Source: Pseudomonadota bacterium | GTDB lineage: Bacteria; Pseudomonadota; Gammaproteobacteria; Steroidobacterales; JBCAXP01 | NCBI GenBank assembly: GCA_038533995.1 | Contig: JBCAXP010000001.1 | Location: 1 to 52,865, forward strand | DNA length: 52,865 bases | Direction: 5' to 3' | Shown here: positions 1 through 52,865 of the stretch, piece after piece | Numbering within the stretch: position 1 is the stretch's first letter | Layout: each line of letters opens with the position of its first letter | The notes under the pieces: model-generated | Seen by the model: the letters and a program-made list of their open reading frames with translations, nothing else | Told to the model about the DNA's origin: nothing | Database searches by the model: none | Position numbers and translations under genes: made by a program

Positions 1-1126
1 ATCGCACTGCTTCGTACAGCTCGACATAGTGCTTCGCCACGGCAGGCCAGGCAAACGCCCGGGCCTCCTCGACACACTGATCACTGATTGCCGGCAAGCG
101 CGCGGCAAGTGCGCTAATGGCGGAGGCCACGCTGCCAGCATCGCCGGGGTCGGCAGCCTCGGCCACCGTGCCCGGCGGAAAATAGCCGTCTACACCCTGC
201 CCGACGCTATGCACCACCGGCAGCCCTTGCGACAGGGCCTCTACGTACGTCAGACCAAAGGTCTCCCGGTGGGACGGCATCACAAAGAGATCGTGGTCGC
301 GATACGCGCGCATCAGCCGCTCGCGATCGTCGATGCGCCCGGTGCGGGTTGCCCAAGGATAGCGGCCGGTCGCGAGCAAGTCGTCTACCTCCTGTTCGCC
401 ATCGCCCCCGGCGCCAACCAGCGTCAGCTGAACCTCTGCTTCGCTGGCGATCATCTCGGCGGCGCGAAGAGTCGTTGGCACATTCTTGTTCTTCGTGAAG
501 CCCCCGACAAACAGGAGCCGCAGCCGCTCGCCGTCGTATGTTTTGCGGGGCGAGCCGTCGTGGAGCCACTGAGTGTCAATGCCATTGGGAATCACGTGGC
601 ATTTTCCGGCCAGCGGTTCGCGCAGTTCCGCCGGCATCCTGTCAAGCAGCCTGTCCCGATAGACCGGGTTCAGGAAAACCACCGCCTCGGCGTGGCGCAG
701 AATCTCCCGCCCCAGTGGCAGGAGATCCGGCCGGTACTTCATGAAGAAGTTGATGTCGGTGTTGCGCACGGCCACGAGGTAGCGCAGGCCGTGTTGCTGC
801 CTGAGCTTCAGGGCGACTGCACCGTCGCTGAACAGGAAGTGCGCGTGGGCAACGTCAAAGGCCGATGGCTCCACGGCAGACAGCAGGTCCTGGCGAACCG
901 TTGCAATCTTGCGCCCGAACAGCACCCGGTGGTACTTGCGGAGAATGTGCGAGTAGCGAAACTCGGTTTTCTTCAGCGACCGGTTGCGATGACGGTCGAG
1001 TTCCTGGCGGGTGCGAACCGGCACGTACACGAACTGTTCGACGCCGAACTTCTCGTCGAGCATTGATACCAGGTCGTTGTACAGCGTCTGCTGCGCATAC
1101 CCGGAACAGACGTGCAGAACCTTCAC
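1..1126 (-). CDS. Glycosyltransferase, GT4 family (GT-B fold); C-terminus lies beyond the left window edge
   Basis: Absent from the ORF track because it has no stop codon in the window. The reverse strand read from GTG at 1126 gives MKVLHVCSGYAQQTLYNDLV. At 298 in the same frame it gives DHDLFVMPSHRETFGLTYVEA, the GT1/GT4 acidic motif region. The reading ends ...VAKHYVELYEAVR at the edge. The + ORF 29..1066 is its shadow. Confidence 0.8.
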   Translation of the reverse strand, partial: MKVLHVCSGYAQQTLYNDLVSMLDEKFGVEQFVYVPVRTRQELDRHRNRSLKKTEFRYSHILRKYHRVLFGRKIATVRQDLLSAVEPSAFDVAHAHFLFSDGAVALKLRQQHGLRYLVAVRNTDINFFMKYRPDLLPLGREILRHAEAVVFLNPVYRDRLLDRMPAELREPLAGKCHVIPNGIDTQWLHDGSPRKTYDGERLRLLFVGGFTKNKNVPTTLRAAEMIASEAEVQLTLVGAGGDGEQEVDDLLATGRYPWATRTGRIDDRERLMRAYRDHDLFVMPSHRETFGLTYVEALSQGLPVVHSVGQGVDGYFPPGTVAEAADPGDAGSVASAISALAARLPAISDQCVEEARAFAWPAVAKHYVELYEAVR

Positions 1127-1156
1127 GCGCCCGCGAGCTTGCGCTGCCACACGAGG

Positions 1157-2275
1157 CTAGGCAGCTGCGAGCAGTGCATCGATCACGCGGGTTACCTCTG
1201 CGTCCTCGAGATAGGGATGCATCGGCAGGCTGAACACCTCCGCGGAAACCTGTTCCGCCACCGGGCAGGCCCCGGCGCCGCTACTGAAATCGGCAAAGGC
1301 CGGCTGCAGGTGCAGCGGCGTAGCGTAGTAGACGGCCGTCGGAATGCCGGCTTCCTTGAGCTGGCCCTGGAAAAATTCGCGGCTCTTGCCCCGTGACCGG
1401 ATGGTGTACTGCGCCCAGGCCGAGCGGTAGCCTGATGGGATCAGGGGTGTCACGAACGTTTCCGAAAGGGCTTCGGTGTAGCGGTCGGCAACGGCGTTGC
1501 GCGCCTCGATTTCTTCCGTGAATACGCTGAGCTTGCCGTTGAGTACCGCTGCCTGGAGGCTGTCCAGGCGGCTGTTCATGCCAATTCGAACGTTGTTGTA
1601 CTTGTCCTTGCCCTGTCCGTGCTGGCGAAGGGAGCGAATCACCTCCGCCAGGTCGTCATTGGGGGTAAACAGTGCGCCTCCGTCGCCGTAACAGCCGAGA
1701 GGTTTGGCCGGAAAGAAACTGGTGGTCGCAATGTCGCCGAAACTGCACGCCATTCGGCCGCCGAGCGAACCGCCAAACGACTGCGCGCCGTCCTCGATAA
1801 GATACAGCCCTTGTGAGCTGGCAATGTCCGAAATAGCGTCGTAATCGGCCGGCAGTCCGAACAGATCCACTGTAATGATCGCCTTGAGGTCCGGCCCGCC
1901 CGCCTCGCTGTGGCTGGCTATGGCCTTCTCAATGGCGGCCGGGTCGATGTTGTAGCTGCGCTCATCGATATCTACGAACACAGGCACCGCGCCGACCAGT
2001 CGCACCGCTTCCGCGGTGGCAAAGAATGTGAAGGTCGGCACGATTACAGCATGGCCCGGACCGATGTCCAGCGCCATCAATGCAAGCACCAGTGCATCTG
2101 TGCCGTTGGCACAGCCGATGGCGTGCGCGGTGCCGGCAGTTTGAGCAAGCCGCGTCTCCAGCTGCGCGACTTCCGGTCCGTTGATGTACTTGCCGTGCTC
2201 GAGCACGGCCTTGATGCCGGTATCGATGTCCTGCTGGATGCGCCGGTACTGACGCTCCAGGTCTACATACTTCAT
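1157..2275 (-). CDS. wbpE: UDP-2-acetamido-2-deoxy-3-oxo-D-glucuronate aminotransferase (DegT family, WbpE-like)
   Basis: [36 protein letters not shown]...CANGTDAL...[16 protein letters not shown]...[10 protein letters not shown] aligns from memory along its full length with P. aeruginosa WbpE. An ATGA overlap joins it to the upstream wbpD-like gene. Confidence 0.9.
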
Positions 2276-2859
2276 TCGCCTTCCTCGCTGACGCGGCGAA
2301 GCATGCCGCCCTCCAGCCTGTACTGTTGCCCGGTGTGCTCGCAGCGCGCAAGACCGTCGCCTTGCACGGGCAGGTCAAGCCGTTCGCCAAATTCACTGAT
2401 CCAGCCGACCTGGCGGGCCGGTACTCCCACCATCATGGCGTAATCGGGTACGTCGGCCCGAATGACCGCACCGGCACCGACAAAGGCAAAGCGGCCGATG
2501 CTCACGCCGCACACGATGGTGCAGTTGGCGCCAAGGGTTGCTCCCTTGCGCACCAGGGTGTCCCGATACTCGTCTTTGCGGGACACCGCCGACCGCGGGT
2601 TGTAGACGTTGGTGAACACCATGCTTGGGCCACAGAACACATCGTCTTCGAGCGTCACGTTGTCGTAAACCGACACGTTGTTCTGAATCTTGACGTTGTT
2701 GCCAATGGCAACCTTGTTGCCCACAAAGACGTTCTGCCCAAGTGAACAGTCATTGCCGATTCGGGCGCCGCTACAAATGTGCACCCAGTGCCAGACCCGC
2801 GTGCCTTCGCCAAGCTGTGCACCGTCGTCAACAATTGCCGACTCGTGAATCGAGGCCAT
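2272..2859 (-). CDS. wbpD: UDP-2-acetamido-3-amino-2,3-dideoxy-glucuronate N-acetyltransferase (left-handed beta-helix, WbpD-like)
   Basis: [29 protein letters not shown]...NVFVGNKV...[33 protein letters not shown]...[13 protein letters not shown]...[11 protein letters not shown] closely matches the WbpD pattern. Confidence 0.9.
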
Positions 2860-2883
2860 TGCTACTCCTTTGCAGCCGCTACG

Positions 2884-3834
<951 letters not shown>

Positions 3835-3900
3835 TTACTCCATTACCACGTTGTTGAAAGCGCCCCAGGCGGCGTCATGACCGGCCGCCGGCGCTTGAAA

Positions 3901-5127
3901 TCATGCGTATTCTGACACAGCCCGCGCAAGGACCTCTTCCAGCGCCTGCCCATGGCTGTCGCGGGAGAACCGGGTTCGCGCCAGGTTGCTGGCAATTTCC
4001 GAGGCTTCGCGCATCCACTTTTCGTCGCTAAGCTTCGCCAGCAGTTGCCGCGCCGCCTGCTCGTGGTTCTTTGCGTCGAGAATCACGCCGCCGCCTTCGT
4101 CGCTCACAAGCTGTGCCTGCCAGCCGTCGTAGTTGGCCGCCACCGGGCGTCCGGCGGCCATGGTGTCGAAATACTTGTTCTGGGTGGCGTCCTTCCAGAT
4201 GAATCGAGGGCCGGTCACCAGCGCTATGGACATGCTCGACGCGCAGAACCACGGCACAACCTGCGCCTTGGGCATCCTGTCGAACATGAAAAAGTTTTTA
4301 TCGAGCACGTTGAGTTCCTGCGCGAGCGCCCGAATCTTGGGCGCTTCGGCGCCGCCGCCGATCACCACGAAACGAACCTCGGGATCGAGCTCCAGCATGT
4401 GGCCTGCAACGCGCACGAGATAGTCGACGGCATTAACGCGCCCAAGGGTGCCGATGTAGCTGACGAGCGGCCTGTCTTGCAGCCATTCGTTCTTCGCGCG
4501 AAGCGCCTCGACCTCGCCCTCGCGGTTTTGAAACAGCTCCAGGTCGCAGCCATTGGGAATCACTGTGACCTTGTCAGCGGGATAACCGCTCTTCACGACC
4601 TCTTCTTTCATACCCGGCGCCAGCGCGACAATTTCCGTGGAACTCTGGTATGCCTTGTTCTCAAGCCATAGCGCCAGGAATTTCAGCACCGGGTTCTTCA
4701 ACACGCCGAGCGCAATCGGCACCGCGGGCCACAGGTCCCGCACCTCGAACACCATCGGGATGCGATTGCGCCGAATGGCATACATCGCCGGCACGGCAAT
4801 TGTCAGTGGAGTACTGGTAGCGAACACCACGTCGCCGCCAAGTGAGGCGGCTTTGCGCGATGCTGCCACGGCGAACTTCAGGAAGGCGCGCGTACGTTGG
4901 AGAAACGACATCTTGTTGCTGTAGGGCACCGGAAACCAGTGCACGTTGATGCCGGCCTCGTCGCTTACGTGCCAGTCGCTGCCGGTGGCATGGAGCCCGT
5001 CCCGATCCGACGTGACCATATGCACTTCATGACCCATGGCGACGAGCCGCCGGGCGAGCTCGTAAGAGCGCGTGGCGCCGGCCATATCGGGCGTATTGAA
5101 GTACTGGTGCAGGTAAATAATTTTCAT
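3901..5127 (-). CDS. Glycosyltransferase, GT4 family (WbuB-like)
   Basis: The track ORF is 3901..5193. The preferred start is ATG at 5127, giving MKIIYLHQYFNTPDMAGATRSYELARRLVAMGHEVHMVT, a typical WbuB-like N-terminus. Confidence 0.85.
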   Translation of the reverse strand: MKIIYLHQYFNTPDMAGATRSYELARRLVAMGHEVHMVTSDRDGLHATGSDWHVSDEAGINVHWFPVPYSNKMSFLQRTRAFLKFAVAASRKAASLGGDVVFATSTPLTIAVPAMYAIRRNRIPMVFEVRDLWPAVPIALGVLKNPVLKFLALWLENKAYQSSTEIVALAPGMKEEVVKSGYPADKVTVIPNGCDLELFQNREGEVEALRAKNEWLQDRPLVSYIGTLGRVNAVDYLVRVAGHMLELDPEVRFVVIGGGAEAPKIRALAQELNVLDKNFFMFDRMPKAQVVPWFCASSMSIALVTGPRFIWKDATQNKYFDTMAAGRPVAANYDGWQAQLVSDEGGGVILDAKNHEQAARQLLAKLSDEKWMREASEIASNLARTRFSRDSHGQALEEVLARAVSEYA

Positions 5128-5611
5128 CGGATGCAGGAAGATCTGTTTCGAACGCGGCCTGGCGTGGAGCCGCCATCGCCGGCCGCCGACCAACGCCTGG
5201 CGCTCAACTGGCGGTGTGAAAGAGATGTGCGGAGCGATGGAGATTAGCGGCTCACCGGCGCCCCGGTTCGCGGGCGAAGAGTGCTCTCCAGTTGAGTCAA
5301 TCGCTCCGTCCGGGCCGCGATTCTATACGGAGTCGATATTCGGTGGCAAAGCCGGGTTGTTCAGTTAGGTGACTTGCTGCCGACGGCAACAGGCTGCCAG
5401 CAGTACGGCTTGGGGGTGGGTGGCAATGCCGATTGCAAAAAAACATCCCATGCCATGCGGCCGCGCGGAACGCCGTATGCCGTTTCCGGTCGAAATGCCC
5501 GGTTCAGGCCTGAATCCCGCAGGCAGGTAGTTCGATGATCACCGAGGAAACGTTTATACTCTGCCGGTTCTGGACTCGCCTGCTCCTGGCACGCGCGCAA
5601 CCCGCTGGTCC

Positions 5612-7183
5612 ATGCCAAGCTTCAATGGCAAGAGAAATACTCGAAAAAACAGTATGTTAGTTGCTTTCTTTCGTACCTGGCCGTGGTTGCGGCAGCACGC
5701 GCGTGCGGCGGTGATTGTCGCCGCGCCGGCGCTGTGCGCAGGGCTTGCGTTGCCCATCGTTGCGTCGGCTGAGCCCTGGGCCGCGCCTGGCGACGTCATG
5801 CTGCGATACGACATCGAGTTTCTCGCCGACAGCGGTGCGATCAATATACCGGTGACCACCTGGCCGATGAGCTGGGGCAATATTGCGAAGGCCTTAAACA
5901 GCGTCCCGGCCGAGCAACTCGACAACCCCGCGATTGCCAGCGTGGTGTCCCGGCTCGAAGAGCGCGTTGCCGTCGAAACCGCCTGGGGCTCCATCCGGGG
6001 GGAGTACCGGGTGTCGGCATCGGAAACGCAACGCCCGATCCGGTCCTTCGAAAACACCCCACGCGGCAACGGGGAGGCAAGCGTTGCCTTCGGCTACACG
6101 GGTATGCGGTTTGCCACCCGCCTCGAAATGACAGCCGTCGCAGAGGGTGGTGACGATCAGAGTTTCCGCTTCGACGGGTCCTATGCCGGCTTCGCGCTCG
6201 GTAACACCATGGTCTCCGTCGGTCTGCAGGACAAATGGTGGGGGCCAGGATGGGAAAGCACGCTGGGCCTGTCGACCAGCGCACGGCCGGTCGCCGGGGT
6301 GATGCTTCAGCGTAACGTTACCGACCCTGCCGAGATCAAGTGGCTACGCTGGATCGGCCCGTGGCGGGCCAGCGTATTCATGGGAAATCTCGAGGGCGAT
6401 CGCGCGGTTCCTGATCCCTACCTGTTCGGCGCCAGGTTCGCGTTTCGGCCGATAAAGAGCCTTGAGATCGGTCTTAGCCGCACCGCTCAGTGGGGTGGTG
6501 AAGGCCGCCCTGAGACCTTCGACAGCTTCCTCGACATGCTGTTCGGCAGGGACAACGCCGGCGAAGTGGATCGCGACGAGGAGCCAGGCAACCAGCTCGC
6601 TGGCTACGACTGGCGCTGGACTGCGCTTCGCGGCTCGCGGCCCCTGGTGTTCTACGGCCAGCTCATGGGCGAGGACGAGGCCGGTGGCTTGCCGAGCCGC
6701 TTCCTGGGTCAGTTGGGTTTGTCCACGACCGGGCGCTGGGGTGACGCCGGCGCCGGTTACCGCTTGTACCTGGAATTTTCCGATACAACCTGCCAGTTTC
6801 ACGAATCAAGCCGAATATACAATTGTGCGTATGCCAGTAGCCTGTACCCGGACGGTTACCGCTACCGGCAGCGCCCCATCGGTCACTCGACTGATGCCGA
6901 CTCGCGCCAGGTGGCCTTTGGGGGCACCTTCATTGACTCGCGTTCGCGGCGTTACACTGCGAGCCTGCGGGTTGCCGAGTTGAATCGCGGTGGCAGCCCG
7001 GAACCGGAGAATTTTCTCACCCCTGTGAAACAGGACTACGTGGCACTTGATACCAGTCATGAGAGGGACTTCCTGGACGGCGTGCTGAGCGTCGGCCTCG
7101 GTTTCCAGTCCCTGGAGACGCCGTCGGAGAACACCAGTAGTGAAGACGTACTGGCGTTCATCAACTGGCGCAGCCATCGCTAA
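5612..7183 (+). CDS. wzi: Capsule assembly protein Wzi family (outer-membrane beta-barrel)
   Basis: A signal peptide (...ALPIVASA/EP) is followed by GDVMLRYDIEFLADSGAINIPVTTWPMSWGNI, the Wzi-family N-terminal signature. The alternative start is ATG at 5654. Confidence 0.75.
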   Translation: MPSFNGKRNTRKNSMLVAFFRTWPWLRQHARAAVIVAAPALCAGLALPIVASAEPWAAPGDVMLRYDIEFLADSGAINIPVTTWPMSWGNIAKALNSVPAEQLDNPAIASVVSRLEERVAVETAWGSIRGEYRVSASETQRPIRSFENTPRGNGEASVAFGYTGMRFATRLEMTAVAEGGDDQSFRFDGSYAGFALGNTMVSVGLQDKWWGPGWESTLGLSTSARPVAGVMLQRNVTDPAEIKWLRWIGPWRASVFMGNLEGDRAVPDPYLFGARFAFRPIKSLEIGLSRTAQWGGEGRPETFDSFLDMLFGRDNAGEVDRDEEPGNQLAGYDWRWTALRGSRPLVFYGQLMGEDEAGGLPSRFLGQLGLSTTGRWGDAGAGYRLYLEFSDTTCQFHESSRIYNCAYASSLYPDGYRYRQRPIGHSTDADSRQVAFGGTFIDSRSRRYTASLRVAELNRGGSPEPENFLTPVKQDYVALDTSHERDFLDGVLSVGLGFQSLETPSENTSSEDVLAFINWRSHR

Positions 7184-7211
7184 CGATAACCAGTAGGCAA
7201 TTTACATTCCG

Positions 7212-9917
7212 ATGCGAATCGACTCTTCCACACTGCAGCGATTGCGTTACTGTCTGATGACAGTCGTGGCGGCCTGCGCCCTGCTGACCTGGGCGTCATC
7301 AGGTGCGCAGAACCTCACTCCCCAGCAGCTCCAGCAGCTGCGAAACCTGACGCCGGAGCAGCGCGCCGCCATTGAGCGCATTCTCGGTGGTGACACTAGC
7401 GAGGTCGGCGAATCCAGCTCGCCGGACGCGGAGTCGGAGCTGCAGCCCGAACCCGGGCTGGCCGAGCCCGACTTCGAGGAAGAGACCGGCGAACAGGTTC
7501 TGGAGCCGGGAAGCACCGTGGTTATACAACTCATTCCCCCGGAAGAACTGGAGATCGAGCACGAGGGTTTCGCGCGCGCGATGGGGTCGCGAATGTACGA
7601 CCTCGACCGTGAGGGTGCCATCGAGCTGCCCGGCATCGGGCGTATCACGCTTGCCGGGCTGACCGCTCAGCAGGTGGTTGTGCGGCTGTATTCCGAGCCC
7701 AAGCTCGCCGATTTCCTGATCGAGGCGAGCATTCTGCCGATCGTTCCCACGGGTACGGATTCGCTCGAAGTATTCGGCCTCAGCCTGTTTGAAGGCACGC
7801 CCACAACGTTCGCCCCGGCGTCGGACATGCCGGTTCCCGCCGACTACGTGGTGGGTCCGGGGGACACCGTTGTTGTGCGCCTTTTCGGAAAACAGGACGC
7901 CAGTTACGAACTCGATGTGGGTCGCGACGGGGCGATCACCATTCCCGGTAGCGGCCCGTATGCCGTGTCTGGCATGCAGTTCCAGCAGCTTCGGGACGAG
8001 ATCATCGCGCGTGTCGAGCGGGAGATAATCGGCGCGAGCGCCACCGTGGCGATGGGCGAACTCCGGTCGATTCGGGTTTTTGTGCTGGGTGATGTCAACC
8101 AACCCGGGTCGTACACCGTTAGTGGTCTAGCAACGATGACCAACGCGCTGTTCGTCAGTGGCGGCCTTCTGCCTTCGGGCTCGCTTCGGGACGTTCAGCT
8201 AAAACGCAAAGGCAGGATCGTGAGCCGCCTGGATCTTTACGACCTACTGCTTCGTGGCAACACGAGTGCAGACGCAACGCTCGAACCGGGGGACGTCATC
8301 TTCGTGCCGCCGGCGGGCAGTCAGGTTGCGATTTTCGGAGAGGTCCGCAGGCCCGCAATCTACGAGCTGCGCACGGAGCGTACCCTCGCGCAGGCGGTGC
8401 AGCTGGCAGGCGGCACGCTGCCGTCGGCGCTTCGCACCGAGGTGCGCATCGAGCGCTTCACCGGGGGGGATGGGCTCAACGTGGTCACCACCAGCCTTGC
8501 CGACAGCAAGGACCTGGCGCTGGAAGCCGGCGACGCGGTTTCCATCTTCACGGCGCTGGACGTGCTGAACGAAGCGGTGACCCTGGGCGGTCATGTATTG
8601 CGTTCGGGCCCCAGGCAGTGGCGGCCGGGCATGCGCCTTACTGACCTCGTCCGGTCGCCTGCCTTGCTGAAGCCCGAAGCAGACCTCAACTACCTGCTTG
8701 TCAGGCGCCTCGTGGGGCCGGACCGTCACGTGGAGCTGTTGTCGGCCAATCTTACGGCGGCGCTTGCGGCGCCAGGTTCGGACGACGACACGCTGCTCAT
8801 GCCGCGCGACGAGATCACCGTGTTTTCGATTGCCGCCGACCGCGCCGCCCGCATTCAGCCGAAACTCGACATGGCCATCAAGTACGCAAGCCCTGATCGC
8901 CCGGCGTATGTCGCATCCATCGGCGGCCGGGTTCGTGCTCCCGGTGACTATCCGCTGGAGAAGGGCATGCGCGTGAGCGACCTGGTGCGTGCGGCCGGCA
9001 GCCTGCGGGAAAACGCGTACGTGCAGAGCGCCGAGCTGACCCGCTACTACGTGCTGGACGGCGGCGAACGACGCGAGGCCGAGCACCAGGTGTTCGACTT
9101 GGCCGCCGCGCTGGCGGGTGATCCGACTCACGATGTGGTGCTGGAACCCTACGACTACGTAAACATCCGCGAGATTCCGCTGTGGCGCGACCAGGAAACG
9201 CTGGAGATTGTTGGTGAGGTCAAGTTCCCCGGCACCTACACCATTCGCCGTGGCGAGTACCTGAGTGCCGCCATCGAGCGCGCCGGTGGGCTTACGGGGC
9301 TGGCGTTTCCGGAGGGCAGCGTTTTTCTTCGCGAGGACCTGAAAGAGCGCGAGCGCGAACAGCTGCGGCGCCTTGCCGAGCGGGTGCGCACCGAACTCAG
9401 CGCGCTGCCCCAGGACAACCAGGTGGCCCGCAGCGATGCGGAGCAACTGCTGACCCAGCTCGAAGAAACCGAGCCGCAGGGGCGGCTGGTCATTGACTTG
9501 AATCGGTTGCTTGTTCAGCAGGGCAACACGACGGTAGATATTCTGCTCGAGAACGGCGACCAGCTGTACATTCCGCCGCGCAGCCAGGAAGTGACCGTTA
9601 TCGGCGAAGTGCAATACGCAACTTCCCACATATACACGCCAGGCCTGGCGCGGGATTCATACATCGTGAAAAGTGGAGGCATGACGGCCAACGCTGACGA
9701 GCAGCGGGTGTACGTCGTGCGTGCCAACGGTGACGTGATTTCGAGGAGTGGCTCGCGCTGGTTCAGCAAGGCTCAGGCAAACGATGAAATCCGGCCTGGC
9801 GACACCATCGTGGTCCCGCTGGACGCCGACCGCATCGGCAGCCTTGCCCTCTGGCAGAGCGTTACCCAGATCGTCTACAACATCGGCGTTGCGGCGGCTG
9901 CCGTGGCGTCGTTCTAG
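7212..9917 (+). CDS. Outer-membrane polysaccharide export (OPX, Wza-like) protein with multiple SLBB-type repeats
   Basis: It has a signal peptide. A Poly_export-like core reads VVGPGDTVVVRLFGKQDASYELDVGRDGAITIPGSGPYAVSGMQFQQLRDEI. Modules of the form LxxGDxIxVP recur across its 901 aa. Confidence 0.85.
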   Translation: MRIDSSTLQRLRYCLMTVVAACALLTWASSGAQNLTPQQLQQLRNLTPEQRAAIERILGGDTSEVGESSSPDAESELQPEPGLAEPDFEEETGEQVLEPGSTVVIQLIPPEELEIEHEGFARAMGSRMYDLDREGAIELPGIGRITLAGLTAQQVVVRLYSEPKLADFLIEASILPIVPTGTDSLEVFGLSLFEGTPTTFAPASDMPVPADYVVGPGDTVVVRLFGKQDASYELDVGRDGAITIPGSGPYAVSGMQFQQLRDEIIARVEREIIGASATVAMGELRSIRVFVLGDVNQPGSYTVSGLATMTNALFVSGGLLPSGSLRDVQLKRKGRIVSRLDLYDLLLRGNTSADATLEPGDVIFVPPAGSQVAIFGEVRRPAIYELRTERTLAQAVQLAGGTLPSALRTEVRIERFTGGDGLNVVTTSLADSKDLALEAGDAVSIFTALDVLNEAVTLGGHVLRSGPRQWRPGMRLTDLVRSPALLKPEADLNYLLVRRLVGPDRHVELLSANLTAALAAPGSDDDTLLMPRDEITVFSIAADRAARIQPKLDMAIKYASPDRPAYVASIGGRVRAPGDYPLEKGMRVSDLVRAAGSLRENAYVQSAELTRYYVLDGGERREAEHQVFDLAAALAGDPTHDVVLEPYDYVNIREIPLWRDQETLEIVGEVKFPGTYTIRRGEYLSAAIERAGGLTGLAFPEGSVFLREDLKEREREQLRRLAERVRTELSALPQDNQVARSDAEQLLTQLEETEPQGRLVIDLNRLLVQQGNTTVDILLENGDQLYIPPRSQEVTVIGEVQYATSHIYTPGLARDSYIVKSGGMTANADEQRVYVVRANGDVISRSGSRWFSKAQANDEIRPGDTIVVPLDADRIGSLALWQSVTQIVYNIGVAAAAVASF

Positions 9918-10090
9918 GCCGGCTCGTGCACTCGCAAAAACACTGCGGCAGTGCGCTGAGAGGCATTTTTTGAACGCTTGAGTGCGATATTTGTTCTTAA
10001 AGCAACACTTTAGCAAAGCATCGCAACATTATGTATACTTCGACCCGCCATTGATGGCCGCCGGGACTATGCGCCCGCGACAGAGCCGAA

Positions 10091-12112
10091 TTGGCCGCTC
10101 GATTAAGGAGTGATTTTTTGAACAGGAGAGATCTGGCGGAGGTTTCAGCCCTCGCAAGCCGTCTCGGACGTCTGCCCCGGCGAACGAAAAGAGCCATCAT
10201 GATCGCGGGTGACTCGGTCATGGTGCCTCTGGCGCTGATCTGTGCGTTCGCACTGCACTACGCCGAGCCGTTTCCAGCCATTCTTGCAACATGGTGGCTC
10301 TATCCCGTTGCGGTCGGGCTGACCATTCCCATCTTTGGCCGCCTGGGTCTGTATCGCGCCGTGGTGCGATTTATGGGGCCACGCGCGGTGTTCGCGGTGC
10401 TTCAGGGGGTGACCCTGATGGTGCTGTTATTCGGCGCGATCGCCCATTTCCTGGCGCCGGCTACGGTACCGTCGACCGCCCTGGTCATGTTCTGGGGCGC
10501 CACCGTGCTCTACGTTGGCGGCAGCCGCTTCGCGGTGCGCAGTTACCTGCAGCGCCAGCATCGGCGCGGCGAGCGGGTTGCCGTTTATGGCGCGGGCGGT
10601 GCCGGCGCGAGGCTGGCTTCGGCGCTGGTTGGCGGCCAGGAGTTTCTGCCCGTGGCCTTCGTGGACGACAGCGTTGCGCTGCACGGCAGCGTCATCAACG
10701 GCATCGAAGTGTTCAATCCCGCCGATCTGCCGCGCCTGGTTAACGACCTGGAAATCACAAGAGTGCTGCTTGCGTTGCCGTCGGTTTCGCGTCGCCGGCG
10801 TATGCGAATCATCAGCCAGCTTGAAGACCTGCACGTTCACATCCAGACCATGCCGAACTTCTCCGACCTGATCTCGGGCAACGCGCGCGTGGACGAAATT
10901 CGCGATGTGGACGTGGCTGATCTGCTGGGCCGGGACACCGTGCCCCCGCACGAGGCGCTGCTGGACGCCTGCATTCGCGACAAGGTCATCATGGTGACCG
11001 GTGCTGGCGGCTCCATCGGCTCGGAGCTGTGCCGCCAGATCGTGCGCCTCGGGCCCAAGCGCCTGCTGCTCGTCGAGCACTCGGAGCTGGCGCTGTACGA
11101 CGTGAACAAAGAGCTGTCGGCCACGTTCGAGCGCGACGGCAAAGACAACGACGCGGTCGATGTGGTGCCGCTGCTGGGCTCTGTCGAAAACAAGGAACGC
11201 ATGACGTCGATCATGACGTCTTTTGGCGTACAGACCGTCTACCACGCCGCCGCCTACAAGCACGTGCCCATGGTGGAGCAAAACATGCTCCAGGGCGTGC
11301 ACAACAACGTGTTCGGCACCTACCACACAGCGCTGGCGGCGATGGAGTGCAACGTCGAGACGTTCGTGCTCGTGTCCACCGACAAGGCGGTCTGCCCCAC
11401 GAACGTTATGGGCGCGACCAAGCGCCTTGCCGAGATGGTGTTGCAGGGGCTTGACGACCGTGGCACGTCCACACGCTTTTGCATGGTGCGCTTTGGCAAC
11501 GTGCTGGAGTCATCCGGCTCCGTCGTGCCCCTGTTCCGCGAGCAGATTCGCCGCGGTGGCCCCGTGACGGTCACGCACCCGGAGATCATTCGTTACTTCA
11601 TGACCATTCCGGAGGCGGCGCAGCTCGTCATCCAGGCCGGTTCGCTCGGCAGGGGCGGTGACGTGTTCGTGCTCGACATGGGCAAGCCGGTGAAGATTGC
11701 CGATCTCGCCAAGCGCATGGTTCACCTCATGGGCCTGACGGTGATGAGCGAAGACAACCCCGACGGCGACATCGAAATCAAGTACACGGGCCTCAGGCCG
11801 GCGGAAAAGCTCTACGAGGAGCTGTTGATCGGCAACAACGTGATGGGCACGAAGCACCCGATGATCATGCGCGCCGAGGAGCAAATGCTGCCGTGGGAGC
11901 GCGTCAGCAGGGTGCTGGATGAATTGCGTGTTGCCTGCAGGCGCTTTGACTGCGAGTCGGCCCGCCACACCCTGATGGCCGCGGTCAACGAGTACAAGCC
12001 GTCGTCCAACGTTGTGGACCTTGTCTGGCAGACGCAGGAAGTGGCGAGTTCCGATGGCGCGATCACGCCAATTGCGAACGTCACGCCGCTGAGCAGCAAC
12101 CGCACCCAGTAA
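10091..12112 (+). CDS. Membrane-anchored nucleotide-sugar 4,6-dehydratase (WbpM/PglF/CapD family)
   Basis: The N-terminus has TM segments after LGRLPRRTKRAIMIAGDSVMV. The SDR core reads VMVTGAGGSIGSEL...YHAAAYKHVP...TDKAV.PTNVMGATKR. The start is uncertain: TTG at 10091 or shortly downstream. Confidence 0.85.
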   Translation: MAARLRSDFLNRRDLAEVSALASRLGRLPRRTKRAIMIAGDSVMVPLALICAFALHYAEPFPAILATWWLYPVAVGLTIPIFGRLGLYRAVVRFMGPRAVFAVLQGVTLMVLLFGAIAHFLAPATVPSTALVMFWGATVLYVGGSRFAVRSYLQRQHRRGERVAVYGAGGAGARLASALVGGQEFLPVAFVDDSVALHGSVINGIEVFNPADLPRLVNDLEITRVLLALPSVSRRRRMRIISQLEDLHVHIQTMPNFSDLISGNARVDEIRDVDVADLLGRDTVPPHEALLDACIRDKVIMVTGAGGSIGSELCRQIVRLGPKRLLLVEHSELALYDVNKELSATFERDGKDNDAVDVVPLLGSVENKERMTSIMTSFGVQTVYHAAAYKHVPMVEQNMLQGVHNNVFGTYHTALAAMECNVETFVLVSTDKAVCPTNVMGATKRLAEMVLQGLDDRGTSTRFCMVRFGNVLESSGSVVPLFREQIRRGGPVTVTHPEIIRYFMTIPEAAQLVIQAGSLGRGGDVFVLDMGKPVKIADLAKRMVHLMGLTVMSEDNPDGDIEIKYTGLRPAEKLYEELLIGNNVMGTKHPMIMRAEEQMLPWERVSRVLDELRVACRRFDCESARHTLMAAVNEYKPSSNVVDLVWQTQEVASSDGAITPIANVTPLSSNRTQ

Positions 12113-12124
12113 AGTCACACCCGC

Positions 12125-12147
12125 CGGGCGCGCACTCAGCGCGCCCG
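12125..12147. terminator. Perfect 9-bp GC stem-loop between convergent genes (possible bidirectional terminator, no T-tract)
   Basis: CGGGCGCGC-actca-GCGCGCCCG lies between the stop at 12112 (+) and the stop at 12160 (-). Confidence 0.4.
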
Positions 12148-12159
12148 TAACCGAAGCTC

Positions 12160-13686
12160 TCAGACTGCCTTGCCGGTGCGATGCCGCGCCTTGCTGGCCT
12201 GCAACGTGGCAGCCACCAGTTGCAGGGCCCCTACCGTCAGCAATGGTGGTGCAAGCAGCCAGAAAACGCCGTTGAGATTAACGGTCTCACCCTTGGGCAG
12301 CACAAACGCGAAGCGAAAGGCGACGGTGCAAAGCACGAACGTCAGCCAGAAGCTGCCGCTGCTGGCGCAGCTGCGATAAATGCGGCCGAGAAGAAAGCCC
12401 GCCACCAGCATGCCGCAGATAACGCCAGTGGAGCCAAAGTTGGCGTAGAGCTCACCCACGAAGGTGGGTGGCCAGGCACCGGTTCCGGTTGCCCAGTCGG
12501 GCTGGGTTATTTCCGCGACGCTGCGAAATTCCAGCCCCGGCAACAGGCGCGACAGAACAGCGAAGAACGATTCTCCATACAGAAACGGGTAGTCCTGTTC
12601 CCAGTACGCCACCGTGTTCATCAGCGACGTCAGGTCGGTGACGTTTCCGGAGTCGAGAATCAGGCGGTTCAGCGCGGTAAAAAACGTGTTCACGACGCCG
12701 CTGAAACCAAGCCGCGAAAAAATCTCTGGCTGGTTGATAAGCAGCACGCTTACAAGCCTGCCGAAGTACAGCGCAAGGCCCGCGGCGAAAAGACCGATGC
12801 CTGTCAGAATCATGGAGCGGTTCTTCGTCGGGCTGGACGAAAAAGCGTACACCATGGCGGCAACCACCAGGCAGTACGAAACGGTCTGGAAGAGTCGCCC
12901 CTGGCTGGTGAGAGCGGCGGCGGCCAGCACTACCACGCAGGCGACAAAAACGTAGCGAAGCGTCGAAACGGTTTGCTCGCGACGCAGCCTGCGCATCAGC
13001 GTGAACAGGCACAGCCATACTGATGCGACGATGAGCTGCAGACCGGCGGTAGATACGCCCTCACCCAGCTTGTCGAGGCGATGCTCGCGCAGCCCCATCT
13101 CGGCATAGTAAGCGTACAGTCCGCCTGGATAGGTAGACACAAGGTACACAAAATTGAGCAGGCCAATGCCGAACAGCACCGCAATGGCGATATCGTACAG
13201 CCAGTCAGGTATGCCGCCGCTTTCTTCAAAACTTATCGGGCGCCGTCGGGCCTGCCGGCTGCCGGCGAAATAGCCGGACAGTATGGCGAGATAGCCGAGT
13301 GCGACGAGTATCAGCGACCGAACCAGAACGCCGTTTCGCACCAGCGGGTCGGCAATCAGGTTGTGCTTGGAAAACTGGAAGTCGGTGAGAATGAAGTAGA
13401 CCGCGGCCGGAAAGAAGAAAAAATACATCGCCGAGAACGGGTAGATCGGTTCGATGAGGTCGATGTGCTCACGAAAGACCAGGCACAGTGGCACCACCGC
13501 GCCAACGGTAAAGGCCAGCGCCATTGCGGTTGTCTGCGACGGGTAGGGTAAAAAACGCAGCGTCCAGAAGAACACGGCCACAAGGACGAGGCAGTACGTC
13601 AGGTAGCCGAGCAGACGGTGCGGGTGCACCGTGACGCTACCGATGCGCTGTGTTGCCATTGTTGTGCTCATGACCGCGCGCATCAT
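12160..13686 (-). CDS. Putative O-antigen/EPS repeat-unit polymerase (Wzy-like polytopic membrane protein)
   Basis: 508 aa that is almost entirely hydrophobic helices. It sits next to wzx inside a glycan locus. There is no catalytic motif I can verify, so the call rests on context and topology. Confidence 0.55.
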   Translation of the reverse strand: MMRAVMSTTMATQRIGSVTVHPHRLLGYLTYCLVLVAVFFWTLRFLPYPSQTTAMALAFTVGAVVPLCLVFREHIDLIEPIYPFSAMYFFFFPAAVYFILTDFQFSKHNLIADPLVRNGVLVRSLILVALGYLAILSGYFAGSRQARRRPISFEESGGIPDWLYDIAIAVLFGIGLLNFVYLVSTYPGGLYAYYAEMGLREHRLDKLGEGVSTAGLQLIVASVWLCLFTLMRRLRREQTVSTLRYVFVACVVVLAAAALTSQGRLFQTVSYCLVVAAMVYAFSSSPTKNRSMILTGIGLFAAGLALYFGRLVSVLLINQPEIFSRLGFSGVVNTFFTALNRLILDSGNVTDLTSLMNTVAYWEQDYPFLYGESFFAVLSRLLPGLEFRSVAEITQPDWATGTGAWPPTFVGELYANFGSTGVICGMLVAGFLLGRIYRSCASSGSFWLTFVLCTVAFRFAFVLPKGETVNLNGVFWLLAPPLLTVGALQLVAATLQASKARHRTGKAV

Positions 13687-13725
13687 ACCGCATGGCCCTT
13701 GCCGGTTGCAGTCGCGGACGATTGG

Positions 13726-15192
13726 CTATCGTGCTGAGGAAGCAGAAATTTTGCCGATGAAGATGCGGGTGATCTCGGCGAACTCCCTCGGGATCAGGAG
13801 CCGTGCCAGCGCAAGGTAAGCAGCCCCGCCAACCAGTGTGCCAGCAACGATGTTGCCGAGATTGCCGGTGATGCCGAGGGCGCCAAGCGCCGCGTATGCA
13901 ATGCCCCCGGCCAGCGCTGCAACCGCCGCGGGCCGCGCGACCGCGGACAGGAAACGCGCGAGGCTAATGCCCGTGAGCGGCCGCACGAGAAAGCGGTGAT
14001 AGACCAGCAGCACGAGGCACTGCACGAGCGTGAGCGTGCCGGCCAGCACGGTGATGCTGCCCGAACGCGCCGCGAAGAACAGCGTCGCCGGGTAGACAAG
14101 CAGGAGAACGAGGTTCCAGTAAAAGGTCCAGTCGGCGCGTCCCTTGGCGAGTAACAGGCTGCCGCCAGCGCCAATCACCGAGCGCACGAGCGAATAGGCG
14201 GCCAGAATCTGCACCAGGATTACGGCCGGTTCCCACCCGGGGCCCAGCAGCAACGGCACGAGCCAGGGCGCAACCACCGCGGCGGCGACCATGAGCGGCG
14301 CGTTGACTGTTGTTACCAGGGCAATGATGCGCAAATAGCTGTCAACGAGGCGCTTGTCGTCGTCCTGAAGGCGGGACAGCCACGGGAAGGCGACACGAGT
14401 TACCACAGGGTTAATCAGGTCGACCGGTTGACGCACGATGCGGTTGGCCACGCTGTAAAAGCCCAGCGGCTGCGCGCCGAGCATCAGGCCCACCAGGAAC
14501 TGGTCAACGTGCGTGTTCACCGCGTTGGCGAGCATCGCGCCGAAGCGGTGGGCGCCGAACGCCACGAGCGGCCGCGCTTCCTGCCAGGAGAAATGCACTG
14601 ACGGCAGGCCGTGATCGCGAATACCGGTTACCAGGTACGCGGCCGATCGCACCAGCGTTGCCGCAAACAGGCCGGCAACCAGCGCCCAGAGGCCGAAGCC
14701 GTTGAGCGCAAGACCGATAGCGACAACGGCGGTTGCTACGAGGCTTGAAAGGTTGATCAACGCCATGCGCCGCATGCGAAGCTCGCGTTGCGCCAGCGCC
14801 TGGTACTGCACCGCGAACGCTGACACCACAAACGTGAGTCCAACAACCCGTGTGGTTGGCGTCAGTTCCGGCAACGAGAAGGCCGCTGCGACAAGCGGTG
14901 CAATGAGTATGACAACGACGCTTACGACGGCGCCGAGCGCAACGCTCAGCCAGTACAGTGAGTCCTGTGCAGCGCGGCTGAGATCCTTGCGCTGTATAAG
15001 GGACGAGGCCAGCCCCATCTGCGCGAACAGCATGGCGATTTTGTGAACGACAAACAGAATCGCCATGGCGCCGAACACGGCAGGCGACAGCAGGCGTCCG
15101 AGCACTGCAAGGGTGGCAAACTGCAGGACGATGCCGCCGGCACCCTGCACGATGGACCAGCGCGCGGCGCTGGTGGCGGTAGTCTCAGCCAT
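13726..15192 (-). CDS. wzx: Polysaccharide flippase Wzx (MOP superfamily)
   Basis: The track ORF extends to 15513. The preferred start is ATG at 15192 (MAETTATSAARWSIVQGAGGIVLQFATLAVLGRLLSPAVFG...SLIQRKDL), a typical Wzx N-terminus. It overlaps the upstream stop by 8 nt. Confidence 0.8.
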   Translation of the reverse strand: MAETTATSAARWSIVQGAGGIVLQFATLAVLGRLLSPAVFGAMAILFVVHKIAMLFAQMGLASSLIQRKDLSRAAQDSLYWLSVALGAVVSVVVILIAPLVAAAFSLPELTPTTRVVGLTFVVSAFAVQYQALAQRELRMRRMALINLSSLVATAVVAIGLALNGFGLWALVAGLFAATLVRSAAYLVTGIRDHGLPSVHFSWQEARPLVAFGAHRFGAMLANAVNTHVDQFLVGLMLGAQPLGFYSVANRIVRQPVDLINPVVTRVAFPWLSRLQDDDKRLVDSYLRIIALVTTVNAPLMVAAAVVAPWLVPLLLGPGWEPAVILVQILAAYSLVRSVIGAGGSLLLAKGRADWTFYWNLVLLLVYPATLFFAARSGSITVLAGTLTLVQCLVLLVYHRFLVRPLTGISLARFLSAVARPAAVAALAGGIAYAALGALGITGNLGNIVAGTLVGGAAYLALARLLIPREFAEITRIFIGKISASSAR

Positions 15193-16081
15193 GCTGCGTG
15201 TTGTCGGCCGCAGCCCCGCTCTGCCCGGCGTAACGCGCGTAGTGAGCAAGCTCGGCGCCGCAATACTCGTCGTATGCCGCCTCTTCGGCGTCAGACCACT
15301 CATGCTCGACGCGGGTGGCGCGTCGTGTTTCATTGCGGCCGCGGTTGCGATGTGCGTCGAACACGGCTTCGTCGAGGGACAGGCCGAGCGGATCGAGCAC
15401 CTGTTCGCGCAGGCTGCCGTAGCTTTGCGTGATGTCCTCGAATACCGCAAGTCCCGACGCGTGGCGGCGCATGTAGGCGTTGTCTGCGCTCCACAGCCAG
15501 CACAGCCGTTCAACGCGGCTCATCGCCTGCCAGCGCGCAGCGTCGATAGCCGCGGGAAAGGCGAGTTCCCGGTAGATGCGGTCGTTTGGTGTCAGGGCGT
15601 CGCGATTCAACATCGAAGCGACGACGTTTCGCGGGTGCCGCACAATGTGCAGAACGGTGAGCTGTGGAAGGCTGGCGCGCAGCGCCTCCAGGTGGCGGCG
15701 GAGCGCGCCGTTCACCTCTCCGTAGATCGCATTGCGGTCGTCCTGCAGGCGCCAGGCAATCTCCCGCATTCGAAACGTCTCGACGTAGGGGGCGGCGCTT
15801 GCCGGATCAGCGAGCGCGGCGGCATGCGCAGCCTGTTCCGCGGGCACCGGCTCGTGCGTCGCGCGGACTCCGTCAATCGTGTTCAGCAGCGTCGCCAGCC
15901 AGGTGGTGCCGGTACGTCCGGTGCTGGTGATCAGAAACAGGCGGCGAGCGCTGAGTACACTGCGGGCCTTCTCGGCCGACGGCGCAAAGGTGCGCGTGAT
16001 CAGCTGGTACGCGGCGAGTTTTCTGGCGGGCGCCACCGGCAGCCGGGCGCAGGCCCGCGCCGCGACCTGCGCCGTGTTCAT
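15185..16081 (-). CDS. Sulfotransferase family protein
   Basis: The start is ATG at 16081, an ATGA overlap with the upstream gene. It has a 5'-PSB-like loop LFLITSTGRTGTTWLATLL and a later IVRHPRNVVASM segment (3'-PB-like). Confidence 0.7.
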   Translation of the reverse strand: MNTAQVAARACARLPVAPARKLAAYQLITRTFAPSAEKARSVLSARRLFLITSTGRTGTTWLATLLNTIDGVRATHEPVPAEQAAHAAALADPASAAPYVETFRMREIAWRLQDDRNAIYGEVNGALRRHLEALRASLPQLTVLHIVRHPRNVVASMLNRDALTPNDRIYRELAFPAAIDAARWQAMSRVERLCWLWSADNAYMRRHASGLAVFEDITQSYGSLREQVLDPLGLSLDEAVFDAHRNRGRNETRRATRVEHEWSDAEEAAYDEYCGAELAHYARYAGQSGAAADNTQHG

Positions 16082-16725
16082 GACGCTGTCTCCGGCACGC
16101 GGGCTTTCACGGTGTAGCTTGCCGTTTCCTGCGGCCTCGGCAGCAGTCTGTCGAGTGGCGGTGCAAGCCACTGGCCAAGCAGCCACAGCGGCGCGAACAG
16201 AAGCCACAGCGGGCCGCGCGCATAGCGCCGCGTCTCATAGTTGAACTTGAGTACGAAGGTCTGCCAGAAGCCCGTGTTGGCTTCTACGTTCACCTGCTCG
16301 AAGCCGTGCTTGTCAAACAGGTACTCAAGACCGTGGCGGGTGAACCGGTAGTAGTCGTGCGGTGCCTCGTGCACGTGCCACATGAAAGGCACCGTGATGA
16401 ACACGCGGCCTCCCGGCCGCAGTATGCGCCGGATCTCATCCAGGAAAAGGCCGGTCTCTGGCAGGTGCTCCATCACCTGGAAAGACACCACAGTGTCGGC
16501 CGACGCATCCTTGAAGGGCAGCGGCTTGGTCAGGTCGGCGGTAACGTCGACGTGACTGCGGTCGTGCTGACTGGCATCCCAGTCGACACCCACGTACTCA
16601 TCGGCCGTCGCAAGAATGAGCTCGCGGTAGGGCGCCGAACCGCAGCCGAGGTCCACCACTGTGCCCGAGTACTCGAGGGATTCGGCGATGCGCCGGTTGA
16701 TGGCGTGAATGAGACGGTTATGCAT
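16078..16725 (-). CDS. Class I SAM-dependent methyltransferase
   Basis: The start is ATG at 16725. Motif I reads VVDLGCGSAPY. It also has VVSFQVMEHLP and ILRPGGRVFITVP. Confidence 0.8.
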   Translation of the reverse strand: MHNRLIHAINRRIAESLEYSGTVVDLGCGSAPYRELILATADEYVGVDWDASQHDRSHVDVTADLTKPLPFKDASADTVVSFQVMEHLPETGLFLDEIRRILRPGGRVFITVPFMWHVHEAPHDYYRFTRHGLEYLFDKHGFEQVNVEANTGFWQTFVLKFNYETRRYARGPLWLLFAPLWLLGQWLAPPLDRLLPRPQETASYTVKARVPETAS

Positions 16726-17326
16726 CGCTCTTTTCGTCCTCCGGGCCGCCCCCGGGCTTGTCCGCCCGCGGCAGTTCGCGAACCCGCCTGCACGGTGCGC
16801 CAACGTACACTCCATAGGATTCCAGGCGCCCTTTCACCACCGCGCCCGCCCCCACCACAACGTGCGGCTCGATGACTGCACCCGGCAGAATGGTAACGTT
16901 CGCGCCAACAAAAACGTGGTCGGCAATTGCCACATCGTCGGTAACCGTGGAATCGGCAATGTCTGCACCGGCTTCGTACTGGTTGGAATAGCTGATGATT
17001 GCCGTGCCGGGCCCAATCGCGACGTCGTCGCCGAGGCGTACTTCGCCGCGCATGGCGTTCACGTGGCAGAAGGCGCCCAGGTGCGAGCGTGTGCCGAGCG
17101 TGACGCTGCCGTATCGATTGATAATATGGCAACCGTGGCGCAGCGCAGAACGCGGTGCCCCGTGAAAATTGCGCGGATGAGAAATGACTACGGCGGTGTC
17201 GATGCGGCAGGGCGTACCCATTACCCAGCGGCGTAGGCGCCCGGCAATGAGTGAGCTGTTGTTGCGCACAATGCCATACGCAAGCTCCCGCAGCAGCAAC
17301 AGCGCGTCGCGCAGCACGCTAATCAT
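16718..17326 (-). CDS. Hexapeptide-repeat (LbH) acetyltransferase
   Basis: The start is ATG at 17326, overlapping the upstream stop by 8 nt. The repeats read GDDVAIGPGTAIIS...DDVAIADHVFVGANVTILPGAVIEPHVVVGAGAVVKG. Confidence 0.8.
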   Translation of the reverse strand: MISVLRDALLLLRELAYGIVRNNSSLIAGRLRRWVMGTPCRIDTAVVISHPRNFHGAPRSALRHGCHIINRYGSVTLGTRSHLGAFCHVNAMRGEVRLGDDVAIGPGTAIISYSNQYEAGADIADSTVTDDVAIADHVFVGANVTILPGAVIEPHVVVGAGAVVKGRLESYGVYVGAPCRRVRELPRADKPGGGPEDEKSDA

Positions 17327-18560
17327 CGTCGGTGAGGCACGGCAGGTTGACGCACTGCTCCACGGCGGTCGCAGCCGTCGGGCATCCGGAAACCTCGCGC
17401 GTCGACGGGTGCAGATGGCTTTTGAACCACACGCCAGGCCAGACGCCGTAGCGGCGATACATGTTCGCGGGGCTTCTCTTGAGCGCCGCATCGACGAGCA
17501 CGGGGTAACGCAGGAACACCGGTTCCGACTCAGCGATGACTCGCGGCTGTGCGAAGCCATGCTCCTCGCACCATGCCTCCCAGTGCCGGGCATTGCGCCG
17601 CCGCCGCTCGTTGTAGCGCTGCAGCTTGTCGAGCTGGTTACATCCCACGCGGGCTATCGCGGCACTCATCGTGCCGCGGTAGCCGGCGGGCTCCCTGCCG
17701 GCCATTTCGTCCTCACCGGTGGCCACAAACGGCTGACGGCCGTAGCGCAGTCGCGCCACGTCGCCGCGCCACCAGCGCTGCGGATGGCGAAAGCGAAAGT
17801 AGTTCCACACCACGCTTTGCAGCGCGCTTTGCACTTCGCGTTGATCCGGCGCGGGTGAGGCGTTCTGGAAGTTGCGCAGGCGCTGGAGGATTTCCGGACG
17901 GCGCGAAACGGCGATGCCGCCGCAGGTGGTGTTGATCACCTTTGTCTGTTCGCTGCTAAAGAAGCCGGCGTCGCCGTGCAGGCCAACCGGGACGCCGCGA
18001 AACTTCGCGCCCGTCGAGTGTGCACAGTCCTCGATTACCGCGATGCCGTGCTCGGCAGCCAGCGACAGGATGGCCTCGTAGTCGCGACAGACCAGGCCAT
18101 AGAGGTGCTGAACGACGATGGCGCGCGTGCGATCGCTTAAGGATTGCCTGATGCTCTCGAGGTCGGCGCCGTAGGTCTCGAGCTCAATGTCGCAGTAAAC
18201 CGGCGTGGCGCCGCGATAGAGCACGGCATTGGGAACCACAACACAGGTGTAACCGGGAACGATGACCTCATCTGCGGGGCCGATGTCCAGCGCATCGAGA
18301 ATGGCACTCAGTGCAACCCTGCCGGCACGAAACGCCACCGCCTCGCCGGTTTGCACCACGTCGGCAAAGCGCGCCTCGAAGCGTGCGGTCCAGGCGTCGT
18401 CAACCATCTCGGGCCGGTCAAGGCACTCCCGGGCAATGGCAACGTCGTCCAGGTCAAGGGTCATCGAGCCCATCGGCACCGGCGCCATCGGGGTACCGCG
18501 GGCAAGGCGCAGCAGGTTGCCGGCCTGGTGCCTGACTACCTTGCCGAGCTCCGTCATCAT
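17319..18560 (-). CDS. DegT/DnrJ/EryC1/StrS-family aminotransferase (divergent member)
   Basis: EVIVPGYTCVVVPNAVLYRGATPVYCDIE...AIVVQHLYG...VIEDCAHSTGA...FFSSEQTKVI. An ATGA overlap joins it to the upstream DegT gene. Confidence 0.85.
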   Translation of the reverse strand: MMTELGKVVRHQAGNLLRLARGTPMAPVPMGSMTLDLDDVAIARECLDRPEMVDDAWTARFEARFADVVQTGEAVAFRAGRVALSAILDALDIGPADEVIVPGYTCVVVPNAVLYRGATPVYCDIELETYGADLESIRQSLSDRTRAIVVQHLYGLVCRDYEAILSLAAEHGIAVIEDCAHSTGAKFRGVPVGLHGDAGFFSSEQTKVINTTCGGIAVSRRPEILQRLRNFQNASPAPDQREVQSALQSVVWNYFRFRHPQRWWRGDVARLRYGRQPFVATGEDEMAGREPAGYRGTMSAAIARVGCNQLDKLQRYNERRRRNARHWEAWCEEHGFAQPRVIAESEPVFLRYPVLVDAALKRSPANMYRRYGVWPGVWFKSHLHPSTREVSGCPTAATAVEQCVNLPCLTDDD

Positions 18561-19705
18561 GCGACGATGCTTTTCACCGCGGCTATGACGTCGTCTACAT
18601 CGCTCTCGGTGAGCGCCGGGCTCAGCGGCAGGCTTACCGTGCCGCGGCCGACTGCGTACGCATTGGGGAAATCCTCCGGCCGCCAGCCGAAGCGCTCCTG
18701 GTACACGGGGTGTTCCGGTATCGACTGGTAGTGCACGCCCACGCCAATATTGCGGGCCTTCATCTGCGTAAGGAATTCGTCGCGCTCGACGCCGCAGCGC
18801 GCCTTGTCAATCTGCAGACTGAACAGGTGGTACGCGTGCTGTTGACCGTCAGGCACGCTCAACGGCAGTCCAACGGGAAGGTTGGCGAAGGCGTCGAGAT
18901 ACTGGTGCCAGATTTGCTCGCGGCGGCGCCAGTTGTCCTCGACGCGGCGCAGCTGGTGAAGGCCGATGGCCGCCTGCAGGTCCATCATGTTGTATTTGAA
19001 GCCACACTCGACCACCTGGTAATGCGAGTAGCCTGAGCTGCCAAACCGTTTCCAGGCATCACGGCTCATGCCGTGCAGGGCAAGGCGCTTGATGCGTTCG
19101 TGGTGCTCCTCGTTGCGCGCCGTAACCATGCCGCCTTCGCCGGTGATGACGTTCTTGGTAACGTAGAAGCTGAAGCAGCCGAAGTCGCCAATCGTGCCGG
19201 CGTGAACGCCGTCAACGGTGGTTTCGATGGCGTGTGCGCAGTCTTCGATCACCTTGAGGTCGTGGGCGTCCGCCAGCGCCATGAGCGCCGTCATGTCGCA
19301 CAGCCTGCCAGCGAAATGTACTGGCAGAATGGCGCGGGTGCGCGGCGTGATTGCGGCTTTCACCGCGTCCGGGTCGATGTTCAGCGTGTCGCGATCGATG
19401 TCCGCAAGCACCGGCGTGGCGCCAGTGTGAATGATCGAGTTGACCGACGCACAGAACGTCATCGGCGTGGTCACCACTTCGTCGCCCGGACCCACGCCCG
19501 CGGCGATTAGCGCGAGGTGCAGGGCCGCCGTGCAGGAGTTCACCGCGGCTGCGTACGGTGCCCCGGTGTAGCGGGCAAAGTCGGCTTCGAACTGGTGCAC
19601 CTTCGGACCGGTGCCCAGCCATCCGGATCGTACCACCTCGGCGACTTCGTTGATCTCGTCGTCGTGAATCTGCGGTGCGCCAAAAATTAGCAGGTCTTTT
19701 CTCAT
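18557..19705 (-). CDS. DegT/DnrJ/EryC1/StrS-family aminotransferase
   Basis: [12 protein letters not shown]...[16 protein letters not shown]...ILPVHFAG...VIEDCAHA...[16 protein letters not shown]. An ATGA overlap joins it to rfbA. Confidence 0.9.
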
Positions 19706-20595
19706 TGACTGATGTACTGGTTGCCGGGCTCCAGCAAGCGTTGCAGGTAGCGTCCGTAGTCGGTTTTTTCAAACCTGGCGGCCAGCGCCTTGAGCGCGGC
19801 CTCGTCGATCCAGCCCTGGCGGTAGGCGATTTCTTCCGGGCAGGCCACCTTGAGATGCTGCCGCTTCTCGATGGTGGCGATGAAATTGCCAGCATCCAGC
19901 AGCGATGCGTGCGTGCCGGTGTCCAGCCAGGCGGTGCCGCGGCCCAGAATCGTGACGTCCAGCGCACCTTGCTCCAGGTACATGGCATTCAGGTCGGTAA
20001 TCTCGAGCTCGCCGCGCGCCGATGGCTCGAGCTTGCCGGCAAAGTCGCAAACCCTCGCATCGTAGAAGTACAGGCCCGTAATGGCGTATGACGATTTCGG
20101 TCTGGCCGGTTTCTCCTCTATGGTCTGTACCCGTCCTGCTTCGTCAAAGCTAACAACGCCGTAACGCTCCGGATCGTTGACATAGTAAGCGAAAACACAG
20201 GCGCCCTCATCGTGCCGGGCGGCGTTTCGAAGCGTGGTACCGAGGCCTTCGCCGTAAAAGATGTTGTCGCCGAGAATCAACGCCACGGGATCGCCGTCGA
20301 CAAAGGACTCGCCGATGATGAAGGCCTCGGCCAGCCCTCGAGGCTGGTCCTGCACTGCGTACTCGATTCTCATGCCCCATTGCGATCCGTCGCCCAGCAA
20401 CTCGCGAAAGCGGTTCTGTTCGACGGGGGTGGTAATCACCAGCACATGGTCGATGCCCGCCAGCATCAGCGTGGTGAGCGGGTAGTACACCATTGGCTTG
20501 TCGTACACCGGAATCAGCTGCTTGCTGACGCCCAGGGTTGCCGGAAAAAGCCGGCTGCCGCTGCCACCTGCAAGAATGATGGCCTTGCGAATCAC
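19702..20595 (-). CDS. rfbA: Glucose-1-phosphate thymidylyltransferase
   Basis: The start is GTG, giving (M)[47 protein letters not shown], the canonical RmlA N-terminus. A GTGA overlap joins it to wzz. Confidence 0.93.
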
Positions 20596-21482
20596 GAGGG
20601 CTCCCCGCTGGTGGCGGGCGCCTCGTCTCGGGCAACCGCGGCGCCGCGAAGCTCAAGCGCAACGATGAGCGCGAGTGCAAAGATAAATCCGCTGACGGTA
20701 CCGGCGATCAGCAGAAAGAGCTTGCGCGGCTTGACCTCGTCTTCCGGGTCTGACGGCGTCGCGGGATCGATCACCTCGAACGCGTACTCCTCGGTGACGT
20801 TGGCGAGCATGATTTCGTTAACCTGCTGCTCGATCAGGCGGTAGATGGCCTGCTTGGTTTCGGCGTTGATCGTGTTCTCCACCTCGGACTCAAGATACGC
20901 GATGGAATTTGTTGCCCGCTCGCGGGCCCGCGTGCGCAGCCGCAGGTTGATTTCGTCCACGATGCCGTTGGCCCACCTGGCCGCCAACGCCGGGTCGAAC
21001 CACTCCATCGCCACCGTAATCAGCCCGGTTTTGCTGTCCTCCCGCACGGAAAAAACCTGTTTGCGGAAGCGCTCATACACGTCGCTCTCGCTGGGCGCGC
21101 CGCCCAGCTCCTCAATCCACGTTTCACCGTCGTCGCCGAGCCGGTCTGCGTACATGATCTTGTCGATGCCGCGCTCCAGGATGAAGCCGATGCAAAAATC
21201 CCGGGACTGGAGCACCGCGATGGCCACGTTCCGGTCGCTGCCACCGGAGGACAGACCGGCGGCGCCGGCAAGGCCGCCAAACTGGCTGGCAAGGTCGGCC
21301 AGTCCGCTGCGAGTGTCCTGCTGTTCCACCACCGATAGCAGAGCCTGCGAGCGGTACACCGGCGTGGTCAGGAAGCCAATTGCCAGACCCGCGACGGCGC
21401 CCAGAAAGGTGAACAGCACCGCGATCCACTTGCGGCGGTATACGAGTGCGATGGCGTCTAGGATTGAAATATCGCTGTTCAT
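20592..21482 (-). CDS. wzz: Chain-length determinant / polysaccharide co-polymerase (Wzz, PCP-1-like, no kinase domain)
   Basis: The N-terminal TM and Wzz-like start read [45 protein letters not shown]. There is a C-terminal TM. At 296 aa it has no Walker motifs. Confidence 0.8.
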
Positions 21483-21939
21483 CCGGAAGGTCTTTTTGGA
21501 ATCAGGGGGTTGTGGGCGTCATGGTCGGTGCCCGGGCCTGTGAACCGGTGACCGGTGGCAGGGCGAAGCTGGCTTTTCGGTATTCAGGCCCGCAAACGGC
21601 GAGCGTTCCCTGAATTGGCCACTTCCAGCACGCGGTACGGCCGCGTCAGGCGCTGTCACAATAACAGTCTCCCGACGGCAGGGCGAGACCTTATGCGAAC
21701 AGCGAAAACGAGTCAATATATCATGCGCTTATGGGCGCAGACGGAAGCGCCGCCAGGCGGCAGGTACGTTTGCCGGTGTGGCTCTTGGTATACTTCACGC
21801 ACGCCGGCCAGCGGCCAGCAGCGGTCGGGTATCGCCAGCCGCAGCCGACGCCCGGCAAGACTCTCCGGGCTCACAACCCGCAACGCAACGACGGTCGTCT
21901 CGATTGCCTTTCACACCTGCCAACACCGGAGCGCCCCGG

Positions 21940-23163
21940 GTGAGTTCTACAAAAGCCAGCGAATCACTGTTGCCCGCACCCGATTCTCGCCTTGAGGGAC
22001 TAGGCCCGTGGCCGTTTTTCGACGCGGACGATGCCCGCGCCGTGAGCGACGTGCTCGAAAGCGGGCGGGTGAACTACTGGACCGGCGGCGAGGGCAAGCG
22101 GTTCGAAAAGGCGTTTGCCGGTTACGTCGGAACGCCACACGGCATTGCACTTGCCAATGGCACCCTTGCCCTGGAGCTTGCGCTGCGCGTGCTCGACATT
22201 GGCGAGGGCGACGAAGTGGTCGTGACGCCGCGCAGCTACTTCGCCTCGGCGAGCAGCATTATTTTGAGCGGTGCCCGGCCTGTCTTCGCCGATGTAGACC
22301 GTGACAGCCAGAACCTCACCGCCGAAAGCGTTGCGGCCGTGCTCACGCCGCGCACGAAAGCGATTCTCCCTGTTCACCTGGCAGGCTGGCCCTGCGATAT
22401 GCCTGCGCTGAAAGCGCTGGCGGACGCAAACGGAATCGCCCTCATCGAGGACTGTGCACAGGCCCACGGCGCCTCCATCGATGGTCGCAGCGTCGGCAGC
22501 TTTGGCGACTTCGGGGCGTTCTCCTTCTGCCAGGACAAGATCATGACCACCGGCGGCGAGGGTGGCTTCCTGACCATTCGCGACGAACGACACTGGCGCG
22601 ACGCGTGGGCCTTCAAGGACCATGGCAAGAACTTTGATGCCGTTCACCACCGCGAGCATCCGCTGGGCTTTCGCTGGCTGCACGAGTCGGTGGGCACCAA
22701 CTGGCGTCTGACCGAAATGCAGGCGGTGCTTGGCCTGCGGCAGCTCGACCGGCTGGAAGACTGGGTGGCTGCTCGCACACGCCACGCCGCCATCTACGAT
22801 GACGTGCTGGCAGGCCTGCCGGCGGTGCGCGTGCCGAAGCCGCCTGAGGGCTTCCGCCACGCGTACTACAAGTACTACCTGTTCGTGCGCGAGGCGGCCC
22901 TGGCCAGTGGCTGGAACCGCGATCGAATCATGGCGGAGGCGGTCGCGCGCGGCATGCCGTGCTTCAGCGGCTCGTGCCCGGAAATCTATCGCGAGAAAGC
23001 CATTACCGATTTGGGCCTCGCGCCGCCTGAACGGTTGCCAGTGGCGCGTGAACTGGGCGAGACCAGCCTGATGCTGCTCGTGCACCCGACGCTCAGCACG
23101 GACCAGGTGCAGGCCATGGCAGAAACGCTGGCGGCCGTGCTCAAAGAGGCCACGCGGCGCTGA
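21940..23163 (+). CDS. DegT/DnrJ/EryC1/StrS-family aminotransferase
   Basis: ALANGTLALELAL...GDEVVVTPRSYFASASS...ILPVHLAG...LIEDCAQAHGA...SFCQDKIMTTGGEGG. The track ORF starts at 21778. An in-frame GTG at 21940 preceded by GGAG is preferred, but the start remains uncertain. Confidence 0.85.
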   Translation: MSSTKASESLLPAPDSRLEGLGPWPFFDADDARAVSDVLESGRVNYWTGGEGKRFEKAFAGYVGTPHGIALANGTLALELALRVLDIGEGDEVVVTPRSYFASASSIILSGARPVFADVDRDSQNLTAESVAAVLTPRTKAILPVHLAGWPCDMPALKALADANGIALIEDCAQAHGASIDGRSVGSFGDFGAFSFCQDKIMTTGGEGGFLTIRDERHWRDAWAFKDHGKNFDAVHHREHPLGFRWLHESVGTNWRLTEMQAVLGLRQLDRLEDWVAARTRHAAIYDDVLAGLPAVRVPKPPEGFRHAYYKYYLFVREAALASGWNRDRIMAEAVARGMPCFSGSCPEIYREKAITDLGLAPPERLPVARELGETSLMLLVHPTLSTDQVQAMAETLAAVLKEATRR

Positions 23164-23182
23164 TAACTAAAGCCGGCTGCGA

Positions 23183-24214
23183 TTAGCCGTGCGCCGTTTG
23201 CCGGTAGGCCGGAAAGAAATCCTCGTTGAACGGCGCGTCGCCGGACTCCCTGCGGCAGCGGGCAACCCGCTCCTCGTAGGCTGAATCGTCAATCACCCAC
23301 TTCAGCAGGCTGAAATCCAGCTCCAGGTCGGAGAAGCCGCGCTTGAAGGCAAACAGGGAGTCCTCCCTGCCGCCGAGTCCTCCCCCTAAGTGAAAGTACC
23401 GGCGACCCTCGCGAGCGCCATCCCGGCGCACCTGTTCCATCATGAGCTTTGCAGGAGCGTGCTTGAAAAACTGCCCGGCGGTACCGCCCAGGTGATATTG
23501 CACGACAGTGGGCGTCACGACGAACAGTCCGCTGCACATGGCCTGGCCGTCCGCATCGAGCACGGTGTAGACACGGGTCTCGAAGTCGGTCGCGGACAGC
23601 AGCGATGCGTAGTACTCGCGTGAGAAAAAGTAGTAACGGCTCGCGTCGAGGCGCGCCATGGTTTCCTCGTAGATCCCGACAAAGGCGTCCAGGTAGGCGC
23701 TGTCGTTGACGCACCTGGCGCCGTTGCGTTCGAGCTTTCTTATGCCCCTGCGATGGTTGTTGCGGATGCCGCGCACCTGCGCCTCTTCGGTCTGCGTCAG
23801 GTCAATGGCAATGGTAGTGCCGGCGTGCTGCGTGATGCCGGCAGGCGGGCGAACCTGGCGCGGATTGAACAGCGGGTGCAGCCGGCTGAAAACGGCGATG
23901 ACTTCTTGCTGCCGGCACCAGTGTTCAACGTCGCTGAAAAAAGCGGCGACCGCTTCATCGGAGGCGACGCGCTGCGCCACCGGGCCGGCGTAGCCGTATA
24001 CAGACGTGGCGTCCTTTTGTCCGCCGTCGAGGTCGCGCAATAGCAGCGGCATCACCAGGGTGTTGTCTGGCTGCGAGCTAACCAGCAGCACGGGCTGTCC
24101 TTCTCCCTGGGCGCTTGCCAGCGCGTGGCAATCCCAGGTGTGGTACCAGTCGTGATCGATGGCTTCGAGTGCGCGGCGCCAGTCTGCCGCATCGTGAAGG
24201 GCCAGCAGGCTCAC
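23183..24214 (-). CDS. FemAB-like / GNAT (Acetyltransf_6-type) acyl- or aminoacyl-transferase
   Basis: The start is GTG at 24214, a GTGA overlap with the upstream stop. NHRRGIRKLERNG..., VVQYHLGGT and YFHLGGGLGGREDSLFAFKRGF are typical of the FemAB-like family found in EPS loci. Confidence 0.65.
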   Translation of the reverse strand: MSLLALHDAADWRRALEAIDHDWYHTWDCHALASAQGEGQPVLLVSSQPDNTLVMPLLLRDLDGGQKDATSVYGYAGPVAQRVASDEAVAAFFSDVEHWCRQQEVIAVFSRLHPLFNPRQVRPPAGITQHAGTTIAIDLTQTEEAQVRGIRNNHRRGIRKLERNGARCVNDSAYLDAFVGIYEETMARLDASRYYFFSREYYASLLSATDFETRVYTVLDADGQAMCSGLFVVTPTVVQYHLGGTAGQFFKHAPAKLMMEQVRRDGAREGRRYFHLGGGLGGREDSLFAFKRGFSDLELDFSLLKWVIDDSAYEERVARCRRESGDAPFNEDFFPAYRQTAHG

Positions 24215-25140
24215 GAGAGGGAATCCTGCCAGCGCGGCAGGGACGCATAATGTGCGATGGCGCTTCGCACGCCGGCCACGTCCGCGTCGCTGTGGCGGGT
24301 CGCCGGTGCAACGACGCCGTCTGCGAAACGGCGCGAAGCGTCGGTGTCGACCGCGCCGCAGAGGGCCTCCAGGGCTTCGTGGCAGCTGCCCGGCTGCGAA
24401 ACGAACGTGGAGAAATCGACGGTGGCCCAGCGGCTGCGGTCGATGGCCCCGAGACTGCGCCCCAGCCACTCATTGATCGCCAGCACCTGGAACACCACTT
24501 CGTGGTAGCGGTCGGGGAACTCCTCGCTCAGCGCGGCAAGCGGCAGGGAAGACACCCACTGGCTGTCATCGCCGTGCATCTTGCGGCGAAACCGCAGCAG
24601 CGACAGTGCGTTGTCCTCGACATCGCGCTTCACCCACAGCCAGCGTGAGGCCGGCCGCACACGCTGGAACTCCTGAATGTGCCACGCCAGCTGGTACACC
24701 TTGTACACCACGGGTTGCCCGAAAACGCGCGACACCTGGTCGAGAGTGTCGGCGAGATTCTGCAGGGCATCGGGCTCGATGTCGGGCCGCTGCTGCATGC
24801 CCTGGTAAGCTAGCATGGTTCGCCAGAAGGCGCCGAATTCGTGCGGGTCGGTAATGTGTGGCGTGGCACCGAATTCGGATACCGTCGACACCTGCCTGTG
24901 CGGCGTCAGTTTCCTTGCAAGGAGCGCGCCGTAGACCGGGGCGTTCCAGAAGCAGGCCATCAGGTTGTTGACGTAGCCCACGTCAAAGCTCGCCGCAAGG
25001 TACTGGCTGAGAATTGTGGTGCCGGAGCGCGGCGCGCCAACGATAAACACGCTGGGGTGGGCAGGCATGTCGGTAACGACGGGTGGATGACTGTCGGCGA
25101 GTGCCGCGTTCAGGGTCGCCAGCCAGTTGTGCGAAGTCAC
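24211..25140 (-). CDS. Sulfotransferase family protein
   Basis: The PAPS-loop-like sequence is SVFIVGAPRSGTTILSQYL. The start is GTG at 25140, a GTGA overlap with the upstream stop. The alternative start is ATG at 25068. Confidence 0.7.
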   Translation of the reverse strand: MTSHNWLATLNAALADSHPPVVTDMPAHPSVFIVGAPRSGTTILSQYLAASFDVGYVNNLMACFWNAPVYGALLARKLTPHRQVSTVSEFGATPHITDPHEFGAFWRTMLAYQGMQQRPDIEPDALQNLADTLDQVSRVFGQPVVYKVYQLAWHIQEFQRVRPASRWLWVKRDVEDNALSLLRFRRKMHGDDSQWVSSLPLAALSEEFPDRYHEVVFQVLAINEWLGRSLGAIDRSRWATVDFSTFVSQPGSCHEALEALCGAVDTDASRRFADGVVAPATRHSDADVAGVRSAIAHYASLPRWQDSLS

Positions 25141-25787
25141 CGCGGTTCCTTGTTGCCTGTGAAGCGCCCTGCCACTTCGTTGACTGTGTGGTCCACGCCC
25201 TCGCTGCGAAACACCTTCACCACCGTGAGGAACAGAATCTTCAGGTCGAGCCAGAACGACTGGTTGTCGACGTACCACACGTCCATGTCGAAGCGCTTTT
25301 CCCAGCTTACCTGGTTGCGGCCGTTGATTTGCGCCCAGCCGGTAATGCCCGGCCGCACTTCGTGGCGGCGGGCCTGGTGCTCATTATAAAGCGGCAGGTA
25401 GTCCACCTTGAGCGGACGAGGACCGACGAGGCTCATTTCCCCTTTCAGCACGTTGAGGAGACTGGGCAATTCATCCATGCTGCTTTTTCGCAGAAAGCGG
25501 CCCAGCCGCGTTACCCGGTCGGCGTTGGGTAACAGTTCGCCGGCGGCGTCCCGTTCCATCGTCATGCTGCGGAATTTGTACAGGGTGAAAATCCTGTCGT
25601 GGCGCCCGGGCCGTTCCTGGGCGAACATCACCGGTCGTCCGAGTGTGATGGCGATCAGAGCGGCTGCCACGATCAGCACCGGGCCCAGTAGCAGAAGCGC
25701 GAGCAGGCTCGCGACAACATCCAGCGCCCTTTTCACCGCAGTCTTGACTCCTGTTGGACAGGCGCGATCTCCGCCTCGTATGCGCAT
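25137..25787 (-). CDS. Initiating phosphoglycosyl transferase, small monotopic PglC/WbaP-C-terminal type (Bac_transf family)
   Basis: The start is ATG at 25787. KRALDVVASLLALLLLGPVLIVAAALI...RPVMFAQERPG...FTLYKFRSM...DELPSLLNVLKGEMSLVGPRP...RPGITGWAQING is the canonical sugar-transferase motif set. Confidence 0.88.
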   Translation of the reverse strand: MRIRGGDRACPTGVKTAVKRALDVVASLLALLLLGPVLIVAAALIAITLGRPVMFAQERPGRHDRIFTLYKFRSMTMERDAAGELLPNADRVTRLGRFLRKSSMDELPSLLNVLKGEMSLVGPRPLKVDYLPLYNEHQARRHEVRPGITGWAQINGRNQVSWEKRFDMDVWYVDNQSFWLDLKILFLTVVKVFRSEGVDHTVNEVAGRFTGNKEPR

Positions 25788-25979
25788 TGAATAATGCGTT
25801 TGGACGGTGAACCATATTGGACGTGCAGTCAAGCTGTCAACCGGCCGGGCGAAGCGCGCTGGCGCCGGTTTTCTGCGCCGTGACAGGGTTGCTATGATGC
25901 GTGCTCCAACCGACCGGCCAGGGCTTGCCGGCGCCGGGCGCAGCAAGGCTCTGCGCATAGCAATAGGCGACAGACATCG

Positions 25980-27137
25980 ATGAAAACTGTGCTGCACGAC
26001 GTTGGTGTATGGCTTCCCAGGACCAAGACCTGGCTCTACAACCAGATCGTGTCACTGAACCCCGACTGGACCGCCTGGGCCATCGCCAACCGTAGCGAAA
26101 ATCTCGACGAGTTTCCGTTTGAGAATCTCTACGTGCTGCGCGACCGGAAGGGCAAGCTCTGGTGGTTTTTACAGATGGCGCTGAGGCGCGCTCGCATCAC
26201 TGCCCATGCGCCATCGATTCTCAGGTTCAGCAAGGAGCGCGAACCGGCCGTGCTGCACAGCCACTTCGGCACCACCGGCTGGATGAACCTGCGTCTTGCC
26301 CGCACCCTGGGCGCGAAACACGTGGTGACGTTTTACGGCTTCGACGTGACCCTGACGCCGAGGCTCAAGAACTGGCGGTCACGCTACCTGCAAATGTTTG
26401 ATGAGGTTGACAGGGTGCTCTGCGAAGGTCCCCACATGGCCGACGAGATTCATGCACTGGGCTGCCCCCGGGAAAAGCTCACGGTGCAGCGACTGGGTGT
26501 GGACGTCGGCAGCCTGCCGTTTCGCACCCGTAAACCGGGGGATGGTCCGATCAGGTTCCTGATGGCTGGCAGTTTCAGAGAGAAAAAGGGTCTGCCCGAT
26601 GGTCTGCTGGCGCTCGCCCGCCTGCACGCCAGGCAAGGCTTGCCCGACTGGCAGCTCACGATAGCGGGCGGTGCGGGCAGCAGCGAGGAAGGCGCGGCCA
26701 TCGAGCAACAGCTCAAGACGATTGCGAGCGATCATGCCATCGAAGATCGCGTCCGCTACGCGGGTTTTGTGCAGCACTCCGAACTCATTGCGCTTGGCCA
26801 GTCCCACGATGTATTCCTGTGCCCGAGCGTCAGGGCCAGCAACGGCGACACCGAGGGCGGTGCGCCGGTCGTGATGATTGAAATGGCCGCGCTTGGTCTG
26901 CCCGTGCTTGGTACTACTCACTGCGACATGCCGTATACGCTGGGTGAGTTGAACAGGTCGATGCTCGTGGCCGAAAAAGACGTGGATGCATTGAGCCTCG
27001 CTGTGCAAACACTTGTCGAGGCGCCGCAGCTGTGGCCGCAAATCGGCGAGCAGAACCGGCATCACTGCGAAACGTCGTTTGATGCCTTCAAGCAGGGGCA
27101 GTCGCTGTCGGCGATCTACGATCAGCTGCTGGCGTAG
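25980..27137 (+). CDS. Glycosyltransferase, GT4 family (WcaL-like)
   Basis: VLHSHFGTTGW...VVTFYGFDV...IRFLMAGSFREKKG...VFLCPSVRASNGDTEGGAPVVMIEMAALGLPVL. Confidence 0.85.
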   Translation: MKTVLHDVGVWLPRTKTWLYNQIVSLNPDWTAWAIANRSENLDEFPFENLYVLRDRKGKLWWFLQMALRRARITAHAPSILRFSKEREPAVLHSHFGTTGWMNLRLARTLGAKHVVTFYGFDVTLTPRLKNWRSRYLQMFDEVDRVLCEGPHMADEIHALGCPREKLTVQRLGVDVGSLPFRTRKPGDGPIRFLMAGSFREKKGLPDGLLALARLHARQGLPDWQLTIAGGAGSSEEGAAIEQQLKTIASDHAIEDRVRYAGFVQHSELIALGQSHDVFLCPSVRASNGDTEGGAPVVMIEMAALGLPVLGTTHCDMPYTLGELNRSMLVAEKDVDALSLAVQTLVEAPQLWPQIGEQNRHHCETSFDAFKQGQSLSAIYDQLLA

Positions 27138-27146
27138 AGCCGCCGG

Positions 27147-28859
27147 TTATTGCCAGCGCGCCTGGGCGAAGTTTCTGGCCAGGTTGCCGGCGAGCTGGAG
27201 TTTCTTGCTGGCCTGAAGGTCCTGCTCATGTACCGTCATCATCAGGCGCTGCACGTTGGCATCGAACATGCCGAGCTTGACCCACCCGTCCGACAGGTTT
27301 CTCAGGCCCATCGTGTCCGGTTGGGTTTCGCTGGTGGCACCATCAACAAAGTCGGTGTAGTGCACGGCACCGTCTCGCGGAGCGTAGATGACGTCGCTGA
27401 GCGTAAAGCTGAGGCTCTCGACGACCGGGCGGCCAAAGACGGAGCGCGTCAGGGCCGCATCGGCAGCGATGAAAGAGACTGTGCCCGAGGCATGCGAGGT
27501 GTCGCTTACACCGAGCGGGCGTTCATAGTTTCGGATAATTTCCTTGTCGTTCTTGTAGAGGATGTTCCACTCCACGGCGCCGGGGTGCCGTTTGCTTGCC
27601 CGCAGCTGTTTCTCCACGCGCTTTGCCACCAGGGCCAGGGAGGCCTCGATATCGCTGCGCCCCGTCATTAACGTAAGGTCGACAAGAATGTCTCCCATGT
27701 GGCTCGACCGGTGAATAAGACCATCGGTCTCAAAATGCGGCAGGCGCGGCGATTTCGATTTGCCCTCGGACCATTTTTCGTACACCTGTTTCAGCAGGAA
27801 CGCCTCAATTTCGCGGTACTGCTTCTCGTAGCGTGCGGCGAGTGCCTTGTCCTGGGACACGAGTCTTGCTGTTCGCGCCACTGGCCTCATGCCACGCCAC
27901 TCGTAGAGCGCCAGGTCGATGCCCTTGGCGCCCTTGCCCTTGACTTCGAAACTCACGTAGCCGTCGCCGTTGAGGTCTTTTCCGCTCCTGACGATGTTCA
28001 GCGAAAGCTGCACGGCCCGCTGCAGATACTTGGTGTTGCCGGTGGCCTCGAACATCGACAGCAGGCCCTCGAAGTCTCCGCTGAGGTTGTACAGTTCAAA
28101 GCCGTTGCCGCCGGAGGACATTTCCGCCAGGCGCTTGCCGCGTTTCTGCAGCATCTGGTCGAAGACCGTTGCCAGTTCGTCGATGCGGCTGTCGCGCAGT
28201 GAACACACGGGGCCGCCGGGCGCCAGCAGCAGTTCACTTCTGCCGGCAGGCGAGCCGGCGACACCGTAGCCAATGGTGAGCTGTGGTTTGGTGCCCAGCA
28301 CGAGGCGCCAGCCGGCCCGTGCGTTTCGCTCGATGGCAAAGTCGGTGCCCAGAGAGTCGGATTCCCGACCCGGCACCAGCTGGCCGAGCTGCGCGCGCTT
28401 CAGCCGGGGCGTGCCCGGTGCCACCTGGATGCCGTCACCGCTGCTAACGGAGTAGGACTTGTCCACATCGACATACACCAGCTGGCAATCGACGATTGCG
28501 GTCGCCGGAGGCTTCTGCGCATCAGCCGGTTTGCTCACCGGCGCCGGAGCAGGTTCAGGTGCCGGAGCGGGGGTTGGCGGCGCGGCGGTCTGCGTTGGTG
28601 CGCTATCGGCTGTCGCGTTGTCTTGCTTCGCCGTCTTGATGACCTCTTCCGCTTCAGTGACCGGTGCCGTGGCTTCAGCTTCGCCCTCGGCGGCGGTAAG
28701 CGAGAGCGGTGCCGGGTCAATCATTGGCTCCGGTGCAGGCGCTGCGGCTAGCGAAGCTTCGACCGAGGTGCCCCGATCGTCGGAGCACCCCGAAAGCAGC
28801 ACGGCCATTGCCGCGGTCACTAACAGGGTAAACGGGTGGGCGTCATTGAGTTGCGGCAC
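27147..28859 (-). CDS. Lipoprotein of unknown function with a Pro/Ala-rich linker
   Basis: The lipobox is AVLLSGC. An approximately 100-aa Ala/Pro/Glu/Thr-rich low-complexity segment follows (PPTPAPAPEPAPAPVSKP). The remainder is a globular region of about 430 aa with no motif I can name. Confidence 0.6.
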   Translation of the reverse strand: MPQLNDAHPFTLLVTAAMAVLLSGCSDDRGTSVEASLAAAPAPEPMIDPAPLSLTAAEGEAEATAPVTEAEEVIKTAKQDNATADSAPTQTAAPPTPAPAPEPAPAPVSKPADAQKPPATAIVDCQLVYVDVDKSYSVSSGDGIQVAPGTPRLKRAQLGQLVPGRESDSLGTDFAIERNARAGWRLVLGTKPQLTIGYGVAGSPAGRSELLLAPGGPVCSLRDSRIDELATVFDQMLQKRGKRLAEMSSGGNGFELYNLSGDFEGLLSMFEATGNTKYLQRAVQLSLNIVRSGKDLNGDGYVSFEVKGKGAKGIDLALYEWRGMRPVARTARLVSQDKALAARYEKQYREIEAFLLKQVYEKWSEGKSKSPRLPHFETDGLIHRSSHMGDILVDLTLMTGRSDIEASLALVAKRVEKQLRASKRHPGAVEWNILYKNDKEIIRNYERPLGVSDTSHASGTVSFIAADAALTRSVFGRPVVESLSFTLSDVIYAPRDGAVHYTDFVDGATSETQPDTMGLRNLSDGWVKLGMFDANVQRLMMTVHEQDLQASKKLQLAGNLARNFAQARWQ

Positions 28860-29047
28860 TTTGCCTCCGCGGAACCTGGCAATGGAAACGGTGGATTATT
28901 GCAGGTCGAGGTAACTCGTGTAACGGGCCAGCGGACAGTACAGGCTTGTCGTTGGGCAAAGGATGATGGCAGCGCCAGGGCGGAGCCGTGCAGCGGGGAG
29001 TCGACGCAGGATTCGCAGTCCGGCGGCAATCTGTTTCCATTTGTAAC

Positions 29048-29091
29048 TGTCAAGTAAAATTGACACATATTGGTGACCATTTGAATTGACA
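29048..29091. promoter_or_regulatory. Tandem PpsR/CrtJ-type operator (TGT-N12-ACA x2, 8-bp spacer) upstream of pucB
   Basis: Site 1 is TGTCAAGTAAAATTGACA at 29048-29065, with perfect TGTCAA/TTGACA arms. Site 2 is TGACCATTTGAATTGACA at 29074-29091, with one mismatch in the TGT half. Confidence 0.6.
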
Positions 29092-29114
29092 CCTGTATGG
29101 GCCGGGGTTAGGGT
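29086..29114 (+). promoter_or_regulatory. Candidate sigma70-type pucB promoter, TTGACA-N17-TAGGGT
   Basis: The -35 is TTGACA at 29086-29091, inside PpsR-like site 2. The spacer is 17 nt and the -10-like TAGGGT is at 29109-29114. It lies about 85 nt upstream of the pucB ATG. Confidence 0.4.
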
Positions 29115-29198
29115 GAGACGGTCCGTCACTGGCTCTGCGAGTGGCGGTATGGTGTCTGGCGTATTGCCAGGCGATAGCTCGATTTTCGGGAGAAAACA

Positions 29199-29360
29199 AT
29201 GGCTGACCTAGACGATCCGGATCGCGTATGGCCAACGGGGTATACCCTGAAGGAAGCCGAAGAGATTCATAAGCACATCATTGACGGCACGCGGGTATTT
29301 TTTGCAATTTCCGCGGTAGCCCACGTGTTGGTGTTTACGCTCTCACCGTGGCTCGGATAA
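29199..29360 (+). CDS. pucB: Light-harvesting complex 2 beta apoprotein
   Basis: Not in the ORF track (53 aa). The sequence is [53 protein letters not shown]. It has the beta-chain pattern VWP.G....EAEE.H......GTRVF......AH.L......PWL with both conserved His. GGGAG lies 7 nt upstream of the ATG. Confidence 0.92.
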
Positions 29361-29370
29361 GGAGACCCTC

Positions 29371-29514
29371 ATGAATCAAAGTCGCATGTGGCTGGTGGTG
29401 AACCCTACGATCGGCATCCCGCTTTTTTTGGGTGGGGTCGCACTGATCTCTTTCACGGTTCATTTCGCTATCCTCAACAATACGACGTGGTTCGCGAAGT
29501 TTTTCGGCGGCTGA
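29371..29514 (+). CDS. pucA: Light-harvesting complex 2 alpha apoprotein
   Basis: Not in the ORF track (47 aa). The sequence is [47 protein letters not shown]. Compare the LH2 alpha pattern MNQGKIW.VVNP.IGIP..LG......VH.AIL..TTW. AAGGAG lies 6 nt upstream of the ATG. Confidence 0.92.
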
Positions 29515-29549
29515 TAAAGCCAACTCGGAAAACCAGCGAAAAACCCTAG

Positions 29550-29577
29550 CACCGGGTCCGGAATTCCGGGCCCGGTG
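29550..29577 (+). terminator. Stem-loop after pucA (12-bp stem incl. one G-U; attenuator / mRNA-stabilising element)
   Basis: CACCGGGTCCGG-aatt-CCGGGCCCGGTG begins 36 nt after the pucA stop. No U-tract follows. Confidence 0.55.
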
Positions 29578-29630
29578 ACGGGTACAATCTGATCCGTGGC
29601 GACACGGGCTTTCACCTGAGGGGCATATCA

Positions 29631-30305
29631 ATGTTTCCCATTACACGTTTGTATGCATCGGAAGACGCTGCGCACGCCGCCATCGCAAAGGTGGTGGAGC
29701 TCGAGGTTTCTCCCGATGTCGTAACGGTCGTTAACCCCAACGTCGAAGATGCCGCCGCCGCGGTGGACGCGCTGATCGACGCTGGCAAGGCCCGCTCGGG
29801 CCACCGCTATGCGTTGCGTAAGGCCCTGGCTAACGGCCGGACCATCGTCAGCGTTCTCCCGGAGTGGGGCATGGGCAGCGCGGTGGAGAACACGCTCGAA
29901 AACAACGGCGCTGTCGATTCCGACACGATTCGCGACTACAACAAGAGCAGCCCCACGCCGTTCTCTGACTTCTTTGGTCTGCCGGTGCTGATCAAAAGCA
30001 AGTCGCATACAGAACTGATCAAGTTTGACTCCGACTCGTCGTTCGGCCTTGACCTGATCAGCCGCAAGGCGACGCCACTCTCTTCCCTGTTCGGCATTAA
30101 GCTGCTATCGAAGCACAAGAGCGCCAGGGGTACTTCGATCGAGAAGATGTCCAGTCAGCCGGCATGGCTGTCTTCGAAGATTGGCCTGAAGCTCTTGTCG
30201 AAGCATAAGAGTGCCAGGGGCACCTCGATTGAGCGTCTGTCCAGCAGGGGCACGCTTTTCTCGGGCTTTCTCGGCCTTCCGGTTCTGACAAAGCGCAAGA
30301 AATAA
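29631..30305 (+). CDS. Uncharacterised protein between pucA and pucC; the C-terminal half is built of basic G-L-x-x-L-[IST]-[KR] repeats
   Basis: 224 aa, with GAGGGG 8 nt upstream of the ATG. Five motif copies are present: FGLPVLIK, FGLDLISR, FGIKLLSK, IGLKLLSK and LGLPVLTK. Two 30-aa units are conserved at protein level but use different synonymous codons. Confidence 0.65.
   Translation: MFPITRLYASEDAAHAAIAKVVELEVSPDVVTVVNPNVEDAAAAVDALIDAGKARSGHRYALRKALANGRTIVSVLPEWGMGSAVENTLENNGAVDSDTIRDYNKSSPTPFSDFFGLPVLIKSKSHTELIKFDSDSSFGLDLISRKATPLSSLFGIKLLSKHKSARGTSIEKMSSQPAWLSSKIGLKLLSKHKSARGTSIERLSSRGTLFSGFLGLPVLTKRKK
30087..30266 (+). repeat. Two tandem 90-nt (30-aa) coding repeats inside the pucA-pucC gene
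   Basis: The units are LFGIKLLSKHKSARGTSIEKMSS... and KIGLKLLSKHKSARGTSIERLSS.... In the 21-codon core, 18 residues are identical and 8 of those use different synonymous codons. Confidence 0.85.
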
Positions 30306-30323
30306 GTCGGTCTGAAGCAAGAA

Positions 30324-30341
30324 TGTCAGGATAAACTGACA
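30324..30341. promoter_or_regulatory. PpsR/CrtJ-type palindrome upstream of pucC (also the core of an 11-bp perfect hairpin, 30319-30346)
   Basis: TGTCAGGATAAACTGACA fits TGT-N12-ACA. The extended inverted repeat is AAGAATGTCAG-gataaa-CTGACATTCTT. TTGACA at 30361-30366 plus N18 and TATGGT follows, mirroring the pucB promoter layout. Confidence 0.55.
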
Positions 30342-30498
30342 TTCTTGGCGACAACTTCTATTGACACTCGCGGGCAAGCACCGTTATGGTGGTCTTGCCC
30401 GGCAGTGCTTGCCGCAGGCATTTGTTTCCTGGCCGGGTGCCGGGACGGCCACCTGTACGAGGTTGCTCCAGGGCCCGGGAAGAGTTGATCTAACCGAC

Positions 30499-31953
30499 AT
30501 GCCCACACTTAGCCAGCGGTTCACTTTCTGGTTGGTCTCGAAAGGGTCGAAATACATGCCGTTTGCCGATGTTGCAACGGCAGACCTGCCGCTCAGCCGG
30601 CTCCTTCGCCTTTCCCTCTTCCAGGTAACTACCGGCATGGCGCTGGTGCTTCTCGTTGGCACTCTCAACCGCGTCATGATCGTTGAGCTCGCGGTGCCGG
30701 CGGCGCTCGTCGGCATCATGCTCGCTTTGCCTCTTGTGTTTGCGCCGTTCAGGGCGCTCATCGGGCACAAGTCCGACACTCACCGCTGCGAGCTTGGCTG
30801 GCGCCGCGTCCCGTTCATATGGAAGGGCACGCTGTGGCAATTCGGCGGCTTTGCCGTGATGCCCTTCGCTTTGCTCGTGCTGGCCGGCAAGGGCGAAGCC
30901 GGAACCGCGCCGCTGTGGATTGGCCATAGCGCGGCGGCACTGGCGTTTTTGCTGGTTGGCGCCGGCGTGCATACCGTGCAGACCGCGGGTCTGGCACTGG
31001 CCACGGACCTGACGCCCCGCGAGTCCCACCCGCGCGTTGTTGGCCTCATGTACGTGATGCTGCTGGTCGGCATGATAGTCAGCGCACTGCTGTTTGGTGC
31101 TGCGCTCAGAGACTTCAGCCCCGGGCGGCTGATACAGGTTATCCAGGGTGCGGCGCTCGTTTCGATCGTGCTGAACGTCGTTGCCATGTGGAAGCAGGAA
31201 ACGCGTCAGCGGCGGCCAAAACCCGCCGTGCCGGATCCCACGTTCCGCGAATCATGGAACGAGTTTTGCCGCGGCGAGCAAACCCGCCGGCGCCTGGCGA
31301 TCGTGGGCCTGGGTTCCATGGCCTTTGCGATGGCTGACGTATTGCTGGAGCCTTTCGGCGGGCAGGTACTGTCGATGTCCGTCGCGGCGACGACCAAGCT
31401 CACGGCGTTGCTCGCACTTGGCGGGCTGATGGGCTTTGCCTTCGCCTCGCGGCAGGTCGGCCGCGGCGCCGACGCGTACCGCATGGCCCTGCTCGGTGCC
31501 CTCGTCGGTCTGCCCGCCTTCATGCTGGTTATCGCCGCTGCGCCGCTCGGCATGACGGCGCTGTTTCTTGCGGGCAACTTCCTCATCGGCTTTGGCGGTG
31601 CACTGTTTGGCCACGGCACGCTCACGGCGACGATGCAGCGTGCGCCCGCTTCCCAGTCAGGCCTTGCGCTCGGTGCCTGGGGCGCAGTTCAGGCGACGGC
31701 GGTTGGCGTTGCCATGGCCGTGAGCGGCGCGCTTCGCGACGTGGTCACCACGTCCTGGAGCGGCAACGGCTTCTGGGGCCTGGGCAGCGAAGCGAGTGGT
31801 TACTTCACCGTCTACGGCGTGGAAATGGTGCTGCTCGTGGTCACGGTGGTCGCAACGCTTCCGCTTATTCGCAGCCTCGGCCAGCAGCGCAGCCGGAACG
31901 TGTCGCCTGGTGTTTCGGCGAGCGAAGTGGTGCCGGGGCAGCGCACCGCGTAG
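30499..31953 (+). CDS. pucC: PucC / LhaA-family MFS protein (LH2 assembly factor)
   Basis: PFADVATADLPLSRLLRLSLFQVTTGMALVLLVGTLNRVMIVELAVPAALVGIMLALPLVFAPFRALIGHKSDTHRCELGWRRVPFIWKGTLWQFGGFAVMPFALL matches the PucC signature. The start is ATG at 30499. The track TTG start at 30361 lies in the promoter/palindrome region. Confidence 0.9.
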   Translation: MPTLSQRFTFWLVSKGSKYMPFADVATADLPLSRLLRLSLFQVTTGMALVLLVGTLNRVMIVELAVPAALVGIMLALPLVFAPFRALIGHKSDTHRCELGWRRVPFIWKGTLWQFGGFAVMPFALLVLAGKGEAGTAPLWIGHSAAALAFLLVGAGVHTVQTAGLALATDLTPRESHPRVVGLMYVMLLVGMIVSALLFGAALRDFSPGRLIQVIQGAALVSIVLNVVAMWKQETRQRRPKPAVPDPTFRESWNEFCRGEQTRRRLAIVGLGSMAFAMADVLLEPFGGQVLSMSVAATTKLTALLALGGLMGFAFASRQVGRGADAYRMALLGALVGLPAFMLVIAAAPLGMTALFLAGNFLIGFGGALFGHGTLTATMQRAPASQSGLALGAWGAVQATAVGVAMAVSGALRDVVTTSWSGNGFWGLGSEASGYFTVYGVEMVLLVVTVVATLPLIRSLGQQRSRNVSPGVSASEVVPGQRTA

Positions 31954-31963
31954 GCGTATCACT

Positions 31964-32473
31964 TTGACTACGCTCACCGTCATAGAGTATCCCGATCCGT
32001 TACTGCGCGAGCCGTCGTTGGCGGTGGATACCTTCGACGCATCGACGCAGCAGCTTGCCGGCGACCTCATCGACACGATGTACGCGGCGAAATGCATCGG
32101 TCTGAGCGCCGTACAGGTCGGCGTTCATCAGCAGATGCTCGTGATGGATCACTCGTCGGACCAGTCAGAGCCCGAAGTGTACGTGAACCCCGAGATCCTG
32201 CTGCAAAAGCGAACGGGGCTCATCGAAGAGCGCTGTGTGTCGGTGCCCGGCCAGGTTGCCTTTGTTCTTCGGGCAACGCAGTTACTCGTGCGTGCCAGGG
32301 ATGAGCACGGCACGACCTTTGAACGCGAACTCCTCGGCATGCCGGCGGTGTGCCTGCAGCACGAGATGGATCATTTCGACGGCAAGCTTCTCGTTGACCG
32401 CCTCAACTGGTTCAAACGCCGCCGGCTGCACGCAGCGCTGGACAAGGCCGGACAGCTCGCGGCGTCTGCCTGA
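31964..32473 (+). CDS. def: Peptide deformylase paralog (divergent motifs 1 and 2)
   Basis: The start is an in-frame TTG at 31964, 10 nt after the pucC stop. Motif 1 is CIGLSAVQVG, motif 2 is ERCVSVPG (canonical EGCLS) and motif 3 is QHEMDHFDG. The Cys and both His metal ligands are present. Confidence 0.75.
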   Translation: MTTLTVIEYPDPLLREPSLAVDTFDASTQQLAGDLIDTMYAAKCIGLSAVQVGVHQQMLVMDHSSDQSEPEVYVNPEILLQKRTGLIEERCVSVPGQVAFVLRATQLLVRARDEHGTTFERELLGMPAVCLQHEMDHFDGKLLVDRLNWFKRRRLHAALDKAGQLAASA

Positions 32474-32499
32474 CCTGCAGCCTGGCCGAGATTTACGGG

Positions 32500-32898
32500 T
32501 CAGGTTCTTCGGCTTTTTCCGGGCCGGGACTCACGTACGGACTTCAACCAGTTGCTCAACGTCGACTGCTGACGCGCGGTTAGTTCAAGCGCGCCTGCCA
32601 TCAGCTCGATCGTATCGATAACCCGGCTGCGAATAGCGGCGCTGGCCTCGGTGTCCGGAATGGCAGGCCCCTTGCCAAACAGAATCCAGCTCGGAGAAAC
32701 GCGAGTGATCTCGGCGATCGCCTGGATGATTTTCAGGTTCGGGTTTTTCGGCTCGGTGGTTTCCAGGCGGTGGAGACCGGTTTTGGATAGCTCAATGCCG
32801 AATTCGCGAAGCTCGGCCCGTAGGCCGGCAGGGTCCATCTGCGCGCGCTGGCGCGCGAAACGAATGCGTTCGGCAATGTTGGCGGGTGCTTCGCTCAC
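32500..32898 (-). CDS. XRE-family helix-turn-helix transcriptional regulator
   Basis: IAERIRFARQRAQMDPAGLRAELREFGIELSKTGLHRLETTEPKNPNLKIIQAIAEITRVSPSWILFG. The preferred start is GTG at 32898 (GGAG 5 nt upstream). The track start is 32934. Confidence 0.7.
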   Translation of the reverse strand: MSEAPANIAERIRFARQRAQMDPAGLRAELREFGIELSKTGLHRLETTEPKNPNLKIIQAIAEITRVSPSWILFGKGPAIPDTEASAAIRSRVIDTIELMAGALELTARQQSTLSNWLKSVRESRPGKSRRT

Positions 32899-32939
32899 GG
32901 CGTCTCCAGGAAGGGTGCTGCCACCGTATAGCACACGAC

Positions 32940-32961
32940 GCCGGAGTTCGAAAACTCCGGC
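32940..32961. other. Perfect 9-bp stem / 4-nt loop hairpin
   Basis: GCCGGAGTT-cgaa-AACTCCGGC. It lies in the lipoprotein-HTH intergenic region. Confidence 0.5.
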
Positions 32962-32993
32962 GCTCCAGGGTGTATTCCATTCCTGGTGAGGGG

Positions 32994-33027
32994 CGCCGCT
33001 GCCCGCCAGGGGAAGCGGGCAGCGGCG
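32994..33027. terminator. Perfect 13-bp GC-rich stem / 8-nt loop hairpin downstream of the 33118..33480 gene
   Basis: CGCCGCTGCCCGC-caggggaa-GCGGGCAGCGGCG. It begins 91 nt after the minus-strand stop at 33118. There is no U-tract. Confidence 0.45.
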
Positions 33028-33117
33028 GCTTGTGCAGACCGGGCCGTCCAGGGGAGTGACGATTCGAACTGCTCTCAGATATACCTGCGTAATCTGGAGC
33101 GAAAAAGGGCCAAACCC

Positions 33118-33480
33118 TTACTCCTGGATCTTGTGGGGCTGAAGTTCGCTGTCCACGAGTTGCGCGAGCGCTGACGAAGGCGTCGACAGGTAAAGATGCA
33201 CCCAGCCCTGCTGCTCCCGCCACACGTGATAGAGGAGTTCGGTATCGGTGCCATTCACCGTCACGGCAAACTTCTGCTGCTTTTCTTCGTCGATTGATAC
33301 GGATTCGGTCAGCGTAACCAGTGCATCGACATCCACGGCAGAGTCCGTGGCCAGGTTCAGTGCTGCCAGGAACACCGGCACGGCGTCATCGGTAACGTTG
33401 CCGGTGACAGTGATGTTCTCCGGTTCGGAAGGTGAGCACGCAAAAAGAAGCAGGACGAAAGGGACGAGAAGAGCTTTCAC
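33118..33480 (-). CDS. Small lipoprotein, unknown function
   Basis: MKALLVPFVLLLFAC/SPSE has a signal peptide and a lipobox. No other motif was recognised. Confidence 0.5.
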   Translation of the reverse strand: MKALLVPFVLLLFACSPSEPENITVTGNVTDDAVPVFLAALNLATDSAVDVDALVTLTESVSIDEEKQQKFAVTVNGTDTELLYHVWREQQGWVHLYLSTPSSALAQLVDSELQPHKIQE

Positions 33481-33741
33481 TGGCGACTCCTGTTATCAAT
33501 GGCGGTTGACGTTGGCAACGGCGCCTGTTGTGCAGACAGCGGTCTCCCCTCTTACAATGGCGCGCGAGCCCGTGCAAGCGGTTTGCGCCAGGCAGAGCCC
33601 AGGTCGCGATGACCCGAGCGGGCGGCAGCGTTGGTTGACTCTGCGATGCTCACCAAGGCAATGTTCCCACTGCACCGACGTTGTGCTGCACGCCTTGCCT
33701 GCAGCTCCCTACCTGAAGACGCCAGACATGGAGTTAAGTTG

Positions 33742-35898
33742 ATGATCAGGACAGCATTCGGATTCTTACTGATGATGTGCGCGGTGTTCGCGCACGCCGA
33801 GGAAATCCACTGGCCGCAGGAGCTCACCGCAGACAACGGCGCAGTCATCGTTATCTACCAGCCGCAGATCGAGACGTTCTCGGGCAACAGTCTCGAAGGG
33901 CGGGCCGCGGTCTCGGTCAAGTCGGAAGAAACGGGCGGCGCGCCGGTGTTCGGGGCGATCTGGTTCCAGGCAAAGATCGACACGGACCGCGACACGCGCT
34001 CAGCGCTCATTCGCGACGTGGACGTTGCCGACGTGCGCTTCGCCGATGCCACCGACGCGCAGAAGGAGAGCCTGGCCAAGTTTATCGAGGGCAGAATTGA
34101 AGGTTCCGCGTTCCCGATCAGCGTCGACCAGGTGCTGACCGATCTCGACACCGCGGGCGGCGCCGATGCAGAACTCAAGCACGATGCCCCCGAGATCATG
34201 CTGTCCACGGTGCCGGCGCTGCTGGTGTCCATCGACGGTGAGCCCAGGCTGGAGAAAATCGACGGCTCGAAGTACGAACGCGTCGTGAACACGCCGTTCC
34301 TGATCGTGAAAGACGGCAGCGACTACTATCTCTACATCGGCAGCGACGCCTGGTACGAGGCGAACGCCATCGCCGGTCCGTGGGCCGAGACGGGTCGCGT
34401 GCCGCAGGACATCCGCTCGCTCGTCGAGCCTGCAGAAGACGACGACGCAAAGACGGACGGGCTTCGCATCATCATCGCCACGACACCCACGGAGCTGGTG
34501 GTGTCAGACGGCCCGCCGTCCTGGACGCCTGTTGAAGGCATGGGCCTTCTCTACATGGATAACACCGACAGCAACGCGTTCCTGGAGCTGTCGACGCAGC
34601 GCTACTACGTGCTGCTGTCAGGCCGCTGGTACCGCAGCGAAGGTATGGAAGGCGAGCTCACCTGGATGCACGTGCCCAATGACCAGCTGCCCGAACCGTT
34701 CGCAGACATTCCGGAAGACTCGGTGAACGGCGCCGTCCTGAGCCAGGTGGCTGGTACGCAGCAGGCACGGGAGGCGGTGCTAGACAACACCATTCCGCAA
34801 ACCGCCGCGATTCAGCGCGACGACGATTCGTTCACTGTCGAGTACGACGGCAAGCCGGACTTTGCGCCGATCGAGAACATCCAGGTGCAGTACGCGCAGA
34901 ACACGAGCGAGTCGGTATTCAAGTACGGCAAGGACTACTTCGCGTGTAACGATGGCGTCTGGTACCAGTCGGCGAGCGCCACCGGACCGTGGAAGGTTGC
35001 CACCGAGGTACCGCAGGCCATCTACGACATTCCGGCCTCCAACCCGCACCACAACGTGACGTACGTGAAAGTGTACGACGTTACGCCGCAGGTAGTGTAC
35101 GTGGGCTACACGCCGGGCTACTACGGCAGCTACTACTATCGCGGCACGGTGATTTATGGCACGGGCTGGTACTACAACCCGTGGTACGGCCGTTACTACT
35201 ACCCGCGTTACCCGACCTGGGGTTTTCACGTGCACTACAACCCCTGGTACGGCTGGGGCTTCGGTGTGTCATGGACGAACGGGCCGTTTCGCTTCACCTT
35301 CTCGAGCCGCGGCGCCTGGTGGGGCGTGGGCGGTTACCGCCCTTACCCGCGCCCGGTGCCGTACGGCGGCTACCGCAAGACCAATATCAACATCAACAAC
35401 ACGATCAACATCAATGGTCGCCCCAACCGCCCGCAGACCCGGCCCAATCTCTACAACCGGCCGCAGAACTTAAAGCGCAATGCGCAGCGGCCGGCGGTGC
35501 CGGCAGACCGCCGCGCACGGCCTGCCAACAACCTGCAGAACAACGTACTGACAGACCGGTCGGGCAACGTGTATCAGCGTGATAACAACGGCAGTTGGAA
35601 ACAGCGCGACAACGGCCAGTGGAAGCCGCCGCAGAACCTCGACCGCTCGGCGCCGTCGACGCGGCCGTCGCAACTGCCGTCGTCACGGCCATCGCAGCTG
35701 CCGTCTTCGCGGCCATCGCAGATGCCCTCGTCCCGGCCATCGCAAATGCCGTCGTCACGCCCGTCGCAGTTTCCGTCGAGCCGTCCTGCACAGCCGGCGG
35801 TTCGGCCGCAGCTCGAGCGGGACTTCGGCGCGCGTCAGCAGGGTATGCGGCGCAGCCAGGGATTTCAGCGCCAAGGTGGCGGTGGGCGGCGCCGCTAG
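33742..35898 (+). CDS. Secreted protein of unknown function with a Tyr/Trp-rich block, an Asn/Ile tract and Ser/Pro tandem repeats
   Basis: The start is ATG at 33742 (GGAG 8 nt upstream), giving MIRTAFGFLLMMCAVFAHA/EE with a signal peptide. The track start at 33631 is rejected. Confidence 0.7.
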   Translation: MIRTAFGFLLMMCAVFAHAEEIHWPQELTADNGAVIVIYQPQIETFSGNSLEGRAAVSVKSEETGGAPVFGAIWFQAKIDTDRDTRSALIRDVDVADVRFADATDAQKESLAKFIEGRIEGSAFPISVDQVLTDLDTAGGADAELKHDAPEIMLSTVPALLVSIDGEPRLEKIDGSKYERVVNTPFLIVKDGSDYYLYIGSDAWYEANAIAGPWAETGRVPQDIRSLVEPAEDDDAKTDGLRIIIATTPTELVVSDGPPSWTPVEGMGLLYMDNTDSNAFLELSTQRYYVLLSGRWYRSEGMEGELTWMHVPNDQLPEPFADIPEDSVNGAVLSQVAGTQQAREAVLDNTIPQTAAIQRDDDSFTVEYDGKPDFAPIENIQVQYAQNTSESVFKYGKDYFACNDGVWYQSASATGPWKVATEVPQAIYDIPASNPHHNVTYVKVYDVTPQVVYVGYTPGYYGSYYYRGTVIYGTGWYYNPWYGRYYYPRYPTWGFHVHYNPWYGWGFGVSWTNGPFRFTFSSRGAWWGVGGYRPYPRPVPYGGYRKTNININNTININGRPNRPQTRPNLYNRPQNLKRNAQRPAVPADRRARPANNLQNNVLTDRSGNVYQRDNNGSWKQRDNGQWKPPQNLDRSAPSTRPSQLPSSRPSQLPSSRPSQMPSSRPSQMPSSRPSQFPSSRPAQPAVRPQLERDFGARQQGMRRSQGFQRQGGGGRRR
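35659..35796 (+). repeat. 24-nt (8-aa) tandem coding repeat, five full copies plus a partial one: (S/T)RPSQ(L/M/F)PS
   Basis: The copies read TRPSQLPS SRPSQLPS SRPSQMPS SRPSQMPS SRPSQFPS SRPAQP, taken directly from the frame of the 33742 gene. Confidence 0.9.
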
Positions 35899-36173
35899 GG
35901 GAGGTATACGTGCCGCGGTGCTGACCGTTCTGGATTCTCACGACGTCGGTCAGTCCACACCGCGTCAACGTCGACATTCAGCCTTCGTAACACGTTACGT
36001 ACCGACTCGGCGTCCGGCGCGCGAAAGTGACACAGCAGCCGGTCCGAATGCTGCGACTCCACGGTGCGCAGCCACTGCACGCGGTGAAGCAGCACGCAAG
36101 TGGCCGCGTTCAGGTTGGCCGGCAGGGCGCCGCTCGCAACGCGGCACTCCACATACACGTCCGTGAGCTTCAA
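35895..36173 (-). CDS. Single-domain DUF4242-like protein
   Basis: The start is TTG at 36173, a TTGA overlap with the upstream stop. It contains LLCHFRAPDAESVRNVLRR, the same motif seen twice in the 38173..38712 protein. The longer track ORF (to 36431) overlaps the upstream gene and is rejected. Confidence 0.55.
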   Translation of the reverse strand: MKLTDVYVECRVASGALPANLNAATCVLLHRVQWLRTVESQHSDRLLCHFRAPDAESVRNVLRRLNVDVDAVWTDRRRENPERSAPRHVYLP

Positions 36174-37477
36174 ACCGCCACCCGCTGCTCGCCCGTCACG
36201 CTGACGTCGCGCGGATGGTTGGCAAGAAAGCCTGCGAGATGCTGCGTGATATCCCGCGCATCGTCGGCCGCGCCGTGCATGAAGCTGGACTTGCGCCGCC
36301 GCATGAACGGGAGGCCCATGGCGTAAAGGCCTGGTGCATCGACCACGCCGCCGGTGTGCCTTAAGTTTCCCTTGCGGTCGAGCACGGGAACGTCCAGCCA
36401 GGAGTAGTCGGGGCGAAAACCCGTCGCCCACACCACCGTCTTGACGGCGTCGCCGTCTAGCTTTAGCGAGAGCGTCGCTGTGGCGTCGACCTGCGTTGGC
36501 TCGAAGGTCTCCGCGGGCGCGGCATCGATGCCAGCGTCTGCAGCAAATTCATCGATCGCCTTCAGGAGACGGTTCATCTTCAGGTCGGCAAGCTGGCAGA
36601 CGTTGCGCAGCGAGCCGGAAAACTGTGCTTTGCCGTCGCGCACGCCCATCAGGCGGCCCGTGATGCGGACTCCCTGAGCACGCAGCGCATTCAGGTCAAG
36701 GGTGGCGTTGTCGGGCGAACCGACAAGCTGCGGTGACGGCACGCGTCGCAGCCGCGCAAGATCTTCGGCTTCGAAAATGCACTCGTCCAGCAGGCCGGAG
36801 GCCTGCATCCACCACTTGATGTCGCGACCGCGATAGCGACGCGGCAGCCGCACGTGCTCACCGGCGGCCAGCGTGACGGCGCGGCCGCTGCGCGCGATTT
36901 CATCGGCGAGCTGCAGCCCGGTTGCGGACGCGCCGACGACCAGCACACCGCCCTCGGCGAGCTGCGCCGGGTTCTTGTACTGGTGCGCCGTGACCTGCGC
37001 GATGTCCACAGGCATGGCTTGGGAAACCTTCGGCAGGCTCGCGGTGTTAAACGCACCGCTCGCGATGACCAGCGCCCGACACTGCCAGTTTCCCTGCGTC
37101 GTTTCCACGCGGTAGCCGTCGCCTGCAGCATGCACGCGAGTGACGGTGGTGTTGGTGCGGACCGGCGCGTCGATTCGTGCAGCATAAGCGGCCACAAAAT
37201 CCGCCACCTCCGGCATGGTCATGAAGCCGTCGGGGTCACTGCCTTCGTACGCCTGGCCCGGCAGGCTGCTCATCCAGTTGGGCGTCAGCAGGCGCAGCGA
37301 GTCCCAGCGCTCCTTGCGCCAGGAGTTCGCCACCGCGCCGCGCTCAAGCACGACGTGAGCGATGCCGAGGCTGGTGAGGTTAAAGCTCACGGCAAGACCG
37401 CAGTGACCGGCACCGATGACGACAACGTCAACGGCGCCGGCCTGGCCACAGGGGTTTGGCAGTGACATGAGGCTCAC
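36170..37477 (-). CDS. FAD/NAD(P)-dependent oxidoreductase (flavin monooxygenase-like)
   Basis: The first dinucleotide fold is VDVVVIGAGHCGLAVS and the second is VLVVGASATGLQLADE. It also has ATGFRPDYSWL near the C-terminus. An ATGA-type 4-nt overlap joins it to the OsmC gene. Confidence 0.85.
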   Translation of the reverse strand: MSLMSLPNPCGQAGAVDVVVIGAGHCGLAVSFNLTSLGIAHVVLERGAVANSWRKERWDSLRLLTPNWMSSLPGQAYEGSDPDGFMTMPEVADFVAAYAARIDAPVRTNTTVTRVHAAGDGYRVETTQGNWQCRALVIASGAFNTASLPKVSQAMPVDIAQVTAHQYKNPAQLAEGGVLVVGASATGLQLADEIARSGRAVTLAAGEHVRLPRRYRGRDIKWWMQASGLLDECIFEAEDLARLRRVPSPQLVGSPDNATLDLNALRAQGVRITGRLMGVRDGKAQFSGSLRNVCQLADLKMNRLLKAIDEFAADAGIDAAPAETFEPTQVDATATLSLKLDGDAVKTVVWATGFRPDYSWLDVPVLDRKGNLRHTGGVVDAPGLYAMGLPFMRRRKSSFMHGAADDARDITQHLAGFLANHPRDVSVTGEQRVAV

Positions 37478-38034
37478 GCCACCGTCACGACGACGTCAGT
37501 GGGGTTCGTGATGATGTCGAACACCGCCGAGCGCTTCTGCGACTGCGCCACCAGCGCGGCGATGTCTTCTTCCGAAGCGTCTGCGTCGATGTCGTAGGTG
37601 ACTTTCAGGCTGTCGAAGCCGTTGCGCACGTCGCCATCGATGCCGAGGATGCCCTGGATATCCATACCGGCTTCCAGCGTGGCCTTAACCGAGCGCAGCT
37701 GGATGTCGCGATTTGAGGCAACCGCCGCGATGCCGGCGGTGAGGCAGCCGGCGAGGCCGACCAGCACGAATTCCACCGGCGTCGGACCCTTGTCTTCGGA
37801 GGCGAAGATCTCCGGGTGGTCGCTGTCGAAGCTCGTCGGCTCGCGGTGCGACTGCTCTTCGCCGAGACCAAAGAAGCCGTCGATCGTCGAGCGGCTGTGC
37901 GTGCCGCGCACCCACTCGTTGCTGGCGCGCCAGACAAAGCGGGCGGCTTCCGGTGCCTCGGTCAGGGCAGCGCGTGCGCCCAGCAGTGCTTCTACGTTGA
38001 CGCCGTTGTCGGTGGTGTGTGCGTTGGTTTCCAT
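37474..38034 (-). CDS. OsmC/Ohr-family peroxiredoxin-like protein
   Basis: GPTPVEFVLVGLAGCLTAGIAAVA... matches the OsmC-family core with its conserved Cys. GAGGAG lies upstream of the ATG. Confidence 0.8.
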   Translation of the reverse strand: METNAHTTDNGVNVEALLGARAALTEAPEAARFVWRASNEWVRGTHSRSTIDGFFGLGEEQSHREPTSFDSDHPEIFASEDKGPTPVEFVLVGLAGCLTAGIAAVASNRDIQLRSVKATLEAGMDIQGILGIDGDVRNGFDSLKVTYDIDADASEEDIAALVAQSQKRSAVFDIITNPTDVVVTVA

Positions 38035-38102
38035 GATGTGTGCTCCTCGTCTGAATATGTGATTGCCGTTTCGGCGGGACGGGAGCTACTTTGCGGCGGG
38101 TC

Positions 38103-38133
38103 CGTGGAAGCCACCGTGGAAGCTGTCGTGGAA
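38103..38133 (-). promoter_or_regulatory. Three exact TTCCACG heptamers in strict 12-bp phase upstream of the OsmC gene (candidate activator site)
   Basis: The minus strand reads TTCCACGacagcTTCCACGgtggcTTCCACG. On the plus strand CGTGGAA occurs at 38103, 38115 and 38127. The repeats lie 69-99 nt upstream of the ATG at 38034. Confidence 0.45.
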
Positions 38134-38172
38134 TTTTTGGTTTTGTTGGCGTTTTCCGCCAACCTGTTGAAT

Positions 38173-38712
38173 TTACGCGGCTTGTTCTGGCGAGATTCGT
38201 AGAAATGACCAGGCACTTTCCACTGGCATGCCCGCCTCTCGCTGCGCAATTCTCACGGACTCCGCGTCCGGCGCCTTGTAGAGGCAGGCCATTCGACGCC
38301 TGTCGGCGGAGAGAAAGGTCCGCATGAACGTGACGCGATGGTTTTCCAGGCAGTGAAGGGAAGCGTCTTCCTGCGCCTGCAGGGCGTCAAGGTCGACCGG
38401 CTCGTCAAAGCTGCGGTGCACAATGACGTTTGCCTCCAGAATTTCCTCCTCGGTGCGGCCGGGCGCGTCGTGCGTTGTACCTGGAAAGTGAATACGCATG
38501 TCCGCGTCGCCATTGCGCAACGCCGTGCGGATGGATTCGGCGTCCGGGCCGCGAAAATGGCACAGGAGGTCCTGTTCGCCAGTGGAGAAAAAACTCTGTT
38601 GCCAGGTGACTCGATACAGCGGGAAGCATCCCATCGATTCTTCCGCCATGGCCTGCAGCGCCGGCAGCGGAACAGGCTCATCAAAATGGCGCAGTAAGAA
38701 TATGTCACTCAT
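38173..38712 (-). CDS. Tandem two-domain DUF4242-like protein
   Basis: The two halves are homologous: FLLRHFDEPV...LLCHFRGPDAESIRTALRN and IVHRSFDEPV...MACLYKAPDAESVRIAQRE. An ATGA overlap joins it to the upstream regulator gene. Confidence 0.65.
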   Translation of the reverse strand: MSDIFLLRHFDEPVPLPALQAMAEESMGCFPLYRVTWQQSFFSTGEQDLLCHFRGPDAESIRTALRNGDADMRIHFPGTTHDAPGRTEEEILEANVIVHRSFDEPVDLDALQAQEDASLHCLENHRVTFMRTFLSADRRRMACLYKAPDAESVRIAQREAGMPVESAWSFLRISPEQAA

Positions 38713-41705
38713 AGGTTTTTCCTCATCATCTCATCCAGCCGTCCAATGATATTGCCGGTCCAGCGGGCCGCCACCGGGCGCAGCTCCTCGACCGCGGTGC
38801 GGTGAGCCTGTGCGGCCTCTTCCGTGTCCCGGTGGCCGCAGGCAAGCACGGCGTGGGCCAGCAGCATCTCCGTCGGGCGCTCCAGTATTATCGCGTATTC
38901 CAGCGCTTCGCTCGCCCGCTCCACTGCCCTGGCCTTCTCGCCGCGTTCGCAGTCTGCCAGCGCCGCGCGGGTGAGCGTGTACGCCAAGCGGTATTTTGCG
39001 TCGGCGGCCCGCAGGTCCACCAGTGCGGTATTCAGCGCCTCGTCGTCGTTGTGCTGCAGGTAGTGGCAAAGGCCAACCAGCGCGTCGGCGAAGGGTTTCT
39101 CGCTGCCCTCGCGAATCTTGTTGCCCAGCGTTACGAGCTGCTCTGCTCGCTCTCGCGCCTCATCGACATCGCCTCGCTGAAGCGCAATGACAACCAGGTA
39201 TTCCGAGGCCAGGAACTCGTTGATGCGGTCGCCCGCCGACTTGCACAGGGCGCGGGACTCCTGCAGCAATTCCTCGGCCTCATCCATTCGGTTCTGGTAG
39301 AAGCGCAGCATGCCGATGCCGGCGCAGATGGCGGGATGCGACATCTGCTGGCGTTGGGCCAGGGCACTCGCTTCCATGAGCATGGCGTCTGCCTCGGACA
39401 GGTCGCGCTCGAGCATCACGAGGCACTTGGCAGTTTCCGCTGTGCCAATTACCTGGGCCTTGCTGTCCTTGCCGCGAACCACGCGGGCCGACTGCAGCGA
39501 CTGTTTGCGCGCTACCTCCCAGTTGCCCTGGGTCCAGCGGATCGTGGCGGCCAGGTGATAGCCCAGCCGCGCATGGGACAGGTCACCGATATCGAGCGCG
39601 CGTTCCGCCAGTGACGCAAAGCGTTCCGCGACGGTTTCCGGTTCGTCGAGCGGCGTCGCTGTAAGCAACACTTCGTGGAGCTGGATTTCCAGCGGCACGC
39701 GTATAGCTTCCGTAAGCTCTTCAACGAACTGCAGGCCCTTTTTTGCAAGAGAGGCGGCGTCTTCATTGGCAAAAAAGCGCAGGCTGAGGCGCCCGGCCGC
39801 CACCATAGAGCGCGCCGCAAGCTCCGGGTCGTTGCTCTGCGTGGCGTGATAGGCAAGCCACGAGGCGCGGCTCAGGTCGCGGGTTGCCTCGCGCACGATG
39901 GCCTCGGCAATTCGGCGATGCATCACCTGCCTGCGTCGTGGCGAAATGTCCCGGTAGACGGCCTTGGCGATGAGGTCGTGGGAAAAGCGCAGGCCCTGGT
40001 TTGCCGGCACCAGCATGGCATGGGCCTCCGCCATCTCCAGCGCTTCGTCGATCACCGGCGTCTCGAAGCCGGTAACCATCTCGAGCGCCTTGATATCGAA
40101 CGGCGGCACTAGGGCCGACGCCCAGCGCAGCACGTCGGCGCCAGCCGTGGAAAACCGCGCCAGCCGCTCGCGCACCAGGTCGTCAAGCGAGCCGGCGCCC
40201 GAGCCCTCTATCTCGGCGCGCGCAAGCTCGATGGCGAGCAGGGGGTTGCCCGCGCAGGCGCTCGCGAGCCGCTCGCCATCGGCGCCCGGCGCCTGCTCGG
40301 TAATGATCTGCTGCAGGGCCGTCTCGGGTAGCGGCCCGATTGGCAGTTCGTGCAGCAAACCGTCACGGCGAAGCCCGCGAAGCGACTGCTGCAGCGCGGT
40401 GTTGTCGCGCAGCTCGCCCTCGCGCGCGGCGAGCACCGCGAGAACAGGGCGGTCGCGATTCAGCCGCACAACGTAGTGCAGCGCGGCGGCGCTGCTGTCG
40501 TCGCTCCAGTGGGTGTCGTCAAACATGATGACCACCGGCCGGTCCTGACTTGCGATGCGGATAAAGTTGGCAAGACCGCTGAAAAGGCGGTCGCGATTCG
40601 CCTCGTCGCTGGCGCCGAATACCGCGTCGTAGGCGCTCGCGTCCAGCGCCCGAATGGCATCGGTCCACAGGCCAAACGGGCGCGTCGCGTCTGATTCGAA
40701 GGCGGCGGCACGCAGCACCGTCGCGTCCAGCGTGCCGCACTCGGCGAGCAGCGCAGCGAGCAGCCGGCTCTTGCCGACACCCGGCGCGCCCACGAGCAGG
40801 TGCACGGTGGCCGATTGCGCCTGCGCGAGATTGTGCAGGGTGCCGGAGAGTTGGGCGCATTCGCGTTCACGGCCCACCAGGCCCTTGGCAGGCTGCACCG
40901 GGGGCGACTGCGCCGGCGGCGAAACGGAGGGCGCCGACGAACCGCGGGGCGGCGTTTCCGCTGCGGTCGCGACGGTGGGCGCAGAAGCGGGTGCGGTGGC
41001 CTGCCGTGCCGCGGCCAGCGCACCGCTCGACGGGATGCCCGCCTCGCGCAGCATGTGCATGCCGAGCTGGAATTGTTGCTCCGCCTCACCGGCCTGGCCC
41101 GCGGCGTGGCAGAGGCGAATCAACGAGGACCGCGCCTCCTCATCGTAGGGCGCAAGGCCAACACGGGCGCGCGCGTGCGGCAGCGCCCGATCGGGCGTTT
41201 GCGCAAAGCGCCGGACCAGCTCGGCCAGCAGCGCTAGCCGGTCGCGAAGGGCCCGTTCGCGTTCTGCAATGCACCACGAGTGAAAGTCGTGGAATCTTGA
41301 AAACTCGATACCTTCCAGGAAGTTGCCGCGGTAATTCTGGGCGGCGGCCTCGAGCGCGTCATCGCTGTCTGCCTGGTTCTGATCGATGAGTTGGCGCAGG
41401 GACAGTACGTCAATGGCTACATCATCGGTGTTGAGCTCAACGCAGCTTCGGTCTGCAACAATGCGCTTGCTGTCGGTGTCGTCGACCAGCCGACGCAGCT
41501 TCGACAGGCTCCAGCGCAGCGAGCCGCGCGGGTCATCCGGAATTTCCCACAGCAACTCACACAGGTGCTCCCGCCGGAACTGGCGGGGCTTCAAGGCAAG
41601 ATACGCGAGCAGCGCCCGGGTTTTCTTCGACGGCGGCAGCGCAGCCGGGGCGCCATCCCTGAACACCCGGAAGTCCCCCAGGAAATGCAGTTCAATAGCA
41701 GCCAT
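38709..41705 (-). CDS. SARP/AfsR-like regulator: OmpR-type winged helix + BTAD + P-loop NTPase (STAND-like) + TPR-like C-terminus
   Basis: The start is ATG at 41705. The N-terminus reads MAAIELHFLGDFRVFRDGAPAALPPSKKTRALLAYLAL...LCELLWE...DPRGSLRWSLSKLRR. The BTAD-like region reads YRGNFLEGIEF..FHSW. Walker A is LLVGAPGVGKSRLL and Walker B-like is VVIMFDDTHW. A long helical repeat tail follows. Confidence 0.8.
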   Translation of the reverse strand: MAAIELHFLGDFRVFRDGAPAALPPSKKTRALLAYLALKPRQFRREHLCELLWEIPDDPRGSLRWSLSKLRRLVDDTDSKRIVADRSCVELNTDDVAIDVLSLRQLIDQNQADSDDALEAAAQNYRGNFLEGIEFSRFHDFHSWCIAERERALRDRLALLAELVRRFAQTPDRALPHARARVGLAPYDEEARSSLIRLCHAAGQAGEAEQQFQLGMHMLREAGIPSSGALAAARQATAPASAPTVATAAETPPRGSSAPSVSPPAQSPPVQPAKGLVGRERECAQLSGTLHNLAQAQSATVHLLVGAPGVGKSRLLAALLAECGTLDATVLRAAAFESDATRPFGLWTDAIRALDASAYDAVFGASDEANRDRLFSGLANFIRIASQDRPVVIMFDDTHWSDDSSAAALHYVVRLNRDRPVLAVLAAREGELRDNTALQQSLRGLRRDGLLHELPIGPLPETALQQIITEQAPGADGERLASACAGNPLLAIELARAEIEGSGAGSLDDLVRERLARFSTAGADVLRWASALVPPFDIKALEMVTGFETPVIDEALEMAEAHAMLVPANQGLRFSHDLIAKAVYRDISPRRRQVMHRRIAEAIVREATRDLSRASWLAYHATQSNDPELAARSMVAAGRLSLRFFANEDAASLAKKGLQFVEELTEAIRVPLEIQLHEVLLTATPLDEPETVAERFASLAERALDIGDLSHARLGYHLAATIRWTQGNWEVARKQSLQSARVVRGKDSKAQVIGTAETAKCLVMLERDLSEADAMLMEASALAQRQQMSHPAICAGIGMLRFYQNRMDEAEELLQESRALCKSAGDRINEFLASEYLVVIALQRGDVDEARERAEQLVTLGNKIREGSEKPFADALVGLCHYLQHNDDEALNTALVDLRAADAKYRLAYTLTRAALADCERGEKARAVERASEALEYAIILERPTEMLLAHAVLACGHRDTEEAAQAHRTAVEELRPVAARWTGNIIGRLDEMMRKNL

Positions 41706-41790
41706 TGCAAGTCCGACGCGCGTGCATTTTGCTCTTCTGATTGGAGTGTTTGTCCAAGCTAGTCTAATAAAAAGGGCATTGGGTGGGAAA

Positions 41791-41821
41791 AACCACGGTA
41801 AATTCAACGCTGGCTTCCCTG
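41791..41821 (+). promoter_or_regulatory. Degenerate TTCCACG-like heptamers in 12-bp phase upstream of cysK-grx (weak candidate site)
   Basis: AACCACG is at 41791, TTCAACG at 41803 and TTCCCTG at 41815. They match the 38.1-kb heptamer at 5/7, 6/7 and 5/7 positions, with the same period and the same orientation relative to the downstream gene. Confidence 0.3.
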
Positions 41822-41879
41822 AACCACCGCCACCATGAGCGCCAACCTCTTTAACGCAACAAGCACCGGAGAAAACCCC

Positions 41880-43373
41880 ATGACGCGCTACGCCAACATC
41901 CTTGAGACCATCGGCAACACGCCGCTCGTGCGGCTCAACAGGCTTGCGCCTGACTACGTCAATCTTTACGTCAAGATGGAGTCATTCAACCCCATGGCGT
42001 CCGTCAAGGACCGCATGGCGAATGCCATTATCGAGGATGCCGAGCGCAGCGGCGCCCTGTCGCCCGGCCAGACGGTGGTGGAGGCAACCAGCGGCAACAC
42101 CGGCATTGGCCTTGCGATGGTGTGCGCCCAGAAGGGCTACCCGCTGGTGGTGACCATGGCCGAGAACTTCAGCATCGAGCGGCGCAAAATGCTGCGCTTC
42201 CTCGGTGCAAAAATTGTGCTGACGCCGGCTGCGGAAAAAGGCACCGGCATGCTGAACAAGGCCGTTGAGCTGGCCGAAACCCACGGCTGGTTTCTGTGCA
42301 GGCAGTTCGAGAACGAGTCAAACGCCAACGTGCACACGCAAACCACGGCGCAGGAGATCATCGCCGACATGGGCGACGAGCCGCTTCACGCGTTCGTCTC
42401 CGGCTTTGGCACTGGCGGCACGCTGCTGGGTACCGCACGCGGCCTCAAGGCACACGCCTCGTCGATCCGGGTGGTGGCCGCCGAGCCGGACAATTCGCCC
42501 GTGCTCGCCAGCGGCATTCGCCAGGAAAGGGACGCCAGTGGTGCGCCCACCAGCAGCCACCCCCACTTCCGGCCGCACCTGATGCAGGGCTGGAGTCCGG
42601 ATTTTGTTTCCCTGTTGACCGAGACCGCCGTGGATGAGCGCCTTGTCGACGAAATTCTGCCGGTGGCCGGCGACGACGCGCTGCGCCTGTCGCGGGAGCT
42701 TGCGAGCAAGGAAGGCATCTTTGTCGGCACCTCCGCTGGCGGTACGCTGGCCGCAGCGCTAGACGTAGCGCGGCGTGCGGAACCTGGCGCCAACATCGTG
42801 TGCATGCTGCCGGACACGGGTGAGCGCTACCTGTCCACGCCGCTGTTCGAGCACATCGGCGAGGACATGGATGAAGACGAGATGGCCATTTCGCGGTCCA
42901 CGCCCGGCTACCGCTTTGACGTGACCGCCTCACCGCCACCGCCCGCCCAGGAACCGGCCGCCGAGCCGGCGCTGGACGCCGAAGCCGAGGCCTTTGTCGA
43001 CTCGGTGACTACCGACAACAAAGTGGTGATGTTCGCGCTGGAATGGTGCGAGTTCTGCTGGTCAGCCCGCAAACTCTTCGCTCGCCTCGGCGTGGACTTC
43101 GAAAGCGTTGACCTGGACTCGGTCGCGTTCCAGGACGACAACCGCGGCGGCAAGATTCGCCAGGTGCTCAAAGCCCGGCTTGGCAGTCCGACTATCCCGC
43201 AGATTTTCATCGGCGGCGAACACATCGGCGGCTGCACCGACCTGCTGGACGAAATGGCAGACGGAGCCTTGCGCAAGCGCCTGGAGGCCTGCGGCGCAGC
43301 CTTCGATGCCGAAGTGGCCATCGACGCCTACGCATTGCTGCCCAAGTGGATCCACTCGCGTAAATCAGCCTAG
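41880..43373 (+). CDS. Cysteine synthase (CysK/CysM family, PLP-dependent) fused to a C-terminal glutaredoxin-like domain
   Basis: The start is ATG at 41880 (GGAG 9 nt upstream); the track start at 41835 has no RBS. The CysK region reads IGNTPLVRLNR...SFNPMASVKDR...TSGNTGIGLA...GFGTGGTL. After a Pro/Ala/Glu linker the Grx region reads VVMFALEWCEFCW...TIPQIFIGGEHIGGCTDL. Confidence 0.85.
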   Translation: MTRYANILETIGNTPLVRLNRLAPDYVNLYVKMESFNPMASVKDRMANAIIEDAERSGALSPGQTVVEATSGNTGIGLAMVCAQKGYPLVVTMAENFSIERRKMLRFLGAKIVLTPAAEKGTGMLNKAVELAETHGWFLCRQFENESNANVHTQTTAQEIIADMGDEPLHAFVSGFGTGGTLLGTARGLKAHASSIRVVAAEPDNSPVLASGIRQERDASGAPTSSHPHFRPHLMQGWSPDFVSLLTETAVDERLVDEILPVAGDDALRLSRELASKEGIFVGTSAGGTLAAALDVARRAEPGANIVCMLPDTGERYLSTPLFEHIGEDMDEDEMAISRSTPGYRFDVTASPPPPAQEPAAEPALDAEAEAFVDSVTTDNKVVMFALEWCEFCWSARKLFARLGVDFESVDLDSVAFQDDNRGGKIRQVLKARLGSPTIPQIFIGGEHIGGCTDLLDEMADGALRKRLEACGAAFDAEVAIDAYALLPKWIHSRKSA

Positions 43374-43386
43374 GAGGTTAGCAGAC

Positions 43387-43989
43387 ATGTCATTTATCAA
43401 GACAACCGCGCCGGCTGACGCAGAGGGCGACGTGCTGGCAATGTACCAGCGGCAGCAGAACTCCTGGGGTTACGTACCGAACTACGCGAAGGTGTTTTCT
43501 GGACGGCCGGAAGTGCTCGCGCGCTGGGCGCGGCTGCTGGCGGAGCTGCGCCGGCCGATGGACGACCGGCGCTTCGAGCTGGTGACGTTTGCTGCGGCCA
43601 TTGCGCTGCGCAACTCCGCCTGCTCACTGCAGCACGGCAAGCTGCTCGCAGAGTTCATCGGCGAGGACGTAGTGCGGGACCTGCGGCGCGGGCGGTTCGC
43701 GCCGTCACTGACCGAGCTGGACACGGCGCTTTTTCAGTTCGCGCAAAAAGTAGCGGTGGACGCATCGCGTGTGACCGCCGGCGACGTGCAGCGGCTCAAG
43801 GCCCTCGGGCTGGACGACGACGAGGTCTTTGACGTTGCCGGCGCTGCGGCGGGCAGGGCGTTTTTCACCAAGCTGCTGGACGGGCTGGGCGTGGAAACCG
43901 ACTCTGCCTTCCTGGCGCTCGATGAGCCGTTTCGCCGTGCGATGACGGTCGGCCGCCCCATCGCTTTCGAAGAGGTCGAGCGGCTTTAG
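43387..43989 (+). CDS. AhpD-like / carboxymuconolactone-decarboxylase-superfamily 'peroxidase-related' protein
   Basis: AGGAGG lies upstream of the ATG at 43387. MSFIKTTAPADAEGDVLAMYQRQQNSWGYVPNYAKVF... shows the typical N-terminus of the uncharacterised peroxidase-related subgroup. Only a single Cys is present (NSACSLQHG). Confidence 0.75.
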   Translation: MSFIKTTAPADAEGDVLAMYQRQQNSWGYVPNYAKVFSGRPEVLARWARLLAELRRPMDDRRFELVTFAAAIALRNSACSLQHGKLLAEFIGEDVVRDLRRGRFAPSLTELDTALFQFAQKVAVDASRVTAGDVQRLKALGLDDDEVFDVAGAAAGRAFFTKLLDGLGVETDSAFLALDEPFRRAMTVGRPIAFEEVERL

Positions 43990-45365
43990 TCGTCGCCCGG
44001 GAATAGGTCCGGGCGAAGCGCCTGGAGACTGGTTCTCAGGCGCGAGCCGTAGTCGTCCGGAAACGTCCACGTCGGGTATTCCTCGGACCAGACCAGCCCG
44101 CGCTCGGCCGGCGGCAGGTCATAGAGCAGCGTCATGAGAATGTCGCTGCTCACCCACGGGCTGCCTCGAAAGTAGGCGTGCCCTTTGCCCGCCTGGCTGT
44201 CTTCGGCATCAGAGACGTCGATGATGCGCAACGGTTCGGTATTGGAGAGAAACTCACGGCTGGACGGCCCTAGCTGGTCCAGCCTGTCCATTTGCCCGCT
44301 ACGGTCGCGGCGGAGAAGGAACCGGGAGGCACCCAGCGCCTTGTCGCCGGATGACGCGTAGATCGTCAGCGAGTCCGGCACTCGCAGCGCGCCGTCCAGC
44401 AGGTAGCCGCCAAGAACGTCGCGATCGATGTCGCTGCCTGCCAGGATGACGTGGCCGATATTCAGCCATTCTTCGGCTTCTTTCTCGGTGCCCTCCCTGG
44501 CCATGAGCCCCAGGTCGGCCAGCATGCGGCCCACGGCGCGGGTGCCCGCGCTGAAACCGATGATGTGAATGCGCTCGGCCCGGCTTTCCTCCGCGATGAA
44601 CACCACCAGCTCGCGCAGCGCCCGGGCGGAGGCAATGGCCGTCTCGATGTCGGCGAGGTACGCAAGCCGCTTGGGCGTGGTCGGCCAGCTGAAGGCGACG
44701 AAGGCGCCGTTGTAGCCGAGAAAGTGCCACAGCTCCGAAGCGACGAGCAGCGGGTTTTCGAAGTCGACCTTGTAACCGTGCACGTAAATGTACACATCCT
44801 CGCTAGCCGAGTTCGCAAGGCGCTCGTCGATTTCCGCGATGAATTGCCGGCCGGGCTCGTCGCTGCGTTCGATGCCTTCGTCGAATGGCCGCACCGTTGA
44901 CGCAAGCGGGCCAAACTCCTCCACGCCGGCGACCTCGAGGGGGTAGTCATCGGTGCGGTTTTTCAAAAGCGATATGCGGCGCGCCTCCTCCCAGGTAATC
45001 GTGGAGTCGTAGCCAAACTGGATGTTGGCGCTGCCGAGCCGCAGCACGTGGCCGCGCTGGTTGGTGTAGTGCTCGTAGCGTTTGTCGTCTGCTACTGCCG
45101 GCGCGCGGTCGGTCGCGTACAGCATGTCGGGCTGCGCGCCTTCCTTCACGGTGTCGTCATCGACGAAGGGGTCGATGTTGCCGTCGTCGTATACGTCGGG
45201 TGCCGGCATCAGGTTAAGCTGGTACGGTCCGTTGCCGGACGCGCACGCCGCTATGCACAGCGCTGCGGCAAAAACGAGTAGCGGACGCACCGCAGGCGCA
45301 GTGCGCGTACCGGCCAAGTCTCTCGGGTACACTTTCGCGTCGTCGTATTTCTTGTCGTCTAACAT
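43986..45365 (-). CDS. Alpha/beta hydrolase, DUF900 family, lipoprotein
   Basis: The lipobox is ALCIAAC. It also has VYIYVHGYKVDFENP...FSWPT and the nucleophile-elbow-like IHIIGFSAGTR. Confidence 0.75.
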   Translation of the reverse strand: MLDDKKYDDAKVYPRDLAGTRTAPAVRPLLVFAAALCIAACASGNGPYQLNLMPAPDVYDDGNIDPFVDDDTVKEGAQPDMLYATDRAPAVADDKRYEHYTNQRGHVLRLGSANIQFGYDSTITWEEARRISLLKNRTDDYPLEVAGVEEFGPLASTVRPFDEGIERSDEPGRQFIAEIDERLANSASEDVYIYVHGYKVDFENPLLVASELWHFLGYNGAFVAFSWPTTPKRLAYLADIETAIASARALRELVVFIAEESRAERIHIIGFSAGTRAVGRMLADLGLMAREGTEKEAEEWLNIGHVILAGSDIDRDVLGGYLLDGALRVPDSLTIYASSGDKALGASRFLLRRDRSGQMDRLDQLGPSSREFLSNTEPLRIIDVSDAEDSQAGKGHAYFRGSPWVSSDILMTLLYDLPPAERGLVWSEEYPTWTFPDDYGSRLRTSLQALRPDLFPGDD

Positions 45366-45427
45366 CGCACCCCGCGCGCCTCGATGGCGTAGTGTAGCTC
45401 AAGCGGCGGTTCGGTCAGGATCCACGA

Positions 45428-46315
45428 ATGGATTTCACCCTCTACTGGTTCATGTTTCCAGTGTCGATCTGCGTGGCAACGTGCGCCATGCTCAGCGGCA
45501 TCGGCGGCGCCGCATTGTTCACGCCCATTTTTATCCTCGTGTTACCGCTGCTCGGGCCGGAGTACCCGCTGCAAAGCACGGTGGCCGCGATCGGCACCGC
45601 GCTGCTTACGGAAACGTTTGGTTTCACCTCGGGCTTCGTGGGTTACTACCGCAAGCGGCTGATCGACGGCGCCATCGTTCGGCGTTTTCTGTGGATCTCC
45701 GTGCCGATCGCGGTCGCGGGTGCATTCCTGGCGCACTTTGTGGCAGACGGCGTGCTGATTGCGGGCTACGCCGCGCTGGTGCTCGCGCTCGCGTACATCC
45801 ACGTGTTCGTACCGCACGACCAGCCTGGGCCAGAAGTCACTGCTGACCCGTCGGATCCGGACCAGCGGCTCCTCATCGACAGCAGCGGGCGGGAGTACGT
45901 GTATCGCGTGCCGACCCTGGGGCCACGCGGCATCGTGTACACCGGTGTGGGTTCCTTCCTCACCGGCATGCTGTCGGTGGGCATCGGCGAGGTCATCGTG
46001 CCGCAGCTCACCAAGCGCGGGGTGCCGATGCCGGTCGCCGTCGCGGCGTCGGTCGCCATTGTGATCGTCACGGTGGCTTGCGCGTCCTTTACGCTCATTG
46101 TCCAACTCATCAACGCCGGTGGCTGGCAGGCAGTGCCGTGGAACCTCGTGGTCTACTCCATTCCGGGCGTCATTATCGGCGGGCAGATCGGGCCGCGGCT
46201 GCAGGGCCGTGTGTCTCATCGCACTATGGAGCATGCCATTGGCGCGTTGTTCTTCGTCATTGCCGGCGCGATGCTGCTCGTTGCGCTGCGAAAGCTCGGA
46301 GTCGCTGCGCTTTAG
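45428..46315 (+). CDS. TauE/SafE-family (sulfite/organosulfonate exporter-like) membrane protein
   Basis: It is polytopic. The N-terminus reads [23 protein letters not shown] and a second half-repeat reads [17 protein letters not shown]. Confidence 0.8.
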
Positions 46316-47151
46316 CCGGGTGACTGGAAGAAGAGCGCCTTCATGATTGCCAGGTCTGCGAAGTTCACCACGCCGTCACCATTGAGGTCAGCGTCCTGAT
46401 CGTCGGTGAAGAACACCGCCTTTAGCAGTGCCAGGTCGAGGAAGTTGACCGCGTCATCATTGTTGAGATCCGGGTCGCACGCATTGCCGTGGCCGTCACC
46501 GTCGGTGTCGCGCTGGTCCGCGTTGGCGATTGTGAGGCAGTTGTCGTCGCCGTCTGGCACGCCGTCCGCGTCGCTGTCTGCGAGAGCGACGTCGCCATCA
46601 CGCACTACCCAGCCGTAACGCATTCCGTTACGCGGGCTCCATACGCCGAAGCCGATGTCGAAGTGATACATCCATGCGTTGGACGTGCCGCTTTGGGTGC
46701 CGGACCAGTAGAGCGGCTGAATGTTCTCGAGGGTGACGCCGCCAATCGTCCGCGTGCCCGTCAGGTCCTGCCCGGTCGTTCCGCCGAGGTTATGGAAGAA
46801 CATGTAGCCTAGCTCGTTATCCGCGCAAAGCGGTTGCCAGATCGTGCTGCAGTCAACGATGTCCGACGACTGGCCAACCGGTAGGCCGCCTGACGTGGAC
46901 ATGGAGGCCAGTCGCCAGTCAGTGAAGCCGAGATGCGCGGCCTGGTTCAGTGTGACCACCCAGGCAAGCTGGTCGTCCCAGCTTCCAGCACCGCTGGCGC
47001 TCGCGTCCGTCAGCCAGGTAATGTCCAGCGCATCGTCGTAGGCAGCAGTGCCGCCCAGGCGTGAATGTAGTTCAGCGGGTGCGTAGCTTGGCAGCGTTGC
47101 CAGCAATACGAGAGCAAGGGTAGTCGACGCGGCGGTCTTCGAGGGAAGCAT
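46312..47151 (-). CDS. Secreted DUF1566-like protein with thrombospondin type-3 Ca-binding repeats and two dockerin-like EF-hand segments
   Basis: The start is ATG at 47151, with a signal peptide (...LPSYA/PAE). The DUF1566-like region has TDWRLAS and LYWSGT. The TSP3 repeats read [14 protein letters not shown]...[17 protein letters not shown]. The dockerin-like segments are [21 protein letters not shown] and [21 protein letters not shown]. Confidence 0.7.
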
Positions 47152-47249
47152 GCTTGGTCTCCGGCGGCGCTGGCAAGGGCGTGCGCAAGCTGGCAGCATA
47201 CCATTCGGTTTACGCCACCGGCGTTGCTAACTAAAGGGGATATCAGCCG

Positions 47250-48599
47250 ATGAAAACTGCCATGCTGTCCGCCTTGTTCGTCACTGCGTCACTTGGCGTT
47301 GCCGGCTGCACCGCAAAAAAGGAATCGAACGCAATGGAAGAAACCGGTCGCAAAACCGACCTCGTCTGGGCGGTAAACGTCGGGGGTGAGGCCTACGACG
47401 CACTGGACGGCACACGCTTTGAGGCGGAGAACGACGTGTCCGGCGGTGAAGTCGCTGGCCTGGACATTGTTAAGGGCACGCAGGACCCGACGCTGTACCG
47501 CACCTACCGCGCTGGCGACGTTCGCATCGAGCATGCCCTGGCGAACGGCATCTACGACGTTACCTTTCACTTTGCCGAACCCGACGAGGGCTTCGGCGGC
47601 GAGCGTCGTTTCGACGCGTTTATCGGTGACAACAAGGTTATCGATAACCTGAACGTGATGGGCTCGCGCGACGGCAAGGCGCATTCCGCGCTCACGATAA
47701 CCATTCCCAACGTAGAAATTTCCGACGGCGCGCTGTCCGTTTCTTTTGCTACGCGCGTCGGCGACCCGGTGATCAGCGCCCTGACGGTGCGCAGCAAACA
47801 GCGCCCGGCGCCAGCCTGGCGCATGGTCTGGAACGATGAGTTCGACAAGCCCGCGCTTGACGCGACCCGGTGGAACATCAACGTGTGGCCGCCGCGCAAG
47901 GTCAACGACGAAGACCAGGCGTACACAGACCGGGAAAGAAACCTGCGCATCGAGGATAACCACCTCATCATCGAAGCCCACAAGGAAGACTACGAGGGTG
48001 CAAAGTACACCTCGGGACGCGTGCACTCCGACGGCAAGGGCGATTTTCTCTACGGCCGTGTCGAGGTGCGCGCGAGGCTGCCCCGCGGCATGGGCTCCTG
48101 GCCGGCGATCTGGATGCTGCCTAGCGACCCGTTTCGCTACGCGACAACCTGCGGTCCGGGTGAAGACTGGCAGGGCAGTTCAACCTGCGATGCGTGGCCG
48201 AACTCCGGCGAAATCGACATCATGGAGCACGTGGGCTACGAGATGGGTCACGTGCACGGCACTGTGCACAACGAGGCCTACTACTGGATGAAGTGGGAGC
48301 AGCGCAAGGGGCGAATTCTGCTGGATGACGTCGACAAGAAGTTTCACGTCTACGCGATCGAGTGGAGCCCCGAGCGCATCGATGCCTTTGTCGATGACGT
48401 TCATTACTTCACCTACATCAACGAGAACACCGGCTGGCGCGCCTGGCCCTTCGACCAGCCGTTTCATCTCATCATGAACGTGGCGGTTGGCGGTCAGTGG
48501 GGCCGGGCTGGCGGCGGCATCGACGACAGCATTTTTCCGCTTCGCATGGAGGTGGACTACGTCAGGGTTTACGAGGACCCGGGCTCAAGCGAAAACTAG
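47250..48599 (+). CDS. Lipoprotein: malectin-like carbohydrate-binding domain + GH16 beta-glucanase (laminarinase-type)
   Basis: The lipobox is LGVAGC. The malectin-like start reads VWAVNVGGEAYDALDGTRFEAE. The GH16 region reads WNDEFD...YTSGRV...GSWPAIWMLP...GEIDIMEHVG, which carries the catalytic ExDxxE. Confidence 0.85.
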   Translation: MKTAMLSALFVTASLGVAGCTAKKESNAMEETGRKTDLVWAVNVGGEAYDALDGTRFEAENDVSGGEVAGLDIVKGTQDPTLYRTYRAGDVRIEHALANGIYDVTFHFAEPDEGFGGERRFDAFIGDNKVIDNLNVMGSRDGKAHSALTITIPNVEISDGALSVSFATRVGDPVISALTVRSKQRPAPAWRMVWNDEFDKPALDATRWNINVWPPRKVNDEDQAYTDRERNLRIEDNHLIIEAHKEDYEGAKYTSGRVHSDGKGDFLYGRVEVRARLPRGMGSWPAIWMLPSDPFRYATTCGPGEDWQGSSTCDAWPNSGEIDIMEHVGYEMGHVHGTVHNEAYYWMKWEQRKGRILLDDVDKKFHVYAIEWSPERIDAFVDDVHYFTYINENTGWRAWPFDQPFHLIMNVAVGGQWGRAGGGIDDSIFPLRMEVDYVRVYEDPGSSEN

Positions 48600-49450
48600 A
48601 AGTCGCCGAGCAGCGACTGTTGCTGCGGCACCGGCCACTCTGGCAGCGGCGGCAGCGCTTCGGCCGGCAGGCGCTGCCGTAACACGCGATCGAACTGCCG
48701 CGCGAGCGGCGGGCAGTGCAAATTGTTCGGGCAGTGAATCATCATGTATACGGTTTCGCCCGCGCTCAGTTTGTCCGCGGTGCGCTGCGCCCACTCGTCG
48801 ATGTATGGCGTGTTGGACGTAAGATCCGGGTGCAAAATCAGCCGCACCATCGTTGTCCCGTTGGGCGTCTGGTCGACGACCGGTACGTCAGGCTTTTCAT
48901 GCCGCGCGGCCAGCACCTCACGATGGTCCAGGTTACCCCTGAACAACGGCCGCGAATCGAACACCACGCGATCCGCGTCGTAGTCGGCCAATACCGGATC
49001 GAGCACTTCAGGCGTGTCGAAAAACGCCGCGTGTCTGACCTCGATCACAAACCGATGCATGTCGCGCAGGGCGTCGAGCACGGGTGAAAAACGCGCGAGT
49101 TGTGCAGGCGAAACGGTAGCGGGAAACTGCACGAGCATCGGTCCGAGGTTGGCTTTGAGCGGAGCAATGGCGGTCAGGAAGCGGCGCAGCACGTCGAGAT
49201 TCGGGTGCCCGTCATGGGTTACTTCGCGGGGCAGCTTGAAACAGAAGCGAAACGCGGTGCCCTCAACGGCGCGGCACCAGCGGTCGACGCTCGTGTCATC
49301 GGGCACGCGGTAAAACGTGGTGTTGCCCTCCACCGTGTTGAACACGCGGGCGTAGCTCGCCAGCCGGCTTGGCCGGTCCACGAAGTAGCGGTCTTTCCAG
49401 CCGGGAAATGCCCATGCCGGCAAGCCCAGCAAAAGCCGGCCCTGCGTCAC
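48596..49450 (-). CDS. DUF72 (YecE-like) family protein
   Basis: LLLGLPAWAFPGWK...YARVFNTVEGNTTFYRVP...FRFCFKLPREVTH resembles E. coli YecE. The preferred start is GTG at 49450, a GTGA overlap with the SDR stop. The track start is 49462. Confidence 0.8.
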   Translation of the reverse strand: MTQGRLLLGLPAWAFPGWKDRYFVDRPSRLASYARVFNTVEGNTTFYRVPDDTSVDRWCRAVEGTAFRFCFKLPREVTHDGHPNLDVLRRFLTAIAPLKANLGPMLVQFPATVSPAQLARFSPVLDALRDMHRFVIEVRHAAFFDTPEVLDPVLADYDADRVVFDSRPLFRGNLDHREVLAARHEKPDVPVVDQTPNGTTMVRLILHPDLTSNTPYIDEWAQRTADKLSAGETVYMMIHCPNNLHCPPLARQFDRVLRQRLPAEALPPLPEWPVPQQQSLLGDF

Positions 49451-50139
49451 CAGCCGATGCACTTACGGCTGCGGAAAAAGCCGCCGGTGGGCCCGTCGTC
49501 GCCGAGCGTCGCGAGCCACACCGGGGTATCGGCGCCCTGCTCCGGCGAACTGGTCGCATCCTCGCCGCCCATGCGTGTTCGCACCCAACCCGGGCACACC
49601 GCGTTGACCTTTACGGCCGGGCCGAGCGTCCCGGCGGCGCTGACCGTCACCGCGTTGAGCGCGGCCTTGCTCACCGAGTAGGCAATCGGGCCCTCCAGGC
49701 CTTCGGCGAACGAACCCCAGCCCGAGCTCAGGTTCACGATGCGTCCCCAGCTGCGCTCTTGCATGGCTTTGCCAAACACGCGGATGAGCGCAAGCGGTGA
49801 CAGGGTGTTCACGGTCATCGAGTCGACGATGTCCTCAAATGTTGCGGTTAGCAGGTCGCCGGAGTGCAGCACGGCGGCATTGTTAACGAGAATATCGACA
49901 GGGCCGTGGGCCGCAAGAATTTCGCCGGCGGCGGCCTGCGCGACTTGCGGATCTGACAGCGCCAGCTCCGCGCCGGTGACGTTTTCGCCGAGCGCGTCGG
50001 CGGTTGCTTGGGCGTCATCCGCGCTTCGAGCGGCTGCGATTACTCGCATGCCGGGCACAGCGGCCAGCCCGCGAGCAATCTCAAGGCCGATACCGCGGTT
50101 GGCGCCTGTCACCAGGGCGGCTCTGGGCGTAGCGGTCAT
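49447..50139 (-). CDS. Short-chain dehydrogenase/reductase (SDR)
   Basis: ALVTGANRGIGLEIARGLA...NNAAV...YSVSKAAL. Confidence 0.88.
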   Translation of the reverse strand: MTATPRAALVTGANRGIGLEIARGLAAVPGMRVIAAARSADDAQATADALGENVTGAELALSDPQVAQAAAGEILAAHGPVDILVNNAAVLHSGDLLTATFEDIVDSMTVNTLSPLALIRVFGKAMQERSWGRIVNLSSGWGSFAEGLEGPIAYSVSKAALNAVTVSAAGTLGPAVKVNAVCPGWVRTRMGGEDATSSPEQGADTPVWLATLGDDGPTGGFFRSRKCIGW

Positions 50140-50177
50140 GGCGCTGCCTCCTTGTCGATGTGTTGAGCGCTTTTCGT

Positions 50178-50211
50178 CGGCGCCGCCCGTAACTATAAGC
50201 GGGCGGCGCCG
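50178..50211. terminator. Perfect 12-bp GC stem / 10-nt loop hairpin downstream of the CMD gene
   Basis: CGGCGCCGCCCG-taactataag-CGGGCGGCGCCG lies between the CMD stop (50238) and the SDR start (50139). There is no clear U-tract on the minus strand. Confidence 0.4.
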
Positions 50212-50237
50212 TTGACCCGACGCTGCGCAGACGGTAC

Positions 50238-50795
50238 CTAAGCCGCCTGAGGCGCCCAGTCGAACTGGCGAAACGGTGCGTCCACCGGGGTTTGCGCCAG
50301 GTGATTGGTGTAGTTTGACATGACCTTTTGAGCCACGCCCAGCACGACCTCGAGAATCTGCCGGCGAGTGAAGCCTGCGTCGAGGAAGGCCTGAACCGCC
50401 TGGTCATCCACGTTGCCGCGGTTGCGCACCACGGTCAGCGTGAACGTGCGCAGCGCTTCAAGGCGTGCGTTGGGAAGCGGCGCCTGGTCGCGAAGCGCAT
50501 TTGAAACCTCGTCAGCGACGCCCATGCTCTTCGCAATGGCCGTATGAGCGGGCACGCAGTAGTGGCAGGCGTGCTCGACGTTGATCGACTGCCACACCAC
50601 GGTGAGCTCGTCGTTGTCGAAGCTCGAATTGGCAAAGAGCTCATGCAGCTGTTTGTAGCCGTCGAGCAGGCCCGGCGCCTCAGCCATCACCGCGTGCAGG
50701 CCCGGCACCATCCCGTAAGCCTTTCGGGAATCAGCCAGCAGGGCTTTGCTTTCTTCAGGGGCGGTGTCTTCGGTGTGGATCGTGAAGTCGGTCAT
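50238..50795 (-). CDS. Carboxymuconolactone decarboxylase-family (AhpD-like) protein
   Basis: NVEHACHYCVPAHTAIAK carries the CxxC...H AhpD-type motif. Confidence 0.85.
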   Translation of the reverse strand: MTDFTIHTEDTAPEESKALLADSRKAYGMVPGLHAVMAEAPGLLDGYKQLHELFANSSFDNDELTVVWQSINVEHACHYCVPAHTAIAKSMGVADEVSNALRDQAPLPNARLEALRTFTLTVVRNRGNVDDQAVQAFLDAGFTRRQILEVVLGVAQKVMSNYTNHLAQTPVDAPFRQFDWAPQAA

Positions 50796-50818
50796 GGTGG
50801 TCTCCTGTGAGGGGTTAA

Positions 50819-50944
50819 TGTTTGTACCGATTGGTTTAGACTATCCTGATTTGTACCAATCAGTCAAGAAAATAATCCCAGCGACGCAGGATCGCCCTAT
50901 TTTCCTGAGATAGTTTGTATCGATTGGTTTAAATTGGTATACAA
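50819..50944. promoter_or_regulatory. Repeated TTTGTA(C/T)CGATTGGTTTA boxes in the CMD-TetR divergent intergenic region (candidate TetR operators)
   Basis: TGTTTGTACCGATTGGTTTA is at 50819-50838 and AGTTTGTATCGATTGGTTTA at 50912-50931, identical at 18/20 positions. A related GATTTGTACCAATCAGTC lies at 50848-50865. An inverted TTGTAT...ATACAA abuts the tetR start. Confidence 0.45.
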
Positions 50945-51567
50945 TGACGGTAACGAGTAACCGAGTGATAGCCATGCCCTGGGAAAAATCCTTCAACGAA
51001 GACGATGCGCTGGAAAAGGCGATGCGCGTGTTCTGGCAAAAGGGCTACGACAGCGCCTCCATCGCCGACCTGATCAACGGCACCGGCATCAACCGCGGCA
51101 GCCTGTACAACGCCTTTGGCGGCAAGGAGCGGCTGTTCATCCGAGCGCTCAAGCGCTACGACCAGGATCGCAAGGAGATGCTTGCGGAACTGGAGGCACT
51201 GGATGACCCGCGCCGGGCCATTGAGGGGTTTTTCGAGCACCTTGTGTCCACCACGCTGGCCGACGAGGAGCACAAGGGCTGCTTCCTGTTCAACACGGCC
51301 GTGGATATCTCGTCGCATGGCGAGAAAGTGCAGGGCATCGTGAAAAACGGCGTGGCGGAGATCGAGGGTTTCTTCCGCCGCTGCATCGAAGTGGGGCAGG
51401 CGCGCGGCGCGATGCCAGCGGCCCTGGACGCGCGGGACACTGCCAAGGCCCTGCTTGGGCTGACCATTGGCATTCGCGTGCTCGGGCGCGGGGTGTACCC
51501 GGAGGACGCGCTCAGAGCCCTGGCCACGCAGGCAACGCAGCTGGTGGAAGGTCAGCCGGAGCGCTGA
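50944..51567 (+). CDS. TetR/AcrR-family transcriptional regulator
   Basis: The HTH reads ALEKAMRVFWQKGYDSASIADLINGTGINRGSLYNAFGGKERLF. The alternative start is ATG at 50974. Confidence 0.88.
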   Translation: MTVTSNRVIAMPWEKSFNEDDALEKAMRVFWQKGYDSASIADLINGTGINRGSLYNAFGGKERLFIRALKRYDQDRKEMLAELEALDDPRRAIEGFFEHLVSTTLADEEHKGCFLFNTAVDISSHGEKVQGIVKNGVAEIEGFFRRCIEVGQARGAMPAALDARDTAKALLGLTIGIRVLGRGVYPEDALRALATQATQLVEGQPER

Positions 51568-51714
51568 TCGGTACCCCGATGAAACGTTGAGACCGAAATA
51601 AAGCTAAGGTCGAAACGTCTATTTCAAACAAGAGCGGCTGAAGCCGCAATCAGGGCACATATTTTTTAAAAAACGCGCATACTTTCGGGTTCACCCACCC
51701 CGGAGGATACGCCA

Positions 51715-52794
51715 ATGCCCGACTTGTTCGACAACCCCATGGGTCTCGACGGCTTCGAGTTCGTCGAGTTCGCATCGCCAGAGCCGGGCGTGCTCGAGGC
51801 TGCCTTCGAACTGCTCGGATTCACCGAGGTCGCACAGCACCGGTCCAAGGACGTCACGCTGTGGCGCCAGGGCGACATCAACTTCGTTATCAACAACGAG
51901 AAGTTCAGCCACGCTTACTACTTCGCCCAGGAGCACGGCCCCAGCGCATGCGGCATGGCGTTCCGCGTTAAGAACGCACACCAGGCCTACGAGCGCGCCC
52001 TCGAGAAAGGCGCCCAGCCGGTCGAGATTCCCACCGGCCCGATGGAGCTGCGCCTGCCCGCGATCAAGGGCATCGGCGGCGCCACCGTGTACCTGATTGA
52101 CCGGTATCAGCCCGGTGCGTCCATCTACGACATCGACTTCGAATTTCTCGAGGGCGTTGATCGGCACCCCGAGGGCTGCGGCTTCGAAGTGATCGATCAC
52201 CTGACGCACAACGTGTACCGCGGCCGCATGCAGTACTGGGCCGACTACTACGAGACGCTGTTCAACTTCCGCGAGATCCGCTACTTCGACATCAAGGGCG
52301 AGTACACGGGTCTGCTGTCAAAAGCGATGACCGCGCCGGACGGCAAGATTCGCATTCCGCTCAACGAGGAGGCAGCCCAGGGCGGCGGCCAGATCGAGGA
52401 GTACCTCATGGAGTTCAACGGTGAGGGTATCCAGCACATCGCGTTTAGCTGCGATGACCTGCCGGCCTGCTTCGATCGGCTCAAGGCGCGCGGCATCGAG
52501 TTCATGACCGCGCCGCCAGGCGCCTACTACGAGATGCTGGAAGAGCGCCTGCCCGGGCACGGCGAGCCGGTAGACGAACTGCAGTCTCGCGGTATTCTGC
52601 TGGACGGCACAACCGACGGTGGTGAGCCGCGGCTGCTGTTGCAGATTTTCTCCGCCAACATGATTGGCCCGACCTTCTTCGAGTTCATCCAGCGCAAGGA
52701 AGACGAGGGCTTCGGCGAGGGCAACTTCAAGGCGCTGTTCGAGTCGATCGAACGCGACCAGGTCGCGCGCGGCGTTGTCGCCGCCGACGCGTGA
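51715..52794 (+). CDS. hppD: 4-hydroxyphenylpyruvate dioxygenase
   Basis: [62 protein letters not shown]...GIQHIAF...[26 protein letters not shown] closely matches Pseudomonas-type HppD. Confidence 0.93.
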
Positions 52795-52805
52795 ACGGAG
52801 GGCCT

Positions 52806-52865
52806 ATGAATATCAAGCGTATTCACCACGTGGCGTATCGCTGCCGCGACGCGAAGGAAACCGTG
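52806..52865 (+). CDS. Start of a VOC (glyoxalase/dioxygenase) family protein, truncated by the right window edge
   Basis: GGAGG lies upstream of the ATG at 52806. MNIKRIHHVAYRCRDAKETV is a typical VOC-family N-terminus. Only 20 codons are visible. Confidence 0.45.
   Translation, partial: MNIKRIHHVAYRCRDAKETV

Follow-up and report, generated by a model that had tools for sequence, protein, structure and literature searches.

How the LH2 antenna ring is put together remains largely unknown, from the insertion of the alpha and beta polypeptides and the maturation of the carboxy-Met of alpha to the loading of B800, B850 and carotenoid, and to our knowledge PucC is the sole widely recognised assembly factor. 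The products of pucD and pucE, in the puc operon of Rhodobacter capsulatus, influence LH2 stability or level. PucC promotes LH2 assembly, oligomerises where invagination of the membrane starts, and is important, though not essential, in Rba. sphaeroides (PMC4949548). Within the antenna itself, the cytoplasmic surface holds the N-terminal regions of both alpha and beta, which form all hydrogen bonds within the heterodimer, and the ligand of B800 is the N-terminal carboxy-Met1 of alpha (PMC8775250).

The operon considered here lies in a window of 52.9 kb (i.e., the whole stretch of DNA that was analysed) and reads pucB-pucA-X-pucC-def, where X denotes the gene that is our main subject (Table 1). 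PucB has LH2 beta chains as its best solved relatives (e.g., 8z81_b, E=1.4e-21, and 7zdi_B), all matches of PucA to solved structures at E<=0.001 are LH2 alpha chains, and for both polypeptides the best matches are LH2 B800-850/820 chains, those to LH1 chains being much weaker or absent. The start of pucC, MPTLSQRF, is kept in the orthologous locus L033. The TTG start of def, a peptide deformylase paralog, lies 11 nt past the pucC stop; motif 2 of the encoded protein reads ERCVS as against the canonical EGCLS, with HEMDH retained. Since 22 of the other 29 loci compared also have a deformylase homolog past pucC, this paralog is, as judged from gene order, part of the conserved puc module.

Table 1. 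Features of the puc locus and their positions in the window
Feature	Position	Strand	Remarks
PpsR/CrtJ-type palindrome TGTCAAGTAAAATTGACA	29048-29065	+	~150 nt upstream of pucB
Second site TGACCATTTGAATTGACA	29074-29091		One mismatch; 8 bp after the palindrome at 29048-29065
pucB, LH2 beta	29199-29360	+	53 aa; PF00556, E=4.5e-8
pucA, LH2 alpha	29371-29514	+	47 aa; PF00556, E=8.7e-11
GC-rich stem-loop CACCGGGTCCGG-AATT-CCGGGCCCGGTG	29550-29577	+	12-bp stem; just past pucA
Shine-Dalgarno of X, GAGGGG	29618-29623	+	7 nt before ATG; read from the sequence
Gene X	29631-30305	+	224 aa; ATG start; between pucA and pucC
N-terminal folded domain of X	29631-29942	+	Residues 1-~104; AlphaFold2 pLDDT 95-98 over residues 1-100
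C-terminal basic tail of X	29943-30305	+	Residues ~105-224, stop codon included; pLDDT ~50, five repeat cores
PpsR/CrtJ-type palindrome TGTCAGGATAAACTGACA	30324-30341	+	Between X and pucC
Sigma-70-like promoter TTGACA-18-TATGGT	30361-30390	+	Upstream of pucC; consensus match only
pucC, MFS-type LH2 assembly factor	30499-31953	+	PF03209, E=5.9e-145
def, peptide deformylase paralog	31964-32473	+	169 aa; PF01327, E=1.5e-42

The initial annotation had described X as a genuine gene with its own ribosome-binding site, inserted between pucA and pucC, and both the reading frame and its start signals stand. Compared with its 83%-identical ortholog in locus L033, X has a dN/dS of 0.12 overall (dS 0.82), with 0.10 in the N-terminal domain and 0.14 in the tail; given this ratio and the hundreds of homolog clusters described below, X is a real gene under purifying selection. 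The argument first advanced for this, that two nearly identical units of 30 aa use different synonymous codons at 8 of 18 identical residues, proved slightly stronger on analysis: the duplication has a period of 30 aa, with 21 of 30 residues but only 59 of 90 nucleotides identical, and codons differ synonymously at 10 of those 21 residues. Shadow ORFs on the opposite strand (e.g., 29628-30008, minus strand, 126 aa) were set aside because homologs support the plus-strand frame of X.

Profile searches and structure prediction, both proposed in the initial annotation, uncovered a large family whose members are predicted to join a folded head to an unfolded tail. An exhaustive profile search reached E<=1e-30 with 536 clusters (50% identity) and, far beyond this core, gave 3419 matches at E<=0.001. 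In two listings of these matches, every entry with a source name is labelled 'hypothetical' (only about one-quarter of the matches are named), and searches of the literature on puc operon ORFs, YflT, pucC with deformylase, pucD/pucE, Halieaceae and phototrophic Myxococcota found no published description: the family is unannotated, lacks a Pfam model and is the subject of no paper that we could find. Head and tail differ sharply in charge, with a median pI of 5.2 and 10.9, respectively, across the family (n=188) and of 4.7 and 10.8 in X itself. Longer members (300-550 aa) arise from added repeat units or from the whole head-plus-tail module in tandem; having no foreign domain, they provide no 'Rosetta stone' fusion partner. 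Rhodobacter, Rhodopseudomonas and Rhodoblastus are absent among the named quarter of the matches, and the published puc operons of these model LH2 organisms lack X as far as we know. Because model LH2 organisms thus appear to do without X, it cannot be a universal requirement of LH2 assembly and is probably not strictly essential.

What ties this family to the antenna is its genomic position. Of the 30 distinct loci that we examined, whose labels are Gammaproteobacteria, Alphaproteobacteria and Myxococcota, 28 have X adjacent to pucBA and/or pucC, which makes X a strong candidate for a missing LH2 helper. The two exceptions are L007, which is cut by a contig end, and L005, a Chromatiaceae MAG in which the X homolog sits beside queC with no puc genes within 6 kb. 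The genes are arranged in six ways (B-A-X-C, X-B-A-C, X-B-A-X'-B-A-C, B-A-C-X, B-A-C-def-X, and X divergent from B-A-C), and the weakest homologs of the first search (P0097 and P0104, E ~1e-6) are puc-linked as well. L027 contains two pucBA pairs, and directly upstream of each lies a separate X paralog, suggesting specificity for particular alpha-beta pairs. Our test of module membership, i.e., adjacency to pucBA and pucC across unrelated genomes, is therefore met by these 28 loci. The proposed link to LH2 is well supported as a genomic inference, no physical association having been shown, and the outcome that would have refuted it, a family commonly found away from puc genes, was not seen (one unlinked locus of 30).

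Such linkage might in principle be carried along passively, if X were a general-purpose small protein for stress or housekeeping, moved along with the puc module by horizontal transfer but without an LH2-specific role. The member beside queC would then need no explanation, nor would the wider penumbra of YflT-like and low-complexity proteins that separates the 3419 matches from the core of 536. Passive hitch-hiking, however, would not keep linkage intact through six rearrangements in groups whose labels span two phyla; moreover, X paralogs duplicate together with pucBA (L027), and loci in which X comes first have PpsR-type sites directly upstream of it. We give this explanation hardly any credence.

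The head of X is predicted by AlphaFold2 to have the order beta-alpha-beta-alpha-alpha-beta-alpha, and the same fold is predicted for the N-terminal domain of the long member P0116. The head reaches a pLDDT of 95-98 in a member of 415 aa as it does in X. No motif had originally been recognised in this half of the protein. This remains true of X itself, which matches no Pfam family at E<=1 and no NCBIfam family (so that direct membership in PF11181 is not met), but not of the wider family, where the region is a well-folded domain with weak matches to YflT (PF11181) in 22 of 89 aligned relatives (best E=3.4e-5). On this evidence the head may be distantly YflT-like, and it has no solved relative: Foldseek comparison with the PDB gave nothing below E=0.1 and returned no YflT structure, and PDB sequences, searched by profile, matched only at noise level. 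The best of these sequence matches, ribosomal protein S20 (E=0.13), was discarded as functional evidence, as was a generic ferredoxin-like or PII fold (TM ~0.55, target side), no Foldseek match having reached E<0.1. Nor does X belong to the families of its neighbours: there is no match to PF00556, the LHC domain, and no conserved His of the kind that ligates BChl, and membership in PF03209 or the MFS is opposed by the lack of any Pfam match and by a model with a soluble alpha/beta head and no structure in the tail. We know of no established function of the YflT domain and of no link between it and photosynthesis, and a literature search found no paper tying it to light harvesting.

Regulatory sequences also associate X with the antenna. 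The perfect palindrome TGTCA-N8-TGACA occurs only twice in the window, at the two positions that enclose pucBA and X, and the early claim that X lies between two PpsR-type operators is thereby upheld; both are kept in position at L033, with diverged spacers (the L033 version of the second, TGTCAGTCTGAACTGACA, has the same arms and a different spacer). The looser pattern TGT-N12-ACA is not enriched overall (12 found against 7.6 expected in the window). PpsR-type palindromes precede pucB in many related loci, in L003 as two sites 8 bp apart, and where X comes first they lie immediately before X and also ahead of pucB. A test for membership in a PpsR/CrtJ regulon based on TGT-N12-ACA promoter palindromes is thus met at the level of sequence, without binding data, and co-regulation of X with the antenna is plausible.

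Several of these features would also suit a protein that itself regulates LH2 abundance, post-translationally or by signalling, with a head that senses a stress or redox cue and a tail that sequesters or releases a partner (PucC, a protease adaptor, or a component of a PpsR/bacteriophytochrome circuit) and so tunes antenna size. PF11181, to which the head may be distantly related on the evidence of weak matches in 22 of 89 relatives, is named for a heat-induced general stress protein; in four loci (L027 and L030-L032) the module adjoins genes for a bacteriophytochrome and a PAS-HTH_8 (PpsR-type) regulator, with a heme oxygenase gene also present at L030-L032; X has palindromes of its own in the X-first loci; and its apparent dispensability in model LH2 organisms fits a modulator. 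Yet X matched no domain for signalling, whether DNA-binding, kinase, cofactor-binding or other, the invariant and near-invariant columns of the family include neither Cys nor His, and the tight pairing of X with individual pucBA pairs in L027 indicates a structural partner rather than a global regulator, all of which leads us to regard such a role as quite unlikely.

The amount of X relative to the antenna polypeptides may be set by the region that follows pucA. The 121-nt intergenic RNA folds with a predicted energy of -55 kcal/mol (z = -5.6 against shuffles), and in L033 the stem is conserved and the loop alone altered. By analogy with the puc operons of Rhodobacter, the hairpin is probably an mRNA stabiliser or an attenuator that splits pucBA from X. 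Either this hairpin or a separate promoter region argues for sub-stoichiometric expression of X. Upstream of pucC, a sigma-70-like pattern with 10 of 12 consensus matches (2 sites found, 0.7 expected), whose TTGACA is kept in L033, suggests that pucC-def can be transcribed separately.

The tail of X contains five cores of the form [FIL]G[LI]x[LV][LI][ST][KR], at residues 115, 138, 154, 184 and 214, exactly the short basic motifs quoted in the initial annotation. In the family as a whole the unit is 16 aa long, N-P-A-P-L-S-S-x-F-G-L-P-[LV]-L-[ST]-K, in which the Gly is invariant and conservation is strong at P-L-S-S and L-P-x-L; the commonest spacing between consecutive cores is 16 aa (194 cases), followed by 32 aa (49), and a protein has between 1 and 9 strict cores. 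The suggestion that these motifs form amphipathic helices on the membrane surface fails: every core carries the Gly and usually Pro too, helical hydrophobic moments are only 0.15-0.43, and AlphaFold2 leaves the tail without secondary structure at a pLDDT of ~50, both in X and in a family member of 415 aa. That longer member, with ~14 repeats at a pLDDT of ~40-50 across all of them, also led us to reject a solenoid-like repeat fold. We likewise rejected mimicry of the N-terminal 'PTVGLPLFL' segment of PucA, since an HMM of the repeat unit gives PucA 2-3 bits, no more than it gives many random ORFs. Twelve of 89 relatives match the nucleoporin FG-repeat model (PF13634) weakly, with a best E of 1.6e-3. 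The tail is predicted to be disordered, and as modelled the repeats are short linear motifs inside a disordered basic tail; that this tail is under selection (dN/dS 0.14) and retains an invariant Gly, P-L-S-S and L-P-x-L is the pattern of short binding motifs.

A multivalent basic tail with hydrophobic cores would also be suited to bridging identical rings or entering an anionic leaflet, so that X could be a peripheral structural component or organiser of the LH2-rich membrane: a non-pigment subunit on the cytoplasmic face, a linker between rings, or a wedge, with hydrophobic cores that enter the cytoplasmic leaflet and aid the curvature and packing of intracytoplasmic membrane. The cytoplasmic leaflet forms the outer leaflet of invaginated vesicles, and the tail resembles cohesive FG domains in composition (the weak matches in 12 of 89 relatives). 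A structural component is, however, difficult to reconcile with the sub-stoichiometric expression that is suggested by the position of X behind the strong post-pucA hairpin or by a separate promoter region; its repeat number is very variable; and no X-like chain occurs in any solved structure, including those of LH2, from organisms that are not known to carry X. We find an organising role rather improbable.

The reading that we prefer, at a probability of roughly 45% and thus tentatively, is that X serves LH2 alone as an accessory factor in the cytoplasm, with repeats that bind multivalently to PucC or to nascent LH2 at its cytoplasmic face. X would be soluble and cytoplasmic, as both a signal peptide and a membrane-spanning segment are absent, and would be produced together with LH2 alpha and beta, at a lower level, under the same PpsR-type control by oxygen and light. 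Its basic tail would be drawn to the anionic cytoplasmic surface of the membrane, where the 16-residue motifs (a core of F-G-L-P-[LV]-L with Ser/Thr and Lys/Arg flanks) could dock several at once on a repeated target, most likely the row of LH2 alpha-beta units at their cytoplasmic N-terminal face, where the B800 site forms, or, alternatively, the oligomeric assembly factor PucC. There X would hold or concentrate subunits during N-terminal maturation, pigment loading and ring closure by PucC and the deformylase of the operon. Location, attraction to the membrane, multivalent docking, identity of the partner and role in assembly are all inferred.

Some observations speak against an accessory role. 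Contact of X with LH2, PucC or the membrane has no experimental or structural evidence, structure- and sequence-based searches yielded no functional homolog (the function of YflT being itself unknown), the repeat number varies widely without tracking an 8- or 9-fold ring, the Chromatiaceae MAG has a member away from puc genes, and the likeness of the repeat core to 'VGLPLFL' of PucA is not above background.

A more elaborate version of the accessory-factor reading, which we think unlikely as a whole, treats pucB-pucA-X-pucC-def as a five-gene module for LH2 biogenesis that many bacteria with LH2 would carry and that has so far gone unrecognised. X would be its disordered multivalent scaffold at the cytoplasmic membrane face, each 16-residue motif capturing one nascent alpha-beta unit or one PucC protomer, and the non-canonical deformylase would free the Met1 amine of alpha for carboxylation and B800 ligation, the two together templating formation of the B800 site and closure of the ring. 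If this were true, no soluble and disordered assembly scaffold would have been described for a bacterial antenna before X, and X would offer a way to study what determines LH2 ring size and B800 occupancy. X and the divergent deformylase are in any case two concrete, testable candidates for LH2 biogenesis, and could serve as metagenome markers for such puc operons. The family would be unusual as well, in that conservation and selection in a bacterial protein fall on short linear motifs in a disordered array. Rhodovibrio salinarum and Salinarimonas rosea (loci L001 and L003) are carriers in culture, which makes genetics and biochemistry feasible.

Among known systems, the tail can be compared with the FG repeats of nucleoporins (PF13634) and other sticker-spacer proteins, which are also disordered and have regularly spaced F-G hydrophobic cores separated by polar or charged spacers. 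The likeness is one of composition only, without homology: the unit of X is a longer and better conserved 16-mer (P-L-S-S-x-F-G-L-P-x-L), its tail is strongly basic, and X is bacterial. The head of the family opens with the same type of beta-alpha-beta pattern (RxYxSExxAxxAxxxLxxxGF) as YflT/general stress protein 17M (PF11181), but X itself is unmatched even at E<=1 and its repeat tail falls outside the YflT model. The long C-terminal extension of Puc2A in Rba. sphaeroides would differ from X in topology, the C-terminus of alpha being periplasmic, and a literature search found nothing relevant to kinship between the two.

Chloroplast chaperones of the cpSRP43/LTD type serve light-harvesting proteins before or during their assembly into the membrane, and X would similarly be a dedicated soluble factor for abundant small antenna apoproteins; there is no homology, however, and whereas those chaperones bind a client motif with folded ankyrin and chromodomain surfaces, X carries the repeated motifs itself. 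The pucBACDE operon of Rhodobacter capsulatus encodes PucD and PucE (the gamma polypeptide), which are, like X, products of extra puc genes and do not bind pigment, but they are small (~100-120 aa) and not known to have the repeat architecture of X, and no Rhodobacter protein is found among the named matches of X. PucC/LhaA (PF03209) differs as a protein, being a 12-helix membrane protein of the MFS type, while X is soluble, has no transmembrane segment and shares neither sequence nor fold with it. The two genes nonetheless occupy the same operon, probably under the same PpsR-type control, and X is expected to act in LH2 biogenesis too, where it would probably be helpful without being strictly essential, as is PucC in Rba. 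sphaeroides (PMC4949548).

The key evidence on the repeat protein encoded between pucA and pucC (here X; deposited under AAFN78_00130 and annotated as a hypothetical protein) is its genomic context. The window, a complete 52,865-bp contig from a marine 'Pseudomonadota bacterium' MAG, carries X in a puc operon (see table) that lies outside any photosynthesis gene cluster, since its neighbours are polysaccharide-synthesis genes. Among solved structures, LH2 B800-850/820 chains are the top matches of both PucB and PucA; LH1 chains match PucB far more weakly, and PucA not at all at E<=0.001. Pfam gives no match at E<=0.001 for any of four sizeable ORFs flanking the operon, at 27147-28859 (-), 33631-35898 (+), 32500-32934 (-) and 33118-33480 (-) (570, 755, 144 and 120 aa). 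The N-terminus of the 570-aa ORF is lipoprotein-like, and this ORF also has a long Ala/Pro-rich linker.

Features of the puc operon in the window
Feature	Position (nt)	Strand	Location or note	Basis
Perfect TGTCA-N8-TGACA palindrome	29048		about 150 nt upstream of pucB	PpsR-type pattern
pucB	29199-29360		upstream of X	PF00556
pucA	29371-29514		upstream of X	PF00556
GC-rich hairpin, 12-bp stem			between pucA and X	stem conserved in L033 (ortholog locus)
Shine-Dalgarno GAGGGG			7 nt upstream of X ATG	sequence reading
X ORF, 224 aa, ATG start	29631-30305	+	between pucA and pucC	ORF reading
Perfect TGTCA-N8-TGACA palindrome	30324			PpsR-type pattern
Sigma-70-like TTGACA-18-TATGGT			just past second palindrome	consensus match
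pucC	30499-31953		downstream of X	PF03209, E=5.9e-145
Peptide deformylase paralog (def)	about 31964-32473	+	11 nt past pucC	PF01327, E=1.5e-42

We examined 29 further distinct loci, making 30 with the window: the cultured Rhodovibrio salinarum and Salinarimonas rosea, 17 GTDB species genomes (labels include Wenzhouxiangella, Woeseiaceae, Devosia, Methyloceanibacter, Acetobacteraceae and two Myxococcota MAGs), one Congregibacter MAG and several long metagenome contigs. X is puc-linked in 28 of the 30, and the weakest homologs sampled (E about 1e-6) are linked as well. With B, A and C denoting the puc genes and X' a second X paralog, a uniform tblastn summary gave the orders B-A-X-C(-def) in 15 loci (the window included), X-B-A-C(-def) in eight, B-A-C-X in two, and X-B-A-X'-B-A-C-def, B-A-C-def-X and X divergent from B-A-C in one each. 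The Congregibacter locus has two X paralogs in tandem upstream of pucBA; locus L027 (8001-13694) has two pucBA pairs, each preceded by its own long-form X paralog (about 330 aa), then a single pucC-def and a bacteriophytochrome. The only unlinked copy, from a Chromatiaceae MAG, adjoins queC. One further locus is uninformative because its contig stops 354 nt past X, with a palindrome exactly where relatives have the pucB promoter. This sampling is biased, as the loci came from homologs of the window query, and MAG labels are open to error (one locus bears the label Spirochaetales); the Myxococcota labels are credible because phototrophic Myxococcota have been described independently (PMC10576062). 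The outcome that would have refuted an antenna association in the initial annotation, common unlinked homologs in non-phototrophs, was not observed.

Three long contigs (L030-L032, about 7500-16700) have cbbX-cbbS-cbbL divergent from pucB-pucA-X-pucC-def-heme oxygenase, followed by genes for a bacteriophytochrome, a PpsR-like protein (PAS+HTH_8), an FAD-dependent oxidoreductase (possibly bchP) and a PucC-family protein; this arrangement ties the antenna module both to RuBisCO and to a bacteriophytochrome/PpsR regulatory block. PucA in X loci is mostly 47-48 aa, ending FPAFFGG, and several loci have long C-terminal (periplasmic) extensions (L025 7122-7364, L029 6006-6386 and others; totals 68-126 aa).

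Judged by sequence comparison, X is a real gene under selection, as initially argued from two near-identical 30-aa units with differing synonymous codons. The ortholog in L033, an independent metagenome contig with the same pucB-pucA-X-pucC order, is 83% identical (dS 0.82), with dN/dS of 0.12 overall, 0.10 in the N-domain and 0.14 in the tail. The internal duplication (30-aa period) retains 21/30 residues and only 59/90 nucleotides, with codons differing at 10 of the 21 identical residues, and is undetected at the DNA level by Tandem Repeats Finder. Homologs numbered 114 in a single-sequence search and 574 at E<=1e-10 in a profile search; when 1.84 billion cluster representatives were scanned exhaustively with HMMER, 536 matched at E<=1e-30, rising to 996 at E<=1e-10. 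Among the matches listed, every homolog with a source name is labelled 'hypothetical', and precomputed Pfam domains are absent throughout.

AlphaFold2, run on an 89-sequence alignment, folds residues 1-100 (pLDDT 95-98; beta-alpha-beta-alpha-alpha-beta-alpha) into an acidic head (pI 4.7; family median 5.2). Neither Pfam nor NCBIfam matches the window protein, which also lacks a solved relative by sequence or by fold, the best Foldseek E-value being 0.16 for a merely generic PII/ferredoxin-like resemblance. On the strength of weak matches to PF11181 (YflT, general stress protein 17M domain; best 3.4e-5) among 22/89 relatives, the head is probably a distant YflT-like domain, a family without known function to our knowledge. 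That X is simply a hitch-hiking stress protein is a rival reading, to be set against its recurrent position next to puc genes.

Residues 110-224 form a basic tail (pI 10.8; family median 10.9) without predicted secondary structure (pLDDT about 50). The prediction leaves the tail of a 415-aa relative, which carries about 14 repeats, just as unfolded, so the repeats do not form a repeat fold. All five motifs quoted in the initial annotation are present, at residues 115, 138, 154, 184 and 214; their reading as amphipathic helices is unsupported, with helical hydrophobic moments of only 0.15-0.43. Family-wide, the repeating unit spans 16 residues, N-P-A-P-L-S-S-x-F-G-L-P-[LV]-L-[ST]-K. Our search pattern fixes Gly at 100% and limits the final core position to L/I/V/M, within which Leu makes up 92%; Pro at -5 and Ser at -3 are conserved at 66% and 72%. 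Consecutive cores are most often 16 aa apart by far (194 cases), then 32 aa (49), with 1-9 strict cores per protein (mode 5). Longer members have added repeats or duplications of the whole module, and no fused foreign domains.

The two PpsR-type operators proposed earlier are the only perfect TGTCA-N8-TGACA palindromes in the window, and L033 keeps both, arms unchanged and spacers changed; the looser TGT-N12-ACA pattern shows no overall enrichment in the window. A second site with one mismatch lies 8 bp past the first palindrome, and Salinarimonas likewise has two palindromic sites 8 bp apart. Similar palindromes precede pucB in many loci and, in X-first loci, X itself. The pucA-X intergenic RNA (29512-29632) folds at -55 kcal/mol (z=-5.6 vs shuffled controls). 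By analogy to the puc operons of Rhodobacter, the hairpin between pucA and X would be expected to keep expression of X below that of pucBA. Another, small stem in the spacer is CCGUG-GCGA-CACGG (about 29594-29607). The sigma-70-like sequence after the second palindrome suggests that pucC-def could be transcribed separately.

Because X lacks both a signal peptide and a membrane segment, it is taken to be cytoplasmic, and the N-terminal face is the only part of LH2 reachable from there. All alpha-beta intra-heterodimer hydrogen bonds are made on that face, and the B800 ligand is the N-terminal carboxy-Met1 of alpha (PMC8775250). A tail that is basic, predicted to be disordered, built of conserved 16-mers and under purifying selection bears the hallmarks of multivalent binding through short linear motifs, although binding itself is inferred. 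From these features we propose that, while LH2 is being assembled, the motifs would dock multivalently at the cytoplasmic surface of the membrane, either onto one alpha-beta unit after another or onto oligomers of PucC. PucC oligomers form where membrane invagination begins (PMC4949548). In rival readings, X would regulate LH2 level, or would act at the periphery as a structural organiser or a wedge that curves the membrane. Partner and effect of docking are inferred, not shown, and every functional statement on X draws on genomic context and structure prediction.

A def paralog lies downstream of pucC in 22/29 other loci, among them L001, L003, L008, L010-L021, L023, L027, L028 and L030-L032. 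These deformylases retain HExxH; motif 1 is often degenerate, and in place of the canonical EGCLS of motif 2 most copies have E[RS]C[LVM]S. Since the carboxy-Met ligand of B800 can form only if the Met1 amine of LH2 alpha is free, a dedicated LH2 deformylase is an attractive idea. In L008, an extra pucB-like tblastn match (10424-10543) lying about 1.5 kb past the 3' side of def could represent either a fragment or another antenna gene.

The literature searched yielded no description of the X gene or of the pucC-def linkage. That puc operons can carry additional accessory genes is already known. X is neither a PucC/LhaA protein nor an LH polypeptide and, as far as can be told without direct comparison, differs from PucD/PucE of Rba. 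capsulatus. For its head, no more than a distant relation to YflT can be claimed, and its tail, although 12/89 family members weakly match a nucleoporin FG-repeat model, is only compositionally analogous to those repeats. Among puc accessory genes, the X family is, as far as can be told, unrelated and architecturally unusual.

Follow-up and report, generated by a model that had tools for sequence, protein, structure and literature searches.

The window, by which we mean the whole stretch of DNA that was analysed (52,865 nt), carries five minus-strand genes at positions 35895–41705. In reading order they encode a large SARP-type activator (38709–41705; 998 aa from an ATG start, with BTAD, AAA_16, and TPR regions), a tandem DUF4242 protein (38173–38712; 179 aa, PF14026), a one-Cys OsmC-like protein (37474–38034; 186 aa, PF02566), an FMO-like FAD/NAD(P)H flavoprotein (36170–37477; 435 aa, Pyr_redox_3), and a single DUF4242 protein, referred to as gene 5 (35895–36173; 92 aa), the TTG start of which overlaps the stop of the flavoprotein gene. 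Adjacent genes overlap by 4 nt (38709–38712, 37474–37477, and 36170–36173), except for the tandem DUF4242 and OsmC-like genes, which are separated by a 138-bp gap (38035–38172). This layout had been described in the original prediction and is borne out by the ORF coordinates; in profile searches, its family assignments all scored above the Pfam thresholds. The five genes are as it described them, but it overlooked a divergent pair that carries the same operator. On the plus strand, a CysK-glutaredoxin fusion (CysK-Grx, 41880–43373; 497 aa from M16, TIGR01139 and PF00462) is followed by a one-Cys AhpD/CMD-like ‘peroxidase-related’ protein (43387–43989; 200 aa, with a borderline match to PF02627). 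The minus-strand genes had also been taken as a single operon. This does not hold because the 138-bp gap contains a conserved predicted activator-dependent promoter, which splits the regulator and tandem DUF4242 genes from the OsmC-flavoprotein-DUF4242 genes. The region is best read as the core of a seven-gene regulon (35895–43989) that is run by a large proteobacterial activator of the SARP-LAL/AfsR kind.

The regulator comprises a wHTH and BTA (SARP) domain (residues 1–235), an AAA_16 P-loop NTPase (residues ∼270–500), and a TPR-like helical domain (residues ∼500–998). The Pfam scores were 38.5 bits for BTAD (cut-off 22.1), 70.5 bits for AAA_16 (cut-off 32.6), and 25.6 bits for TPR_12, which is under its cut-off of 30.1. 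Similarity to TIGR03903 spans residues 362–973. A profile of residues 1–250 matched EmbR (2FEZ, E = 3.6e-5) and the SARP domain of AfsR (8HVR, E = 0.01) over the full length, whereas a single-sequence search gave no match, so the relationship is remote. Residues of the Walker A (G306/G309/G311/K312) and Walker B (D396/D397) motifs are conserved in the homologue alignment. The wHTH is the most conserved portion of the protein, in agreement with the conservation of the operator. A 1032-aa version of the ORF that starts from a TTG codon at 41807 was rejected as an over-extension; the 998-aa ATG start is backed by homologues and by an independent gene call. The regulator had been called a large ATP-dependent protein, but the ATPase module is not essential to the system, as the orthologues from Halomonadaceae keep the SARP and C-terminal domains and have lost this module. 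In 81/81 loci, the regulator stop lies no more than 25 nt from the start of the tandem DUF4242 gene, mostly with a 4-nt overlap, and the two genes are translationally coupled. The observation that a SARP is unusual in this context agrees with published reviews, in which SARPs are described as exclusive to Actinobacteria and as typically pathway-specific activators of biosynthetic clusters (PMC10972967), and proteobacterial matches are regarded as atypical (PMC7040171). The setting here is not that of actinobacterial secondary metabolism, the neighbors being the CysK-Grx, OsmC-like, AhpD-like, and FMO-like proteins.

The tandem DUF4242 protein scored 85.2 bits against PF14026 (SCO4226-like) over two stretches, and gene 5 scored 32.4 bits, barely above the cut-off of 28.5. 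The Cys-containing signature reported for the three DUF4242 units (LLCHFRAPDAESVR, LLCHFRGPDAESIR, and MACLYKAPDAESVR) is present in the translations and reaches beyond the cluster to a wider two-Cys DUF4242 subtype, including BVMO-fused forms. At least 75 protein clusters join a two-Cys DUF4242 domain to a BVMO/FMO enzyme, and in loci L026, L045, and L091 DUF4242-BVMO fusions lie within or adjoin the gene cluster itself. Alignments of the tandem protein contain five invariant residues, C29, C51, C121, C143, and H81. Its AF2 model (pLDDT 92.3) consists of two ferredoxin-like domains, and Foldseek matched it to two-domain α+β-barrel proteins with a TM score of about 0.5. Gene 5 encodes a protein of the two-Cys subtype (C26 and C48) and is a variable accessory of the osmC operon; in ∼18 other loci, DUF4242 genes are located downstream of the flavoprotein gene as single, tandem, or BVMO-fused forms. 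The TTG start of gene 5 lies inside a TTGA sequence and is supported by the N-termini of homologues (MTDVFVE... and GLTDVYVA...), and judging by these relatives gene 5 is real.

The OsmC-like protein (PF02566, 60.4 bits) has as its best PDB match the ‘hypothetical protein’ 2OPL (1e-39), and its identity across loci is 62–82%. Its sole Cys, C97, is invariant in 80/80 homologues, H46 and H73 are conserved, and the second catalytic position is occupied by a residue other than Cys, as in 2OPL. With one conserved Cys, the protein, earlier called peroxiredoxin-like, is not a standard two-Cys peroxiredoxin. In nearly all loci, the OsmC-like and flavoprotein genes overlap, by either 4 nt or 1 nt, and they are translationally coupled. 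The flavoprotein scored 99 bits against Pyr_redox_3, and its dinucleotide-binding motifs are conserved (G22/G24/G27 and G182/A185/G187). The best PDB matches were small bacterial FMOs (4USQ, 4USR, and 4A9W), with similarity restricted to the N-terminal ∼200 residues. The two Rossmann motifs and the SMFMO-type PDB matches suggest a class B flavin monooxygenase. The earlier assignment as an FAD/NAD(P) oxidoreductase is right as to the flavoprotein family, but the protein resembles FMOs and lacks a redox-active Cys pair. A TrxR/Gor/YpdA-type enzyme was rejected on this ground (C133 and C294 are conserved in 91% and 86% of homologues and are not adjacent), and the scores for YpdA (66 bits, cut-off 340) and ArsO (137.5 bits, cut-off 425) were low. 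Membership in the MSMEG_0569 (Nit1C) family was likewise rejected, with a TIGR04046 score of 359.5 bits, under the cut-off of 498.35, and no nitrilase, radical-SAM, or GNAT neighbor.

In the divergent operon, the CysK-Grx fusion combines a PLP domain of the O-acetylserine sulfhydrylase type (TIGR01139 cysK, 362.8 bits with a cut-off of 350.95; PALP, 242.7 bits) with a C-terminal dithiol Grx domain with a CEFC motif (PF00462, 61.5 bits). By its equivalog score, the CysK domain would be a cysteine synthase A. K58 and the TSGNTG motif (T85–G90) are invariant, C405 and C408 are conserved in 99% and 96% of homologues, and M16 is kept in at least 97% of them. The PLP domain contains a conserved 14-aa insertion (SHPxFRPHLMQGW) with two invariant His residues, and the best PDB match of the fusion was DcsD (3X43), followed by CysK structures. 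The AhpD-like protein scored 23.3 bits against PF02627 (CMD) with a cut-off of 23 and 59.5 bits against TIGR01926, under the cut-off of 81.8. C78 (100%) and H82 (95%) are conserved; there is no CxxC motif, and of the CxxC...H active site only the second Cys, C78, and H82 are retained. The gene is syntenic in most loci. Peroxidase activity is therefore not assured for either the OsmC-like or the AhpD-like protein, as both are without the second catalytic Cys.

The promoter predicted in the 138-bp gap, P_osmC (38088–38137, minus strand), consists of three direct TTCCACG repeats with a 12-bp period (38127–38133, 38115–38121, and 38103–38109) and a −10-like hexamer, CAAAGT (38088–38093), located 9 nt past the third repeat. 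This repeat pattern has exactly one match in the window. The second predicted operator, P_cysK-grx (41787–41836, plus strand), faces the divergent operon; its repeats are AACCACG (41791–41797), TTCAACG (41803–41809), and TTCCCTG (41815–41821), its −10-like hexamer CACCAT (41831–41836) overlaps an ATG at 41835, and a GGAGA ribosome-binding site precedes the cysK-grx start at 41880. The operator consensus is AAAA(T/A)(A/T)CCACG-N4-TTCCACG-CTGG-(C)TTC(C/A)(A/T)CG. At the 12-bp period, at least 15/18 positions matched in 45/81 loci, and this level was reached neither with periods of 10, 11, or 13 bp nor in shuffled sequence. The −10 element (NANNNT) lies at a fixed distance, 9 nt past the core of the third repeat, and has A in 72/74 and T in 74/74 leaders. 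With the PWM, P_osmC scored 54.5 bits and P_cysK-grx 43.5 bits, and no other site in the 52.9-kb window reached 12 bits. Over 1.48 Mb of related loci, 87 and 73 matches were found at the two promoters and six elsewhere; four of the six are placed as expected, but the locus is either truncated at a contig end or has no cysK-grx, and one further match marks an accessory gene. Both operators are present in all 70 complete related loci, and the P_osmC site in every related locus. A scan of the region found no σ70 consensus promoter. A hairpin read from the sequence (GTTGGCG-GAAAA-CGCCAAC; 38145–38163, minus strand) lies directly 3′ of the tandem DUF4242 stop. It is not followed by a U-tract and so is not a canonical terminator, and the terminator scan made no call there. 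A similar hairpin is seen at some of the loci in which the gap is long and at none of the Halomonas loci, in which the boxes start 2 nt past the stop.

In known SARP promoters, direct repeats are 11 or 22 bp apart, and the 3′ repeat is located 8 bp from the −10 element (PMC10936776); three repeats have been described for the SARP-LAL regulator PimR (PMC5930380). The operators described here have three repeats and a period of 12 bp instead of 11 or 22 bp, and as in SARP promoters a weak hexamer lies ∼8 bp from the 3′ repeat and a −35 element is absent. The gap is therefore predicted, from these features, to hold a SARP-type activator-dependent promoter for the osmC-flavoprotein-DUF4242 genes. 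From the co-occurrence of the repeats with the regulator gene (70/70 loci) and the promoter geometry, we infer that the regulator binds the triple repeats. The regulatory architecture of the cluster as a whole is well supported.

The gene order is conserved. Upstream of the regulator and divergent from it lie CysK-Grx, in some loci a 2OG-Fe(II) oxygenase, and the CMD protein; the regulator is followed in its own direction by the tandem DUF4242, OsmC-like, and flavoprotein genes. This order is kept in essentially all sufficiently long loci of a set of 80 species-level genome loci, and marine and salt-loving Proteobacteria of more than 70 species share it unchanged. The carriers include Woeseiaceae, Halomonadaceae, Halieaceae, Steroidobacteraceae, Rhodocyclaceae, and others, and the relatives are Gamma-, Beta-, and Alphaproteobacteria. 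Halomonas ventosae, Billgrantia desiderata, Parahaliea maris, and Aromatoleum diolicum are among the carriers that have been cultured. The same neighbors also occur on Pfam-annotated metagenome contigs. The co-occurrence of DUF4242, OsmC, and flavoprotein genes is conserved across genome loci and metagenome contigs, and chance is far from sufficient to explain the linkage of the cluster genes. The cluster occurs as a single copy; across several orders, identity is 60–80% both for CysK-Grx and for the OsmC-like protein. The 2OG-Fe(II) oxygenase is the sole recurrent accessory gene (22 loci) and is absent from the window. In the L001 clade, KefF/KefB-like genes lie directly 3′ of the cluster. 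A literature search found no account of this cluster.

Starting from gene content, synteny, the operators, promoter geometry, and the gene fusions, we infer the binder of the boxes, the signal, and the chemistry as follows. The N-terminal wHTH-BTA domain of the regulator would bind the three direct repeats, 12 bp apart. As the last repeat lies 9 nt from a weak −10 element and no −35 element is present, the bound activator would replace −35 recognition, which has been demonstrated for AfsR. P_osmC would drive the one-Cys OsmC-like protein, the FMO-like flavoprotein, and optionally a DUF4242 gene, and P_cysK-grx the CysK-Grx fusion, the optional 2OG-Fe(II) oxygenase, and the one-Cys AhpD-like protein. 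The signal would be an oxidant that reacts with thiols, for example a reactive sulfur species or persulfide, an organic peroxide, or an electrophile, sensed by the C-terminal domain of the regulator together with its Cys-rich DUF4242 partner. The regulator and tandem DUF4242 genes are located upstream of, and outside, the predicted induced units, a position that suggests a sensor role for the tandem DUF4242 protein; DUF4242 may also, or instead, be an effector, as extra copies lie inside a predicted induced operon. The output would be an increase in cysteine- and glutathione-linked reducing capacity. CysK would fix sulfide, and Grx would resolve mixed disulfides, persulfides, or S-sulfocysteine. 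The one-Cys OsmC-like and AhpD-like proteins would rely on an external thiol, and the flavin monooxygenase may oxygenate a soft (S-type) nucleophile, with DUF4242 as an accessory domain. We assign a probability of about one half to the reading of the cluster as a defence regulon, of the thiol, reactive-sulfur, or peroxide type, under the control of a SARP-LAL-like activator. The proteins share a dependence on Cys, with one invariant Cys each in the OsmC-like protein and the AhpD-like protein, a CxxC motif in Grx, and four invariant Cys residues in the tandem DUF4242 protein. Of the ‘redox or thiol-stress module’ proposed in the original prediction, the Cys-based redox content stands, whereas a stress function is plausible rather than established. 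Against a general stress role, the optional 2OG-Fe(II) oxygenase and the BVMO fusions better fit a dedicated small-molecule pathway.

Such a pathway, devoted to the conversion of one specific sulfur or selenium small molecule rather than to general stress defence, is a possible though distinctly less probable explanation. CysK-Grx would join a nucleophile (sulfide, persulfide, thiosulfate, methanethiol, or selenide) to O-acetylserine. Either the product or the substrate would next be oxygenated by the FMO-like protein and by the optional BVMO and 2OG oxygenase, sulfenate- or peroxide-type intermediates would fall to the OsmC-like and AhpD-like proteins, and the TPR domain of the regulator would sense the substrate. 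STAND regulators, such as those of the MalT type, often sense small ligands, which fits this last role. The closest structure to the PLP domain is also that of a β-replacement enzyme, DcsD, and its family-specific insertion carries the two invariant His residues; the only recurrent accessory, found in 22 loci, is an oxygenase; BVMO fusions are found within or beside the cluster, accompanied in L091 by a TPMT-family methyltransferase; and the flavoprotein is paralogous to the pathway enzymes MSMEG_0569 and ArsO. However, among the related loci we found no conserved transporter, lyase, or other catabolic enzyme, the oxygenase accessories are optional and absent from the window, and the core proteins belong to classic thiol-defence families. 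Another reading is a small cryptic biosynthetic cluster, in which a CysK-like enzyme, an FMO, and a 2OG oxygenase would make an S-oxidised cysteine-derived metabolite. We consider this unlikely, even though SARPs are classically pathway-specific activators (PMC10972967) and DcsD makes d-cycloserine. A core scaffold enzyme, an exporter, and a resistance gene are all missing, with no scaffold enzyme conserved among the related loci; the score of the PLP domain is that of a cysK equivalog; and a single-copy cluster with 60–80% identity across orders fits a physiological function better than a secondary metabolite.

The original prediction rightly mentioned a nickel-binding DUF4242 protein from Streptomyces. 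This is SCO4226, after which PF14026 is named; it binds Ni2+, and nickel induces it (PMC4186839). By analogy, the cluster could be a module for the homeostasis of nickel or another metal, and the four invariant Cys and one His of the tandem protein could hold a metal or a cluster. This analogy is very improbable. The SCO4226 equivalog (NF033706) was rejected at 22.7 bits with a cut-off of 125, PDB searches found no sequence-level match of the DUF4242 proteins to the SCO4226 structure, and neither a metal transporter nor a metalloregulator accompanies the cluster in related loci. Nickel binding by SCO4226 is itself weak (Kd 10 μM), and its surface His/Asp/Glu sites, with His23, Asp43, Ser46, Glu74, and His76 as ligands, are reported to be conserved only in Streptomyces (PMC4186839); it does not transfer to the DUF4242 proteins of the cluster. 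The combination of a P-loop STAND NTPase with a TPR-like sensor in the regulator also resembles anti-phage systems, in which an Avs-like NTPase would act with effector genes. We give this the least credence of all, as 0/7 proteins matched PADLOC, the regulator begins with a DNA-binding SARP domain for which matching operators are present, Halomonadaceae do without the NTPase, and the neighbors are metabolic and redox enzymes.

Several components of the proposed thiol-defence regulon can be compared with characterized proteins. The DUF4242 proteins share with SCO4226 the Pfam family and the ferredoxin-like β-α-β-β-α-β fold but differ in the tandem architecture and in the two invariant Cys residues per domain, and SCO4226 itself is located in a Pho neighborhood. 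With OsmC/Ohr and AhpD, the two one-Cys proteins share the OsmC fold and, at a borderline score, the CMD fold, together with an invariant Cys that corresponds to the peroxidatic or first active-site residue; both are without the second Cys (resolving or CxxC). The flavoprotein resembles SMFMO (4A9W, 4USQ, and 4USR) and MSMEG_0569 in its Pyr_redox_3 architecture with two dinucleotide-binding domains and is similar to TIGR04046 over the full length, but it falls below all curated family cut-offs and is coupled to OsmC-like and DUF4242 genes rather than to a nitrilase cluster.

The thiosulfinate (allicin) tolerance clusters of Pseudomonas fluorescens PfAR-1 and Pantoea ananatis contain osmC, ahpD, trx/dsbA, flavoenzyme, and kefF/kefC genes and experimentally protect against a thiol-oxidising sulfur toxin (PMC7119367). 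The likeness to the present cluster is one of composition only and comprises osmC, ahpD, a thiol-disulfide oxidoreductase, and flavoenzymes, with kefF/kefB-like genes nearby in one clade. In contrast to those clusters, Grx is fused to CysK in place of trx/dsbA, the flavoprotein is FMO-like and not Oye/Gor, OsmC and AhpD are one-Cys variants, DUF4242 proteins are present, and a SARP activator takes the place of a TetR-type regulator.

The closest parallel to the regulator is provided by the SARP-LAL proteins (PimR, SanG, and PolR) and AfsR, which combine an OmpR-type wHTH and BTA with a P-loop NTPase (‘guanylate-cyclase/LAL-like’) and a TPR-like C-terminus, although similarity to EmbR and AfsR is visible at the profile level only. 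Shared features further include a direct-repeat operator, a weak −10 element ∼8 bp past the 3′ repeat, the replacement of the −35 element, and a regulator gene divergent from a target gene. The regulator differs from these proteins in its proteobacterial host, its redox/thiol targets instead of an antibiotic pathway, the repeat period of its operators, the constant pairing with a tandem DUF4242 gene, and the loss of the NTPase in one whole clade. In Proteobacteria, an activator of a kind familiar from actinomycetes that make antibiotics appears, by way of a conserved triple repeat in the DNA, to turn on two sets of Cys-based redox enzymes.

The open reading frame coordinates reproduced the arrangement described in the original prediction, i.e. 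five minus-strand genes with 4-nt overlaps at three junctions and a 138-bp gap (38035–38172) at the fourth, and Pfam profile searches confirmed the families that it had named. The row begins with the regulator (38709–41705; BTAD 38.5 bits, AAA_16 70.5 bits and a sub-threshold TPR_12), followed by a 179-aa protein with two DUF4242 (PF14026) units (tandem DUF4242; 38173–38712, 85.2 bits), an OsmC-like protein (37474–38034; OsmC 60.4 bits), a flavoprotein (36170–37477; Pyr_redox_3 99 bits) and gene 5 (35895–36173), a single DUF4242 domain of 92 codons with a PF14026 score that is marginal but above the cut-off (32.4 versus 28.5 bits). Gene 5 starts with a TTG inside the TTGA stop context of the flavoprotein gene. 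The three Cys motifs quoted for the DUF4242 units were also present, so the observation itself stood, and its interpretation as a redox module was supported in part. The genes are real, but the extent of the unit had been drawn too small, as two plus-strand genes divergent from the regulator belong to it as well: cysK-grx (41880–43373, alternative ATG at 41835), which encodes a PALP domain with a C-terminal Glutaredoxin domain (CysK-Grx), and the gene of an AhpD-like 'peroxidase-related' protein of the CMD family (43387–43989). The CysK domain scores above the NCBIfam cysK equivalog cut-off (362.8 versus 350.95 bits). The G+C content is ∼63% throughout the window, and no Rfam family was matched in the whole window at the gathering threshold or in the 138-bp gap at the E-value threshold. 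Convergent on gene 5, with stops overlapping by 4 nt, is a plus-strand gene (33631–35898) that lies outside the conserved cluster and encodes a 755-aa protein without a Pfam or NCBIfam match, with an N-terminal signal-like segment, a Tyr/Gly/Trp/Pro-rich middle and approximately five tandem SSRPSQ(L/M/F)P repeats in the C-terminal tail. The other cluster boundary in this genome is a minus-strand gene for a DUF900 alpha/beta hydrolase (PF05990, 117 bits; 43986–45365), which is convergent with the AhpD-like gene and is not conserved at other loci.

A scan of one genome per species yielded 251 relatives, and the best 80 loci were analyzed. Among these 80, Woeseiaceae were closest (64% identity), and the others came from many Halomonas, Billgrantia and related Halomonadaceae, from Halieaceae, Steroidobacteraceae, Porticoccaceae, Cellvibrionaceae, Azoarcus, Aromatoleum and Rhodocyclaceae, and from a few further groups. 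Sediment, halophilic and marine lineages (Woeseiaceae, Halieaceae, Halomonadaceae) are among the carriers. In the neighborhoods of tandem DUF4242 homologues, the regulator–DUF4242–OsmC–flavoprotein row was always preceded, on the opposite strand, by the PALP–Glutaredoxin fusion and usually also by a CMD-family gene. Mapping of the seven window proteins with tblastn gave the same gene order and orientation in essentially all sufficiently long loci, with identities of 60–79% for CysK-Grx, 62–82% for the OsmC-like protein, 49–67% for the flavoprotein and 40–64% for tandem DUF4242. By both analyses, the proposed DUF4242–OsmC–flavoprotein linkage is a strong and conserved co-occurrence. Only two accessory genes recur at the related loci: a 2OG-Fe(II) oxygenase gene between cysK-grx and the CMD gene (22 loci) and an extra DUF4242 after the flavoprotein (∼18 loci), which is single, tandem or BVMO-fused. 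The homologue search with the OsmC-like protein was filled by near-identical metagenomic matches and yielded no distant contexts. A second SARP-domain protein is found inside or beside the cluster at two related loci: at L065 (10437–12092), where it is fused to an alpha/beta-hydrolase-like region, and at L006 (4600–6534 and 6548–7777), where a 644-aa BTAD-TPR protein adjoins a second FMO paralogue.

The five minus-strand genes had been taken for a single operon. However, the 138-bp gap carries a predicted promoter for the osmC side (P_osmC), composed of a conserved triple repeat and a −10 element. When the gaps of the loci were aligned by eye, three direct repeats were found, which in the window read AAAATTCCACG ACAG CTTCCACG GTGG CTTCCACG on the minus strand. 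With the seed TCCACG and a period of 12 bp, agreement at 15 or more of the 18 positions is reached by 45 of 81 loci; at 10, 11 or 13 bp, or in shuffled sequence, no locus reaches this level. In the hexamer located 9 nt past the third repeat, the second base is A in 72 of 74 leaders and the sixth is T in all 74; this hexamer is a putative −10 element at a fixed distance, without a −35 element. A scan for sigma-70 consensus promoters found none anywhere in 35700–42000. The same triple repeat and −10 element are present in the regulator/cysK-grx intergenic region, oriented towards cysK-grx (P_cysK-grx). A 50-nt weight matrix (threshold 12 bits) assigned 54.5 bits to the P_osmC operator site (38088–38137, minus strand) and 43.5 bits to the P_cysK-grx operator site (41787–41836, plus strand); as such sites served to construct the matrix, its absolute scores are circular, and the period test and the absence of sites in the remaining sequence are free of this circularity. 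The rest of the 52.9-kb window contains no site of at least 12 bits. Across the related loci (1.48 Mb), the osmC position was hit 87 times and the cysK-grx position 73 times, with 6 further sites elsewhere, and both sites were present in all 70 loci that contain both regions. Two of the six (L024 and L074) occupy promoter positions where a site would be expected, their loci being truncated by a contig end, three (L027, L029 and L058) are at loci without cysK-grx, where the box precedes the CMD gene, and the sixth (L026) is an accessory site. This extra operator (L026:2978–3027, plus strand) precedes a small DUF1127 ORF (3179–3403; PF06568, 33.9 bits). At L045, the DUF4242–osmC gap contains two boxes, and the first (10560–10609, plus strand) also marks an accessory gene, a small DUF1127 ORF (10609–11082) that is followed by an alpha/beta-hydrolase gene. 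The regulon may occasionally include DUF1127 proteins.

The operator sites also bear on the assignment of start codons. The −10 element of P_cysK-grx (CACCAT, 41831–41836) overlaps the ATG at 41835, and homologues start at a shorter position, so this start was rejected in favor of M16 at 41880, which has GGAGA upstream and is kept in at least 97% of homologues. A regulator start at TTG 41807 was rejected because it is covered by the P_cysK-grx operator and homologues start shorter; the real start is at 41705. An anti-Shine-Dalgarno hairpin in the osmC leader, considered for its conserved TTGCTCC...GGAGCAA complementarity, was dropped because its 5′ arm overlaps or abuts the −10 element and is thus probably outside the transcript, and because the pairing is limited to a single clade and, in the window, has decayed without compensatory changes. 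Another short, G+C-rich hairpin (38057–38080, minus strand, with equivalents in many loci) lies ∼8–10 nt past the predicted P_osmC −10, close to the 5′ end of the transcript. Its sequence is clade-specific (e.g. GACCG..CGGTC, CCCGG..CCGGG, GCCG..CGGC), its single-sequence z-scores are modest (mean −1.5), and neither a consensus structure (RNAalifold) nor an Rfam match was obtained for it. Between the tandem DUF4242 stop and the operator there is a perfect 7-bp hairpin (GTTGGCG GAAAA CGCCAAC; 38145–38163, minus strand), with A-rich sequence downstream and without a U-tract, which may partly insulate the two transcription units; no hairpin like it was found at the Halomonas loci, where the gaps are short.

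The regulator is predicted to have a SARP-LAL-type architecture, i.e. that of a large SARP with an NTPase and a TPR-like part. A profile of residues 1–250 matched wHTH-BTA (SARP) domains end to end (EmbR, E = 3.6e-5; AfsR, E = 0.01), and a single-sequence search found nothing. Conservation within the protein is highest in the wHTH segment (LPPSKKTRALLAYL...PDDPRGSLRWSLSKLRRL), and its middle and C-terminal portion is similar to the AAA_16-TPR region of 'kinase/cyclase' STAND proteins. The earlier description of a large ATP-dependent regulator agrees with the AAA_16 match and with the Walker A and Walker B residues, which are conserved in regulators that retain the NTPase. However, the entire AAA_16 NTPase module is absent from the 761-aa Halomonadaceae orthologue, in which no Pfam domain was detected at E ≤0.01; its SARP domain (60% identity) and its C-terminal 490 residues (helical domain; 46% identity) are kept. 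Such NTPase-less regulators are encoded at L004 (5719–8004) and other Halomonadaceae loci (L019–L021, L025, L027–L030 and others), with retention of the operators and tandem DUF4242. Since the operators persist where the NTPase is lost, the ATPase is not essential to the system. A SARP/BTAD regulator is indeed unusual in this context, as originally noted: reviews call SARPs exclusive to Actinobacteria (PMC10972967), and proteobacterial SARP-like proteins have been described as atypical, without BTAD (PMC7040171). In summary, a regulatory architecture of a SARP-LAL-type activator, two activator-dependent promoters and a constitutive or autoregulated regulator–DUF4242 pair is well supported.

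In ∼60 of 81 loci, the regulator stop codon lies within a 4- or 8-nt overlap with the tandem DUF4242 gene, and in none of the 81 does this gene start >25 nt from that stop. Close to the regulator and upstream of the induced promoter, it therefore travels with the regulator and not with the effectors. Alignments of the protein contain four invariant Cys (C29, C51, C121 and C143) and an invariant H81, and its AlphaFold model (pLDDT 92.3) comprises two beta-alpha-beta-beta-alpha-beta domains. The Foldseek neighbors were only generic two-domain alpha+beta-barrel proteins, namely chlorite dismutase (Cld)/HemQ and tandem ABM monooxygenases (TM ∼0.5, ∼10% identity), which allowed no functional transfer. 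The family is of modest size (612 representative clusters at E ≤1e-3, 278 at 1e-10 and 25 at 1e-30, among 1.84 billion representatives). A two-Cys DUF4242 with the same motif is also fused to the N-terminus of type I Baeyer–Villiger/FMO enzymes, forming proteins of ∼730 aa from Halomonas, Pseudorhodoplanes, Sandaracinaceae and others (at least 75 protein clusters at 90% identity), with the two Cys conserved in 80/80 and 75/80 sequences. At L026 (632–2818, minus strand) the fusion adjoins the cluster, at L045 (14285–16453, plus strand) it occupies exactly the place of window gene 5, and at L091 (7001–9226, plus strand) it lies between tandem DUF4242 and osmC; at L089 and L090 it is located elsewhere in the genome, without an operator. 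By a Rosetta-stone argument, the fusions in or near the cluster suggest that DUF4242 works with flavin monooxygenases, which is the first guilt-by-association lead for this domain of unknown function. At L091, a TPMT-family (PF05724) methyltransferase (9505–10140) accompanies the fusion between tandem DUF4242 and osmC; bacterial TPMTs methylate selenium, tellurium and thiol compounds.

We tentatively propose, with a probability of roughly one in five, that the two-Cys DUF4242 is a dedicated redox partner, serving as a thiol sensor that gates the SARP when in tandem form and as an obligatory FMO accessory otherwise. Tandem DUF4242, always co-translated with the regulator, would gate this proteobacterial SARP through its C-terminal TPR-like domain, and such gating would operate even in the ATPase-less regulators. 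Class B flavin monooxygenases would have single, tandem or fused copies as an obligatory accessory subunit. If this proposal is correct, a SARP regulon and its operator (a 12-bp-phased triple repeat) would be defined for the first time outside Actinobacteria; the regulon would be dedicated to reactive-sulfur/thiol-stress defense rather than antibiotic synthesis, and a mechanistic role would be assigned to DUF4242 for the first time.

The physiological role of the cluster can be inferred from its gene content, which would combine cysteine synthesis, fused to a glutaredoxin, with a flavin monooxygenase. The OsmC-like protein has one Cys only (C97), invariant among homologues, and its nearest structure (2OPL) is an uncharacterized structural-genomics protein that is also one-Cys. 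The AhpD-like protein has one invariant Cys (C78) plus H82, without a CxxC. Both of these thiol-dependent peroxidase-like proteins would need an external resolving thiol. In CysK-Grx, the CxxC of the Grx domain (C405/C408) is kept, as are the PLP lysine and TSGNTG loop of the CysK domain. The CysK domain also carries an insertion specific to the family, in which two His are invariant. A possible rationale for the fusion is the reduction of persulfides or S-sulfocysteine by the Grx domain, with the CysK domain fixing released or ambient sulfide in cysteine. Both dinucleotide motifs are present in the flavoprotein but a conserved Cys pair is missing, so it is not a disulfide reductase. Small bacterial FMOs are the closest structures, and the closest curated family, matched below its cut-off, is that of the Nit1C flavoprotein MSMEG_0569. 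A dedicated small-molecule pathway is a serious rival to thiol-stress defense, because 2OG oxygenase, BVMO and TPMT genes are optional members of related loci. A role in nickel homeostasis, suggested by the name of the PF14026 family ('SCO4226-like'), has little support and was rejected: tandem DUF4242 is not an equivalog of SCO4226 (22.7 bits versus a cut-off of 125), no PDB sequence search with the protein, its profile or its second domain led to SCO4226, and the weak surface Ni sites of the latter are reported to be Streptomyces-specific (PMC4186839). An anti-phage function was likewise rejected, as none of the seven proteins matches PADLOC.

A literature search covering DUF4242, CysK-Grx fusions, OsmC with SARP and Nit1C flavoproteins found no description of the cluster. 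What appears to be new is a proteobacterial regulon of SARP type that has a triple operator phased at 12 bp, a set of uncharacterized cysteine-based redox enzymes and a tied DUF4242 partner. The range of SARP-type sigma-adaptation activators would thereby come to include Proteobacteria and a regulon outside antibiotic synthesis, whose predicted operator is concrete and testable. The proteins form a compact, widely conserved set (one-Cys OsmC-like, one-Cys AhpD-like, CysK-Grx and two-Cys DUF4242). They are probably induced together, so that every member acquires a functional context, and several cultured carriers exist, so the predictions are directly testable.

In known SARP promoters, direct repeats are 11 or 22 bp apart, and the 3′ repeat lies 8 bp from the −10 element, overlapping the −35 (PMC10936776); PimR, the SARP-LAL archetype, uses three heptamers with 4-bp spacers (PMC5930380). 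The operators of the cluster share this geometry and repeat number and differ by their 12-bp period. By composition, the closest experimentally characterized set is the allicin/thiosulfinate tolerance cluster (osmC, ahpD, trx/dsbA, flavoenzymes and kefF/kefC; PMC7119367). In the clade closest to the window (L001, L002, L003 and L010), genes for a KefF-like Flavodoxin_2 protein and KefB/C-type glutathione-gated K+ efflux follow right after the flavoprotein (10600–13166), a KefF/Kef association that this clade shares with the allicin-tolerance clusters.
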